From a virus (taxonomy: Duplodnaviria > Caudoviricetes), in the IMG/VR virus record IMGVR_UViG_3300032053_000109, positions 1 to 52,165 of that record: 52,165 nucleotides of DNA; one strand, given 5' to 3'. Numbering within the stretch: the first letter of the stretch is position 1; every line of letters begins with the position of its first letter. The notes beneath the pieces are model-generated. The model was not told where the DNA came from and searched no databases. It saw only the letters and a program-made list of their open reading frames with translations. The position numbers were made by a program, and so were the translations under genes. Positions 1 through 52,165 of this stretch are shown in pieces.

Positions 1-188
1 GTAAAGTTATTATCCTGTCGAATTAGCGGGATAATAGCCTTTATTTGGCCTCCATCCTTAACTCCTATGGTATGATCTTCACCTTGGGAATTTCCAGATA
101 GTACACAGTAGTTTTTCCAGTGCAGGGACTGCCAAAAGTTGGTTGACCTTTCATCGATTTCCTTTGGACTAAGATTTATTATTTCCAT
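1..188 (-). CDS. N-terminal part of GNAT/FemAB-like acyltransferase (runs off window start; probably continues at window end)
   Basis: Manual translation from ATG at 188: MEIINLSPKEIDERSTNFWQSLHWKNYCVLSGNSQGEDHTIGVKDGGQIKAIIPLIRQDNNF..., open to base 1; RBS AAAGGAG at ~200-206; FWQSxxW...AIIPL resembles FemAB-like N-termini. Confidence 0.65.
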   Translation of the reverse strand, partial: MEIINLSPKEIDERSTNFWQSLHWKNYCVLSGNSQGEDHTIGVKDGGQIKAIIPLIRQDNNF

Positions 189-211
189 TATCGTAACAGC
201 TCCTTTACAAT

Positions 212-240
212 AAAAAAGTAGTGCTTTTTAAACACAACTT
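212..240 (-). terminator. Terminator-like hairpin in leader of the late/glycan transcript
   Basis: Minus strand AAGTtGTGTTT-aaa-AAGCACtACTT followed by a T-run, between promoter and first gene. Confidence 0.45.
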
Positions 241-246
241 GTTAAG

Positions 247-280
247 ATTATTATATAAGATTTTTCAACAATGTCTAAAA
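247..280 (-). promoter_or_regulatory. Putative sigmaA-type promoter for the glycan/packaging/structural arm
   Basis: Minus strand TAGACA...~17 nt...TATAAT, just downstream of an upstream terminator. Confidence 0.55.
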
Positions 281-315
281 GGTTTTTTGAAAAATAAATA
301 AATATATTTTCACTC

Positions 316-345
316 AAAGAAAAGAGCCTTGATATTAGGCTCCTT
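316..345 (-). terminator. Rho-independent terminator
   Basis: Minus strand GAGCCT-aatatca-AGGCTC then TTTTCTTT, directly after the 350..1006 gene. Confidence 0.7.
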
Positions 346-349
346 CAGT

Positions 350-1006
350 TTAGTTGAGTTGTTTATTTAGGCCTAAACTTTTTCCTGCCTTATAACCTTG
401 GTTGAATATGCCTGAATCTCCAGAGCTTCCTAGTCTATTCTTGCATTTGGATGTTCCACCACTGCATTGCCTGTCCTTCTCAGCAATTACGGCCCCATCC
501 TTTACTAACATCAATCCCCAGTTCTCCTTGGCTACCTGTTCAGCGAATTTCTCTCCTAATCCTTTAATGAAACCAGTTGAGTAATCTCCTGAGATGCCTG
601 TGGTATCCTTTCCAGCTTTACGGTAGTCTCTCCTGAGCTTCCTCATTCCTTTGTCCAGAGTATCAACTGCGAAGTTGAATACCGATACCGTGATATCAGT
701 ATCATCTTTGAGGCCGATGAAGCAGAGACCTTTTCTACCTTTATCAATGAGGAGTTCGGTTCTAAAATTTTTGCAGATAACATTGGCGAGTCTCATCATC
801 CAGTAAGTATGGCTTCCTTGTCCTACAAAGGATGTTATGACCTCCTTCTTGGCAGGTTCTAGGTCTTGTACCATTTCCATGTGTATATTATGTTGTGCCA
901 TTAATTTTTGAGCCATTAAGAGTGCGTTCTGTGCCTCCTGCTCAGATGAGTTGTTTCCTGCGAGTGCGAGCATTTTCTTTACCTTGTCAATAATTTTTGT
1001 GTTCAT
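350..1006 (-). CDS. DUF2786-domain phage protein
   Basis: N-terminus KIIDKVKKMLALA..N..EQEAQNALLMAQKLM is the DUF2786 pattern; RBS AAGGAGG. Confidence 0.8.
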   Translation of the reverse strand: MNTKIIDKVKKMLALAGNNSSEQEAQNALLMAQKLMAQHNIHMEMVQDLEPAKKEVITSFVGQGSHTYWMMRLANVICKNFRTELLIDKGRKGLCFIGLKDDTDITVSVFNFAVDTLDKGMRKLRRDYRKAGKDTTGISGDYSTGFIKGLGEKFAEQVAKENWGLMLVKDGAVIAEKDRQCSGGTSKCKNRLGSSGDSGIFNQGYKAGKSLGLNKQLN

Positions 1007-1051
1007 AATATATCCTCCTTTAAATTAGCGGGGCCGTTGCCCCAGTTTATA

Positions 1052-1264
1052 TTAGTTGTTTTCTTCCCAGTCCCAGCTATTGCAGTTGGTGTTGTTCATT
1101 ATATAATCGAATACCTCGGATTTCTTTACCTTTGAACGATCAACCTTGAATCCGTTACCTCTGAGGTCTCTAATTGCAGCTTTCTTGGTTGTTTGACTAA
1201 TTTCTACGATTTTCTTTTTGTTGTTGTCATAAGGGTCGGTTACGATTGCTTTGAATTTGATCAT
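1052..1264 (-). CDS. Hypothetical early protein
   Basis: ORF with RBS AAGGAGG. Confidence 0.75.
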   Translation of the reverse strand: MIKFKAIVTDPYDNNKKKIVEISQTTKKAAIRDLRGNGFKVDRSKVKKSEVFDYIMNNTNCNSWDWEENN

Positions 1265-1277
1265 TTTCGGTTCCTCC

Positions 1278-1433
1278 TTATATATTAGTGTACGTTAACG
1301 TGTCATTTTTAGGATTATAAATAGCAACAACCTCTTCTGTTGCTACGTTTATAGCTATATACTTTTTACCAAGTTCCCATCTGATAGTGCTTCCTACTTT
1401 TTCTTCTATCTCCTTAGTTAGTTTTTTTATCAT
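1278..1433 (-). CDS. Small hypothetical early protein (51 aa, not in ORF track)
   Basis: MIKKLTKEIEEKVGSTIRWELGKKYIAINVATEEVVAIYNPKNDTLTYTNI*; RBS AAGGAGG; first gene after the repeated promoter. Confidence 0.75.
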   Translation of the reverse strand: MIKKLTKEIEEKVGSTIRWELGKKYIAINVATEEVVAIYNPKNDTLTYTNI

Positions 1434-1440
1434 TTTCGTG

Positions 1441-1509
1441 TCCTCCTTAAATTTGAGTATAATTAATTATATGATATTATGAGTGACTTGTAAATGATTT
1501 ATCCCAAAG
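1441..1509 (-). repeat. Promoter+RBS repeat, copy 1 (TTTACA-N17-TATAAT)
   Basis: 69 bp identical to 2402..2470; -35 at 1489-1494, -10 at 1466-1471, ends in AAGGAGG. Confidence 0.9.
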
Positions 1510-1531
1510 TTTCTCAAAAATCTTTTTACGC

Positions 1532-1560
1532 ACAAAAGAGACCTTATGTTCAGGTCCCTG
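1532..1560 (-). terminator. Rho-independent terminator
   Basis: Minus strand GGACCT-gaacata-AGGTCT then CTTTTGT. Confidence 0.6.
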
Positions 1561-1570
1561 ATGGTAAGAG

Positions 1571-1753
1571 TTAGGGGAGAGTTATTCGAATTTTATCCTC
1601 CCCAAGGATGGTTGTTAAAAATAAATCTCCTTCCTCCAAGGTTTGTTCCAGGAATTCTCTTATCATGGTGTAACCAGTGAAGTCAACTACGATGGTTCGA
1701 TTCTTGGTTAGTTCATTTAGCAGGTCCTCAAGGTAGATATTTACCTTACTCAT
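1571..1753 (-). CDS. Hypothetical protein
   Basis: ORF with RBS GGAGGTG, adjacent to upstream gene. Confidence 0.65.
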   Translation of the reverse strand: MSKVNIYLEDLLNELTKNRTIVVDFTGYTMIREFLEQTLEEGDLFLTTILGEDKIRITLP

Positions 1754-1754
1754 A

Positions 1755-2138
1755 TTATTTCACCTCCTCTTCTTCTAATGTCTTTATCATGTCGAATTCT
1801 TTTTGATTCCAGCTCCAGACGCCTTCTCCTCTTGTATATCCTTTGTTACGAAGTTTACGGCGGGTTGATTTTTCAGTGAGTTCCCAGGCAGTGGCAAGGT
1901 CCTTAAGGTAAAATCTAATTTCTTCAGTTGGCTCGATTGGTTCCTTTGTTTTGGTGGCCATTACCCTGTCGGTTAATTCCTTTATGATTTCCTCTTCTGT
2001 GATTTCTTCTTCCTTATTGAGTAAACCTTCTACCTTAACTGTTAATTCACCTTTTGTCATTGTCCAGATACCTTTGATTTTCAAATCCTTTGCCATTGCC
2101 TGTAGTTGAGTTAGTTTCATTTCCTGTAAATTAATCAT
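1755..2138 (-). CDS. Putative DNA-binding protein: Rho-N/HeH-like N-terminus plus winged-HTH-like C-terminus
   Basis: LQEMKLTQLQAMAKDLKIKGIWTMTKGEL (Rho-N-like); LKDLATAWELTEKSTRRKLRNKG...WSW. Confidence 0.6.
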   Translation of the reverse strand: MINLQEMKLTQLQAMAKDLKIKGIWTMTKGELTVKVEGLLNKEEEITEEEIIKELTDRVMATKTKEPIEPTEEIRFYLKDLATAWELTEKSTRRKLRNKGYTRGEGVWSWNQKEFDMIKTLEEEEVK

Positions 2139-2155
2139 TTTGAATTCCTCCTTTT

Positions 2156-2203
2156 AGTCTCATCAGTTACCGCTATACGGTAAGACCCCGAAGGGTTTCG
2201 ACT
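2156..2203 (-). ncRNA. Hammerhead ribozyme, type II
   Basis: Minus strand AGUC-GAAA-CCC(UUCG)GGG-UC^-UUACCG(UAUAG)CGGUAA-CUGAUGA-GACU: full conserved core, three paired stems, GUC cleavage triplet. Confidence 0.9.
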
Positions 2204-2394
2204 TAGTATAAAACATACCATCTTTTTCCCTTTAATTCAGGCCTAATCCTTAATATTTTATTATTTACCAAATCATTAAGTTCCTTCTGGTCTATTCCTA
2301 AAGATTCCTTAACTCCCTTAGCTGACATTACTGAATTAATTCCGAATTGGTTATTTTTTACTAAAAGCTCTATTACCTGATTTCTTGTTTTCAT
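2203..2394 (-). CDS. Small hypothetical protein (possible HTH)
   Basis: ORF with RBS AAGGAGG after repeated promoter. Confidence 0.7.
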   Translation of the reverse strand: MKTRNQVIELLVKNNQFGINSVMSAKGVKESLGIDQKELNDLVNNKILRIRPELKGKRWYVLY

Positions 2395-2401
2395 TTTCGG
2401 T

Positions 2402-2470
2402 TCCTCCTTAAATTTGAGTATAATTAATTATATGATATTATGAGTGACTTGTAAATGATTTATCCCAAAG
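2402..2470 (-). repeat. Promoter+RBS repeat, copy 2
   Basis: 69 bp identical to 1441..1509. Confidence 0.9.
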
Positions 2471-2493
2471 ATTTTTGAGAATCTTTTTATGGA

Positions 2494-2524
2494 CAAAGAG
2501 AAAGCCCCTATTAAGGAGCCTTTA
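2494..2524 (-). terminator. Rho-independent terminator
   Basis: Minus strand AAAGGCTCCT-taat-AGGGGCTTT then CTCTTT. Confidence 0.6.
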
Positions 2525-2593
2525 GAGAGATAAATTATTTTTGAATCATCTTCATCTTAACATTGATTAACTTATCCAGCTCCTGAGAAACCT

Positions 2594-2803
2594 TTAAGGT
2601 AGTAATAGAGTCAAGTCCTTTGTCCACAGATAGTTTATCAAATTTGACATAATTTCATTTAACTTATTTCTTGCTTCTTTTAACGCTCTTTGCTTTTTAG
2701 CAATCCTATTTATATCTTTTTTGTTGCAATATATTTCATGTCGAATGTCAGACAACTCTCTTTGAAGCTTTTCTTTGATTAGTTCTATAGTTTCTTTCTT
2801 CAT
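2594..2803 (-). CDS. Hypothetical coiled-coil protein
   Basis: ORF with RBS GGAGG. Confidence 0.65.
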   Translation of the reverse strand: MKKETIELIKEKLQRELSDIRHEIYCNKKDINRIAKKQRALKEARNKLNEIMSNLINYLWTKDLTLLLP

Positions 2804-2826
2804 ACTCTACCTCCATTATTTTATAC

Positions 2827-3168
2827 TTAGAATTTACATGCAAACTTATCACATCGTATAACGTTATCATTTCCAACGTCTGTTCCAAACTCAATGTTTT
2901 CTGCGCTACACGACGGTATTTCGTTTACGCAATCATTGCATAAATTATTCTTTTCAAATAAACAAATTCGTGAAATATTGCTTATGTCAATACTTTGGTT
3001 GCTTGTAACAAATTCTTTACTCGTATCTAATGATATTGAGTTTTCGGTAAATGTTCGTAACCTTCCCGAAAAATAAAAGGGTCTGCCATTCATATCTCCA
3101 TTTACAGTTTTTACCCAAACAATATCGTCCCTTTCAAATACTTGATTATTAATTTTTATACAAATCAT
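2827..3168 (-). CDS. Hypothetical protein with Cys-rich C-terminus
   Basis: ORF with RBS GGAGG; LCNDC...C...DNVIRCDKF. Confidence 0.65.
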   Translation of the reverse strand: MICIKINNQVFERDDIVWVKTVNGDMNGRPFYFSGRLRTFTENSISLDTSKEFVTSNQSIDISNISRICLFEKNNLCNDCVNEIPSCSAENIEFGTDVGNDNVIRCDKFACKF

Positions 3169-3333
3169 TTTTCATACCTCCATCATAATTTTAATTTAAT
3201 CCTGCTTTATCAATCTCATATAATCGCAATCAAGTCTGTGTGTATTACTACCGTTGCAAAGGTTACATACATAATCTCATTTGTTCTTACCTCCTATTTG
3301 TAGTATACATCTATTATACCATAAACAAAGTTC

Positions 3334-3729
3334 TTACCTAAGAAGAATCTTCTCTACCTCTAAATCTATGCAGGATGTTTCTGAGTAGGTTCTTGATAAT
3401 AACATTTTAATTTCCTGATTTTCAGCTTTCAACCTATCAACTTCCGCTTCGGCTTTTTCGGCACTAGCAGCCAACGATTTATGAGATTCCATACTTTCTA
3501 ACCATTCGAGTTTTATCTCTAGATACTCATTTCTTTCAACTAACGCATCATGTTCGTTGACGCATTTGATTATGTGTTCAGCATCAGGCATACAGGTTGA
3601 GTAATCACAAAAATCTTTATGGTACATTGCTGCTACCCGCCTGTCTTTAGCATCTTCTATATACCTTCTGTAGTTATCCATTACATCCCTACTATGTGCT
3701 ATCTTCCAGGGTCTAGGGCTAAGGTTCAT
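3334..3729 (-). CDS. Hypothetical phage protein
   Basis: SPRPW...DAEHIIKCVNEHDALV pattern common in phage small proteins; RBS GGAGG. Confidence 0.7.
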   Translation of the reverse strand: MNLSPRPWKIAHSRDVMDNYRRYIEDAKDRRVAAMYHKDFCDYSTCMPDAEHIIKCVNEHDALVERNEYLEIKLEWLESMESHKSLAASAEKAEAEVDRLKAENQEIKMLLSRTYSETSCIDLEVEKILLR

Positions 3730-3767
3730 CTTGTTACCTCCACTTTCAAATTTTATTCTTACATAAT

Positions 3768-3809
3768 ATTATATTCTATATCCTTCCAAAAGTACACCAG
3801 CTAATTCTC
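3768..3809 (-). promoter_or_regulatory. Promoter with GAGAATTW upstream box
   Basis: GAGAATTA-N5-TGTACT-N17-TATAAT. Confidence 0.55.
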
Positions 3810-3955
3810 CTATTTTAACCTTCTCAGCGGAGGGTATTCCTCCTCTTCTTCCTTATAAGGTATTATATCCCTATTTCTTTCTGCATGTACTCCTAGGTAA
3901 TATCCAAGATAGATACAGATAGCCATAATTACTGCAAATCCTATTAGTTGAGTAG

Positions 3956-4831
3956 TCATTCTGTTACCTCCTTTGTCATTTGATTGTAGCTTTTAGTTAC
4001 CTTGACAGGCCATTCATCATTGTTCATTCCAAACATGCCATTCTGATAGTCATTGGTAGGTGCGTACTTTGAGGCTATTTTGGTTATGTCAGTAAAGCCT
4101 TGTGCGATATAGTATTGTGAAAGATTCCTGACTAATTCCTTCATAGATGCTTCCACAGTAGGGAAATCTATGTAGCGTCCAGTCTTAGGATATTTGCAAC
4201 CCTTGTACCAGTTTAACCCACCTACATTATTATGGTTGATAAGCAACGGGCTATCACAGTTGAGCCCTACCTCTTGAAGTATAATGGATGCAGTCATCAT
4301 AGCTGATACCGGAGGATTCTGAGATTTACAAAGTCTATATAGTATCAGGCCTTTATCGCTAAGCTTACCCTTGAACCTCTTATTTATCACAGTAACCACC
4401 TTGTCATAATCATCCTCAGAGGGTAACTCTATTTTAGAAGAGGGATTAGATTTTATCTTAACCACAGGAATGGGCTCGGGTTCTTTGGCTGCAGGTACAG
4501 GAGTAGGGATAGTCTTTTGAGGGTCATTCCAAATATGGGGTGAAGCCCAACTCATGGATTCGGAATAAGAGCTGAGATAAATGATGCAAGCGAATATGGC
4601 CACTAGAATTAATATTGCTATAAACATATGTTTAATAGTTTCAACTGCCTTATTTGGCTTCCTACGTCTTCTAGGGTTGGTTCTACGTTCTATAGTATTG
4701 TACATTTTACTATGAAGCTCATCCACTCTCTTGGAATCTTTAAAAGTTTCCACAATAAAAGCAAAAGGATTATATATGAGAGACCCTCCTTTTACTATCC
4801 AGAATTTTTGTTTTAAAGATGTGTTCATCAA
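3956..4831 (-). CDS. Membrane-anchored glucosaminidase (GH73-like) peptidoglycan hydrolase; start uncertain
   Basis: Hydrophobic segment MFIAILILVAIFACIIYL after basic patch; ASIILQEVG, NNVGGL, YIDFPTVEAS, IASKYAP motifs. Confidence 0.7.
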   Translation of the reverse strand: MMNTSLKQKFWIVKGGSLIYNPFAFIVETFKDSKRVDELHSKMYNTIERRTNPRRRRKPNKAVETIKHMFIAILILVAIFACIIYLSSYSESMSWASPHIWNDPQKTIPTPVPAAKEPEPIPVVKIKSNPSSKIELPSEDDYDKVVTVINKRFKGKLSDKGLILYRLCKSQNPPVSAMMTASIILQEVGLNCDSPLLINHNNVGGLNWYKGCKYPKTGRYIDFPTVEASMKELVRNLSQYYIAQGFTDITKIASKYAPTNDYQNGMFGMNNDEWPVKVTKSYNQMTKEVTE

Positions 4832-4970
4832 TTAGAATTTCATAGGCCTTTTGTAAATAGATAGCAGCATCAATCTCATATACATCCTTTGCATACTCTT
4901 GCATCTGCCTGGCAACTCTTAACTTCTCCAATAAGTCGTTCATTGTTGCTTTTACATCTTCATACTTCAT
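4770..4970 (-). CDS. Small protein, DUF2508/YaaL-like (start revised to 4970)
   Basis: RBS GAGGAGG before MKYEDV; EYAKDVYEIDAAIYLQKAYE resembles YaaL pattern. Confidence 0.45.
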   Translation of the reverse strand: MKYEDVKATMNDLLEKLRVARQMQEYAKDVYEIDAAIYLQKAYEILIDEHIFKTKILDSKRRVSHI

Positions 4971-5050
4971 ATGTATATCCTCCTCAGGATTTAGAATCAG
5001 TCTTATTATATCATTTCTACTTATAGGCTGTAAACAAGCAAAATCACACA

Positions 5051-5080
5051 ACAAAAAAGATAGCATAAGCTACCTTTTTC
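5051..5080 (-). terminator. Rho-independent terminator
   Basis: Minus strand AAAAAGGTAGC-ttat-GCTATCTTTTTT. Confidence 0.7.
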
Positions 5081-5113
5081 TGAGGTGATACGTTATGTGA
5101 AGTATGTTACTTC

Positions 5114-5485
5114 CTATTTTTTCTTCTTTTTCTTTTTTGAAACTACTGCTTTAGGAGCTTCTTCTTCTCCATCTTCTTCGCCATCTTCTCCATCTTCGTC
5201 AGGTGATTGTTCCACAGGAGGTTTTGATGCTTTTGATGCCTTAACTGGAGGATTCTTTTTGTTCTCTATATAAGTAGTTAGCAATGTATCAATCTTCTCG
5301 AGTTCATCAGAATCACTAGGCCATTCATACTTTGTCTTAGGACCAAACCCAGTTGCATCAGCAATTTTAGGAGCAGCGAATCCTCCCTTTCTAAGTATTA
5401 TCCTAATAGTTTTAGATTCCAAATTGTATTCAGTTGCAAGATCTTCGATTCCTACCATTGTTATTTCTTTTTTAGCCATTACCAA
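5114..5485 (-). CDS. Putative winged-HTH DNA-binding protein with acidic and poly-Lys tail
   Basis: IEDLATEYNLESKTIRIILRK...KYEW; C-terminal EDGE repeats then KKKKKKK. Confidence 0.65.
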   Translation of the reverse strand: MVMAKKEITMVGIEDLATEYNLESKTIRIILRKGGFAAPKIADATGFGPKTKYEWPSDSDELEKIDTLLTTYIENKKNPPVKASKASKPPVEQSPDEDGEDGEEDGEEEAPKAVVSKKKKKKK

Positions 5486-5510
5486 TTACCACCTTTTCTC
5501 TTTTTCTTTT

Positions 5511-5552
5511 ATTATACGATAATGTTTGAACTTTGTAAATGACCAAATTCTC
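5511..5552 (-). promoter_or_regulatory. Promoter with GAGAATTW upstream box
   Basis: GAGAATTT-N5-TTTACA-N17-TATAAT. Confidence 0.7.
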
Positions 5553-5711
5553 AGGATAAAATAATGGGGGTTTTTATACCTTAAATTAGTAGAATAGGGG
5601 TAGTAAGGACCTTCTATGGTTGAAAAAGTACCCTGCTACTTTTTTTGGGGTCTATAATCATCACATCAGTCCCTATCAATCTCCCATCCTAATTATAGGT
5701 TCTAAGGCTAC

Positions 5712-6386
5712 CTATTCTATATCATCTCCGGTGTAACTATCAACCTTAGTTTTACTAAGTAAACACCTACCAAGTCTCTCCAGCTTTCCATTTTCTTCTT
5801 CCCATGTAACCATGGCACTTTTTATCTCCTCTTTTGCAGATTTTGTTAGCTTACATTCCTGAGGTCGATTATCCTTCATCTTTTGTTTCATGGAAGCTTC
5901 TCGGTTCTCATTTTTTTCAGAAGCTCCCCCTCCTCCACCTCTCCTTAGTTCATCCTTATAAACTGCTAACCAATCAGAAAATCCTGCCTGTTCTAGCTCT
6001 ATTTCCAATTTTGAAAGTTCATCCCTCTTCTCTTCTCTCTTTGTAGCATCCAGTAAATCTATATTTTTGAGAATCATATACCATTGTTTGATATCCTTAA
6101 GTAAAGACCAACATCCTTTAGCTTTTATTTTTTTCATATCAGAGACAGAAAGAACTTGTCTAGGTTTTTGAACAAAATAGAATGCAGCCAGTGCGGTGCA
6201 TTCGTAATAGTTAGTATTTCCGATAAAAGCCTTCTTTACGCAGAGTTCGCAGTCAGACCCCATTAGGTCAATCAGTCTCTTACCCTTTGAAACATCAATT
6301 TTTGATATTTCCAGTTTCTCACTTTTAATCTTATTATTGTAAACTTTTGTTGCGTTAGCTGTTACGGCGTTATGTGCATATCTCAT
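5712..6386 (-). CDS. Hypothetical protein
   Basis: 224-aa ORF with RBS GGAGG; no recognised family. Confidence 0.65.
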   Translation of the reverse strand: MRYAHNAVTANATKVYNNKIKSEKLEISKIDVSKGKRLIDLMGSDCELCVKKAFIGNTNYYECTALAAFYFVQKPRQVLSVSDMKKIKAKGCWSLLKDIKQWYMILKNIDLLDATKREEKRDELSKLEIELEQAGFSDWLAVYKDELRRGGGGGASEKNENREASMKQKMKDNRPQECKLTKSAKEEIKSAMVTWEEENGKLERLGRCLLSKTKVDSYTGDDIE

Positions 6387-6484
6387 TTGAATACCTCCAG
6401 TAAATTTTTTTATTTAAAATCTATAATTATCAATCTCTCTACGGTATTTTTAATTCTTCCAAAACTTTAGCCCTTTTGAACTAC

Positions 6485-6935
6485 CTGGCAATATATCCGT
6501 AAATATATATATAATATATATACGGAATTTGCCAGTGTCCAAAGGCTGCTTTTTTCATTTATTTGCCACCAAATTTTGACATTTTTAGCGAAAGGCTTGG
6601 TACGGGTTTGGGCGGTGGGGTGGCAACTAAAGTGGCAACTTTTTGATTTTAGTTGCCACTTGAAGGCAATGTATTGATTCTGAGTTTGGGCCGTTGGGTG
6701 GCAACATGATAATAAGTTTACTTTCCTATTTTTACAGGCATTCGCCAATTGGAAATTCCTAATATTATTGAAACTTTGAATCTCTGCGGACTCGAGGTTT
6801 GACGGCGGCGTACTCACTGTGAATATGGCCGCGGTTTTCATTTCGCTAAGTGGCAACTTAAGTGGCAACTTTTTCGCGGAAGTTGCCACTAACCAGAGAA
6901 AGTCTTGATACGGGTTAGGTCGGACGGGTGGCAAC
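6485..6935. repeat. Iteron-like GTGGCAAC array with AT-rich palindrome; candidate replication origin
   Basis: GTGGCAAC at 6620, 6632, 6698, 6850, 6862, 6928 and inverted GTTGCCAC at 6652, 6882; palindrome CTGGCAA..TCCGTA-(AT only)-TACGGA..TTGCCAG at 6485-6535. Confidence 0.7.
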
Positions 6936-7069
6936 TGATTTTTAAAAATCTTATTACAGCTCGGTTTACAATTTATGGTGCGGTTTACAAATTTAGGAAA
7001 GATTTCCATATTTCTTGGATTTTTGAAGTTTACATAATAACCAACCATGTTGTTCATCTCCTCTTTTTA

Positions 7070-7372
7070 TTAGTTCAAATTTTCATCTCCCCGAGTCATT
7101 TCATCTGAAATATGTTCTAAAATTTCATGTTCTTTACACCATTCGATTAGGTCGGGTCCGCTGAGTAGGTTGGACCTTACACAGGAAAGTTGGTTGATAA
7201 ATCGGGTTACAAATTTTTTCATTCGGTCTTTTCCAAACCCAAATTGCGAGTTAAGTGATAATGATGCTAAGGCCAAGAAAATATACATATTCTCTCGAGT
7301 TATCTTTTTGTCATGGTCCTTAGCCTCTAATACTTCCTTCTTAATGTGTTTTCTTTTGCTCCTTGATCCCAT
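7070..7372 (-). CDS. Hypothetical phage protein
   Basis: RBS AAAGGAG; LNSQFGFGKDRMKKF pattern common in Bacillota phages. Confidence 0.7.
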   Translation of the reverse strand: MGSRSKRKHIKKEVLEAKDHDKKITRENMYIFLALASLSLNSQFGFGKDRMKKFVTRFINQLSCVRSNLLSGPDLIEWCKEHEILEHISDEMTRGDENLN

Positions 7373-7479
7373 TTGTATCAGCTCCTTTGTTATTTGTTAT
7401 TTGTTTTCCTACGTTATACCATATAATTGCGATAAATATTGTATATACTAATAATCTCATTTGTATCACAGCTCCTTTT

Positions 7480-9369
7480 TTATCTTAATGTTATTTTGCC
7501 CGTATCATCTACTTGCTTTAGTTTATCCGGATGCCTATCCATTAGAGTTTTTAAGGCCTGGCGAGATATTTTAAGCTCTGAAGCCATATTCCTTAAACTT
7601 AAACCCGTTGGGTACATACTTAGTAAATCTAATAACTGTGTAAAAAGAGATCCCTGAGCCTTACCCTCTATTATTTTTGGTTCATATAATAGGTCTCCAG
7701 CATTACCCATCTTTATGGTTAGTTCTACCTTAGAAAGTATTCCTGCTCCTCGATGTTCTCTTTCTATCTCTATCTTGGCTTGGTTCTCGTCAAGTCCATC
7801 TTCCTCTACATTGTGTAAATATAAAGCGGATTCATTCCATCCATGCAAGGTAGTAGAACCCAGCATCCTTTGACCTCCCCTACTACTTGTTCCACTTTTA
7901 TTCCAGTGATGAACCAATAGTAAAGAGGTATTAAATTTGTTCTTAACCTCCAGAAGCTGTTGTAACACAGGATTTAGGTCTTTCGCTGAGTTGAGGTCTC
8001 CTGAAAACATTAGATATAGAGGGTCCATAATAACCATGAGAGGTCTTATCTCCTCAATTTGATTCTCCAAATCCTGTAAAGCCAAGGGATCATCGAAGTT
8101 GAATCCTTTTACATTTTGAAAATAGATTGGAATATCCAACTTACGTTTATCACCACTTAGCAAACCCTTATGAGCCATAATCTTAATACTACGGTCTTTC
8201 ATAATCCATTCAGAATTCTCATTCTGTATAAATAACACAGGTCCTTGCTCCATGACGGGGTACCTTCCTAGAAATGGAAGTCCTGTGGCTATTGATATTG
8301 CCATATCATGTGCGAGAGTAGATTTGAAGGTTTTAGGTTCTCCTGATACCATTCCATGACTACCCTGTAACCACATATCTTCTATTAACCATCCAGGTTT
8401 TGAGGCCTTACTATTCATTAGGTCAATGAAAGATATCCACCTTGGTACTTCGGGTTCATCAGGTTCCTCAGATTCTTCCTCTGGTTGAGGATTATCCTCT
8501 TGATAACTTTCATATATTTTAGTTATCTCTGTAGTAATTCGCTTCCATTCATCAGACCTTCCCTTATACTTATTCCATGCGGAACCTTGTATAAGTAAAG
8601 CAATATCCTCTATAGGTATTTGTTTCTTGACCATGTCACTTTCTAGAGACCATAATACCTCGGACCTATTTCCTGGAGTAACCTTGTTATCCGAGTATTG
8701 TAAAAGCCTAGATGTTTTATTTCCTAATTGTTTTCGATATTTGGATAGCAGAGTAATGAAGTCCGTAGTGGATTTTAAAGAACTCTTATCAGTTGTTTTA
8801 TCTGGCAAACTAGTAAATTCATCTTTGGAATATACAGCGGCTCTATCCAACCATAAAAGCTTTCCTACTACCGAGGGTTCATATTTGAAATTTGAAGTTC
8901 CTGGGATTCTTAGAACCTGTGTAATATCCCATCCACCTTTGTCAGCTCCAACGTGGTAAGTAAGTTTCTTATTGATTTCCTTAAGCTCAGAGGGTTTTAT
9001 ATTCTTATCTAACCACCATATGGCCTGATACCTATTTTCTGATGATTTCCAAGCTATTGTTGGGTTAATCGTACATTCCTCAGGTTTAACAAAATCTAAA
9101 TCGGCATATAATATGTTTGAGGGTAAAGCGTGTATCTCTAATCTCTTGTTAGTACTAAATATTAGAGGACACCAATAAAGGTCGGTTTTTTCCTTTATTA
9201 TTAAGGAAGAAAGTAACTTTTCAATTTCCAATTTACCGGAGGGCCATTGAAAAGAATAATCTTTCCATTCTCCTTTGCATTTCTTACTAATAAATACGAA
9301 ACCTTTTTGCTTTTGTCTATTCCAGGTCTCAAAACAAGATTTTAATTCTTTTGAATTGGGTTTTATCAT
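7480..9369 (-). CDS. DNA primase-helicase (RepB-like primase plus AAA_25/RepA-type helicase, C-terminal HTH)
   Basis: LYADLD, RYQAIW, ADKGGWD, VLRIPGT.NFKY primase motifs; Walker A GEPKTFKS, Walker B IMDPL, LVHH. Confidence 0.85.
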   Translation of the reverse strand: MIKPNSKELKSCFETWNRQKQKGFVFISKKCKGEWKDYSFQWPSGKLEIEKLLSSLIIKEKTDLYWCPLIFSTNKRLEIHALPSNILYADLDFVKPEECTINPTIAWKSSENRYQAIWWLDKNIKPSELKEINKKLTYHVGADKGGWDITQVLRIPGTSNFKYEPSVVGKLLWLDRAAVYSKDEFTSLPDKTTDKSSLKSTTDFITLLSKYRKQLGNKTSRLLQYSDNKVTPGNRSEVLWSLESDMVKKQIPIEDIALLIQGSAWNKYKGRSDEWKRITTEITKIYESYQEDNPQPEEESEEPDEPEVPRWISFIDLMNSKASKPGWLIEDMWLQGSHGMVSGEPKTFKSTLAHDMAISIATGLPFLGRYPVMEQGPVLFIQNENSEWIMKDRSIKIMAHKGLLSGDKRKLDIPIYFQNVKGFNFDDPLALQDLENQIEEIRPLMVIMDPLYLMFSGDLNSAKDLNPVLQQLLEVKNKFNTSLLLVHHWNKSGTSSRGGQRMLGSTTLHGWNESALYLHNVEEDGLDENQAKIEIEREHRGAGILSKVELTIKMGNAGDLLYEPKIIEGKAQGSLFTQLLDLLSMYPTGLSLRNMASELKISRQALKTLMDRHPDKLKQVDDTGKITLR

Positions 9370-9371
9370 CC

Positions 9372-9578
9372 CTACTCCTCCAGTCTTGAACCATGGGGTT
9401 TTTTATACCTTAGCGGCCATATAGGGGGTAAATCTAATTCAATAAATACCCAGCACCACCCTACCTTTGTACCACTGATGAATTTCTTCCTGATGGCATA
9501 GCGTACACTTTTTGGAGTTACTCCATACCTTTTGGCTACCTCATCCAAGCTTATAAATTCTACGGCCAACCTAACCAA
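9372..9578 (-). CDS. Excisionase-like HTH DNA-binding protein
   Basis: ISLDEVAKRYGVTPKSVRYAIRKKFISGTKVGWCW. Confidence 0.7.
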   Translation of the reverse strand: MVRLAVEFISLDEVAKRYGVTPKSVRYAIRKKFISGTKVGWCWVFIELDLPPIWPLRYKKPHGSRLEE

Positions 9579-9607
9579 CTCCTTCTTATTAAAATAGTTA
9601 CCAGTAC

Positions 9608-9649
9608 ATTATATAAGACCCTTTTGCTTCTGTAAATAGCCAAATTCTC
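9608..9649 (-). promoter_or_regulatory. Leftward promoter with GAGAATTW box
   Basis: GAGAATTT-N5-TTTACA-N17-TATAAT. Confidence 0.7.
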
Positions 9650-9735
9650 CACTTTCCTAGAAGTAGCTTCCTTTAATAATACATATATTTTATAAATATT
9701 TTCAACCCATCTCAAAATATATATTTTTAGTATGG

Positions 9736-9776
9736 GAGAATTTTACTGTTTCAATTTTGCATATTTATGATATAAT
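9736..9776 (+). promoter_or_regulatory. Rightward promoter with GAGAATTW box
   Basis: GAGAATTT-N5-TTTCAA-N16-TATAAT with extended -10 TG. Confidence 0.6.
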
Positions 9777-9810
9777 AGTTTAGTAGGATAAAAAATATGG
9801 AGGACCTAAG

Positions 9811-10269
9811 ATGATAAAAATAATTATTGTAAGGGGGTTAAAAAGCTCCACCAAGTGTTTCACAGATGATGAACATGGAAACAAGATATTTGAAGCTTTG
9901 AAACCCCATTATGAAGAAATTTTTAAAGTTTCCTATACAGAGGCTTTTTCACCTCCAGAAGGATATCAACCCAACTTTCCTAGAAAAACCTGGTGTCCCT
10001 ACTGCTCCGCTGAAAGGAGATTCAAGAAGAACCCCATCCAAGATTGTTACATATGTTCCATCTGTGGTATTTCAGAGAGAGACTTCTGGATAAAGAAATA
10101 CAACGATATATGGAAATATGAAGCATTAGGAGGTAATACCAGAAAGGTTCGTAAGGCATTCAAATCCTTAAAAACGCAGAAGGATTCTTCTGTGGAGAAC
10201 CTTGGAACATCCAAAAGTGATAGAAGGAAACAAAGAAAAAAACTTAGAGACAGTAAGGCCAATAAATAA
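9811..10269 (+). CDS. Zinc-ribbon protein with basic C-terminus
   Basis: CPYC-x14-CSIC; K/R-rich tail; RBS GGAGG. Confidence 0.7.
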   Translation: MIKIIIVRGLKSSTKCFTDDEHGNKIFEALKPHYEEIFKVSYTEAFSPPEGYQPNFPRKTWCPYCSAERRFKKNPIQDCYICSICGISERDFWIKKYNDIWKYEALGGNTRKVRKAFKSLKTQKDSSVENLGTSKSDRRKQRKKLRDSKANK

Positions 10270-10283
10270 AAGGAGGAAATTAT

Positions 10284-10796
10284 ATGTTCATCATTGCAGA
10301 AGGCTTTGATAATTCGGGGAAGACTACCTTATTAACCAAACTTTCTAAGGAATTAAGCATTCCCGTAACTCATTCCCCTGGACATGGAATTGATCTAAGA
10401 GAATCCTTAAGCCAGATTATTGAAGATAGTAAAAATCAGGACATGTTAAGAGATAGGATTTGTTTAGTATCGGAGGAAGTTTATGGTAAAATACTCCGAG
10501 GAAAATCCGAATTTGATTCTGATAGTAACACCTGGTGGCTCTCGTTAATAAAGGCTCAAAAACCCATATTAATATTTTGTAGGCCTCCTACTGAGAATAT
10601 AATTGGTGATATGACTGGTAGAGAACAGATGGAGGGAGTAATAACTCATTCTAGGAGTTTGCTAAGAAGATATGATGAAGTCTTTACCTATTTAAAACAA
10701 GAGTATGGAGATTCTTTAAATCTTCTTACTTATGACTATACACAGGACCCTGAAGCTACCCAAATTTTAGATGATATAAGGAGGATTAATCAATGA
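10284..10796 (+). CDS. Deoxynucleoside monophosphate kinase (thymidylate-kinase-like)
   Basis: IIAEGFDNSGKTT P-loop; DR...SEEVYG motif. Confidence 0.8.
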   Translation: MFIIAEGFDNSGKTTLLTKLSKELSIPVTHSPGHGIDLRESLSQIIEDSKNQDMLRDRICLVSEEVYGKILRGKSEFDSDSNTWWLSLIKAQKPILIFCRPPTENIIGDMTGREQMEGVITHSRSLLRRYDEVFTYLKQEYGDSLNLLTYDYTQDPEATQILDDIRRINQ

Positions 10797-11449
10797 ATGT
10801 AAAAGATGTTGAAGAAACCATGGATGGAACTAATCAAGACCGTTTGGTATTAATTTTTAATCGTCAGAGAGAACTAATGGAAAAGTACCACCATATTGAA
10901 AAAAATCTTAGGTTAACTCCAGATTGTCCCGTAAGCCTTCATGATTCTAAGGGGCAATTACTATTAAAAGATTTTGCCTGGAGAACCACAGAAGAACTAG
11001 CCGAGGCCATAGATGCCATTGAGAATGGTGAAAGCGAAGAACATATTAAGGAAGAAGTAGCTGATGCTTTACACTTTTTAGTAGAGATGGGAATACTCTC
11101 AAATATTACTCCAGATATTCTATTAACACTTGACCCTGATGAGCTGCCACCTCATGACTATTTAGAAACCTTATTCTCCCTGTGGACCTATGAAAATAAA
11201 CTTAACTACTCGGAAGCCTTTACCCAATTTATAGTTAGGTTGGGTATGGTATGTCATACTCTAAAGAATAAACCTTGGAAACAAACTCAAATGTTAACTG
11301 ATATAAAGGAATACACTACCCGATATATTGAGACTTTCCATTACTTTATTAGGTTTTGCATCTCCATTGACCTACAACCCGAAGAATTATTTCAGCTATA
11401 TTTTAAAAAATCAAAAGTTAATGCTTTCCGTATTAGGTCGAGTTATTAG
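10793..11449 (+). CDS. All-alpha dNTP pyrophosphatase (dimeric dUTPase/dCTPase-like)
   Basis: EELAEAID..HIKEEVADALHF; NKPWKQ; YFKKSKVNAFRIRSSY. Confidence 0.8.
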   Translation: MNVKDVEETMDGTNQDRLVLIFNRQRELMEKYHHIEKNLRLTPDCPVSLHDSKGQLLLKDFAWRTTEELAEAIDAIENGESEEHIKEEVADALHFLVEMGILSNITPDILLTLDPDELPPHDYLETLFSLWTYENKLNYSEAFTQFIVRLGMVCHTLKNKPWKQTQMLTDIKEYTTRYIETFHYFIRFCISIDLQPEELFQLYFKKSKVNAFRIRSSY

Positions 11450-11458
11450 GAGGACCCC

Positions 11459-12253
11459 ATGAACTTAAGAGAACACTGGATTAATTTCATAGAAAAAGTT
11501 TTATTCGAAGTTCCTGCAAGCCACATAGAATTCAGTGGACATAAATTCGTTGACAGTTTGATTCTTACCATTCCAGGAAAAGACTGGCAAAAGAAGGACT
11601 CTGGCTTTGATATTACTGAGTTAGGGTACGCAAGTAAAAAATCAAAGTTCAGTCAACTCAAAAGAATATATTATTCTCCTGAGAATATCTCAATGGCTAA
11701 AACTAAGATGGAAGATAGGGAGGAAAAGGATTTTACTTCCGTAAGCATTTCAACCTTGGCTGGAGCTAAAAACTCCAAAAGCCAGGGCCATTGCATCATT
11801 AGTATAATTATTAGTAAGATATTATCTACCGGGGAGGTAAATGTATCAGTATTTTATAGAAATACCGAGCTAATAAGAAAGTTTGGAGCTGATTTATTAT
11901 TCTTAAAAGAGGTTGTTATACCTGATATTCTAGGAGATATTCCTATTAAGAAGATAAGTTTCCACTTTGCAAATGCTTTCTTCTCACCCATGTTTCTTCC
12001 TGTGTTAATACCCTATATTGTAAATATACCTGCATTTCTGGGTTCAGTAAAATCATTAAACCATCCAAGAATTTGGAAAGCCTGTACTTGGGGACTTAAG
12101 ATTCCCATATTAAAGCCAGACCCTGAACATTATCAATATAGGTCTAGAAAGAACATGCATCAAATGGGTATTAATCACTATAAGAACCTGCTACCCGAGC
12201 ATTTAGAATCAATTAAGAAATATATCAAAGGTCTAGTTGAAGATATTGAATAA
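11459..12253 (+). CDS. Divergent thymidylate-synthase-fold protein
   Basis: GHC then VFYRNTELIRKFGADL aligns with TS PC...QRSxDxxxGxxxN spacing. Confidence 0.55.
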   Translation: MNLREHWINFIEKVLFEVPASHIEFSGHKFVDSLILTIPGKDWQKKDSGFDITELGYASKKSKFSQLKRIYYSPENISMAKTKMEDREEKDFTSVSISTLAGAKNSKSQGHCIISIIISKILSTGEVNVSVFYRNTELIRKFGADLLFLKEVVIPDILGDIPIKKISFHFANAFFSPMFLPVLIPYIVNIPAFLGSVKSLNHPRIWKACTWGLKIPILKPDPEHYQYRSRKNMHQMGINHYKNLLPEHLESIKKYIKGLVEDIE

Positions 12254-12264
12254 GGAGGTACTAT

Positions 12265-13398
12265 ATGAAACATTTCTTCCCCATGAATCCTAAGGAGATC
12301 AAAGATATTGAGAAACTACAGGCTTTAATTAAGAACCCCAAATGGTGTATACAGCTAAAGAAAGATGGTGTTAGAGGAGAATTATATATAACATCCACAG
12401 GCAATAGGATATTTGGTAGAAACTGCGGTGTTAAAAGCCCCTTTCCTTTAGAATTAACCCATAACCTACCCACCATTGCTAGATGGAAGTTTCCTAAGCA
12501 TTTTCATGGTATTACCTTTGATGTAGAAATTTACATGCCAGGAAAGACAGCTGCAGAGATATCCGGAGCCATAAATCCCAATCGAGTTGAACCCCCTGTT
12601 AAGTATGAACCTCAAATAGAGTTTTGGTGTTTTGATATTCCTCTATATAAAGAGCAAGAAAATCCCTTTACTCAGGGAGAAAGAATTAAAATGTATGAAG
12701 CTCTCTTCAAGCCTTACAGGAATAATTTGAACCTACTACATACTCTAAGATGTATAGAAACCCTATATGAAAATAAGTCTCAATACCTTTCCAAATGGTT
12801 AGAAAGTGGGGAAGAGGGTGGAGTATTAAAGAACCTAGATAGCTTATATCTTTATTCATATGAAAAGGAGGGGAAGAGGTCCGCTGATACTTGGGTAAAA
12901 TGTAAGAAAGGGTTTGAAGATGATTATGTCATATGTGGATTCTCACCTCCAGAGCATTATTATAAGGGAGATAAACTATCCACATGGAAATACTGGGAAA
13001 CTCCTGAGGAATATTTTTATGAAGGACCTAGAAAAAATCCTCAAGATAAAGCCATTACTAAATTCCATTATCATGGTTGGATAGGAGCTTTATCCTACGG
13101 GATAGGGGTAAACCCTAAAGAACTCGATAAACATTGCAAAAAACATGGCGTTATAATACCTACTATTGAGGCTAGAGAAACTACCTTTGCTATCCTGGGT
13201 ACGGTATCAGGTATAAATGACTCACTTAGAGAGAAAATTAGTCAGAACCCCATTAAATATCTATATCAAGTAATAAAAATATCTGGGATGGAGCAATATC
13301 CAGATACTCTAGCCATTAGACATCCCAATTTGAAGGAAGTAAGATGGGACAAAAATGCTGAAAATTGTATTTTTAAATTCAAGAATAAAACTATGTAA
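12265..13398 (+). CDS. ATP-dependent DNA ligase
   Basis: KKDGVRG (motif I), FDVEI, FDI, EEGGVLK, WVKCKK, IRHP....RWDK. Confidence 0.88.
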   Translation: MKHFFPMNPKEIKDIEKLQALIKNPKWCIQLKKDGVRGELYITSTGNRIFGRNCGVKSPFPLELTHNLPTIARWKFPKHFHGITFDVEIYMPGKTAAEISGAINPNRVEPPVKYEPQIEFWCFDIPLYKEQENPFTQGERIKMYEALFKPYRNNLNLLHTLRCIETLYENKSQYLSKWLESGEEGGVLKNLDSLYLYSYEKEGKRSADTWVKCKKGFEDDYVICGFSPPEHYYKGDKLSTWKYWETPEEYFYEGPRKNPQDKAITKFHYHGWIGALSYGIGVNPKELDKHCKKHGVIIPTIEARETTFAILGTVSGINDSLREKISQNPIKYLYQVIKISGMEQYPDTLAIRHPNLKEVRWDKNAENCIFKFKNKTM

Positions 13399-13451
13399 CT
13401 TTGGCTATAAATATGATATAATAAAGTTATTAAATATAAGGAGGACAGACA

Positions 13452-14132
13452 ATGAGGTTATATGATAATTTTAAGGAAGCTTTCGGAGAAGTAGCAAGAG
13501 ATATTGTTGAAATGGGTATCAAAGTAAACCCCAAAACCTACCAAGATAAGGTGATTGAAGGTAAGACTGAGTTTGAGACTCTTGAGGTTCAGAATTATAT
13601 TTACACAGTAATAAATCCCAAACTTACGGACCTAAATCCCATACAACCCTGGGCAGACCAAGAGTTTGAGGAAAGAATATCCTGTGAGGCCGTAAACCCT
13701 GGTGAAGCCTGGAAAACTAGGCCTGAGGTCTGGACTGAGTTTCTAAACAAGGATAATAAATTTCATTATACTTACAATGAGAGAATACGTAGGCTTGACC
13801 AACTAGATAGAATAATAGAAAGGCTTAATTTAGATTCTGACTCCAGACAATGTTTCTTATCCATTTGGGATGCTTTTGATATCTTTAATTTAGGTGGTAG
13901 TGGAAGAATTCCTTGCTCTTTGGGATACCTATTTCAAATAAGAGGTGGAGCTCTAAATATGACCTACTTGATGAGGTCCTGTGATTTCTTTACTCACTTC
14001 ACTAATGATGCTTATCTGGCATTAAAACTCCAACATTATGTTGCCATGAGATTAGGTATACCAGTTGGACAATTTACTCACTGGATGGCTTCACTTCATA
14101 TGTATCGCAAAGATTCTGGAGGTATTTTCTAA
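13452..14132 (+). CDS. Thymidylate synthase family enzyme, dCMP-(hydroxy)methylase-type specificity residue
   Basis: SRQ, RIPC, MRSCDFFTHFTND, SLHMY; Asp at the position of E. coli TS Asn177. Confidence 0.85.
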   Translation: MRLYDNFKEAFGEVARDIVEMGIKVNPKTYQDKVIEGKTEFETLEVQNYIYTVINPKLTDLNPIQPWADQEFEERISCEAVNPGEAWKTRPEVWTEFLNKDNKFHYTYNERIRRLDQLDRIIERLNLDSDSRQCFLSIWDAFDIFNLGGSGRIPCSLGYLFQIRGGALNMTYLMRSCDFFTHFTNDAYLALKLQHYVAMRLGIPVGQFTHWMASLHMYRKDSGGIF

Positions 14133-14134
14133 TT

Positions 14135-14572
14135 ATGAATAATAGAATAAATAGAGATTATTTATGCCTTCAAATAGCCAAATTAATTGCACTTAGAGGA
14201 ACTTGTAAAAGGGCTCAGGTAGGAACAGTCATAGCTATTAATGGAAGAATCATCTCTACTGGATATAATGGGGCCCCTAGTGGGCTTCCCCATTGCATTG
14301 ACTGGGGATGCATAATTGGAGTTGATGGAGGTTGCATCCGTACCTCACATGCGGAGGCTGGAGCCATTGCCTTTGCTGCAAGAAGAGGATTATCCCTAGA
14401 AGGGGCAACTCTTTATTGTACTCTGTCACCTTGTTTGAACTGTGCTAAACTCATTATTAACTCAGGAATTAAGGAAGTTATATACTGTGAGAAATATAAA
14501 AATCACGAAGGACTTGATCTTCTAGATGGAGCAGGAATTGTTCATCATCATATGGAGGTTCAGGATGCCTAG
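14135..14572 (+). CDS. dCMP deaminase family protein
   Basis: C.RAQVG, STGYNG, HAE, PCLNC. Confidence 0.9.
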   Translation: MNNRINRDYLCLQIAKLIALRGTCKRAQVGTVIAINGRIISTGYNGAPSGLPHCIDWGCIIGVDGGCIRTSHAEAGAIAFAARRGLSLEGATLYCTLSPCLNCAKLIINSGIKEVIYCEKYKNHEGLDLLDGAGIVHHHMEVQDA

Positions 14573-16940
14573 AGATAAACTCTGTTCAAGCTGTGAATTA
14601 GGAGATACAACCCACCAAGTATGTTCTTGGGGACAAGGTCCTAAGAATGCAAAAGTTATGTTAATAGGAGAAGCTCCTGGAGCACGAGAGGAAGACCTAG
14701 ACAAACCTTTTCAAGGTAAGTCGGGAAAATTACTGGAGGAATTTCTACTAAAGGCGGGCCTTCATAGAAAAGACCTTTATATAACAAATGCAGTAAAGTG
14801 TAGGCCCCCTGATAATAGAACACCCTCCAAGAAAGAAATTGCTATTTGTAAATACCATCTTGAGGATGAGATTAAAGAGATAAAGCCGCAGTATATTTTA
14901 GTATTGGGAGCTACCGCTTTTACTAGTATATTTAATAAAGCAGGTATTATGGAGCATAGAGGAAGTATTATAGAAAAAGGTGGTATTTCATACCTAATAT
15001 CTTTACACCCTTCAGCTGCCTTGAGAATGCCAAAATTAAGGCCTCTTATGGAGGCAGACCTAACTCGATTCAAACAGTTAATGGATGGAAAACTAGAAGA
15101 GAATTCTTCCATGGAATGGACTCTAGTAAATGATATCCCCAACCTAAAGGCTTTTATAAGAGATTTAAAAAGTGCAAAATCCATAAGTTATGATATTGAA
15201 TGTTCAAGCCTTAATGGCTTAGACCCCAATTCTTATATATATTGTATTGGGTTCTCCACCAAACGTAGGAGTTGGGTTATTCCCTTTGATTATCCTGAGA
15301 GTAACTTTAGAAACAAGAATGTTCAATATAAATTAATTAGGATTATAGAAAAGGTCACAAGGGGAAAAAATTTAATAGCTCATAATGGGAAGTTTGATAA
15401 TAAGTGGATAAAATCCAAGTACGGACTTCAGATGGAACAAACTTTTGATACCATGTTGGCTTCCTTTATCCTGGATGAAAACCGTCCCCATGGATTAAAG
15501 CCTTTATCCAAGATGTACCTTAATGCATCCGACTATGACCTTAAATTTCCTTTTGATGTAAGAAATGTACCGCTAGAAACTCTGGCTAAATACTGTGCTT
15601 ATGATGTTAGATATACGCTTCAATTATATTACCTATTTAAAGAGCAGTTAAAAGAGGATGCTCACCTTAGTAGAGTATTTTATGGTTTAATAATGCCAGC
15701 TTCTAAATACCTAGAGCTAACTGAGACTGAAGGGGTATATATTGATCAAGAGAAATACCCCGTGGCATTAAAACAAATTACACAGGAAGTATCAGATTTA
15801 GAAAAAGAACTATGTAAAATTGCTGGCAAGACTCTTAACTGGAATTCTTCACCTCAGATGGCCAACTTGCTATTCACCGAACTAAAACTTCCCGTATTAG
15901 AAACTACACCCACTGGAAAGCCTTCTACCTCAGGAGAAAATGTTTTGCCTAGACTTAGAGATAAACATCCAATCATTAATGTACTTTTGGATTATAGGGA
16001 GAAAATAAAATTATCCCAATTCCTTATTAGTTGGGGAACTATGATGGATAGGACGGGTAGAGTACATCCTAGTTTCAAATTACATGGTACCGTTACCGGA
16101 AGATTATCCTGTAAAGACCCTAACTTTCAACAAGTTCCCCGAGATGTATTCCTTAGGTCATTATTTACAGCTCCCCAGGGTTGGGTATTTGTAGAGGCAG
16201 ATTATTCACAGGTGGAACTTCGAGTTGCCGCTATGTTAGCAAATGAAACCAATATGAAGAGAGCATATCAGACGGGGCAGGATATTCATCAAAATACCGC
16301 CTCTTTAGTAATGGGTATTCCAATGGATAAGGTAACGAAAGAGGATAGAAAGAAAGCCAAGGCCGTAAATTTTGGATTTCTATATGGAATGAGTTCCAAA
16401 AAATTCAAGGATTATGCTCGAGATAAATACCAAGTAACTCTCACTGATAATGAAGCTTCTCAATTTAGAACCAGATTCTTTGATGCTTATCCTGAATTAT
16501 TAGCCTGGCATGACAGACAAAGAAGAATAGTTCAGAAGTATGGATATGTTAGAAGCCCCATTGGTAGGAAGAGAAGGCTTCCCGAAATTAATTCACCGGA
16601 TAGAGGAGTTAAGGCTGAGGCAGAAAGGCAGTCGATAAATAGCCCAGTACAAGGATTTGCCTCTGATATGTGTTTATTCTCAATGGTTAGATTATCTCAA
16701 GAAATTCCTAGGGATCAATTTAAAGTGGTTGGATTAGTACATGATGCTATGATGGGTATTATAAAAGAAGAATATGTTGACCTCATAGTTCCCAAAATAA
16801 AGCAGGTAATGGAGGACATGGCAACTGTGGAGAAAGTGTTTTATACTTCCATATCAGTACCTATTGAGGTAGATGTAAAAATAGGACCTTGGGGGTCTGG
16901 AAAAGATTGGACTCCAAATAAACCTAAAGAGAGAGAATAG
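14565..16940 (+). CDS. polA: Family A DNA polymerase with N-terminal family-4 uracil-DNA glycosylase and 3'-5' exonuclease domains (start revised to 14565)
   Basis: UDG: CSSC, GEAPG, NAVKCRPP, HPSA; exo: YDIE, HNGKFD, YCAYD; pol: DYSQVELR, RKKAKAVNFGFLYG, VHDA; RBS GGAGG at 14554. Confidence 0.92.
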   Translation: MPRDKLCSSCELGDTTHQVCSWGQGPKNAKVMLIGEAPGAREEDLDKPFQGKSGKLLEEFLLKAGLHRKDLYITNAVKCRPPDNRTPSKKEIAICKYHLEDEIKEIKPQYILVLGATAFTSIFNKAGIMEHRGSIIEKGGISYLISLHPSAALRMPKLRPLMEADLTRFKQLMDGKLEENSSMEWTLVNDIPNLKAFIRDLKSAKSISYDIECSSLNGLDPNSYIYCIGFSTKRRSWVIPFDYPESNFRNKNVQYKLIRIIEKVTRGKNLIAHNGKFDNKWIKSKYGLQMEQTFDTMLASFILDENRPHGLKPLSKMYLNASDYDLKFPFDVRNVPLETLAKYCAYDVRYTLQLYYLFKEQLKEDAHLSRVFYGLIMPASKYLELTETEGVYIDQEKYPVALKQITQEVSDLEKELCKIAGKTLNWNSSPQMANLLFTELKLPVLETTPTGKPSTSGENVLPRLRDKHPIINVLLDYREKIKLSQFLISWGTMMDRTGRVHPSFKLHGTVTGRLSCKDPNFQQVPRDVFLRSLFTAPQGWVFVEADYSQVELRVAAMLANETNMKRAYQTGQDIHQNTASLVMGIPMDKVTKEDRKKAKAVNFGFLYGMSSKKFKDYARDKYQVTLTDNEASQFRTRFFDAYPELLAWHDRQRRIVQKYGYVRSPIGRKRRLPEINSPDRGVKAEAERQSINSPVQGFASDMCLFSMVRLSQEIPRDQFKVVGLVHDAMMGIIKEEYVDLIVPKIKQVMEDMATVEKVFYTSISVPIEVDVKIGPWGSGKDWTPNKPKERE

Positions 16941-17009
16941 TTATATACAGAGACAAGTAAGTTATGATATAATAGCTATATTAAACTAAACTAGAAAGGA
17001 GGAACTACG

Positions 17010-17981
17010 ATGATAGTATTATCCCATTCAAAAATAAGGTCTTGGAAAAGTTGTCCACAGAAGTTTTACTATCGAGAAGTAGAACAACTAGAACCAAGGT
17101 TATCACCACCAGCACTTCAACGAGGAAGTTTAATACACTCCATGATAGAATTTTATTATCTAAATAAGGATTGGAAAATACCCCTAAAAGAATTCAAGAA
17201 AATATGGGATGAACTTCTAGAGGAAGAACAAGACTATTATGGAGGAAACCTCCCCGAAGAAGCTGAACGCATGATGAAAGGATATATAAATAAGTATAAG
17301 GGTTATAAAGAAAAACCCTTACTAGTGGAATATAGTTTTAGGGATAATCCAATTGAAATAATACCAGGAATAGCTTTCAAAGGAGTTATTGACTTACTTC
17401 TTAAAAATGAGAAAGGCACCTGGTTGGTAGAACATAAAACTCACAAAAAGATTCCATCAGAAGAGGAAAGATTCCTAAATATGCAAACCGTTATCTATGT
17501 TCTAGTAGCACAGAAACTCGGATATAAAGTTGATGGCATACTGTGGAATTACATTAGAACTAAGCCCCCAACCATACCAAAAACTCTGGTAAAAGGCGGA
17601 CTTAGTAGAGCCAAAGATATTGATACCGATTATGATACTTATTATCAAGCTATTATTCAAGCTGGAGAAAACCCAGATGATTATAGAGAAGAACTTCAAA
17701 GAACCTCAAGAAATGAGTTTTATGTTAGAAAATACATGCCTCTATCTGATAGAGTTATACAAGGTGTAATTGCTGATATAAAAGTGGTTGCCTATCAGAT
17801 GGACAAACTAAAGAATTATCCCTTTAGAGCTCTTAATTCCATGACCTGTAGAATGTGTTCATACAAAAGCATTTGTCAGGCTGAGATGTTAGGATTGGAT
17901 TCTACCTTAATTAAGAAATTTGAATTTAAAATTATTGAGAGAAAGGATGATGTAAAAAGTGAAGAAGAGGACCAAGACTAG
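17010..17981 (+). CDS. PD-(D/E)XK RecB/Cas4-like exonuclease
   Basis: SHS....W..CP, GVIDLL, VEHKT, C-terminal CRMCSYKSIC. Confidence 0.85.
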   Translation: MIVLSHSKIRSWKSCPQKFYYREVEQLEPRLSPPALQRGSLIHSMIEFYYLNKDWKIPLKEFKKIWDELLEEEQDYYGGNLPEEAERMMKGYINKYKGYKEKPLLVEYSFRDNPIEIIPGIAFKGVIDLLLKNEKGTWLVEHKTHKKIPSEEERFLNMQTVIYVLVAQKLGYKVDGILWNYIRTKPPTIPKTLVKGGLSRAKDIDTDYDTYYQAIIQAGENPDDYREELQRTSRNEFYVRKYMPLSDRVIQGVIADIKVVAYQMDKLKNYPFRALNSMTCRMCSYKSICQAEMLGLDSTLIKKFEFKIIERKDDVKSEEEDQD

Positions 17982-18750
17982 AAGTTCCACAAGTTCTGAT
18001 ATCTCAGATAGATTCATTGATGTAAAAGAAATACCTGTTTATGTAAAGGCTTTAATCTATGGACCTTCAGGAACTGGAAAAACAACCTTCATGGGAAGTT
18101 TCCCCAAGCCCCTCCTCGTAATAGATTGCAGGGATATGGGAACCAAAAGTATTAGAACTGCCCCTGATACAAAGGTTCTATCTGTTACTTCATGGAATGA
18201 TATAGAGGAAGCTTATTGGTATCTAAAGAATAACCCCACCAAATTCAAATCAGTAATTTGGGATACTATAACCCAAGCACAAGACCTCTGCATGAAGAAA
18301 GTAAAGGGTCAAACTTTAGAATCCGCATCAGGTAAAACAACCCGAAATGCCTGGGGAGAAGTTGGAGAGATGATGAAAAGCTGGATTCTTCTATTCAGAG
18401 ACTTGGATATGCATGTTGGATTCACAGCTCAAGACCGTTTGAAAAGCAATGAAGAAGAAACTGAGGATGATATGATGGTTCCACAAGTTGGACCCTTTGC
18501 TTCTCCTTCTGTGGTAAAGATACTTAATGCCGCTGTAGATGTAATTGGTTATTCATTTATTCGAGAGATTGAGGTCAAGAAAACTAACCCCAAAACCAAA
18601 AAAATAAAAACCTCAATAGAAACACAATATTGTTTAAGAGTTGGACCCCATTCACGCTATATTACTAAGATTCGTAATGAAGCCGGCAAGGAATATCCAC
18701 ATATTGTAGTTAACGCTAAATATGATGATATATTAAAAATAATCCTATAG
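17959..18750 (+). CDS. AAA_24 / Sak4-like recombinase
   Basis: IYGPSGTGKTT, VIWDTIT, VDVIGY; between exonuclease and SSB. Confidence 0.82.
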   Translation: MKKRTKTRSSTSSDISDRFIDVKEIPVYVKALIYGPSGTGKTTFMGSFPKPLLVIDCRDMGTKSIRTAPDTKVLSVTSWNDIEEAYWYLKNNPTKFKSVIWDTITQAQDLCMKKVKGQTLESASGKTTRNAWGEVGEMMKSWILLFRDLDMHVGFTAQDRLKSNEEETEDDMMVPQVGPFASPSVVKILNAAVDVIGYSFIREIEVKKTNPKTKKIKTSIETQYCLRVGPHSRYITKIRNEAGKEYPHIVVNAKYDDILKIIL

Positions 18751-18762
18751 GAGGACGAAAAA

Positions 18763-19515
18763 ATGGCTAAGAAAGACAAATCAGTATCTAAAAGAATTGT
18801 AAAGGTGGACCTTTCACAGGTAGAAACTAAGCAAGTTTTACCCGAGGGAGATTACAAAGTATCAATAAGAGAAGTTTCTCAGGAAACCGGTGAATCATCT
18901 GGAAAAAGCTATCTTAAGTGGGTATTAGAAGTTGAATCCGGAACTCACAAAGGAGCTACTCTATATTATAATACTACCCTACAACCTCAGGCTCTATTCA
19001 GTTTGAAAAATATCCTATTAGCTTTAGGAGTTAGTATTCCAAAATCAATAATGAGTTTGGACCTCGATTCATTAGAAGGATTAGAAATGATGGTAGGAGT
19101 AGGACAAGAGATTTACGATGGTAAGAAGAAAAATGAAATTATTGATACTTATCCTTTAGCTGAAGATGGAGAATCTGAGGAAGAGGATGAAGAGGATGAA
19201 GAGGAAGAAGAGGAAGAGGGGGAAGATGATAAATCTGTTGATTACTCTGAACTTTCTAAGGATGAATTAAAAGCTTTATGCAAAGAACGTGGAATTAAAT
19301 TGGCTAAGAAAACTAAATTAGCTGAGATGGTCAAATTATTAGAAGCCTCTGATGAAACTGAGGACTCTGAGGATGATGAAGAAGAGGGACCTGACTACTC
19401 AGCTTTAACTTTGGAAGAACTGCAAGATGAGATAGCTGATAGGAAACTTAAGGCCCCAAAGAAACCAACTATCGAAAAACTCATTGCTATATTGGAAGAA
19501 GATGACGAGGAATAA
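18763..19515 (+). CDS. DUF669-like single-stranded DNA-binding protein with two HeH/SAP-like repeats
   Basis: LPEGDY, YLKW, acidic tracts; DYSELSKDELKALCKERGI and DYSALTLEELQDEIADRKL. Confidence 0.75.
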   Translation: MAKKDKSVSKRIVKVDLSQVETKQVLPEGDYKVSIREVSQETGESSGKSYLKWVLEVESGTHKGATLYYNTTLQPQALFSLKNILLALGVSIPKSIMSLDLDSLEGLEMMVGVGQEIYDGKKKNEIIDTYPLAEDGESEEEDEEDEEEEEEEGEDDKSVDYSELSKDELKALCKERGIKLAKKTKLAEMVKLLEASDETEDSEDDEEEGPDYSALTLEELQDEIADRKLKAPKKPTIEKLIAILEEDDEE

Positions 19516-19559
19516 ATTTGATAAGGCCTTCGGGCCTTCCTCCTTGGGGGTTTATAATT

Positions 19560-19844
19560 ATGTTGGAATCAACATTGGTTAAAAATATTATAAAAGCCTT
19601 AAATAAACATACCCAGAAAAGATCTCTATGGATTAAAATTCATGGAGGTCCTTTTCAAGTGGCTGGATTGCCTGACATAATAGGTCTTTATAAAGGAACA
19701 TTTTATGGATTTGAAGTAAAATGCCCAGGTAAAGAAGATACCCTTACACCACTACAAAAACATTTTATTAAGAAAATTAATGACTCTGGAGGTATAGCCA
19801 GAATGGTTGTTTCTGTGGATGAAACTATCAAGTCCCTAAAATAG
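19560..19844 (+). CDS. VRR-NUC / Holliday junction resolvase-like nuclease (start revised)
   Basis: MLES...KIHG.....GLPDII......GFEVK.....TPLQ. Confidence 0.82.
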   Translation: MLESTLVKNIIKALNKHTQKRSLWIKIHGGPFQVAGLPDIIGLYKGTFYGFEVKCPGKEDTLTPLQKHFIKKINDSGGIARMVVSVDETIKSLK

Positions 19845-19917
19845 TTAAATTATTTTTAAAATACCCATTTACTTTAAGCATTTATTGTCTTATGATATTA
19901 TAGAGGTGATATATTAA

Positions 19918-21879
19918 ATGGTAACTGTGAAGAACGCACTAAAGGAAATGCTTGAAGACTGCGATGGAGCTTCAACCCAAGATAAAGTGGGATTCAATAA
20001 ATTTGACTCTCAAATTGTTAGAAGCATATTTAATCAGGATGCATGGACCTTCAAACAAGAACAGTTGGTTCTAAAAATCTTGAAGAAATACCATAAACAA
20101 TTATCCCGTAAAGGAATATCTTATGATGAACTCATCTGTGAGAACAAGGAAATTCCTATTGAGGGTACTACCATACCAACTTTCTTACCCTATTTAGACT
20201 ACAAAGAAGGCAAATTTACTCTAAAAATTTCCATTGAAAATAAGGATTTGGCCAAAAATTTACCCAATGCAAGGTGGATAGCTTCTGAACGCATTTGGCG
20301 CTACCTTAATACGATTGAATTTGTAACTAGTATAATTCCTATTAAGGACCTAGTTGAGATCTCTGAATCGGCTAGAAAACAACTCAATTCTACCTATAAA
20401 AAACATGTAGATGGAATTAAAAATCAAGAATCTAAAAATATTAAAATTTCACAGGTGCAAGAAATTAAGAAGAGTTCCTCAGTATCAGGAACTTTACCCA
20501 TAAAATCCAAGGCCTATGACCATCAAATAAAGGCATTTAATATTGGAATGTCTTTGGATAAAGCCGGATTATTAATGGAACAGGGAACAGGTAAAACATT
20601 ACCCGCCATAGGAATTGCTGGAGCTAGATTTCTAAATGGCCAAGTAAAAAAATTACTCATAATAGCCCCTCTTTCGGTATTATCTGAATGGAAGAGACAA
20701 TTTAGAGAACATGCAAATTTTAATTATGATTGCCTGATATTGGGAGGATTAAAAAATAAAGAGGAGGAGTTAAAAGGTTATAAACCAGATCCCTCTTCAT
20801 TACAAATCGTTCTTGTTAATTATGAATCTTCCTGGAGACTAGAAAAAGCTCTCAGAGAATGGAAACCCGACATGATTATCTGTGATGAAAGCCAGAAGAT
20901 AAAAAACTCTAGGTCTAAACAGGGTAAGGGTATAAAAAATATAGGGGAGAAAACACCCTATAAGCTAATCCTTACTGGAACACCCGTCTCACAGAGTCCC
21001 TTGGATTTCTTTGGTCAATACCTATTTCTAGACCATGAGATATTGGGTAAAAGTTACCCCAAGTTTCGTAATGAATACGCCACCATGGGAGGCTGGATGG
21101 GGAAAGAGATAACTGGATATAAGAACTTAGAACAACTCTGTCAAAAGGTTCATAGTATAGCCTACCGTGTAACAAAGAAGGATGCTTTAGAACTACCTGA
21201 TACTATAGATCAAATACTTTATTCTAAGCTAGAACCTTCCACTATGAAAATGTATAAGGAAATGAAGAAGGAAGCCCAATTGTTACTAGAGGGTGGAGAA
21301 ATTACAGCTCCATTAATGTTAACTCGTATACTCAGACTTCAACAAATAACTGGGGGATTCATTAAAACGGATGAAGGTAATTTAGTACAGGTTAGTGATT
21401 CAAAATTAAAGGTTCTGGAGGACAAGATTGAAGATTTAGTAGAATCAGGAAAGAAGGTAGTAATATTTGCTAGGTTTATACCCGAGATTGATGCAATCTC
21501 AAACATCATGAAGAGAATGAAAATAAAATCCCATATACTAAAAGGTGGGGTATCGCAGCAGGACCGAGAATCTATGATAAATAATTTTCAAAATGATAAT
21601 GAATCCAAAGTATTTATAGCACAGATATCCACAGGAGGGGTAGGTATAACTCTTACGGCCGCTGACACCGCCATATTCTACTCTGTGGATTTTAGTTTAA
21701 CCAATCATGAACAAGCCAAGGCTAGAATACATCGTATAGGGCAGGATAAGAAGGTTACCTATATTCATATATTATCCGAGGGAACCATCGATGAACATAT
21801 ATTGGAGGTTCTACAAAGTAAACGAGACGTAGCAAAGATGGTAGTTGATGATCTAAAGAATATACTTACACATAATTAA
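19918..21879 (+). CDS. SNF2-family helicase
   Basis: MEQGTGKT, CDESQ, LTGTP, GVGITLTAA, QAKARIHRIGQ. Confidence 0.92.
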   Translation: MVTVKNALKEMLEDCDGASTQDKVGFNKFDSQIVRSIFNQDAWTFKQEQLVLKILKKYHKQLSRKGISYDELICENKEIPIEGTTIPTFLPYLDYKEGKFTLKISIENKDLAKNLPNARWIASERIWRYLNTIEFVTSIIPIKDLVEISESARKQLNSTYKKHVDGIKNQESKNIKISQVQEIKKSSSVSGTLPIKSKAYDHQIKAFNIGMSLDKAGLLMEQGTGKTLPAIGIAGARFLNGQVKKLLIIAPLSVLSEWKRQFREHANFNYDCLILGGLKNKEEELKGYKPDPSSLQIVLVNYESSWRLEKALREWKPDMIICDESQKIKNSRSKQGKGIKNIGEKTPYKLILTGTPVSQSPLDFFGQYLFLDHEILGKSYPKFRNEYATMGGWMGKEITGYKNLEQLCQKVHSIAYRVTKKDALELPDTIDQILYSKLEPSTMKMYKEMKKEAQLLLEGGEITAPLMLTRILRLQQITGGFIKTDEGNLVQVSDSKLKVLEDKIEDLVESGKKVVIFARFIPEIDAISNIMKRMKIKSHILKGGVSQQDRESMINNFQNDNESKVFIAQISTGGVGITLTAADTAIFYSVDFSLTNHEQAKARIHRIGQDKKVTYIHILSEGTIDEHILEVLQSKRDVAKMVVDDLKNILTHN

Positions 21880-21893
21880 AGGAGGAAGAATTT

Positions 21894-22325
21894 ATGGCTA
21901 AGTTACCAAAGGAAGTTGAAAAGGCAATTGGAAAATCTCAAAGAAGTACCGAGGTATTTGATTTGGAGTTACAAAGGTTAATGAATGAAATTGAAGAGGA
22001 ATTAAAAAACTCACCCCAAGAGGATATGGCTCCCTGGGAGGATAATACGCCAAAGAATACAAAAAAAGTCAAAGAATTACCCGAAAAGAAAGTTAAGAAT
22101 AAAGAGAAGGCTTCCGTGGCTCCAGAAAAGGCCAAGATTCCTAAGAAGGAACCTAAAGAGGGTGAAACTATGATAACTCTAAAAGAACTTTCCTCTGAGT
22201 TGGGGATGGATGCCAAGAAGATAAGAAAATGGCTTAGAAATAATATGGAAGCTAGGTCTGAAGGACGTTGGGAATGGTCCGCTAATGACCCTGAATTAGA
22301 TAAGATTAGAAAATCCATTAAATAA
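21894..22325 (+). CDS. Putative winged-HTH DNA-binding protein
   Basis: ITLKELSSELGMDAKKIRKWLRN....GRWEW. Confidence 0.65.
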   Translation: MAKLPKEVEKAIGKSQRSTEVFDLELQRLMNEIEEELKNSPQEDMAPWEDNTPKNTKKVKELPEKKVKNKEKASVAPEKAKIPKKEPKEGETMITLKELSSELGMDAKKIRKWLRNNMEARSEGRWEWSANDPELDKIRKSIK

Positions 22326-22334
22326 TATAAAAAT

Positions 22335-22406
22335 CTTTGGGATAAACCATTTACAATTCGCTCATAATATCTTATGATTAAAAGGTACCAATTAAATATT
22401 AGGAGG
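22335..22406 (+). repeat. Diverged third copy of the early promoter+RBS repeat
   Basis: CTTTGGGATAAAcCATTTACA-N17-TATGAT...AGGAGG matches the reverse complement of 1441..1509. Confidence 0.75.
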
Positions 22407-22414
22407 AACAGAAA

Positions 22415-22624
22415 ATGACCATAGAAGGATTTTCAATAAAAAGAGGTAATGGCACCATAAAAGTACAAGCTGAAGGATATGCAGAACAGGTATGTTACAC
22501 AATGGAGGAAGTCGGAGAATACCTATATAACATGGCACCTAATAACGACATTGGTAATAGAGCCTGTCAAAAATTCGCTAAGCACATGGGAATGAATTAT
22601 AGTAATAAACCTTTTCTAAAATAG
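22415..22624 (+). CDS. Hypothetical protein (stand-alone cassette)
   Basis: ORF with own promoter, RBS and terminator. Confidence 0.7.
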   Translation: MTIEGFSIKRGNGTIKVQAEGYAEQVCYTMEEVGEYLYNMAPNNDIGNRACQKFAKHMGMNYSNKPFLK

Positions 22625-22637
22625 TATAAGCTAAGAT

Positions 22638-22666
22638 AAGCCACCCCAATATGGAGTGGCTTTTCT
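22638..22666. terminator. Terminator at the convergence of the two arms
   Basis: AAGCCACcCCA-ata-TGGaGTGGCTT then TT. Confidence 0.7.
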
Positions 22667-22673
22667 CAGTGTT

Positions 22674-23366
22674 TTAGCAAATAATCTTTCTAGCCAAATT
22701 CTTTATTAGTTCTGCCACAAATAATGGGTCAGGTTGACTTCCTGCAACCGTATGGTCTAACCAATACTTAGAATCAAGAAGAGGCTTTCCATCAGCTTTA
22801 GTGTAACTTGATAATATTTGAATATCACTTTTGAGCTGTACATCTTCAGTCATTTTAGGAACCCCCATCTCATTAATTAATTCTTGTACCCCATCTCTAA
22901 AGTCATCCACGGTCTTGCCAAATTTTATAAAATAGCTAATAGGGTCTTGATGGTCTGTTTCTTTCCATTTGTCAGATACTTCCGCATGTGACATGAGATT
23001 ATCTTTTGTGACCGTTAAAATCTTACTATTGAAAAACAAATAAGCCGTAAGCCATGTGGAGCGTTTCCAAATCTCATTGAATCGTATAAGGCTATTAGTA
23101 TGGCACATTTCAATTCCCCAAAATTTCCTATTTGCTGTGTGTCCCGCATGCCATGAAATTTCTGACCAAGGAATACATTGAGTTATACTGTCATGGTCAA
23201 TAAAAGCATGTGCAGAAGCTCCCCTATATGAATCATTAAAATATTTCCATTCACTTTCATCAGAATCATTTGGACTAGCTGTTTCATGTATTACTACCCC
23301 AATTGATTTTAGGGTTTCTCCTGACCGATTTTTACCAATATATCTTTGGATTATTTCATAGAGCAT
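22674..23366 (-). CDS. Endolysin, N-acetylmuramoyl-L-alanine amidase (Amidase_2)
   Basis: VIHETA, SAHAF, WHAG, GIEMC, SH, DHQDP. Confidence 0.9.
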   Translation of the reverse strand: MLYEIIQRYIGKNRSGETLKSIGVVIHETASPNDSDESEWKYFNDSYRGASAHAFIDHDSITQCIPWSEISWHAGHTANRKFWGIEMCHTNSLIRFNEIWKRSTWLTAYLFFNSKILTVTKDNLMSHAEVSDKWKETDHQDPISYFIKFGKTVDDFRDGVQELINEMGVPKMTEDVQLKSDIQILSSYTKADGKPLLDSKYWLDHTVAGSQPDPLFVAELIKNLARKIIC

Positions 23367-23608
23367 TATTTTTCACCCTCCTTGACAACACACCTTTCAA
23401 CTGTACATAGACGTTGGTTGATATTTTCCAAGGTATCAGTAACTTTATCCAGATGAGCAAGTAGTCTCTCCTGGAGTTCTTTACTATCTAGACGAATCTG
23501 TTCCTCTCTACGTTTGCTATCTTCTCTCATGTCGTTATAAAGCTTGTATGCCCATCCTGCAAATATTGCTGCTATTCCCAATTGTGGTACTAATTCTGAT
23601 AAGTCCAT
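23366..23608 (-). CDS. Holin, BhlA/UviB-like (start revised)
   Basis: One N-terminal TM segment then SKRREEQ coiled coil; abuts endolysin. Confidence 0.75.
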   Translation of the reverse strand: MDLSELVPQLGIAAIFAGWAYKLYNDMREDSKRREEQIRLDSKELQERLLAHLDKVTDTLENINQRLCTVERCVVKEGEK

Positions 23609-23628
23609 TTGATAACCCCCTATAAATT

Positions 23629-24018
23629 TTATAATTCTTGTAATTGTTGACATAACAATTTTTTATCGTTGAACCTTTGAAGTGTATCCTTGTGCAAATC
23701 GGCATCAGTTAGTACGCCTTTAGCTTTAAGCACCTTAAACAAATCTTCTGCGTCTCTGGATGATTTTCTATCGAGTGCATCCAACTGCTCTTGTATTTTG
23801 ACAACATCTTTAGCAATTTCATCAGGATGCTTTTTGGTACACTTGCCATTTTTGTAGTAGATAGCATCTACAGGAACACTCTCAACCTCAACCACATCCA
23901 CCATGTCAAGCTGAATAAGACTTCCACCGCTCATGCGTACCCAACTAATATCAACTATCTCCTTGCTTTGAAGTGTATCAACGATACAGTGATTATTTTT
24001 ATTGACTATAATATACAT
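23629..24018 (-). CDS. Tail-fibre-associated/assembly protein
   Basis: Position after receptor-binding gene; RBS GGAGG. Confidence 0.55.
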   Translation of the reverse strand: MYIIVNKNNHCIVDTLQSKEIVDISWVRMSGGSLIQLDMVDVVEVESVPVDAIYYKNGKCTKKHPDEIAKDVVKIQEQLDALDRKSSRDAEDLFKVLKAKGVLTDADLHKDTLQRFNDKKLLCQQLQEL

Positions 24019-24031
24019 TATTTGTTACCTC

Positions 24032-25582
24032 CTATGCTGTTCTCTTTAGTCCAAATACTGTACACGAGCCTCTGACCGGAAAAGCATGTTGATTTGTATC
24101 AATGCTAGCATACAGCGATTGTCCAGCCGTCAATATTATTGGTTCGTTAGACATGCCAATTCGTACTGATTCTGCTGTGGCTGGCGATGATGCTGTTTGA
24201 TTTACTATATTTGATGTTGAGTACATCTTATTATTTGCAAGAGTGCCATTGTAATATAGGCTACCAGTATGGTCAATTGCTATGTCTGTAGTCATAAAAA
24301 ACCCACTCATGTTGCTTTTCAAATACAAACTACTAATTTCAATTTGTTCTCCTACGCCTGCCGTTGCTACTTTTACGCACATTGAAGCTTGGTTTAATAC
24401 GTTATAATTTTGTGTTAACATACCGCACACAAACTGATTGTTGTATTGAGACAGATAGCTAAATGTTAATTCACCAGTTTTTGTAAATGTTATATTAACT
24501 AGTGTATCGGTCTTTCTTGTTGGGTAATTGTATTTTTGTGTTGCTATTTGTATATCCAACACTGCTCCAAATGTAATAACTGTACTTGCTACACTCCCAA
24601 CACTAGCCCCAACACCTACTGCTGTACCTGAGTTATTGCTACCGCTTACGGCAAACAATGTGCTTGATATAATTGCTACTCTTGGCACTCTCGCAGCATA
24701 ATTGTTGCCATCAAAAGTATACTCACTTGCTCCTGCGGTAATTGTTGTAGTAGATATAGTACCTATCTGTGCATTGCCACAGTTACTAGCTGTTACGTCA
24801 GTATAAGCTAAAACAAAAGCCGTAGCTGATAATGCACCAATACTTGGATAGCGTATATCAGCACTACCACCAAATGCTGCCAATCCTGCCGTATTAGGAG
24901 TTATTGTTGTAGTAGACAAAGACAAGGTAACAACTTGTGTTACTGTAGCCGATACCCTATATACCACACTAGCAAGAGTGGCAGAATGTATACACACCTG
25001 ATTTAGAGAAATATATCCTGTAATGTCTGTTGTCGCCTTAAAAATCGCTTCCGCTCCAAGTGTTATATTGTTTATATCTGTTGTTACAGCCACGATACAC
25101 TGTCCATTCGTAGTAGTATTAGCATAAGCAATTAACACCTTTTCAGTATCCCATAATTGAGCACCAATTGGAGTGCAAGTTGAAGCATCCTTAAACTCTT
25201 TTTCTGTTCCAAGCGTTGGCACTGTTCCTGCTACGGTGCCTGCTATTATGTAACCATCATCATCCCCAGCATGAACATATACTATTGCGAATTTTGTGTC
25301 AGATATTCTAACAGGTATAATATGTTTTACCAAACCATTGTAAAATTGTACTGCTGTACCCCATTCAATGCAAAAATCCGATACTCTCGTGCCAAATTGC
25401 ACCATACCCTTTGCGTTTGTCACATCATTATAAACCGCCATTATCACCGTTGACGACAATTCGCAATGGTTAGCGTATGTTGCTTGATTGATTACATCCT
25501 CGTGTATTACGCTTGCAATGCCTGGTATTTCTACTTGATTGCTATATGCTTCTTTGTGCGCAAAACTGTCTAAATAGGCCAT
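24032..25582 (-). CDS. Putative receptor-binding/tail protein with beta-propeller-like repeats
   Basis: Repeats ISDTKFAIVY, DTEKVLIAY, SATLASVVY, SATAFVLAY, SSTLFAVSG; last large tail gene. Confidence 0.65.
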   Translation of the reverse strand: MAYLDSFAHKEAYSNQVEIPGIASVIHEDVINQATYANHCELSSTVIMAVYNDVTNAKGMVQFGTRVSDFCIEWGTAVQFYNGLVKHIIPVRISDTKFAIVYVHAGDDDGYIIAGTVAGTVPTLGTEKEFKDASTCTPIGAQLWDTEKVLIAYANTTTNGQCIVAVTTDINNITLGAEAIFKATTDITGYISLNQVCIHSATLASVVYRVSATVTQVVTLSLSTTTITPNTAGLAAFGGSADIRYPSIGALSATAFVLAYTDVTASNCGNAQIGTISTTTITAGASEYTFDGNNYAARVPRVAIISSTLFAVSGSNNSGTAVGVGASVGSVASTVITFGAVLDIQIATQKYNYPTRKTDTLVNITFTKTGELTFSYLSQYNNQFVCGMLTQNYNVLNQASMCVKVATAGVGEQIEISSLYLKSNMSGFFMTTDIAIDHTGSLYYNGTLANNKMYSTSNIVNQTASSPATAESVRIGMSNEPIILTAGQSLYASIDTNQHAFPVRGSCTVFGLKRTA

Positions 25583-25803
25583 TAAAATATACCTCCTAAC
25601 GCTATAGCGTCTAAATCTTGAATAGCCCTAAAAGCATCATAAATACCTTGCTCTATATGATTCATATTAGTAGAACTTAGAGCAGTTCCTGCAGCCGTTC
25701 CAATATAAACTAATTTTATATCTGCTGTTACAATTGCACTTGCTTGGGTTTTTATATCATACCTATTATCTCCATCTACCCATACAGTTTTTACATAACT
25801 CAT
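25582..25803 (-). CDS. Small tail/baseplate protein
   Basis: YVKTVWVD...GT.LSS.NMNHIEQGI motif typical of baseplate/fibre N-termini. Confidence 0.65.
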   Translation of the reverse strand: MSYVKTVWVDGDNRYDIKTQASAIVTADIKLVYIGTAAGTALSSTNMNHIEQGIYDAFRAIQDLDAIALGGIF

Positions 25804-25815
25804 AAATTTCCTCCT

Positions 25816-26148
25816 TTATACTAGTTCTACAGTCCATACGATTGTTAGAGATTGTGACAAGGTTTTTGTTAATGCAAGAACTTGATTTGCAAAGGCTGTT
25901 CCAGAATCTAAGGTAGGGGAAGACCCATTACCCTCAAGCTCTACTCCTACTATGGTATCATTACCCTCTAATTCTGAAAAGAAAAATATAAATTGATACT
26001 TTGAAGATGATATGGGTGTAACCGATTCATAGGTCTTTCTTAAGTATTCTCCTCCTGAATTAAGTAAGGCTATATGAGCAATACTATCAAGAGAAGCGGT
26101 AACTGCTGCAGATAGCACCAGAGCATTCGCTGCTGCTGTAATTGACAT
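25816..26148 (-). CDS. Tail tip/baseplate protein
   Basis: Synteny; KT..QSLTIVW motif. Confidence 0.6.
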   Translation of the reverse strand: MSITAAANALVLSAAVTASLDSIAHIALLNSGGEYLRKTYESVTPISSSKYQFIFFFSELEGNDTIVGVELEGNGSSPTLDSGTAFANQVLALTKTLSQSLTIVWTVELV

Positions 26149-26160
26149 TTATATCCCTCC

Positions 26161-27549
26161 TTAAATATAAAATGGACCTGCGTAAGGCATACCAGCCATT
26201 AGGTAGTCATGTACTGAAAAAGAAATTCCGTCGTCTTGTAATGTTGGAGCTACTATAATATCACCAAAGGTTCTATACTGCTCTACCACACTGTCAAGAT
26301 CTCCATTAACTACTTTCTCAAGTTGATCTAGTCTCTTATTAAATTGCTTTAAGATGTCAGTGATATCATCCACCCTATTTTCTAGGGATAGATTAATTAC
26401 CACAGGCTTGGTTGGGGTGGAACTATAGGAAGTTGATTTGATAATTAAGTCATCATCAATACCCAAATCGGGTATTGTAACTCTTACCGCCTCACCTGCC
26501 CTATAATTTCCAGAAAAGGGAGATATACTACCAACCAAAATAGGATTTGCATGTTTGTTAAGATAAGTAATACCTATCTGAGTAGCTAAATCTCTATCAT
26601 TTGTGGTAACTTTAATGATATCTTCTAGTTGTCCATAAGTGGTGGAACTTGGGTCATTATAAAGTACCAATCTAACAGGATATTCATAATGATATGTTAT
26701 TACTGCAGTTCCTGTGGTAGTTAGTGCGGGAATTAATAGTTTTTCATTATAATTTAATAGAAAATCATAAGCACTAGCCAAATCAACATTTTGTATGCCT
26801 ACTGTCTTGGAGGCTGTACCTATTTTCACAGCAATTCTATGTGGTTTATAATCCAGGGTTATATTTGCAGTTGTTACTACCACAGTTTGCGAGGCTGTAA
26901 CCCCTGATATAGCATTTGCTCCTTTTACCCATAATTTATTAACCAACTTACTAGAATCATATGCGAATGAGGCAGTACCCTTATGATAATTATTATAAGT
27001 TATAGAGGCTGTGTTAAAACTAACCTTCTGGGAGTAGAAATTGAAAACTAAATCTTTATCTATATTCCATCCAAACCCACTAAGTGCACATAATTCCTCT
27101 AAGACATCCCATAAGAATCTATCAGAATAAACTACATTGACTATGGTTGCTGAGGAATCAATATTCAAAGCGGTAACAAATGGTAGGTATGCAGTAGCTA
27201 AAGCACTCACAATGGAGTCCAGGGTAGAATTAGCCGTATAAGCTTCATTTACTATAATATTTTGGGTTTTTGCTGCATATTCTAATCCTTCCACAGTGAC
27301 CACCTTCAGGGGTCCATTTTTGGTTACTGGAGGATTTTGTATGAATCCCCTGAAGATATGACCATCCTGATTTATTACTACATCTGTACCTACCACTAAA
27401 GACGTTAGCGAGGCAGTTGCATGAAAAGGTAATGCCATACTAAAATTTCCTGCTCTATCTGTGGTAGACTGTTGAGTAGTAACCGATTCATATACTTTGA
27501 TAGTTTCTGAAGCAGTTGTAGAAGGTGGTGTTATTACTATGGTTGTCAA
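26161..27549 (-). CDS. Tail tip/hub protein
   Basis: Directly after tape measure; IFRGFI, WNIDKD, VNKLWVKG, STTYG patterns. Confidence 0.7.
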   Translation of the reverse strand: MTTIVITPPSTTASETIKVYESVTTQQSTTDRAGNFSMALPFHATASLTSLVVGTDVVINQDGHIFRGFIQNPPVTKNGPLKVVTVEGLEYAAKTQNIIVNEAYTANSTLDSIVSALATAYLPFVTALNIDSSATIVNVVYSDRFLWDVLEELCALSGFGWNIDKDLVFNFYSQKVSFNTASITYNNYHKGTASFAYDSSKLVNKLWVKGANAISGVTASQTVVVTTANITLDYKPHRIAVKIGTASKTVGIQNVDLASAYDFLLNYNEKLLIPALTTTGTAVITYHYEYPVRLVLYNDPSSTTYGQLEDIIKVTTNDRDLATQIGITYLNKHANPILVGSISPFSGNYRAGEAVRVTIPDLGIDDDLIIKSTSYSSTPTKPVVINLSLENRVDDITDILKQFNKRLDQLEKVVNGDLDSVVEQYRTFGDIIVAPTLQDDGISFSVHDYLMAGMPYAGPFYI

Positions 27550-30404
27550 TAGAAGCCACCCCCTATAGCAGAAGCATATTTTTTATTCATTTTATTGCTT
27601 ATAATCTCCACAAGTTCGTTCATCCCACTGGAACCTACTAGAGTTCCCACGGTCACGCTGATGTTTCCAAATGCACCATTGGGAGTTACTGAACTTCCTC
27701 GGGGTAAGTTTACTAACTCAGGTCCAAATTCACCAACCAGGGACATCCCACCAGATGCAAAGTTTGTTCCTTTGGCATAGGCTGGTATTGTACCACCTGC
27801 TCTTCTTGCTGCTTCAGCCATTTGATGAGCTGCATCCATTCCAGCTTGATTACCTTGAGACCTAGCAACATTCCAGTAAGATTGTGCAGCTAATATAACC
27901 TCATTTTGAGCATTCTTTAGAGCATTAACCATAGCAAGAGCCTCATTAACCGCTGCTTGAATACCTGTCTTGGTGCTATTAATACCATCGATGAGTTTTT
28001 CTCCAAAAGATTGTCCTGCATCCTGCCATTTGGGGTAATAAGTTTCTAATAAAGTAATAAGTTCTCCATTATTAGCATCTAGAGCTAAATATCTAGCGGT
28101 GGCTTGTAGGCTTTCCTCTTCATTAAGTTTTCCATATTGTTCTTTTACTCTATCCATTTCTAAAGCAAAAGAAGCCAATTGAAAATCTTGCATAAGAATT
28201 TCACTAGCTTTTTTAGCCTCATTCTCAGCCGTATATTGAGCTCTTTTTATCTCAGCATTTGTGCGTATGGTCTCAATTTCCTTAGTAAACCCATCTTTTT
28301 CAATTTGTCTCTGTTCCAATACCATTTGTCGAGAGTGTTCCACAATCAGCTCATCGATTTCTTTTTGTATTGTAGCTCTTTCTTTTGTATCATCTGTGGT
28401 AGTTAGTTTCTGTTGCTTTTGCCCTAAAGTTTCACGATACTCAGTTTCTTTAAGGGCTTTATCCTCTTGTTCTGTTAGATTATCCAAGGCATCCATTTTA
28501 GCCTGTAGAGCTTTTATTTCTGCAGAGGAACTATCATCCAGAGTTTTCAACTTAGCAAGAAGTTCTCTATCATATTGCTCAATATTATAACTTGTTTGCC
28601 TTCTTAGATTCTCAGATTGTTTTGTTAGAGAGTCTAACTGTATTTGCTCTTCCTTAGAATACTTTTTCTTCAGAGCTTCAATGGTAGCATTACCCAGATT
28701 ATTTAAAGCAGATATGGTTCGTTGACCATAATCCTTAGCAAAAGCCTGAGATTCTTTCATATTATTCTCTAACTCATCTGATAAAGCCTTAGCAGTTTTC
28801 TTAGCCAGTGATGTGGCAGCTTTTTGAGCTTTAGGAGTTTCGTTCTCCACACCAACTGCAATACCAAGAGCTACTTCTTCTCCATAGCCTATTGTAAGCT
28901 TAGCGGGGGAAGCAATTCCAAAAAAGTCCTTGATGGTGCTACCTATACCTGATACAAACTCTGTTATTTTAGATTTTATCCAATCAGACATGCTTGATAT
29001 ACCGCCCCAAAGACCCTTTACAATATTACTTCCAACTTCACCCATATAATTTGCAAACTCTTTGAACTTGGTAACTACCAAATCCCAATTCGTATATAAG
29101 TAGTAAGCAGCAGCCACAAGAGCTCCTATTGCAAGTATTGTTAGGGTTATGGGAGATGTTAATACCCCTAATACTACTGTAAAAGCTCCCGTTATCGCAG
29201 TGGCAGTTGCACAGACTGTTGACCATATTCCTGTAGCAATTGCAGCTAAATTAATGGCTATTAGGTATAGTCCAAATGAAGCTGCAGAGGCAGCCACTCC
29301 CACAGCAAGGGGCTTTAATTTCTCCCAGTTCTTTTCAAAAGCTATAGTTAGATCAAGAGTAGTTTTGAGTATATCTTTCAATAAAGCCCAAGCACTTGCG
29401 GCAGCTTTTTCTAAAAGTTCAAATCCAGTCTTAAGATAGGGCAATACCCTAGCGTAGAGCTCATCAAATTTTAGTTTTAAAGCATCCACAACAAACTTTA
29501 CTTTATCTAAAGTTTCTCTAGATATACCCATCTTTTCAATCCAAGCAGAGATGGGAAAATTTCCACTCTGTATCACTTCAATTAACTTGTTTAACTGACT
29601 AGCCCCCTTGGATAAAGAGTCTAGAAATGGACCTGCAACCCTACCAGCCAATTGTTCAAAGCTAGTTGTTAATAGTCTTAACTGATTGGCAAAACCATCT
29701 TGAGTTCTAGCAAAATCTCCCTGTGCATCCTTGGTTGCCTTCATAATATAAGCATATCTAATACTAACTTGTTCTGCTTGGGTCATTTCCTGATAGGATT
29801 TCTTAACTCCCAAGGATAAAGCCAAAGCCTCAAGATTAGCCACAGACATATTTATACCCAGTTGTTTTAAAGGTTCAGTTTCTCCAGAAATACCCGCTCT
29901 TAATTTATCAAAAGCATCCTGTTGAGCTATGTTATAAAATGATGCCAAATCTCCAGAGAGACTTCCCAAATTGGTTGACATTTTTATAACTGCATCTCCT
30001 GCAAGACCTGAGGATTTTAGCATCGCACCCATGGTTGAACCGAATTTCTTGGCTTGTAATTCGGATAACCCAAAACTATTAAGAGCAGTATTTGCCCAAG
30101 TTTCAATTTTCTTACTACCCTCGGCACCAAATGTAACATCCACAACATTCTGAACTTCCTGTAAATCACTAGCAGTCATTATGGCTTTCTTACCAATCTC
30201 TAGCATTTTACTGCCTAGATTAGCAACCATATTAGTTATACCCAAGCCACCTGCAAAAGACAGAGCTTGAGAAATAATACCTCCAGTTCTGGTGGAAGCT
30301 GTTCCTACCTCCCCCAATCTTCCATGGAGTCTTGCTAATTCAGCGTTGAACCCCTGAATGTTAGCATCAATATTTACTAATACATCATATGCAGAGTCAG
30401 CCAT
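27546..30404 (-). CDS. Tail tape measure protein
   Basis: 952 aa; ASDLQEVQNVVDVTFG, SGETEPLKQLGI, FANQLR, C-terminal YAKGT...VGEFGPELV. Confidence 0.9.
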   Translation of the reverse strand: MADSAYDVLVNIDANIQGFNAELARLHGRLGEVGTASTRTGGIISQALSFAGGLGITNMVANLGSKMLEIGKKAIMTASDLQEVQNVVDVTFGAEGSKKIETWANTALNSFGLSELQAKKFGSTMGAMLKSSGLAGDAVIKMSTNLGSLSGDLASFYNIAQQDAFDKLRAGISGETEPLKQLGINMSVANLEALALSLGVKKSYQEMTQAEQVSIRYAYIMKATKDAQGDFARTQDGFANQLRLLTTSFEQLAGRVAGPFLDSLSKGASQLNKLIEVIQSGNFPISAWIEKMGISRETLDKVKFVVDALKLKFDELYARVLPYLKTGFELLEKAAASAWALLKDILKTTLDLTIAFEKNWEKLKPLAVGVAASAASFGLYLIAINLAAIATGIWSTVCATATAITGAFTVVLGVLTSPITLTILAIGALVAAAYYLYTNWDLVVTKFKEFANYMGEVGSNIVKGLWGGISSMSDWIKSKITEFVSGIGSTIKDFFGIASPAKLTIGYGEEVALGIAVGVENETPKAQKAATSLAKKTAKALSDELENNMKESQAFAKDYGQRTISALNNLGNATIEALKKKYSKEEQIQLDSLTKQSENLRRQTSYNIEQYDRELLAKLKTLDDSSSAEIKALQAKMDALDNLTEQEDKALKETEYRETLGQKQQKLTTTDDTKERATIQKEIDELIVEHSRQMVLEQRQIEKDGFTKEIETIRTNAEIKRAQYTAENEAKKASEILMQDFQLASFALEMDRVKEQYGKLNEEESLQATARYLALDANNGELITLLETYYPKWQDAGQSFGEKLIDGINSTKTGIQAAVNEALAMVNALKNAQNEVILAAQSYWNVARSQGNQAGMDAAHQMAEAARRAGGTIPAYAKGTNFASGGMSLVGEFGPELVNLPRGSSVTPNGAFGNISVTVGTLVGSSGMNELVEIISNKMNKKYASAIGGGFY

Positions 30405-30418
30405 GTTACACCCCCTCT

Positions 30419-30682
30419 CTAAAACCCAATTTGGTCTATATATACTCCAGTTTCTATTGGGTTGTTCTTATTACCCCCACAGAATTCTTCAAAAGTTCCC
30501 TCATATTGACCTATGCAGTAAGCTAACCACATTTTATCTATTCTTATTTCTTCTAAACCAGTTGCATAGAGGTCTAAAAATTCATCTATGGGTAAATTTA
30601 GAATATAATTAATGTCTGAGTATCTGCTAAGTAGTGTATCCCTTAATAATCCAGTTTCTACTTGGCAGCAAATTTGAAAAAA
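30419..30682 (-). CDS. gpT-like extension of tail assembly chaperone via -1 frameshift
   Basis: Slippery T TTT TTC at 30676-30682; -1 frame open with no upstream ATG or RBS (QICCQVETGLLRDTLLSRYSDINYILNLPIDEF...IDQIGF*) up to the tape-measure RBS. Confidence 0.75.
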   Translation of the reverse strand, partial: FFQICCQVETGLLRDTLLSRYSDINYILNLPIDEFLDLYATGLEEIRIDKMWLAYCIGQYEGTFEEFCGGNKNNPIETGVYIDQIGF

Positions 30683-30972
30683 CTTGCAAAATTGGGGTCC
30701 TTAAATATAGTAGTACATATTTCTATAATCTCCTCTAAAGGCAATTCTCCTACTTCCTCAGGAGTCTTATCCACTATAGCCGAGATGAAAAGATAAAATT
30801 CTCGTTCAGCATTAGAAAGATTCTCAAGAACTAACATTATCAGGTCTAAGCCTACTCGAGTAGCATTTCCTTCCTGTATCTCCGACAGTACCTTTCTCAT
30901 ATCTTCTTTTAATTCCATCTTTTTTACTAACTTTGAAAAATTGAATATATCACTAGTCTTTAAACCTCTCAT
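30658..30972 (-). CDS. Tail assembly chaperone (gpG-like; start revised)
   Basis: Between major tail and tape measure; RBS GAGGAG before MRGLKTSD. Confidence 0.8.
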   Translation of the reverse strand: MRGLKTSDIFNFSKLVKKMELKEDMRKVLSEIQEGNATRVGLDLIMLVLENLSNAEREFYLFISAIVDKTPEEVGELPLEEIIEICTTIFKDPNFASFFKFAAK

Positions 30973-31036
30973 GTAATAGCTCCTCTCAAATAATAATGGA
31001 AAGGGGATATTATCCCCCACCACCTGATTTTTATGT

Positions 31037-31933
31037 CTAAGCCACTGTTGTAAATCTTACTGATACTGCTGTAGCCATTGCATTTCCAACTAGGTCTTTG
31101 ACTCCTGTTCCAATTGTTAAATTGAACGTTGTTGTTGCAGTCAAAGCAGGTTGTACCAAGGTCACAGTAGAACTTACCACTGTAAGACTTGTGTATGCAA
31201 AGGTTGCTCCAGAAGTAGGTATAGAAAGGGTGAAGTTCGAAGCAATAACCGTACTAGCGAGAATTGGCTCACTAAATGTAACCGTCATTGTAGCTCCTGC
31301 ACTTCTAGCTGCAGCTGTAGAGCCAGCAGTAACCACAGAACTGACGAATGTTGGAGCTGTAGTCTCAGCTGTTGTTCCGTATACGGAAGCAAACCAGTTA
31401 GTGCCTATATCCGCTGTGTAATCTGTAGCATCTGAGCGAGTAGACTTTTTGTACTTTCCATCATAAACTCTCTGAGTAAATTTTCCCTTGAAAGTAAGTG
31501 TTTGGAAATTAATTTTATCACCCTTAGTCTCATGCTTAACTTCTGGCTTGGAGAATTTTCCTTTAAGCAACCAAATGTAGGAATAAGCGGAGTTTGAGCG
31601 TAAAGCTCTGAACCCAAAAGCTACATCCACAGGTTGGTCACTTGCTTTTTCATCCATAACACCACCAGTGATTGTATGCCCCATAAGTGTAGCATAGTCT
31701 TCCTGTGACATATCGGCAATACTTACGTCAACTTCAATTTGTCCAATGGATTCAGCCGTGTCATATGGTCCATCATCGGCGAATAGTGTAGCAACCTCAG
31801 AATTTGGGTTAACTGATACTGACACAGCTCCCGCTAATGCAACTGGAGCTTGATATGTTATAGCTGAAGATGTGTCTAGTGATACTAATGAATAATAAAA
31901 TTTGTCTAACCCCATTAATACTTTCTTTGCCAT
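31037..31933 (-). CDS. Major tail protein (phi13-like) with C-terminal Ig-like domain
   Basis: GLDKFYY, LFADDG, VAFGF, WLLKGKF, ETKGDKINFQ; C-terminal TAPTF...VTFSEPI...GVKDLVGN. Confidence 0.9.
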   Translation of the reverse strand: MAKKVLMGLDKFYYSLVSLDTSSAITYQAPVALAGAVSVSVNPNSEVATLFADDGPYDTAESIGQIEVDVSIADMSQEDYATLMGHTITGGVMDEKASDQPVDVAFGFRALRSNSAYSYIWLLKGKFSKPEVKHETKGDKINFQTLTFKGKFTQRVYDGKYKKSTRSDATDYTADIGTNWFASVYGTTAETTAPTFVSSVVTAGSTAAARSAGATMTVTFSEPILASTVIASNFTLSIPTSGATFAYTSLTVVSSTVTLVQPALTATTTFNLTIGTGVKDLVGNAMATAVSVRFTTVA

Positions 31934-31948
31934 GATTATTACCTCCTT

Positions 31949-32311
31949 TTAGTTTGGGTCGATATAGTGATTTACATATAGCATGGATTTTTGGTGTATA
32001 GCCGTACTAGCCTCATATCTATCCTGAGCTTTTATCCTAGCAAAACCTTCTGAAACCATAATGGTGTCAATTGCTTGGGCTACTGCAGAGGTGCTACCAT
32101 CATTCCATACATCTATCTGATAGATAATTTCACTTCCAACCTCCAAATTATCACAATAAAACTCTCCCGAATTATCATACTCAAAATAACTAATGCAGGG
32201 TAAAGTCTTAAAGTCATTTGGAAAATGAAAGTATACTCTATCAGCAACCAAGGTATATAAAGCAGTAGCAGTCTTTAGTGCACTTACAACACTAGTTTTA
32301 ATATTTTGCAT
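31949..32311 (-). CDS. Tail terminator/completion protein
   Basis: PCISYFE, YQIDVW, IM...GF.R; synteny. Confidence 0.8.
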   Translation of the reverse strand: MQNIKTSVVSALKTATALYTLVADRVYFHFPNDFKTLPCISYFEYDNSGEFYCDNLEVGSEIIYQIDVWNDGSTSAVAQAIDTIMVSEGFARIKAQDRYEASTAIHQKSMLYVNHYIDPN

Positions 32312-32315
32312 AATG

Positions 32316-32720
32316 TCACCCCTTTAGGGCATCTCGTATTGCCTTTGATATTAGATTTCGTATTTTTGCTCTGTTCTTTAGCAATGCAGGTCCAAGATAG
32401 GGTTGAGCAGGAATTCCTTTACTACTTCCATACTCATAATCAGAAGGAGCAATAACCCCACTTGAGGCTCCCCTTTCTCCTGTACCATATTCTTGGAATG
32501 GACCATAGAAAACTGAAGTTCCAACCTCAGCAGAATAAATTTCATTACCCTCTATAATTCTATGACTTATGCTATTCCTAAGAAGTCCTTCATCCACAGG
32601 GGCGTTAAGTTTGGCATCACGTTCAACCAGTAGAGCTGAGGTTGTTATTGCTGCCTTGATATTTTCTTTTGCTTTTTGTTTAATTGCTCTCATTTTGGCT
32701 TCAAATTGCTGTGCAGTCAT
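32316..32720 (-). CDS. HK97 gp10-like tail-component protein
   Basis: AKLNAPVDEGLLRNSI, EYGTG, AQPYLGPA. Confidence 0.85.
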   Translation of the reverse strand: MTAQQFEAKMRAIKQKAKENIKAAITTSALLVERDAKLNAPVDEGLLRNSISHRIIEGNEIYSAEVGTSVFYGPFQEYGTGERGASSGVIAPSDYEYGSSKGIPAQPYLGPALLKNRAKIRNLISKAIRDALKG

Positions 32721-32731
32721 AATACCATCCC

Positions 32732-33043
32732 CTATCCTGGGTTACAAAGTAACTCATAATGACGAGGCCACTCCTTAACCCTCTCAATATCATAGATGTC
32801 ACTACCATCTATAATTCTTTGACGAGATAGTTTTGTTATGAGAGTAGTTTTGGTAGCAAATATTAGAAATTCAAACATCTTATCAGACTTACCATGAGGA
32901 GTAAACTCATAATGAGAACTGTTATTTGGTTGAATATCCACATTAATATGAGTATTATTGGCTGTCCAAACTTCTACATCCATACCCTCGTCATCCTGAG
33001 TAACTGTTCTAGTTTGTAGAATAACGCTTTTATTAAGAATCAT
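32732..33043 (-). CDS. Head closure / head-tail adaptor (SPP1 gp16-like)
   Basis: QDDEG....W, YDIERV; synteny. Confidence 0.75.
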   Translation of the reverse strand: MILNKSVILQTRTVTQDDEGMDVEVWTANNTHINVDIQPNNSSHYEFTPHGKSDKMFEFLIFATKTTLITKLSRQRIIDGSDIYDIERVKEWPRHYELLCNPG

Positions 33044-33891
33044 TAGAACACTCCTCTCTTAAAGGAATCCAATGAGGTTAATATACTACTAGAGATATTA
33101 TCTTTCCAGGAGTATGATACATTACCCTGCTTAAGACTTGTTAATCCATAATTCCCAAAATCTTCACCATTATAACTAGAGGCTACAAGATTAAGAGTTG
33201 CATCTTCTACCGCAAAAGGTAATGTCGATAGAGTATATCCAGCCGAATAGACGACCTCGATATTATCCACAGAAGCTGTGATTTCTGGAACCAATCCCGT
33301 CTCATAACCGTAAATTGTCCACCCATCTTCCTTAACAAGATAACCCTTCTCTAAATAAGTAGAATCAGCAGTCACATAATCGACTCCTGCTGTAAGCGAC
33401 GCAGAGGCCACTTTAACGGATGTAATTTTATTAATGGGAAAATATCTTAGAACTAACTTTTGTTGGCCCCTACCCTGGTAAAATTCGCTGTAGGTATCAG
33501 ATATGAACTTTCTATTACAGTACTTACTAATTATATCTGAAGCAGAGTTAATCATTCTCTCTAATTGTCTATCCTTTGAGTAATCCCAGGCATAATATGA
33601 ATATGAAGAACAAGTAATTGAACCCGTTCTTGCTGCGGAGAAAGTAATAGTTGCAGCATCATAATCAATAGTTAGGACTGAGGTTGAGATGGTTGCTGCT
33701 GAACTACCTGTGCCCTCATAAAAAGTCCCAAAATAATTGGGTAATATATAAGTATGAGCAAAAGAGAATGTAATATTAGCACTAGAGACCGCAGTTAAAG
33801 TTTCTGTAGCCGTTACTCCAGTTATTGTGTATAATTTTAGAGTTAGTCTAACGTTTACCATGGTTGTTAGTGCTTGTGCTATGAGTGCCAA
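33043..33891 (-). CDS. Head-tail connector (gp6/gp15-like) with inserted Ser/Thr-rich domain
   Basis: D..LERMINSAS..I.KYCNR.F, VVYSAGY..LP; ~85-aa S/T-rich insert near N-terminus. Confidence 0.75.
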   Translation of the reverse strand: MALIAQALTTMVNVRLTLKLYTITGVTATETLTAVSSANITFSFAHTYILPNYFGTFYEGTGSSAATISTSVLTIDYDAATITFSAARTGSITCSSYSYYAWDYSKDRQLERMINSASDIISKYCNRKFISDTYSEFYQGRGQQKLVLRYFPINKITSVKVASASLTAGVDYVTADSTYLEKGYLVKEDGWTIYGYETGLVPEITASVDNIEVVYSAGYTLSTLPFAVEDATLNLVASSYNGEDFGNYGLTSLKQGNVSYSWKDNISSSILTSLDSFKRGVF

Positions 33892-33982
33892 GTTTCTTCA
33901 CCCCCAATTTGGGAGGAGAGTCTTTCGACTCTTCCCCTTTAGTGGTACTTATTTTAAGCATTTTGTTTTGGTCTTTCTTCAT
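33848..33982 (-). CDS. Small Lys-rich head-associated protein
   Basis: MKKDQNKMLK...; fills the gap after the 33984..34430 gene. Confidence 0.4.
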   Translation of the reverse strand: MKKDQNKMLKISTTKGEESKDSPPKLGVKKLGTHSTSTNNHGKR

Positions 33983-33983
33983 A

Positions 33984-34430
33984 CTAAACTGCTGGTTCAA
34001 CTTGAGCATCACCAAGGATACAAGCAATACCATAAGTTATAGTATTTGTTACCGCAGCAGTAACGGAAGCATAGATTTTGATGAATCTATTAAGCCCAGA
34101 AAGGTTGATTACTTTATCAGTGCTTGTAGTTGCTGCAGAAGTTGGCAACAAACTAAACGTAAAGGTCGTGCTGATTGCACCTGATATAGTAGCAGAAGTT
34201 ACAAGAGTATAAACACCAGTTGCTACATCAGCAGATTGGTATAGAGTACAATTGATGTTGAAGGTTCCACCTGCTGTGGCACAAATGCCCTGTAGGTTGA
34301 ATAATGCGGTATTAAACCCCTTTCTATCAATTGCCACACTTGTTGCTACAGCTGTTGTTGCTGCAGTGTATGTTCCCACGAGACAAGCTCTATCAACTAA
34401 CTGGTCTGTCATTTTCGATTTCATGTACAT
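33984..34430 (-). CDS. Putative capsid decoration protein (Thr/Ala/Ser-rich)
   Basis: Directly after capsid gene; IDRKGF and RFIKI motifs; strong RBS. Confidence 0.65.
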   Translation of the reverse strand: MYMKSKMTDQLVDRACLVGTYTAATTAVATSVAIDRKGFNTALFNLQGICATAGGTFNINCTLYQSADVATGVYTLVTSATISGAISTTFTFSLLPTSAATTSTDKVINLSGLNRFIKIYASVTAAVTNTITYGIACILGDAQVEPAV

Positions 34431-34498
34431 GTTTTCTTCCTCCTTTTATTTTTGATAAGATTAAGAGCACCCCTCAGGATGCTCGCCTACATTACTAA

Positions 34499-35659
34499 TT
34501 ATGAATAGGACCTATTGTAGCAAAGGAATGATTCAGCATGACGTAAAGCCATATCATGTTTGCAAGTGATTTTTAGGATAGTTTGATCAAGTGAGAATGC
34601 TGATTGAAGCTGAGTTCCATCGAAGTATGAAGCTTCATTGGAAGCCATTAATTCGAATGACATTTCTTCTCCAAATAGGAACTCTGAGAAGTCTCCAAAG
34701 AAGATATCAAAGTAAGTAGAGCCAGCAGTTGAATTAGCAGTTGTGATTTGATTAGAAACTTTGAAGTTGTAACCTTCTAACTTACCATTTCTCATTTCAT
34801 CTCTGTAGATGTATTGATTTGTAGTAGTTTTAAGGTTATAGAATGTCGACCAAGTCAAAGCATTCATAATCCAACCCACACTAATCATAGGAGCATTAGC
34901 ATTCATCAAAGCTCCAACGAGGGAACCGGGAAGGTCGGCACTAATGGCAGCAGTTGAGCAAGAGTATGTAGCTGTGATTGAAGATTTTATTCCAAGTGGT
35001 GTGTAAGCTGTACCTGCTCCATACATTGCTGTGTAATCAATCTTTAATTTTGCTTGATTGATAATGTCATCTCTTACGAGAGCATCTGCAGCAGGAGAAG
35101 AGCTTCTGATAAGGTCATTGGAGATAGGAACGAGAACAACAAGTTTCTTTGCACTCATTTTAATATTTCCAAAAGTCTGTTGTGATTTTGTAGCATTTTG
35201 ACTTTCACCTTGATAGTAAGCACTTGACCCACCAGTAAGTTTTGGAAGGTTCAAATTACCATTAGGCATTGGAACTTTTCTTGCTCCAAGTTCCATAACT
35301 GCTGTCTTTGATAAAAGTAATGGAATAACTTCATTGGAATAATCCTCTCTTACTAGGAATCCACCCTCTGATGGAGTTGTTGCTGACAAAGCCTTTAAAG
35401 CCATATGCAATTTCTTATCATTTGGATAAAGAGTTTTTTCTGCATAATTAAGAGCTTTCTCAGGGTCATTCTTAGAAGCTGCAATACATTTGGCAATTCT
35501 AGCAAAACGAATACCTGCATCAGTTTCCTCACCCTTCTCTTCTACTACTGGCTTTCCAGCGATGAAAATACCCTCATATTTCTTTTGTGTGTCTAGTAGA
35601 GGAGTGAGTTTCTCATCAATTTTCTCCTCGATTTTTACCATTAAGTCTTCAAGTTTCAT
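34499..35659 (-). CDS. Major capsid protein, HK97 fold
   Basis: GGFLV, LPKLTGG..AYYQGE, KKLVVLVPISNDLI, FGDFS; coiled-coil delta domain. Confidence 0.92.
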   Translation of the reverse strand: MKLEDLMVKIEEKIDEKLTPLLDTQKKYEGIFIAGKPVVEEKGEETDAGIRFARIAKCIAASKNDPEKALNYAEKTLYPNDKKLHMALKALSATTPSEGGFLVREDYSNEVIPLLLSKTAVMELGARKVPMPNGNLNLPKLTGGSSAYYQGESQNATKSQQTFGNIKMSAKKLVVLVPISNDLIRSSSPAADALVRDDIINQAKLKIDYTAMYGAGTAYTPLGIKSSITATYSCSTAAISADLPGSLVGALMNANAPMISVGWIMNALTWSTFYNLKTTTNQYIYRDEMRNGKLEGYNFKVSNQITTANSTAGSTYFDIFFGDFSEFLFGEEMSFELMASNEASYFDGTQLQSAFSLDQTILKITCKHDMALRHAESFLCYNRSYS

Positions 35660-35660
35660 G

Positions 35661-36869
35661 TTATTTTCCTCCTTTTAATTGATTTATTTTTTTATCTAAA
35701 AAGGTGCTTATTGCTTTATCCAATTCTTCAGGTGTACAGTCAATCTCATCAGGGTCCTCCAAGGATTCGATATCAATTTCATCCCCAGTTATTGGCTCAA
35801 TTATTGGCTCAATTATTGGCTCAATTATTGGTTCTACAATTGGCTCAATTATTGGCTCGGGTGTAAAATCTTTTTTGGGAGGCTTTCCACAGCCATCCTC
35901 TTCATCCTCTTCCTCAGTATCATCTTGGGGCATCATGAATTCTTTCAATTTTCCATGACATCCTTTTAAAACTCCCTCAGCACCAACTAATTCCTCATGA
36001 ATTGATTTTAGGAATTCTTTACTTTTTGCTGATAGTGTTGCACCGGACTTCACTTCCATACCTTTCACCCCCTTGGGAACATAAATTTCTTGTAATGATA
36101 AGCTTTCCATACCCAGAGTAGCAATATCAGTCTCAGGATTATAAGTATATTCTCTTAACGTATATACGTCATTTGATTGCTCTATAATAACAAGACCATC
36201 TGGATAATTAATGGGATATAAATCTTCAATATATACACTAACATACTCCTCATCAGGATTTTTGTAAACCTGATAAATTGTTTCTCTCAAAGATTTTAAT
36301 AACTTAAATACTGAAGGTTGTGTTGGTATTGATAACTGCTTTTCTTGGGGTTTTTCAAGAAATTTTAGTTCATGATCATTAATTATACCTTTACTTCTTG
36401 CCTCAACAAGAGCTCCAGGGTTTGATGGCACAGGAACTATAGATGTTTCTAACAATTCCTGCTTTCTATACCTTCTACCCACATAATTTTTATTTTGATC
36501 AAATATAGCCTCATGTTCTATACCCATGAACCCAACAGAGGTAGTATTAAGGTAGCCAGCCTTGCACATACGATAAACTGTATCAGCAAACTCATATTCA
36601 TCCCTAGTGGCAAATTTAATATCCTGATACATTCTTTTATTTCCATGGTCTAATTCAATACCTACGGTCTTACCCACAGGGAGGCTTCCATAGTCATGAC
36701 CGAATAGAACTACTGGATTTTTCATATAATTATCAATTTGCCATCCAGCAACTTCAATTATATCTCCATCTCTATCCTGCTCTTCTGTGGAGGTAATAAA
36801 TCTTAGTATGCGATTTTGATCTGATACTGTTTGTATTTCATTAGTTATCACTCTATCCTTACGTTCCAT
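35661..36869 (-). CDS. HK97-type prohead protease with long C-terminal extension (start revised)
   Basis: DRDGD, NPVVLFGH, SVGF, LLETSIVPVPSNPGA; RBS AAGGAGG. Confidence 0.9.
   Translation of the reverse strand: MERKDRVITNEIQTVSDQNRILRFITSTEEQDRDGDIIEVAGWQIDNYMKNPVVLFGHDYGSLPVGKTVGIELDHGNKRMYQDIKFATRDEYEFADTVYRMCKAGYLNTTSVGFMGIEHEAIFDQNKNYVGRRYRKQELLETSIVPVPSNPGALVEARSKGIINDHELKFLEKPQEKQLSIPTQPSVFKLLKSLRETIYQVYKNPDEEYVSVYIEDLYPINYPDGLVIIEQSNDVYTLREYTYNPETDIATLGMESLSLQEIYVPKGVKGMEVKSGATLSAKSKEFLKSIHEELVGAEGVLKGCHGKLKEFMMPQDDTEEEDEEDGCGKPPKKDFTPEPIIEPIVEPIIEPIIEPIIEPITGDEIDIESLEDPDEIDCTPEELDKAISTFLDKKINQLKGGK
35790..35860 (-). repeat. 12-bp tandem repeat encoding (EPII)n in protease tail
   Basis: About six GAGCCAATAATT-like units. 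Confidence 0.85.
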
Positions 36870-36880
36870 GATATACCTCC

Positions 36881-37285
36881 TTAGATTCCCTCGAACTCTT
36901 GCACTATGCAATTTACAGTTATAGTAGCAGTAGCACTTGAACTTAGTAGAAAAGCTGCTACATTGGAATTTCCTGTAAATAATCCCCTTAATCTAGTATG
37001 TATTGCTCCCACCGATAGTCCTTTAGATATTGCAACTCCTGGAATGGTAATACTTGCACTGATATCACCATAGAAAGTAGAACCATTTATGGTTGAGATG
37101 GCTCTTATATCGGCTGAAATGTTACCAGTGCAATTGGTTGTTAGTATAACCTCATGCATCCAGGTAGTAGTTCCTGCTGAAGCTGGCATACTTAAAGATA
37201 GAGTAAGAGCTGCTGTTGCGGTTGTTCCCGCACTAAAAGTAACCGTTCCAGAACATATTATGTTCAACCTGCCTTGTCTTAACAT
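36881..37285 (-). CDS. Putative virion protein, Ser/Thr/Ala-rich
   Basis: In head module; beta-rich, few charged residues. Confidence 0.6.
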   Translation of the reverse strand: MLRQGRLNIICSGTVTFSAGTTATAALTLSLSMPASAGTTTWMHEVILTTNCTGNISADIRAISTINGSTFYGDISASITIPGVAISKGLSVGAIHTRLRGLFTGNSNVAAFLLSSSATATITVNCIVQEFEGI

Positions 37286-37303
37286 GTTATCCCCCCTTAT
37301 AAT

Positions 37304-38758
37304 TTAGTTTGCTACTAATATGATTTCAAAACCACCCGAAATTGCTGCTGAAGTAACACCCACAGCAGTTGCTTGCACCGTTAGTTCAATATCGGTTCTC
37401 TCCAATAACTTTTCTGGAGCAAAGTAATTATGTTGAAACTTTGAAGTTCCAGTATCTGAGATAGCATCTGAATGTTTCACTCTAAATACTTTATCAGGTT
37501 CTCTGGTATCTAAATTAATTACATAATTTGAACTCTTACTTGCACCCGAGGTTGAGGCATAGAAGCTAACTAAATAACCAGTGTACCCCAGAGGTATAGT
37601 ATAAACAGCCATTTCCGTTTGCTCATATCCTGGATGTATGACCAACCTTATCTTGGTTTTGTCAGTAGGAACTCCCGCGGTTAGTGCCGTATTAACATAT
37701 ACAACAGTATGACCTACAAGGGGTGTTCCAGTTGCATTATACGCTCTATATACTCTATATAGAGGAGTACCTAATGCAACTCTTGTTTGCCCATTTAGAG
37801 TAGCAGTCTGTACTACTTCTGTGCCATCTGCAGTTTGACCGGTGATACTAATAATCTCAGTATCGGTTGCATTAGACGAGCTAATACTATCAATATTAGC
37901 ACTCGTACTATAAATATATCTCATTAACTCCCATGCTTCACCGTCTTCTGCACCATCCCAAATGGTGACTTCATTATCCGAGGTATCAAAGTCAAAAGCC
38001 TTGCCAAACTTATGTATAAAATTTGTTCCCACAACCTGACCTCTTGCAATTGCTAATCCACTCTCTGCATCTGTCACTCTTAAATTATTAGAGGGAGTAG
38101 ATGTTATGGGAGTAAATGTTGTTCCATTATTGGCAGTTAGCACAGACTTAACTAACTCAGCGTCATCATCAGAAGATATTGAATCGCCAATACGATGACT
38201 AGATGGCTTTACATAATTGGGCTTCAATATAGTTTGAAGTGTTACAACAGTACTTCCTAAGATACCATTCACAAGTCTTATCCTAAAATACCTGGCTGCA
38301 CATTGAAAACTAAATGTTTTATCAGTTCCAATTGCAATAGTGTAGGTATCTCCAGTATACCAAGTATTATTATCGGTCGAAAAATCCATATAAAAAGTAA
38401 TAGCTCTAGCTACTGTTGCAATAAATACTTGAATTACGCCATGATTGATAACTTCCTCGGCAGTGCCAGTGAAAGTACCCCCAGCAGATAGTGTCCCCAC
38501 ATAACTATTGGGGGTGGATATATGTCCTGGGGTTACTGTTACTAACCCATATGAACCATCAGCTATTACAACATCAGCAGTATTAGTTCCATTTGATATT
38601 TTCACAGAGGCTGGATTGGATGGTGAGAATGCCTCATTTCCCGATGAATCCTGCAATGTAACTTTTCTAGCTCCATGTAGATTAACCCCTATTACTGTTT
38701 CTGCTGCAGAGTTCATCCATTTAGGACTTGCCTGAGCAAACCTATCAAGTTCCCCCAT
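37304..38758 (-). CDS. Putative virion (head fibre/decoration) protein
   Basis: 484 aa beta-rich, between portal and protease; ARYFRIRLVNG, HKFG, MAVYTIP motifs. Confidence 0.6.
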   Translation of the reverse strand: MGELDRFAQASPKWMNSAAETVIGVNLHGARKVTLQDSSGNEAFSPSNPASVKISNGTNTADVVIADGSYGLVTVTPGHISTPNSYVGTLSAGGTFTGTAEEVINHGVIQVFIATVARAITFYMDFSTDNNTWYTGDTYTIAIGTDKTFSFQCAARYFRIRLVNGILGSTVVTLQTILKPNYVKPSSHRIGDSISSDDDAELVKSVLTANNGTTFTPITSTPSNNLRVTDAESGLAIARGQVVGTNFIHKFGKAFDFDTSDNEVTIWDGAEDGEAWELMRYIYSTSANIDSISSSNATDTEIISITGQTADGTEVVQTATLNGQTRVALGTPLYRVYRAYNATGTPLVGHTVVYVNTALTAGVPTDKTKIRLVIHPGYEQTEMAVYTIPLGYTGYLVSFYASTSGASKSSNYVINLDTREPDKVFRVKHSDAISDTGTSKFQHNYFAPEKLLERTDIELTVQATAVGVTSAAISGGFEIILVAN

Positions 38759-38906
38759 TACCTCCCTCCTTCCATCGCCCGTCGATTAATTTTTTTGCTT
38801 TAATTTCAACCACCTCAAAATGCCTTTTTAGGGCAGTTCTGTAAGATGTAACAATAGTATTTAATTCTTGTTGCCAGCTCTCTAGTTTGACTTTATTAAC
38901 ATCCAT
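38745..38906 (-). CDS. Small hypothetical protein (53 aa, not in ORF track)
   Basis: MDVNKVKLESWQQELNTIVTSYRTALKRHFEVVEIKAKK...; RBS AAGGAG. Confidence 0.5.
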   Translation of the reverse strand: MDVNKVKLESWQQELNTIVTSYRTALKRHFEVVEIKAKKLIDGRWKEGGNGGT

Positions 38907-38936
38907 TGTTTTAGCTCCTTAGTTTAAATTTTGGCA

Positions 38937-38965
38937 TTAAAAAAACGCCTCTACGGACGTTTTTA
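38937..38965 (-). terminator. Terminator-like hairpin after portal gene
   Basis: Minus strand AAAACGTC-cgtaga-GGCGTTTT then TTT. Confidence 0.55.
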
Positions 38966-38973
38966 CCATATTT

Positions 38974-40983
38974 TTAGCCTTCTTCATCTATCACAGGTAA
39001 TAAAGTACATCTACAATTTATTACTTCGCTTGCAGGTCCACTTGCTCCTGGATACATCAACCCATTGCTAAAAGGTTTTGTGATATCTCTAACCTCTCTA
39101 TTAATAGCACCATGGCTATCTCTTGTTCTACTGTCCGAGGTTGCCAACCATTCTTTTTGTTTGACCTTAGCGCCCTTGTAAGTTTCAAACGTGCCAGCAC
39201 TAACAGTATTGTGTGTTTCAGTTCGTGCTATCATATTTGCTCTTGATTTTGATGCTGTGTCAAATACTTCTCTGATTCTTTTTCTAATCTGAACAATGCC
39301 TTCTGTTGCGGCTATTCCTACAGATATAGTTTTTCTTAGCTGTTCCTTGGTTGTATCATTTATCCCTTTGACCTCTTCGGCTCCTTGCTTATCAACCCAA
39401 TCTAGAAACGCAGGGTTAAGCAACTCGAAATTTACTCCAAACTGATAAGCTTCATTGACTGTATTATAACCCTTCTTGAAACTTTCCAACCATAAAGGAG
39501 TTAATACATCTTCGAGTTTTTTATCTTCTTCATCCCAGTTTATGGGTGTCTCTAGAGTTTTAGTCTCTTTTATAGATGATAGTACTCGCTGTTCTTGACC
39601 TAGAAAGAATTTTTGTAGGGAGGATATAAATTTTTGTTCTCCTGATGATGCCGCCTTGTCTAATGTCCCCCACAGTGAATCTCTCTTAGACAAGGCTTTC
39701 TGGTTTTTTATTTCTGGGGGTTTAGCTTCAGGAGTTTTTGGTCTATTTGCAGCAATCTCTTCAGGGATAGACAAGCCATCAACTGGTACTGCAGTCATGT
39801 TTGAAGGTATGTACAAAATCTTTCCCCTACCATTCGGAAGTTCCTTATATGCATTAGCAAGTCTCCACTCATCCACAGTTAGAGTTCCTCTGGATATTCC
39901 TTCTCCCGCTTTTTTAAGAGCAAACTCAAGGTCCTCGGGTACGATATTCTCATACTCAAAAGTTTCGCCCTTTCCAAAATCGGGTAATAACTGACGGGTG
40001 ATTGTATCTGCAATAAAACGTAATTCTTTTCTTAATACATTCTTGGTGTATAGATAATAGGCAGCATCAATGGTAGCACGATTGGAGTTTTCTAATATAC
40101 CAAATATCTCAGGCGGTATACTAAAATGTTGATTTGTGGTATCTCTAAGGTATTTGCGAGATTCTACAAAATCCATCTCCTTAGTAGTTTCCTTCAATAC
40201 TTGTATCTTAGCATCCCATCCTAGCCAAGCCATCTTACCATTGTTATTATAGCCACCATACTTCTGTTGCCATTCTTCTCTTATCCTATCAAGAGTATTT
40301 TCATCTGCTCCAGGAGCCATACCAACACCTTCTGGAATAGCACCATTATAAAAAAACTTTTTGCTGTATTTCGCCATGTACTCATCTGTTTCTATCTCGT
40401 CACCAATTGCATTAAGCCTTCCAACACCTCTAAGATAAGGATTGGTAATATCTAACTTCTTGAAATACACCATGTCCTCGGGTAACACAGGCGTGGGCGA
40501 AGCATCCATATTACCCATCGGTTGAACCCAAAAACAATTTTGAGTTTTCGAGGGTATTCTTACAACCCAGTTTGGTGGGATGGGCCATAGTTCTGTTGGT
40601 ACTCCTAATCCGTTTCTTTCCTTAAGCCAAAATGCTTCCCCACCAGGCAATAATAAGTAAACCTGAGTAATGTAAAATAAGCCATATCTCGTTATTGCAT
40701 TATCTGAACAGGGATTATTTAGTAACAATTCAAGAAGGTGGTTTTCTAGCTTATTATCTTTGAGTAGGATGTTAAAATTTGAACTCGCTACATCACTTGC
40801 AATCTGATGTACCGGATTCATCCTTGGGCTGAGGTTATACATGTTCATCCAAGCCAAGGTTGAGTTCTTAGGAGGTTCTCCATACAAAGGAATAAACCTA
40901 GATAGTGACTGAGTAACACTTGTGGTATTTCCTCTTAGAATTGTTTTAACTAAACCTAAACGTTCTTTCCAACCAATCTTCAT
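38974..40983 (-). CDS. Portal protein (HK97 family) fused to Mu gpF/SPP1 gp7-like head morphogenesis domain
   Basis: LLNNP, GEAFW, FFYNGAIP, FSIPP, TVDEWR; C-terminal IARTET, KEWLAT.D.RTRDSH, INCRC. Confidence 0.9.
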   Translation of the reverse strand: MKIGWKERLGLVKTILRGNTTSVTQSLSRFIPLYGEPPKNSTLAWMNMYNLSPRMNPVHQIASDVASSNFNILLKDNKLENHLLELLLNNPCSDNAITRYGLFYITQVYLLLPGGEAFWLKERNGLGVPTELWPIPPNWVVRIPSKTQNCFWVQPMGNMDASPTPVLPEDMVYFKKLDITNPYLRGVGRLNAIGDEIETDEYMAKYSKKFFYNGAIPEGVGMAPGADENTLDRIREEWQQKYGGYNNNGKMAWLGWDAKIQVLKETTKEMDFVESRKYLRDTTNQHFSIPPEIFGILENSNRATIDAAYYLYTKNVLRKELRFIADTITRQLLPDFGKGETFEYENIVPEDLEFALKKAGEGISRGTLTVDEWRLANAYKELPNGRGKILYIPSNMTAVPVDGLSIPEEIAANRPKTPEAKPPEIKNQKALSKRDSLWGTLDKAASSGEQKFISSLQKFFLGQEQRVLSSIKETKTLETPINWDEEDKKLEDVLTPLWLESFKKGYNTVNEAYQFGVNFELLNPAFLDWVDKQGAEEVKGINDTTKEQLRKTISVGIAATEGIVQIRKRIREVFDTASKSRANMIARTETHNTVSAGTFETYKGAKVKQKEWLATSDSRTRDSHGAINREVRDITKPFSNGLMYPGASGPASEVINCRCTLLPVIDEEG

Positions 40984-40999
40984 CTTTTCACCTCCTTAA

Positions 41000-42556
41000 T
41001 TATTTTATAATAAATGCAGGCCTTTTCAACTTACAAATAAGCATCTGCAAAGCATCTGGAGCATCATCATGAGCACAAGTCTTAGAATAGTCTTTTACCT
41101 GCTCATTGAATGAAACATTAATTCTATTAAAGAATACTTTTTCACCCGTTATATCTGGCTCTATTTGCATTATACGTATATACTTATTCTCATGTGCATG
41201 TTTATGTGTCACAGTTCGGTAACAATCATTTGCAATTAACTTCTTTACTAACTCATCTTTAAGCAAATCCTTAAATAGGTTACTCTCTAATATGATTTCA
41301 TCTATTTCAGGATAATCTTTTACGAATCTTACCACCTCATCCATTAATTGATACGGATTATGTAAAGCAAGTTTACCCTCTTTGATGAAGTAACCCCCAT
41401 TAAGTTCTCCTCCACAGCAATAACCTGAGGAATCTCCCTTACCCTCGGATGGGTCAATACTTAACTTGAGCGTTTTAATAGCCTCAGGAAATTCGTCATA
41501 GAACATAAGATTCTGAAACTTCTTGTCTTTACTATTTCTAGGCTCATTCTGTGCTTCTTTCCAGAATGCATCTTCACCCCAAGCCTCTCGTTCTAACATG
41601 ATATTATAATAAGAGCCAGGATAACCCATTTTCTTTTTGGGAAACCTACCAGCCCAAAGAATTTTAACCCCTTTTAGAAGTTCTCTACGATGTTCAAGGT
41701 AGAAGTCATATGCATCATCCATTCTATCTTCATTGTAGATGTTACGGTAGATTTTTCTCCATTCTTCCCATAAAGTTTCATTCTCCGGAAAAGTTATTAC
41801 ACATTTATAAAAAACGGTTCTCCAAGAGGGTTCCTTGGTAACTCGTGCTAATAAAGAGTCATCGCTTAGCAGAGTTCCTATATAAAAATAGTCAGTCTTG
41901 TAATATCCCAGACGTCCTATCTCACTACGAAAACAATCATCAAGTTTCTTTCTTAGTGACTCAGATTCTATAACCGTTTTGTCCTCTAGATCATCCAGAA
42001 TAATTAAGTCAGGTCGGCTATCTTTATTGATTCCTCGAATACCCGATTTCCATCCTGTGCAGGCTATCCATACGCCATTTTTTAGGCATATATTATCGGC
42101 ATTCCATACAGTTCCTTTCTGTGTTCCAAAGTCCTCTACAATCTCTATCTTGCATAAAGCTTTCTTTGTTTTTTCGAGAAAATTTGCTGCGGTATCACCG
42201 TTAGCAGAGATAAAGAAAATAAACTTCTTCTTCTTGTATAAGGCTGCCCACGTAGGAACTGCGAAAGTTGATAAGGTTGATTTTCCGTGCTCACGTGGAG
42301 CCACCACAGCAATCTTCTCTTGTGAATTGGTCTGAACGGACTTAGTTAGTATTTCAAGTATATCTCGGGCATAATCTCCAAACTCTCTTTCAAATTGATC
42401 GGTTAGATAGGCTTTACAAAAATACTCGGGATCTATTTCTCCCAACATCCTTCTAAGGCCATTTGGACCTGTTAGAGGATAATTACTTAGTAATAACTCA
42501 GTATCATTACCAAAATGCTTATAGGCTGTTGCTATTAATAGACCTCTATCTAACAT
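41000..42556 (-). CDS. terL: Terminase large subunit
   Basis: APREHGKST, RPDLIILDDLE, YIGT, SIDPS, HDDAPDA. Confidence 0.92.
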   Translation of the reverse strand: MLDRGLLIATAYKHFGNDTELLLSNYPLTGPNGLRRMLGEIDPEYFCKAYLTDQFEREFGDYARDILEILTKSVQTNSQEKIAVVAPREHGKSTLSTFAVPTWAALYKKKKFIFFISANGDTAANFLEKTKKALCKIEIVEDFGTQKGTVWNADNICLKNGVWIACTGWKSGIRGINKDSRPDLIILDDLEDKTVIESESLRKKLDDCFRSEIGRLGYYKTDYFYIGTLLSDDSLLARVTKEPSWRTVFYKCVITFPENETLWEEWRKIYRNIYNEDRMDDAYDFYLEHRRELLKGVKILWAGRFPKKKMGYPGSYYNIMLEREAWGEDAFWKEAQNEPRNSKDKKFQNLMFYDEFPEAIKTLKLSIDPSEGKGDSSGYCCGGELNGGYFIKEGKLALHNPYQLMDEVVRFVKDYPEIDEIILESNLFKDLLKDELVKKLIANDCYRTVTHKHAHENKYIRIMQIEPDITGEKVFFNRINVSFNEQVKDYSKTCAHDDAPDALQMLICKLKRPAFIIK

Positions 42557-44315
42557 TCAAATCATCCTTTGCCTTGAGTAGACTTTGTAGGCATATATTT
42601 GTTATATCTCCAACATATGAATACCACTTACTCATTTTATAGATTTTCATAACATACTGCATTTCAAGCGAGAGATGGATTGATTGTACTATATGCATTA
42701 GAAGCAGTTGGAATGTGTGATTATAGTTATCAATTATTTTAGCTCTTGGAGCCATCAGTTCTGCAATTGGAAGGTCTTCATCCAGTTTAGACCCCTCAAT
42801 GCATAAATCTATAATATCTTTTACATCTCTAATAGTATTATCCATTAGAATTTTAAGCTTTTCAATATCATCTTCAGCAGAAGTAAAGTTTTTAAGCTCC
42901 TCTTTAATTATGTCTAGAGGGTTAAATACTTCAGTTACTGCTAAATCTATAATTTTTTGTAACGGTTCAACTCGAGTTCCTGAGATATAAGCACCACCTT
43001 CAGTACAGTTATACACAGTACCGGAGTAGTGAGCTATATCCACCTCATGGGCTTTTAAGAAAGATACCCACCCATCATTGGTTTTTACTAGGTCCGTGAG
43101 ATTTCCTTTTACTTCTAATTCATTTTCACCCGCACTACTAAATGGAACTGGAGTAGCATGAGTCTCACCATCCTCACCATAGGCTAGGTCTTGGCCAACC
43201 ATTATAATGGGGTCACAGCCAAGAGCCTTTGCTATAGTGAAAGCCATATTAGAGGAGGACAATCTTATATCAAGTATACCTCTATCAATTCCTAACCACT
43301 TAAAGTGATCAAAATTACGGTATACAATAATCTTGGGACCATTATAAGATTGATATACATGATTAAATAATACAGGACAGGCAGCCATATATACATCCTT
43401 ACATTCTTCCTCAGGTATTTCATCAAAGAACTGTTGTACGGCATGTTCACGTTCTAGCGATGTAACCATATGGGGCTTAATACCGTTTGCTAATAGCAGT
43501 TTCAATGATGCATCCACAGATAATATTAATGCCTTATCTTCTAGGCCTTTAAGCAGGTGTATATTCTTCTTAAGACTAGGACCTGTTGCAACTATTATTG
43601 CGGGCTTACCCTTAAACTTATCATATAACAAATTAATTCCAGGATTATTTGCTATCTCTAGAACATTATCAAACATATTTTCTACACCAATAAGACTATC
43701 CTCAGGACAGTTTCCAAAGTTATGTAGATTATCCCATGAGGCTTCAAAAAACTTACCACATGCATTCATATAATAGGCTTTACTTATTTTTAATGGTATT
43801 TCAGTTACCAGAGGTTGACAACTGCTTGTAAATAACATATCTTTAAGGTTGTTCATAAAAAAGTCTCTATATACTAAATATAAATCTTCTTCAGGAATAC
43901 CAACAATGAAATGTAATGCTGGAGATAATACCATTTCAGATATATCACTTGCATTCATAGCAGCCACAAAGAGCTCGATGTCCCTCTCAATGATAATAGC
44001 ACCTTGAGTATTAAATTCAGCCGCATATTTATGGAAGAAGTATTGAACCTCATACCCTAGACCAAACCCTAGAAATATTGGCATCCTTACATTTTCTAAC
44101 TTTAAGCCCTTCCACTGAGCCTCAAAATATTCGGTCATGACTCCTCTATACCAGGGTTCATTCAAGATTAGATGCTTCACATTGGGAGCACATCCAGGGC
44201 TTTGGAATAACTCATAGTTAACTATCCTAGTGTGTTTCACCCTCTCGGCTAATTCGGGGTATCTTATCTGGAGTGCTTGAAAATTCTTTTCATAAATGTT
44301 CCTATCTGTTAGCAT
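42546..44315 (-). CDS. maf: Maf-family (motility-associated factor, DUF115/MptE-like) nonulosonate glycosyltransferase
   Basis: KNFQAL, LGFGLGY, IIERD, AIIVATGPSLKKNI, VDAS, GIKPH, LGCDPIIMVGQDLAY, YNCTEGGAYI.GT. Confidence 0.85.
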   Translation of the reverse strand: MLTDRNIYEKNFQALQIRYPELAERVKHTRIVNYELFQSPGCAPNVKHLILNEPWYRGVMTEYFEAQWKGLKLENVRMPIFLGFGLGYEVQYFFHKYAAEFNTQGAIIIERDIELFVAAMNASDISEMVLSPALHFIVGIPEEDLYLVYRDFFMNNLKDMLFTSSCQPLVTEIPLKISKAYYMNACGKFFEASWDNLHNFGNCPEDSLIGVENMFDNVLEIANNPGINLLYDKFKGKPAIIVATGPSLKKNIHLLKGLEDKALILSVDASLKLLLANGIKPHMVTSLEREHAVQQFFDEIPEEECKDVYMAACPVLFNHVYQSYNGPKIIVYRNFDHFKWLGIDRGILDIRLSSSNMAFTIAKALGCDPIIMVGQDLAYGEDGETHATPVPFSSAGENELEVKGNLTDLVKTNDGWVSFLKAHEVDIAHYSGTVYNCTEGGAYISGTRVEPLQKIIDLAVTEVFNPLDIIKEELKNFTSAEDDIEKLKILMDNTIRDVKDIIDLCIEGSKLDEDLPIAELMAPRAKIIDNYNHTFQLLLMHIVQSIHLSLEMQYVMKIYKMSKWYSYVGDITNICLQSLLKAKDDLNVR

Positions 44316-44319
44316 TTAC

Positions 44320-44475
44320 TCAGCTCCTTTTTATCTTAATCTTATTAAAATAGAATCCATCTTTAGTAGCTTCCTTTAATTTGTAATTCTCTCCTTCAAT
44401 GGTCCATACAGTATCATTCTTTATATATCCTAACTCTTCTAGTTCTTGGTTGGTAAAATATATTATGTTATCTAT
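44320..44475 (-). CDS. Possible small ORF (51 aa, ATA start)
   Basis: Open frame IDNIIYFTNQELEELGYIKNDTVWTIEGENYKLKEATKDGFYFNKIKIKRS* fills the pseB-maf gap; non-canonical start. Confidence 0.35.
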   Translation of the reverse strand: MDNIIYFTNQELEELGYIKNDTVWTIEGENYKLKEATKDGFYFNKIKIKRS

Positions 44476-45326
44476 GATATCAACCCCTCTATAGATTTTT
44501 TTATTTCATCAACTGTTAAAAACCAAGGATTTGTACCAGAGTCGAACTGTTGACCCATGGTCTCATGTATTTTCTCACCCTCACGAATACCTATAATATG
44601 ATATGGCATGTCAAAAGCATCTGCAAGGTCTGTGATTAATACCGAGGGCAAAAAGGGCATAAAGGTTTCATTTCCATACATCTGATTAAGGGATTCGGTA
44701 ACAAACTCTAGAACATCCTTCATATCAAACCAAAAGCGAGTCATATCAGGATGAGTAATTGGTAGTGATGTAGCTCCAGATTTAATTAGCTTATTCCAAA
44801 CTGGAACAATAGAGCCATTCGAGCCAACAACATTCCCATAGCGACACACAGAAAAGCGAATATCATCATTTGCGGCATACTTATTTGCATTCAACCACAA
44901 CCTCTCTGCCATGGCTTTACTAGTGCCATAGGTGTTAATGGGAGCTACTGCTTTATCAGTACTAATAAGTAAACATTTCCAAACTTTATTCTCAATACAG
45001 GCATCTACAACATTCTGAGTTCCTACTACGTTTGTTAACATGGCCTCTGACGGATTATATTCACAGGCATCCAGGTCTTTTATGGCTGCTGCATGAACTA
45101 TTATGTCAACACCTTTAGTGGCCCTTAAAAGCCTATCCTTGTCTCTTACATCGCCAATGAACCAACGCATGTTTGAGGGATTTCCAAGTTCATCTCTGAG
45201 TTCTTTCTGTTTTAACCAACAACGAGAAAAACATATGATTTTTTTAGTTTCCTCATCCTTTAGTAAATGCTTTATGTAAGCACTTCCAAAGCTTCCTGTG
45301 CCACCAGTTATCAAAATCGAAGTCAT
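44472..45326 (-). CDS. pseB: UDP-N-acetylglucosamine 4,6-dehydratase (PseB-like)
   Basis: ITGGTGSFG, FIGDVRD, HAAAIK, EYNP, STDKAV.P.N.YG.SK, RYGNVVGS.GS, MTRFW, GIREGEKIHE. Confidence 0.9.
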   Translation of the reverse strand: MTSILITGGTGSFGSAYIKHLLKDEETKKIICFSRCWLKQKELRDELGNPSNMRWFIGDVRDKDRLLRATKGVDIIVHAAAIKDLDACEYNPSEAMLTNVVGTQNVVDACIENKVWKCLLISTDKAVAPINTYGTSKAMAERLWLNANKYAANDDIRFSVCRYGNVVGSNGSIVPVWNKLIKSGATSLPITHPDMTRFWFDMKDVLEFVTESLNQMYGNETFMPFLPSVLITDLADAFDMPYHIIGIREGEKIHETMGQQFDSGTNPWFLTVDEIKKSIEGLIS

Positions 45327-45919
45327 TATAACACCTCCTTAAGCATTTCAGGAGTTCTTGCGAATGGACCTGCATCAAGTCCTGTACTATTCTTAAGCTT
45401 ATAATGGCATTCGTAGAAGTTTGGATAATATTCTTTGAATAACTGCCAATCGCAAGTATGATCTGATATTGCCATGCTAAGTTTCTTTGCTCCGAACTTG
45501 AAGTACTCTTCTATCTTAGCAGGATAGTGACTAATACAGGCAAAATTGATATTGCCTTTATCACTACCCGATACATACACAGGAAACTTCCTTGGAATCT
45601 CACCGATAAGCCAGTCCAAGTTGCGATTATTTGCTATTTTAACAAATGGTACATCAAACCCCAATAGAAAATCCAAACTTACCAAGTCAAACACCGAGGA
45701 TGTTGTTTTATATCCGTGTAATTTTGCATATTCATAGGCCTTTTTGAATACGTCATATCTAAGGGGTATATTTTCACCAGCTCTTACAAATAACTGATGT
45801 TTGAATACCACCTCATGCTTAAGAGTATCAATTTCTCTTATGGAATCAATCATTTTCTTAAGATATAACCAATCGTTCTTATGAGTGTTAGCACTCACAT
45901 CTAATATAATTCTACTCAT
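45326..45919 (-). CDS. Short NeuB/PseI-family nonulosonate synthase
   Basis: IILDVSAN.H, FKHQLF, SSVFD, FVKIA, CISHYPA, ISDHT, YECHYKL, GLD. Confidence 0.75.
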   Translation of the reverse strand: MSRIILDVSANTHKNDWLYLKKMIDSIREIDTLKHEVVFKHQLFVRAGENIPLRYDVFKKAYEYAKLHGYKTTSSVFDLVSLDFLLGFDVPFVKIANNRNLDWLIGEIPRKFPVYVSGSDKGNINFACISHYPAKIEEYFKFGAKKLSMAISDHTCDWQLFKEYYPNFYECHYKLKNSTGLDAGPFARTPEMLKEVL

Positions 45920-46452
45920 TTTATCAGCTCCTTAACTGGGGTATCCCACCCCTTTAATAATATGGGTTTTTCTGAACTTCTGTGGTAGCTACCTTTACCC
46001 TCTTGAGGGAGTCCTTGTATACGATTCATTCTTAATACGGGCCATGTTTGTATAAATATATCTTCCATGTATTTGGTTAATATTTTATAACTTGTTGCTA
46101 AAGTTTCTGTCTCTATATCCAGGGGAATCTCTGTTCTTATTAGAATATCTCCTGTGTCAAGACCTTCATCTATAAGATGTATTGTGTAACCCTTGGGAGT
46201 ATTATCAACCCAACTCCAATAGTTAGGGTCAACTCCTCGGTTCCACGGAAGATAAGACATATGAAGATTAATTGCTGGAACCAAATCTAGAACATCTTTT
46301 TTTAGGATATGTCTATACCCATAACTTACTATCCAATCAAATCCCCTAACAAAATTAGCATCAACCTTATCGATTGTTTGAACTACCTCGTCATCTACTC
46401 CTTCAAAAGCTTTAATTAAGCTCTGATGTGGGCTCAAGAGAAGTACTCTCAT
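45916..46452 (-). CDS. Formyltransferase (Fmt-like sugar N-formyltransferase)
   Basis: SYGYRHIL, INLHMSYLPWNRG..PN, TIHLIDEGLDTGDI. Confidence 0.88.
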   Translation of the reverse strand: MRVLLLSPHQSLIKAFEGVDDEVVQTIDKVDANFVRGFDWIVSYGYRHILKKDVLDLVPAINLHMSYLPWNRGVDPNYWSWVDNTPKGYTIHLIDEGLDTGDILIRTEIPLDIETETLATSYKILTKYMEDIFIQTWPVLRMNRIQGLPQEGKGSYHRSSEKPILLKGWDTPVKELIK

Positions 46453-46954
46453 TAGTTACCTCAACTCCTCGAATAAAAGTAAATAGCGTACTATCATGAT
46501 ATTTCCCCCCATGGAATTTCCTTAAGGGTATAGATACTCCCATACCATTGTTCATACGGGATGTTTGTTCCCATAATTTTAAGTAGGGACTGCATTCATA
46601 AACCTCAGAAAATACACTTACAAGATTTATATGATCAAAAGCTATTTCAAGTAGGGTTTTTAGAATATTAGGTATTAAATTTGCCTTATCAGGGTCCGTT
46701 ATTAGACTAATCTCAGCAATACGATTGTCCCACTGTATATTTTCTAGTCCTACCATTCCACAGAGGCTTTTGTCGCCAGATATTACAGCCCAGAACCTAC
46801 AATTGCTATCCCTGTTAGATATCTTATTATTATAAAATTCTAATTGGGATTGCTGAGTTAATCCATATGAGGTTCTTAGTATGCTCAATTGCTCGTTTCT
46901 CCATAATCTTATTTGGTTCATGTCAATTGATTCAAGAATTCTAAATTTAATCAC
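46412..46954 (-). CDS. GNAT N-acetyltransferase (PseH-like; start revised to GTG 46954)
   Basis: IRLWRN, GMVGLENIQWDNRIAEISL, AFDHINL..V..EVY. Confidence 0.78.
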   Translation of the reverse strand: MIKFRILESIDMNQIRLWRNEQLSILRTSYGLTQQSQLEFYNNKISNRDSNCRFWAVISGDKSLCGMVGLENIQWDNRIAEISLITDPDKANLIPNILKTLLEIAFDHINLVSVFSEVYECSPYLKLWEQTSRMNNGMGVSIPLRKFHGGKYHDSTLFTFIRGVEVTNESTSLEPTSELN

Positions 46955-46984
46955 TTTATCAGCTCCTATTCTCAGCTCCAAAAC

Positions 46985-47037
46985 AAAAAGAAAGGCGTAA
47001 AGAATCACGGAGCTGTTGTGAAAAGCATCTTTACGCC
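46985..47037 (-). promoter_or_regulatory. Large-loop hairpin/terminator with anti-Shine-Dalgarno in loop
   Basis: GGCGTAAAGA-24 nt-TCTTTACGCC then TTTCTTTTT; loop contains CAGCTCC. Confidence 0.55.
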
Positions 47038-47049
47038 AAACTAACTAAA

Positions 47050-47553
47050 TTAGGATTTTTTCTTTGACCGTAGTCTTTTTATATGCTCTCTAACCTCTTC
47101 TATATCAAGGCTCTGAGTATCTATATGAGAAGTAACTTCTATTTTATCAGTCCATCCAAAATTCTTCAATCCAAAGATTGCTACGGAGGGATGTATGGTG
47201 CCTTCAACAGCTCCATTTTCATAGTAGTATTCAACCATGTCTTTAGCTCTTCTTACTTCTTGAAAGTAATCATCTCTCTGTTCATAATCCAGAAGTACCG
47301 CTCTGCTTGTTCCAAGATATAAAGCTAATCCAGTAACGGTAGGCCTCTGTCTTAATCTCATAAGAGGCTTTCCCTTTCTATCGAATTTCTGAACCCATTC
47401 TATGGTTCCATCCTTTAGCTTTACTTCTTCCCAATGTTCTTCCCAACAACTCTCGAAGTATCTATCAATGCATCTTCTAAGATGTGTTGCTGACTCAAAC
47501 ATTAACTTACGGCCTACCTTCCGAGGTGGCCTAGGTTGTTTTTGTACTGACAT
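47050..47553 (-). CDS. terS: Terminase small subunit (P22 gp3-like)
   Basis: GRKLMF, IDRYF, PTVTGLALYLG.SR..LLDY, IFGLKNFGWTDK. Confidence 0.85.
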   Translation of the reverse strand: MSVQKQPRPPRKVGRKLMFESATHLRRCIDRYFESCWEEHWEEVKLKDGTIEWVQKFDRKGKPLMRLRQRPTVTGLALYLGTSRAVLLDYEQRDDYFQEVRRAKDMVEYYYENGAVEGTIHPSVAIFGLKNFGWTDKIEVTSHIDTQSLDIEEVREHIKRLRSKKKS

Positions 47554-47566
47554 GTCTTCACCCCTT

Positions 47567-48619
47567 TCAATAAGGCTTCTTTTGCCAAGCTAATGATATA
47601 TCACTATTTACCTTTTCACATACTGGAGCTAGGTTAGGTGGATATAACAAACCTCTAAATAAAGGCATCTGATAGATTGGTGTTATATAAGCAGACTTGA
47701 AGTTAAAATCATCTCTTATATACCTACTTAATTCCTTATCCTTCCATGCATATCTATAAAAGCTGTGTTCACAGTCTTCCCTAACTTTTATAGGAAAATA
47801 TTTTGAATCTTCCTGATGTTTCTCTACTATATCTTTTAGTTTCTTCAATTGCTCTCTTGCTATTGCTGCACTGAGTTCTGGCATCCTCAAATTCATACCT
47901 ATCATAGTTTGATTTGTATGAGAATAAGGAACACCCTTTGATTCTAGGTCATTTAGTACTGCTTCTGCATGATTCATTGATAGCCTTAATCTTAACGCTA
48001 ATTCATCATTATCAGTTACGCAGATTCCGCCCTCTCCACAGTGAATGTGTTTATGACGATTCAAACTGAATACTCCTATATCACCAAGTGTTCCCGCGTA
48101 TTTACCTTTATACTTAGCTCCTGGAGCTTGTGCGGCATCTTCTATTACATAAATCTTGTGTCCGTACTTTTTGGAATATTCTTCCGCTATTCTATTGATC
48201 TCCTGAGCAGCATATGGCTGACCAAAAAGGTCTACTACGATGATCGCCTTAGTACTTTCTGTTATTTTCTTCTCTACGTCCTTTGGGTCAAGACAAAAAT
48301 AATCTGGCTCAATATCAGCAAAGACGGGTATAGCCCCGAAATGTAAAGGAATAGTAGCGGAGATTGTCATGGAATAAGGCGTGACTATTACTTCGTCGAA
48401 AGGTTCGATGCCTATAGCGTTAAGAGCCATCCAAAGTCCGCTACTATTACTATTACAAGCAATTGAATTCCTAACCTTAAAATACCTAGACCATTCAAAT
48501 TCAAGGGATTGTACTTCTATGCCACCCATGAAGTTTCTTGACCAATTTCCTTGGTAATCACTTAGAATACCTCGGTCCATAACCCTTAATACTGCTTCTC
48601 TTTCTTCTATTCCTATCAT
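47567..48619 (-). CDS. DegT/DnrJ PLP-dependent sugar aminotransferase (PseC/SpsC-like)
   Basis: PVFADI, VDLFGQ, IEDAAQA, FSLNRHKHIHCGEGG, GMNLRM. Confidence 0.9.
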   Translation of the reverse strand: MIGIEEREAVLRVMDRGILSDYQGNWSRNFMGGIEVQSLEFEWSRYFKVRNSIACNSNSSGLWMALNAIGIEPFDEVIVTPYSMTISATIPLHFGAIPVFADIEPDYFCLDPKDVEKKITESTKAIIVVDLFGQPYAAQEINRIAEEYSKKYGHKIYVIEDAAQAPGAKYKGKYAGTLGDIGVFSLNRHKHIHCGEGGICVTDNDELALRLRLSMNHAEAVLNDLESKGVPYSHTNQTMIGMNLRMPELSAAIAREQLKKLKDIVEKHQEDSKYFPIKVREDCEHSFYRYAWKDKELSRYIRDDFNFKSAYITPIYQMPLFRGLLYPPNLAPVCEKVNSDISLAWQKKPY

Positions 48620-49443
48620 TTTATCAGCTCCTCTAGTATTACTAATGCTTTTAAAGCATCTTTATCAGTGCATCTTAGTCTTTCTTCTCCTGCTAGAAAA
48701 TTATAAGCATTCTCTACCACATATCGAGTACTATAATCAAAGTAACTAGGTACTGGCATGTCAAGTATTCTCTGCTCCTGCCAAAAGTGTTTCTGAAAGA
48801 ATAATTGTATATTCCAAACCCTATAATCGCAATACTTGAACATAACATTATCCTTGATTCCATTTAGTTTGAGAGATTCATCAGCTTTTCCATCTAGGAA
48901 CCAACTCATAAAATCAATTGCATGGGTTCCAGTATGAAGGTCTCCTCTATTATAGAGTATTTGATAAGTTTCAAGGTTTCCGAATTCTCCTGAGTCGTAT
49001 CTGTTCTTAAGATGTATTAATTCAGGAATAAACCTTCGAGTATAATTTACTAAGATAGGAATGCCATTCTCTGAATATAAATTAACAATCTTCTGTGCCT
49101 GTTCTGCAGTTGAGCATAAAGGCTTTTCACAGATAACAAGTTTAGGTTTATTATAACCAGGAGTGGCAATCTGTATTAACTGTTCATAATGAGTATGGTC
49201 TGGAGTGGTTATGACTACAATATCCATTTTTAATTGTTCGAGTGCATATCTAGGTGTTGTAGCAACCCCTCCCCAAAGATGAAAAGCATCAAAAGCCTTT
49301 TTATTTACATTATCATAGAAATATAACTCTGCTTCTCGCTCTTTAAAAGCGTGTGCAAAGGATATTACTTTGTGCTCATTTTGCGAACCTATTGCGTCCG
49401 CTAGAACTCCTTGGTTTCCCGCTCCTATTATCAGTACTTTCAT
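48616..49443 (-). CDS. Gfo/Idh/MocA-family oxidoreductase
   Basis: IIGAG, TPDHTH, CEKP, VNYTRRF, HTGTHAID. Confidence 0.85.
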   Translation of the reverse strand: MKVLIIGAGNQGVLADAIGSQNEHKVISFAHAFKEREAELYFYDNVNKKAFDAFHLWGGVATTPRYALEQLKMDIVVITTPDHTHYEQLIQIATPGYNKPKLVICEKPLCSTAEQAQKIVNLYSENGIPILVNYTRRFIPELIHLKNRYDSGEFGNLETYQILYNRGDLHTGTHAIDFMSWFLDGKADESLKLNGIKDNVMFKYCDYRVWNIQLFFQKHFWQEQRILDMPVPSYFDYSTRYVVENAYNFLAGEERLRCTDKDALKALVILEELIK

Positions 49444-50230
49444 CTTTGTTCAGCTCCTTTTGTGAATAGTAATCATTTAATTCTGATAGGTAGTCTTTTC
49501 TTTCTATCTTCGCCACCTTCTCGTATATATAGGGATAAACATCCAATAGGTTAATAACTTCTTCACAGGTAAGGTCTAGCGAGTAGTCTTTTCCTGCTGC
49601 ATATATCCATTTTATTAACTCATAATCCTCGGGAGTATCTAATGTTACCTCTAGGTCAGGCCTACGTTGTGAGTTTGGAGCCACCCAATTAAGCGGTATA
49701 TATTTTCCCACAGTCTTTGGATTCAGGTAGAACCATGTGCTAACGTGCTGCCTATCGATAGGATTATCAACCTCTTCATTAGCTCTTTCCAGAATATCAG
49801 TGTTGAATACTCTAACATCATATCCTCGTGGGAAGGTTCTTTCTCCGATATTTGATGTAATATCTGAACCTTTTCCACTCCCATGTAGTTTTAACAGCGT
49901 AGAAAGGTGATTCCAGTCGATCAACGGACAATCGGCAGTAATTTCCACTACTATATCTACTTCGAACTTTCTTGCTGCCTCTAGTACTCTTAAAAGGACA
50001 TCCTGTTCGCTACCTCGATATACCTTGCAACCGAGTTTGTTACATAGCTCTTCAATTGGGTCATCTGTTTCATTGGTTGTGGTTGCTACAATTACTTCAT
50101 CTAACATCTTACATTCTTTTACTCTCTCGATGACTCGTTGTAATACGGGTCTTCCCTCCAGGTCCAATAAGACCTTTCCAGGAAGTCGAGTACTTGTCAT
50201 CCTCGCTTGTATTATTGCTCCTCTTACCAA
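49376..50230 (-). CDS. Acylneuraminate cytidylyltransferase (SpsF/PseF-like)
   Basis: AIIQARMTSTRLPGKVL, RGSEQDVL.R, ITADCPLID, TLDTPEDY. Confidence 0.9.
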   Translation of the reverse strand: MVRGAIIQARMTSTRLPGKVLLDLEGRPVLQRVIERVKECKMLDEVIVATTTNETDDPIEELCNKLGCKVYRGSEQDVLLRVLEAARKFEVDIVVEITADCPLIDWNHLSTLLKLHGSGKGSDITSNIGERTFPRGYDVRVFNTDILERANEEVDNPIDRQHVSTWFYLNPKTVGKYIPLNWVAPNSQRRPDLEVTLDTPEDYELIKWIYAAGKDYSLDLTCEEVINLLDVYPYIYEKVAKIERKDYLSELNDYYSQKELNKDESTDNRSGKPRSSSGRNRFAK

Positions 50231-50248
50231 TTTCTATCAGCTCCTTTA

Positions 50249-51427
50249 CTAGATTAGGTAATTACATTCATTTATAAAATCATCATAGATTCGCTTATAC
50301 TCATCTTTCTCGCGAATCCATGGGTTATTCATCCATTGGTTATATTTGAAATGGTTGCTTTGTCCTAGTACTGCCCATTTTTTAAGAGTCTTGGGTTCTG
50401 TATAACCATATTTTTTTGCTTCATCTGCCATAATAGTATCAGGCAGTGGCATAAAAAAGGTAGTACTAAGCCTAAAGTTAGGGTTGATTTGTTTTACCTT
50501 GCGAATATATTTAATGGTCTCTTTAATATCCTCAGGTCCCTCTCCAGGGCATCCAAAAATAACACCTGAAGCCATTATCATATTATGTTTACTCATTATC
50601 TTAGCACATTCTTCAAATTCTATGAGATGGTTCTTTCCTTTTCTCATCTGTTGAACTATCCTATCACTACCAGATTCAAGGCCTATAGTTAATTGCTTAA
50701 GTCCAGTACTTACCAGATCAAGAATGTCGGGTGATTTTACTATTTCCATAGCTCTTGCATCAGCTATCCAGTCAAGGTTGTGTTTCATCATTATTTGGGA
50801 CAGGTCCTTTACTCTCTGAGGCCTGGTGAATACCGTCGCATCAAAAAATACACATTCTTTATATGGGTACATTTTCATAAGATGGTCAATGTCATCTTGT
50901 ACTTTCTTAATAGGAAGTTCAATCCACTGCCTCTTATTTTTGGTAGAGCAAAAGGTACATACTCCAGGACAACTATAGGTACTAACATAAATAAACCTTT
51001 TAGAATCTGGATTAATATAGTCTTCAGGGTTAACTAATTCCCAAGGCATCCTGTGTTCTCCACATTCATAATAACCAGGTAGAATTCTATCAACATGGCG
51101 TGATTGTAAAGTTTGTTCAGGAAGTGCATTGATATGAGGTCCTCCCCATGTGATTGATATATCGGGATTATGTTTTTTTAGAGCTTTACTAACCTCGTAT
51201 GCTCGAGTTACTTGATAGCCAGTATATACAGTTATCATGATTCTATCTGCTTCATAAGCTAATATTTCATCCACTGGGTTAGATACTAACCTATCATCTA
51301 TTATCTTTACCTCTAATCCCTGTGCTATTAAGGCTGAAGCCACAGATAACGCCGATAAAGGCATATAATGAAAGTCTTTATGGGGTTCTAGTTTCGGGTG
51401 GAAAATTAGTATCTTCTTTTTTATCAT
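50249..51427 (-). CDS. B12-binding radical SAM protein
   Basis: PLSA, WGGPH, CPGVCTFC (CxxxCxxC), IGLESGS, IFGCPGE, PLPDT. Confidence 0.88.
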   Translation of the reverse strand: MIKKKILIFHPKLEPHKDFHYMPLSALSVASALIAQGLEVKIIDDRLVSNPVDEILAYEADRIMITVYTGYQVTRAYEVSKALKKHNPDISITWGGPHINALPEQTLQSRHVDRILPGYYECGEHRMPWELVNPEDYINPDSKRFIYVSTYSCPGVCTFCSTKNKRQWIELPIKKVQDDIDHLMKMYPYKECVFFDATVFTRPQRVKDLSQIMMKHNLDWIADARAMEIVKSPDILDLVSTGLKQLTIGLESGSDRIVQQMRKGKNHLIEFEECAKIMSKHNMIMASGVIFGCPGEGPEDIKETIKYIRKVKQINPNFRLSTTFFMPLPDTIMADEAKKYGYTEPKTLKKWAVLGQSNHFKYNQWMNNPWIREKDEYKRIYDDFINECNYLI

Positions 51428-52165
51428 TGTACTCAGCTCCTATGTAGTTATTCATCCTTTCTTTGTGGGTACTTTCGAAGGATTCTCTATCTAGAAAATA
51501 TTCACTAACTATTTTATAATGGTTAGGGTTCCCAAATCCGGATTTGAAGAAAGCTATATCTTTTTCTTTCTGAGAAGAATAGTTTATTAGAGTGTTATAA
51601 GCCATATGGCCCAATACATACATAGGGATTTGTTTATTCCTTAAGTATTCTAGTATGGCGTTCTGAAGATAATGGCTTACGTTGAATTCCTTATACTCAG
51701 GTACTACTCCACAGAGAAAATAGTAAGCTTCTTTTGAATCATACGTAATAAGTGTGAATCCACAGATGCCGCCACTAAAGGAATATGCAAGGAAGAGGGA
51801 TGCATGACCTTCCTTAATCCATTTTTTATACTCATCAAAGGTTTCTGGAGGTCGGGTTATTTTACCAGCTATCACATAATAGAGATCTCTTATTTCATCT
51901 AATAATTGATCTCCCCCATTTGATACATAATTGGTTGAATCTACAATATGGTAATATAACTCTCTTTTAGCGGAGTTGATAAGTGATTTGTAACTCTTAC
52001 GTATGTTATTTACTGAGGTATCAGTGATGCAGATAGGTATTGCATAATTTATAAAGCCAGGTACAAAGCCTTCAATAGCGATTCTCTTAATTCCTATATC
52101 ACGGGCGTAATTAACCAACAAATTGGTAACCTTTCCAAGTAATCTGGTATCTTCACAGATGATTC
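51378..52165 (-). CDS. GNAT/FemAB-like acyltransferase, C-terminal part (frame open to window end)
   Basis: IRKSYKSLIN, AYY, SHYLQ..I, KDIAFFKSGFG; frame stays open upstream (IICEDTRLLGKVTNLL) to base 52165. Confidence 0.75.
   Translation of the reverse strand, partial: IICEDTRLLGKVTNLLVNYARDIGIKRIAIEGFVPGFINYAIPICITDTSVNNIRKSYKSLINSAKRELYYHIVDSTNYVSNGGDQLLDEIRDLYYVIAGKITRPPETFDEYKKWIKEGHASLFLAYSFSGGICGFTLITYDSKEAYYFLCGVVPEYKEFNVSHYLQNAILEYLRNKQIPMYVLGHMAYNTLINYSSQKEKDIAFFKSGFGNPNHYKIVSEYFLDRESFESTHKERMNNYIGAEYNDKKEDTNFPPETRTP

What the first reader, a model, noticed from the sequence alone, without database searches (positions are those of the whole stretch)
41000..52165. Phage-encoded pseudaminic-acid-like sugar pathway plus Maf glycosyltransferase woven into the packaging operon: candidate virion glycosylation system
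Seen, in transcription order: FemAB-like GNAT, B12 radical SAM, cytidylyltransferase, Gfo/Idh/MocA, aminotransferase, terS, PseH-like GNAT, formyltransferase, NeuB-like synthase, PseB, Maf, terL, portal. Many genes overlap (maf overlaps terL) and seven share the RBS AGGAGCTG. terS sits in the middle, so this is an integrated phage module rather than captured host flank. Established: PseB, C, H, G, I, F make CMP-pseudaminic acid from UDP-GlcNAc, and Maf transfers nonulosonates to flagellin Ser/Thr. No flagellin is encoded here. Inference: the phage synthesises its own donor late in infection and coats its S/T-rich capsid and tail with a sialic-acid-like sugar, for shielding, stability or surface mimicry. 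Virion glycosylation is known in some actinophages and giant viruses, but I know of no description of a Maf/nonulosonate version; that novelty is unverified.
Basis: partly seen in the sequence, partly recalled or inferred. Interest (0 to 1): 0.95.

Follow-up and report, generated by a model that had tools for sequence, protein, structure and literature searches.

The report
Phage-encoded pseudaminic-type sugar pathway with Maf
An uncultured tailed phage, like many of its relatives, carries around its DNA-packaging genes most of a pathway for a sialic-acid-like bacterial sugar plus the enzyme that bacteria use to attach such sugars to flagellin, so it probably sugar-coats its own particle, which no experiment has yet shown.

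Summary
All 13 genes lie on the minus strand at 38974-52163. They form a tight, overlapping array, and 7 of the window's 11 AGGAGCTG sites lie in it. It is not an assembly chimera: 17 of 27 IMG/VR Maf loci repeat the order, 15 of them with Maf just before terL.

- The "formyltransferase" is a full-length PseJ homologue.
- PseB is closest to H. pylori PseB.
- The 197-aa "NeuB" is a conserved, SAF-less minimal NeuB/PseI barrel. It was seen only on contigs of 60 kb or less.
- No PseG and no flagellin were found.

The cassette also sits in two unrelated phage lineages. Relatives with terL 54-60% identical lack it.

Virion O-glycosylation is the best reading but is unproven. Ser/Thr enrichment of exposed virion proteins appears in this clade only. 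A DNA target is disfavoured.

I found no paper describing a phage Maf. This scan has noted similar cassettes in about ten other phage genomes.

The parts
51378..52163 (-). FemAB-like GNAT acyl/aminoacyl-transferase, first gene of the cassette, 5' end cut by the contig end (about 25 codons missing)
   Evidence: TIGR04421 FemAB family 5.7e-18. Pfam GNAT only E 0.0092. The homologue in G006 is 286 aa and is the first sugar gene there. No PDB sequence match.
50249..51427 (-). B12-binding radical SAM enzyme, probable methyltransferase-type tailoring enzyme
   Evidence: Radical_SAM 4.8e-15 and B12-binding 9.8e-13. Best NCBIfam matches are HpnJ and PhpK-type B12 rSAM models, all far below their cut-offs. 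Present at 50-54% identity in G006, G007 and G008; absent in the clade-B genome G009.
49376..50230 (-). CMP-ulosonate cytidylyltransferase (PseF/KdsB family)
   Evidence: CTP_transf_3 2.2e-32. Best PDB match 6oew cytidylyltransferase 8.4e-38, then KdsB. The PseF model scores only 33.8 bits. The family is present in 9 of 9 Maf-bearing phage genomes.
48616..49443 (-). Gfo/Idh/MocA oxidoreductase, tailoring step (function inferred)
   Evidence: PF01408 6.9e-13. Present in 6 of 9 Maf-bearing genomes.
47567..48619 (-). DegT-family sugar aminotransferase (candidate PseC step)
   Evidence: PF01041 9.7e-66. Best NCBIfam match is PseC at 163 bits (cut-off 423.5), with LegC-type at 143. Top PDB hits are other sugar aminotransferases, not PseC. 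Present in 9 of 9 Maf-bearing genomes.
47050..47553 (-). Small terminase subunit, in the middle of the sugar genes
   Evidence: GP3_package 5.1e-18. phrog_606 7.7e-24. Same position in relatives.
46412..47008 (-). GNAT N-acetyltransferase (candidate PseH step). The real start is probably about 18 codons downstream of the GTG at 47008.
   Evidence: Acetyltransf_4 6.7e-6. PseH model 2.1e-5, 24.6 bits, below its cut-off. AGGAGCTG at 46960-46967. The G009 homologue aligns from residue 20. Present in 8 of 9 genomes.
45916..46452 (-). PseJ-type sugar N-formyltransferase, full length
   Evidence: PDB 6ci2 'formyltransferase PseJ' 7.2e-51, residues 2-177 aligned to 2-185 of 192. Absent from some clade-A relatives (L004, L014) and from clade B, so it is a tailoring enzyme.
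45326..45919 (-). Minimal NeuB/PseI-fold ulosonic acid synthase: TIM barrel only, no SAF/antifreeze-like domain
   Evidence: PF03102 2.7e-6. A profile of 19 phage homologues hits PseI 8h2c at 1.1e-9. AF2 model pLDDT 93. The Foldseek top 10 are all NeuB/PseI/SpsE, TMq 0.68-0.82. 209-237 aa in 18 other loci, with 43 invariant columns.
44472..45326 (-). PseB-type UDP-GlcNAc 4,6-dehydratase (inverting)
   Evidence: TIGR03589 PseB 3.1e-103, 345 bits (cut-off 407.75), versus FnlA 207 and LegB 51. Best PDB match 2gn4 at 1.8e-78.
42546..44315 (-). Maf (motility-associated factor) family nonulosonate glycosyltransferase; overlaps terL by 11 nt
   Evidence: MptE-like 2.6e-42 and Maf_flag10_N 2.4e-7. NF050051 PseD 1.6e-48 over residues 6-560. 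Weak PDB match to Maf 5mu5. Forms a 100%-supported phage clade among Bacillota Mafs.
41000..42556 (-). Large terminase subunit
   Evidence: phrog_38 8.5e-76.
38974..40983 (-). Portal protein fused to a MuF-like domain
   Evidence: Phage_portal 4.7e-47 and Phage_Mu_F 2.8e-16.
36881..38758 (-). Two Ser/Thr-rich proteins of unknown function between portal and protease (484 aa, 21.5% S+T; 134 aa, 26.9% S+T); candidate acceptors (inference)
   Evidence: Composition. phrog_8198 for the 484-aa protein. No Pfam match. Close relatives hold variable small ORFs with 17-35% S+T in the same slot.
33984..35659 (-). Major capsid protein (34499-35659) and the 148-aa beta-sandwich protein after it (33984-34430, 24.3% S+T); candidate acceptors (inference)
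   Evidence: phrog_617 7.9e-50 and phrog_5707 3.1e-9. Composition. AF2 model pLDDT 77, generic jelly-roll matches only. S+T is higher than in Maf-less relatives.
31037..31933 (-). Major tail protein with a C-terminal Ig-like (Big_5) domain, 24.5% S+T; candidate acceptor (inference)
   Evidence: phrog_88 4.1e-50. Big_5 7e-13 at residues 191-296. Composition.

Best explanation
The window is a lytic-looking siphovirus genome, about 87% complete, probably of a Bacillota host. It carries a vertically inherited cassette wrapped around terS and running into terL. The proposed mechanism is as follows.

1. PseB, a DegT aminotransferase and a GNAT or the PseJ formyltransferase convert UDP-GlcNAc into a 2,4-diamino-2,4,6-trideoxy-hexose.
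2. A phage-specific minimal NeuB-fold synthase condenses it with PEP into a pseudaminic-type nonulosonate.
3. A cytidylyltransferase activates it.
4. Gfo/Idh/MocA, B12-radical-SAM and FemAB-like enzymes tailor it.
5. Maf transfers it in the cytoplasm onto Ser/Thr of the phage's own exposed head and/or tail proteins as they accumulate.

Shown: gene identities by homology, operon-like packing, conservation across a phage clade, presence in other phage lineages, and absence of flagellin and of PseG.

Inferred: the sugar's structure, the source of the PseG step (host enzyme or an unrecognised phage enzyme), late expression, and above all the acceptor.
For: - Gene identities.
- Tight co-directional array with overlaps and a shared RBS. 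No excess of terminator-like sites (8 found against 8.8 expected).
- Of 27 IMG/VR Maf loci, 17 carry the same cassette order and 15 have Maf directly before terL.
- 9 of 9 close relatives with enough upstream sequence have Maf.
- Phages with terL 54-60% identical lack it: L038-L040, L049 and L050. The Maf profile found no match in any of the 5 records searched, which include L038, L040, L049 and L050.
- The cassette (Maf, DegT, cytidylyltransferase in 9 of 9; PseB, short NeuB, GNAT in 8 of 9) is the only gene set shared with a second phage lineage. There it again lies just upstream of terS/terL.
- The short NeuB has no hit in 64 cellular Maf loci. Its best 120 database relatives are 203-242 aa, on contigs of at most 60,088 bp.
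- No flagellin in 5 of 5 records.
- In this clade S+T is higher than in Maf-less relatives for capsid protein (0.167 vs 0.120), connector (0.214 vs 0.139), the protein after the capsid gene (0.231 vs 0.162) and tail tube (0.248 vs 0.198). It is not higher for portal (0.118 vs 0.111) or terL (0.096 vs 0.109).
- Small ORFs between portal and capsid genes average 0.241 S+T (12 of 24 at 0.25 or more), against 0.120 (0 of 21) in the outgroup.
- Maf is less conserved between the two lineages (37.5%) than PseB, NeuB or DegT (55-60%). That would fit adaptation to different acceptors (inference).
- Maf acts on its acceptor in the cytoplasm (passage in PMC13317340).
Against: - No direct evidence of any glycan on any virion, and no expression data (one search lists no RNA run).
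- The S+T contrast rests on essentially one evolutionary event. The outgroup ORFs compared are not like-for-like.
- The capsid protein of the second Maf lineage shows no enrichment (0.131, n=8, vs 0.133, n=25).
- No non-sugar protein family is shared by all Maf-bearing lineages. The S/T-rich proteins that follow the capsid gene in the two lineages are not detectably homologous (hhalign probability 3%).
- In a third lineage (G016) the cassette lies among replication and nucleotide genes.
- Every characterised Maf acts on flagellin.
- PseG is missing. The synthase lacks the SAF domain. All NCBIfam scores are below the equivalog cut-offs. The product may therefore not be pseudaminic acid, and the pathway may depend on the host.
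Confidence: 0.5

Rival explanations
1. The acceptor is a host protein, most likely host flagellin or another host surface protein. The phage re-glycosylates it during infection, for example to block adsorption of competing flagellotropic phages or of its own progeny to debris.
For: - All characterised Mafs modify flagellin, and Maf binds flagellin in the cytoplasm (passages of PMC13317340).
- The phage Mafs nest among Mafs of flagellated Bacillota such as Syntrophomonadaceae, Pelotomaculum and Dethiobacter.
- The cassette moves between phages with unrelated virion genes, which suits a target outside the virion.
- Prophage-borne NulO-tailoring enzymes that change a host surface glycan are known: EpaA/EpaB (PMC12053666).
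Against: - No integrase or lysogeny genes were recognised in the window's annotated ORFs.
- The genes sit in the packaging/head array, where a lysogen would not express them.
- Late flagellin modification has little time to reach the filament.
- A host that already glycosylates flagellin would make most of the cassette redundant.
- Maf diverges faster than the sugar enzymes between lineages.
Confidence: 0.18
2. The cassette is an auxiliary metabolic module. It raises or alters the host's CMP-nonulosonate pool for host glycans (capsule, S-layer, spore surface). Maf plays an accessory or unknown role, and the virion is not the target.
For: - The phage set lacks PseG, so it may work only together with a host pathway.
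- pseI is listed among phage auxiliary genes in a review (abbreviation list of a table in PMC6359870).
- Nonulosonates also decorate non-flagellar structures such as the B. subtilis spore surface (passage in PMC13317340).
Against: - Maf is the most constant member (9 of 9 genomes) and is translationally coupled to terL.
- The whole set is conserved in an apparently lytic phage clade.
- The synthase is a phage-specific form, not a recent host copy.
Confidence: 0.1
3. Maf transfers the nonulosonate to phage DNA, onto a hydroxymethylated pyrimidine, around the time of packaging. This would be a new DNA hypermodification.
For: - Maf overlaps terL.
- This window has a thymidylate-synthase-fold gene, a dCMP deaminase and a dUTPase/MazG-like gene next to the polymerase.
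- In clade B and G016 the cassette adjoins replication and nucleotide genes.
- Glycan hypermodification of phage DNA is known (reference cited in PMC12619734).
Against: - The thymidylate-synthase-fold gene (PF00303) is found in only 1 of 9 Maf-bearing records searched, this window. It is absent from G006 (terminal repeats), G007, G008, G009 (100% complete), G011 (92%), G013, G014 and G016. The needed hydroxymethyl base is therefore not a companion of the cassette.
- No Maf-family enzyme is known to act on nucleic acid.
Confidence: 0.04

Closest known systems
Bacterial flagellin O-glycosylation islands: Pse/Leg pathway plus Maf (Campylobacter, Aeromonas, Clostridium, Magnetospirillum Maf, PDB 5mu5)
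   Same: A full-length Maf with N-terminal Maf domain and MptE-like core. PseB, a DegT aminotransferase, a GNAT, a NeuB-fold synthase and a cytidylyltransferase sit beside it. The nearest cellular Mafs are from Bacillota at 38-46% identity.
   Different: It is encoded by phages and interleaved with terS and terL. No flagellin is present and no PseG. The synthase is a 197-aa SAF-less form that is absent from 64 cellular Maf loci. The acceptor is unknown.
Mycobacteriophage virion glycosylation (Freeman et al. 2023; seen here only as cited in a passage of PMC12619734, and in titles)
   Same: Phage-encoded glycosyltransferase genes associated with structural genes, and glycans on capsid and tail-tube subunits acting as a shield.
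   Different: As I recall, those phages use ordinary glycosyltransferases and host sugar donors. Here the phage brings a nonulosonate donor pathway and a Maf-type transferase. Modification of the virion is not shown here.
Prophage-encoded EpaA/EpaB of Acinetobacter baumannii (PMC12053666; abstract and passages read)
   Same: Phage-borne enzymes acting on pseudaminic acid chemistry.
   Different: Those are two tailoring enzymes in prophages that convert host-made Pse in the capsule to its 8-epimer. They include no synthase, no cytidylyltransferase and no Maf, and they act by lysogenic conversion, not from a packaging-operon module.
PseJ sugar N-formyltransferase (PDB 6ci2/6ci4). PseJ is named as filling in the Pse5Ac7Fo pathway in PMC11040635 (passage).
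   Same: Window 45916-46452 aligns over its full length at E 7.2e-51.
   Different: The substrate in the phage is untested. The gene is optional among relatives.
NeuB / PseI / SpsE nonulosonate synthases (PDB 1xuu, 8h2c, 3g8r)
   Same: TIM-barrel fold (TMq 0.68-0.82). A profile match to PseI covers the CxSxYP, SDH and ExH stretches.
   Different: About 140 residues shorter, with no C-terminal SAF/antifreeze-like domain and trimmed loops. It forms a large family of its own: the best 120 relatives are all 203-242 aa.

Membership tests
Maf (motility-associated factor) nonulosonate glycosyltransferases | MptE-like (DUF115) catalytic core plus the Maf N-terminal domain in a protein of about 600 aa | tested here: met
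   PF01973 144.9 bits (cut-off 34.6) and PF20157 30.9 bits (cut-off 23.5). NF050051 PseD aligns over residues 6-560 at 165.8 bits, below its cut-off of 670.
Maf (motility-associated factor) nonulosonate glycosyltransferases | Acts on a co-encoded or host flagellin | tested here: not met
   No Flagellin_N match at E<=1 in 5 of 5 phage records. Host flagellin cannot be examined because the host is unknown.
Maf (motility-associated factor) nonulosonate glycosyltransferases | Transfers a CMP-nonulosonate to Ser/Thr | not testable with these tools
   Needs biochemistry.
CMP-pseudaminic acid pathway (PseB, C, H, G, I, F) | PseB inverting UDP-GlcNAc 4,6-dehydratase | tested here: met
   Best family TIGR03589 at 345 bits, although below the 407.75 cut-off. 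Best solved relative is H. pylori 2gn4 at 1.8e-78.
CMP-pseudaminic acid pathway (PseB, C, H, G, I, F) | PseC aminotransferase | tested here: inconclusive
   A DegT family member. PseC is the best NCBIfam model at 163 bits (cut-off 423.5), with LegC-type close behind at 143. PseC is not among the top solved relatives.
CMP-pseudaminic acid pathway (PseB, C, H, G, I, F) | PseH N-acetyltransferase (or PseJ N-formyltransferase as the alternative) | tested here: met
   The PseH model scores only 24.6 bits, cut-off 93.1. A full-length PseJ homologue at 7.2e-51 is present.
CMP-pseudaminic acid pathway (PseB, C, H, G, I, F) | PseG UDP-sugar hydrolase | tested here: not met
   TIGR03590 gave no match at E<=1 in G000, G006, G007, G008 or G009, while the same search rang in 9 of 14 control genomes. 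No such family among the window ORFs scanned.
CMP-pseudaminic acid pathway (PseB, C, H, G, I, F) | PseI synthase (TIM barrel plus SAF domain) | tested here: inconclusive
   The barrel and conserved motifs are present. The SAF domain is absent. The PseI model scores 23 bits, cut-off 340.
CMP-pseudaminic acid pathway (PseB, C, H, G, I, F) | PseF cytidylyltransferase | tested here: inconclusive
   CTP_transf_3 at 113 bits. The PseF model scores 33.8 bits (cut-off 205.7) and KdsB-type models score higher. Best solved relative is 6oew.
Tailed-phage packaging and head module | terS, terL, portal, protease and major capsid protein in order | tested here: met
Phage virion glycosylation systems | Glycan demonstrated on a virion protein | not testable with these tools
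   Needs glycoproteomics. The one binding prediction gave no answer and is reported only under Tried and rejected.

The most novel reading that the evidence does not exclude
A large group of uncultured phages of anaerobic Bacillota make their own tailored pseudaminic-type nonulosonate. They do so with a phage-specific, SAF-less minimal synthase and without a canonical PseG. A Maf retargeted from flagellin then O-glycosylates Ser/Thr-rich head and tail proteins, giving the virion a sialic-acid-like acidic coat. This would be the first non-flagellin acceptor for a Maf and the first nonulosonate-coated phage.
Probability: 0.42. Interest if true: 0.85.

Novelty: new variant of a known kind. Interest (0 to 1): 0.78.

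Why it matters
- Confirmation would extend virion glycosylation, so far known from actinobacteriophages and giant viruses, to a sialic-acid-like sugar made by the phage itself.
- It would give Maf enzymes a first non-flagellin acceptor.
- It would supply a minimal nonulosonate synthase and a PseG-less route of interest for enzymology and glyco-engineering.
- An acidic glycan coat could change adsorption, aggregation, stability in sediments, or recognition by hosts and grazers.
- The system is directly testable by expressing the cassette with candidate acceptors.
- It is widespread. 27 IMG/VR loci carry Maf. More than 1,400 database relatives of the short synthase scored E<=0.001, although only the best 120 were inspected.

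Tried and rejected
- Deposited phage genomes (INPHARED, 50,697 records): no megablast match to 41000-52165. No tblastn match to Maf or to the short NeuB. PseB-like genes at 41% identity or less appear in 26 records. PHROGs has no family for Maf, the short NeuB, the GNAT, the cytidylyltransferase or the rSAM.

- A single-protein scan of viral contigs with Maf found nothing. The alignment-based scan worked.

- Complex prediction of Maf with the 148-aa protein after the capsid gene: no answer (score 0.00). This is not evidence either way.

- AF2 model of that protein (pLDDT 77): only generic jelly-roll matches in the PDB, and no known decoration protein.

- hhalign of the S/T-rich post-capsid proteins of the two lineages: probability 3%, so no detectable homology.

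- Promoter and terminator scans of 36000-52165 were at chance level.

- Sequencing runs: no RNA holder listed. Two DNA runs are labelled sediment metagenome, and one may be the source of this DNA.

- S+T enrichment of the capsid protein did not replicate in clade B.

- Chimerism was rejected on conserved synteny.

- Recent host capture was rejected. The phage Mafs form their own clades (a quick tree only; the careful search did not finish). The short NeuB is absent from cellular Maf loci.

- The Maf tree used 58 of the 91 loci, plus the window. I left out truncated Mafs (L013, L015, L017, L025), a duplicate (L028), and 28 short or distant cellular loci.

- Literature searches found no paper on a phage Maf or a nonulosonate-coated phage. 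The table behind the 'pseI' abbreviation in PMC6359870 and the supplementary tables of PMC13317340 might bear on prior mentions.

- The SugarBase preprint held nothing on phage-encoded pathways.

Full report
**What is there.** The window is a whole IMG/VR virus record of 52,165 bp, linear, with a CheckV estimate of 87% complete. From 52163 down to 22674 the minus strand carries one long co-directional array. Family searches identify its first 13 genes:
- a FemAB-like GNAT cut by the contig end
- a B12-binding radical SAM enzyme
- a CTP_transf_3 cytidylyltransferase
- a Gfo/Idh/MocA oxidoreductase
- a DegT aminotransferase
- terS
- a GNAT
- a small formyltransferase
- a 197-aa NeuB-like protein
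- PseB
- Maf
- terL
- a portal-MuF fusion

After these come a protease, the HK97-type capsid protein, connector proteins, a tail tube protein with an Ig-like domain, the tape measure, tail-tip proteins and an amidase endolysin. The plus strand at 9811-22325 holds replication and nucleotide genes. Gene overlaps, including Maf/terL by 11 nt, follow from the coordinates. The motif AGGAGCTG occurs 11 times, always on the minus strand. Seven sites lie directly upstream of cassette genes, against 1.29 expected for the whole window.

**Sharper identities.**
- The "formyltransferase" aligns over its full length with the solved PseJ formyltransferase (6ci2, E 7.2e-51). A passage in PMC11040635 names PseJ as the enzyme that fills in the Pse5Ac7Fo pathway.
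- PseB is closest to H. pylori PseB/FlaA1 (2gn4, 1.8e-78). It scores 345 bits on the PseB model, against 207 for FnlA and 51 for LegB. The sugar is therefore of the pseudaminic type and not the legionaminic type.
- The 197-aa NeuB-like protein is not a fragment. Eighteen homologues from other phage contigs are 209-237 aa and share 43 invariant columns.
- Their profile matches C. jejuni PseI (8h2c, 1.1e-9) through the CxSxYP, SDH and ExH stretches.
- An AF2 model (pLDDT 93) has NeuB, PseI and SpsE structures as its ten best PDB matches (TMq 0.68-0.82). It covers only the barrel, and the SAF domain is absent.
- Weak points remain. The PseH, PseC and PseF assignments all fall below NCBIfam cut-offs. 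The cytidylyltransferase scores nearer KdsB-type models. The aminotransferase's closest solved relatives are not PseC.
- PseG gave no match at E<=1 in five records. One of them is rated 100% complete and one has terminal repeats, while the same search rang in 9 of 14 control genomes.

**Is it a real phage module?** Yes.
- A Maf alignment found 27 IMG/VR loci.
- Seventeen of them repeat the window's order. Fifteen have Maf directly before terL, portal, protease and capsid genes. Two end at Maf.
- Among relatives found through the capsid protein, all 9 loci with capsid identity of at least 57% and enough upstream sequence carry Maf.
- Phages with terL 54-60% identical lack it (L038-L040, L049, L050). 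The Maf profile matched none of the 5 records searched (those of L038, L040, L043, L049 and L050), including a 78.6-kb record. That 78.6-kb record has only small ORFs between terS and terL.
- In G006 the cassette begins with the FemAB-like gene (286 aa). The window therefore lacks only about 25 codons of it.

**Other lineages.**
- A second lineage has Maf at 35-40% identity. One member, G009 (63.3 kb), is rated 100% complete. It shares only the sugar genes with the window.
- There the order is: replication genes, Maf, SDR, Gfo, DegT, GNAT, amidase, an unknown 382-aa protein, cytidylyltransferase, an ArpU/DUF1492-like regulator, GNAT, short NeuB, PseB. terS and terL follow across the record's ends.
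- Over nine Maf-bearing genomes, Maf, DegT and the cytidylyltransferase are in 9 of 9. PseB, the short NeuB and the GNAT are in 8 of 9, and Gfo in 6 of 9.
- A third arrangement (G016) has cytidylyltransferase, DegT, a GT2, an rSAM-SPASM protein, a 314-aa NeuB and a 501-aa Maf next to ribonucleotide reductase and replication genes.

**Origin and host.**
- The nearest cellular Mafs (38-46%) are from Dethiobacter, Syntrophomonadaceae, Pelotomaculum and other Bacillota.
- In a quick maximum-likelihood tree of 59 rows, the two phage groups are each one clade (SH-aLRT 100) among these Bacillota sequences.
- terL relatives occur in Evansella and Virgibacillus genomes and in a Eubacteriales MAG.
- The host is thus probably an anaerobic Bacillota member (inference).
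- Contigs labelled as archaeal or other MAGs that carry the cassette are phage contigs of this clade.
- Cellular Maf loci hold PseB and cytidylyltransferase homologues, and aminotransferases only about 30% identical. They hold no hit to the short NeuB (0 of 64 loci).
- The best 120 database relatives of the short NeuB are 203-242 aa, on contigs of at most 60,088 bp. This fits a phage-specific enzyme.

**What is the acceptor?** This is the open point.
- No flagellin is encoded.
- In this clade, exposed virion proteins have more Ser+Thr than in Maf-less relatives, while portal and terL do not (figures in the For line).
- The slot between portal and protease holds variable small proteins with up to 35% S+T.
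- This contrast amounts to one evolutionary event. The outgroup ORFs are not strictly comparable.
- The capsid protein of the second lineage shows no enrichment.
- That second lineage does carry an S/T-rich 249-264-aa protein right after the capsid gene. It is present in all 4 Maf-bearing genomes that include the head region and was not detected in the 25 outgroup loci. It is not detectably related to the window's 148-aa protein.
- The single binding prediction gave no answer.

**Rivals.**
- A DNA target is disfavoured. The thymidylate-synthase-fold gene that might supply a hydroxymethyl base is present in only 1 of the 9 Maf-bearing records searched, this window.
- Modification of host flagellin or another host protein cannot be excluded. 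It sits awkwardly with a lytic-looking genome and with a position in the packaging array.
- A purely metabolic role does not explain why Maf is the most constant member.

**Comparison with what is known.**
- The parts belong to known families: Maf, PseB, PseJ, the NeuB fold, DegT.
- The system works like a flagellin glycosylation island, but it fails the flagellin criterion and lacks PseG.
- Phage virion glycosylation is known from mycobacteriophages. I saw this only as a citation.
- Prophage enzymes that tailor host pseudaminic acid are known (PMC12053666).
- Seven literature searches found no description of a phage-encoded Maf or of a nonulosonate on a virion.
- This scan has flagged similar cassettes in about ten other phage genomes. 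Those are unchecked AI notes and not independent evidence.

**Verdict.** I rate it a new variant of a known kind, of high interest because it is widespread and directly testable.

Noticed in passing
window 14526-16940 (+): The family A DNA polymerase carries an N-terminal uracil-DNA-glycosylase-superfamily domain (UDG 1.1e-31) ahead of the 3'-5' exonuclease and polymerase domains.
   Followed up: no
window 13452-14132 (+), with 10793-11449 and 14135-14572: A thymidylate-synthase-fold gene sits with a dUTPase_2/MazG-like gene and a dCMP deaminase. PF00303 matched this record alone among the 10 phage records searched, relatives G006-G008 included.
   Followed up: partly
L006:5196-6436 (+): In one close relative the gap between terS and the GNAT holds two extra genes. 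One is a homologue of the window's 134-aa S/T-rich protein (32% identity). The other is a 241-aa protein with a concanavalin-A-like/LamG lectin domain (9e-16). A putative acceptor and a lectin-like protein thus lie inside the sugar cassette.
   Followed up: partly
G009 (L145-L148), e.g. L145:306-689 (-), and L021:15883-18636: Clade-B cassettes carry extra conserved genes: an HNH endonuclease after PseB (7 genomes), an amidase-family protein (PF01425, 5.4e-69), an unknown 382-aa protein (7 genomes), and an ArpU/DUF1492-like regulator between the cytidylyltransferase and the GNAT.
   Followed up: partly
G016 (L278:10154-19384, L279:1-9745): A third phage lineage holds a different nonulosonate set: a GT2, an rSAM-SPASM protein, a 314-aa NeuB and a 501-aa Maf. 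It lies next to ribonucleotide reductase, a TROVE-domain protein and a primase-helicase.
   Followed up: partly
L075, L078 and proteins P0029, P0049, P0058: Phage contigs of this clade are filed in public MAGs under unrelated labels (Promethearchaeota, Odinarchaeota, Sediminibacterium, Eubacteriales). These are probably binning artefacts.
   Followed up: no
window 38974-40983 (-): The portal protein is fused to a MuF-like head-morphogenesis domain at residues 548-661. In some relatives the portal match is split in two pieces (L016, L037).
   Followed up: no
L069:4981-9498 (record G001): In the Maf-less 78.6-kb relative the terS-terL interval holds four small ORFs (185, 109, 80 and 84 aa) in place of the sugar genes. 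This interval looks like a cargo hot spot in the lineage.
   Followed up: no
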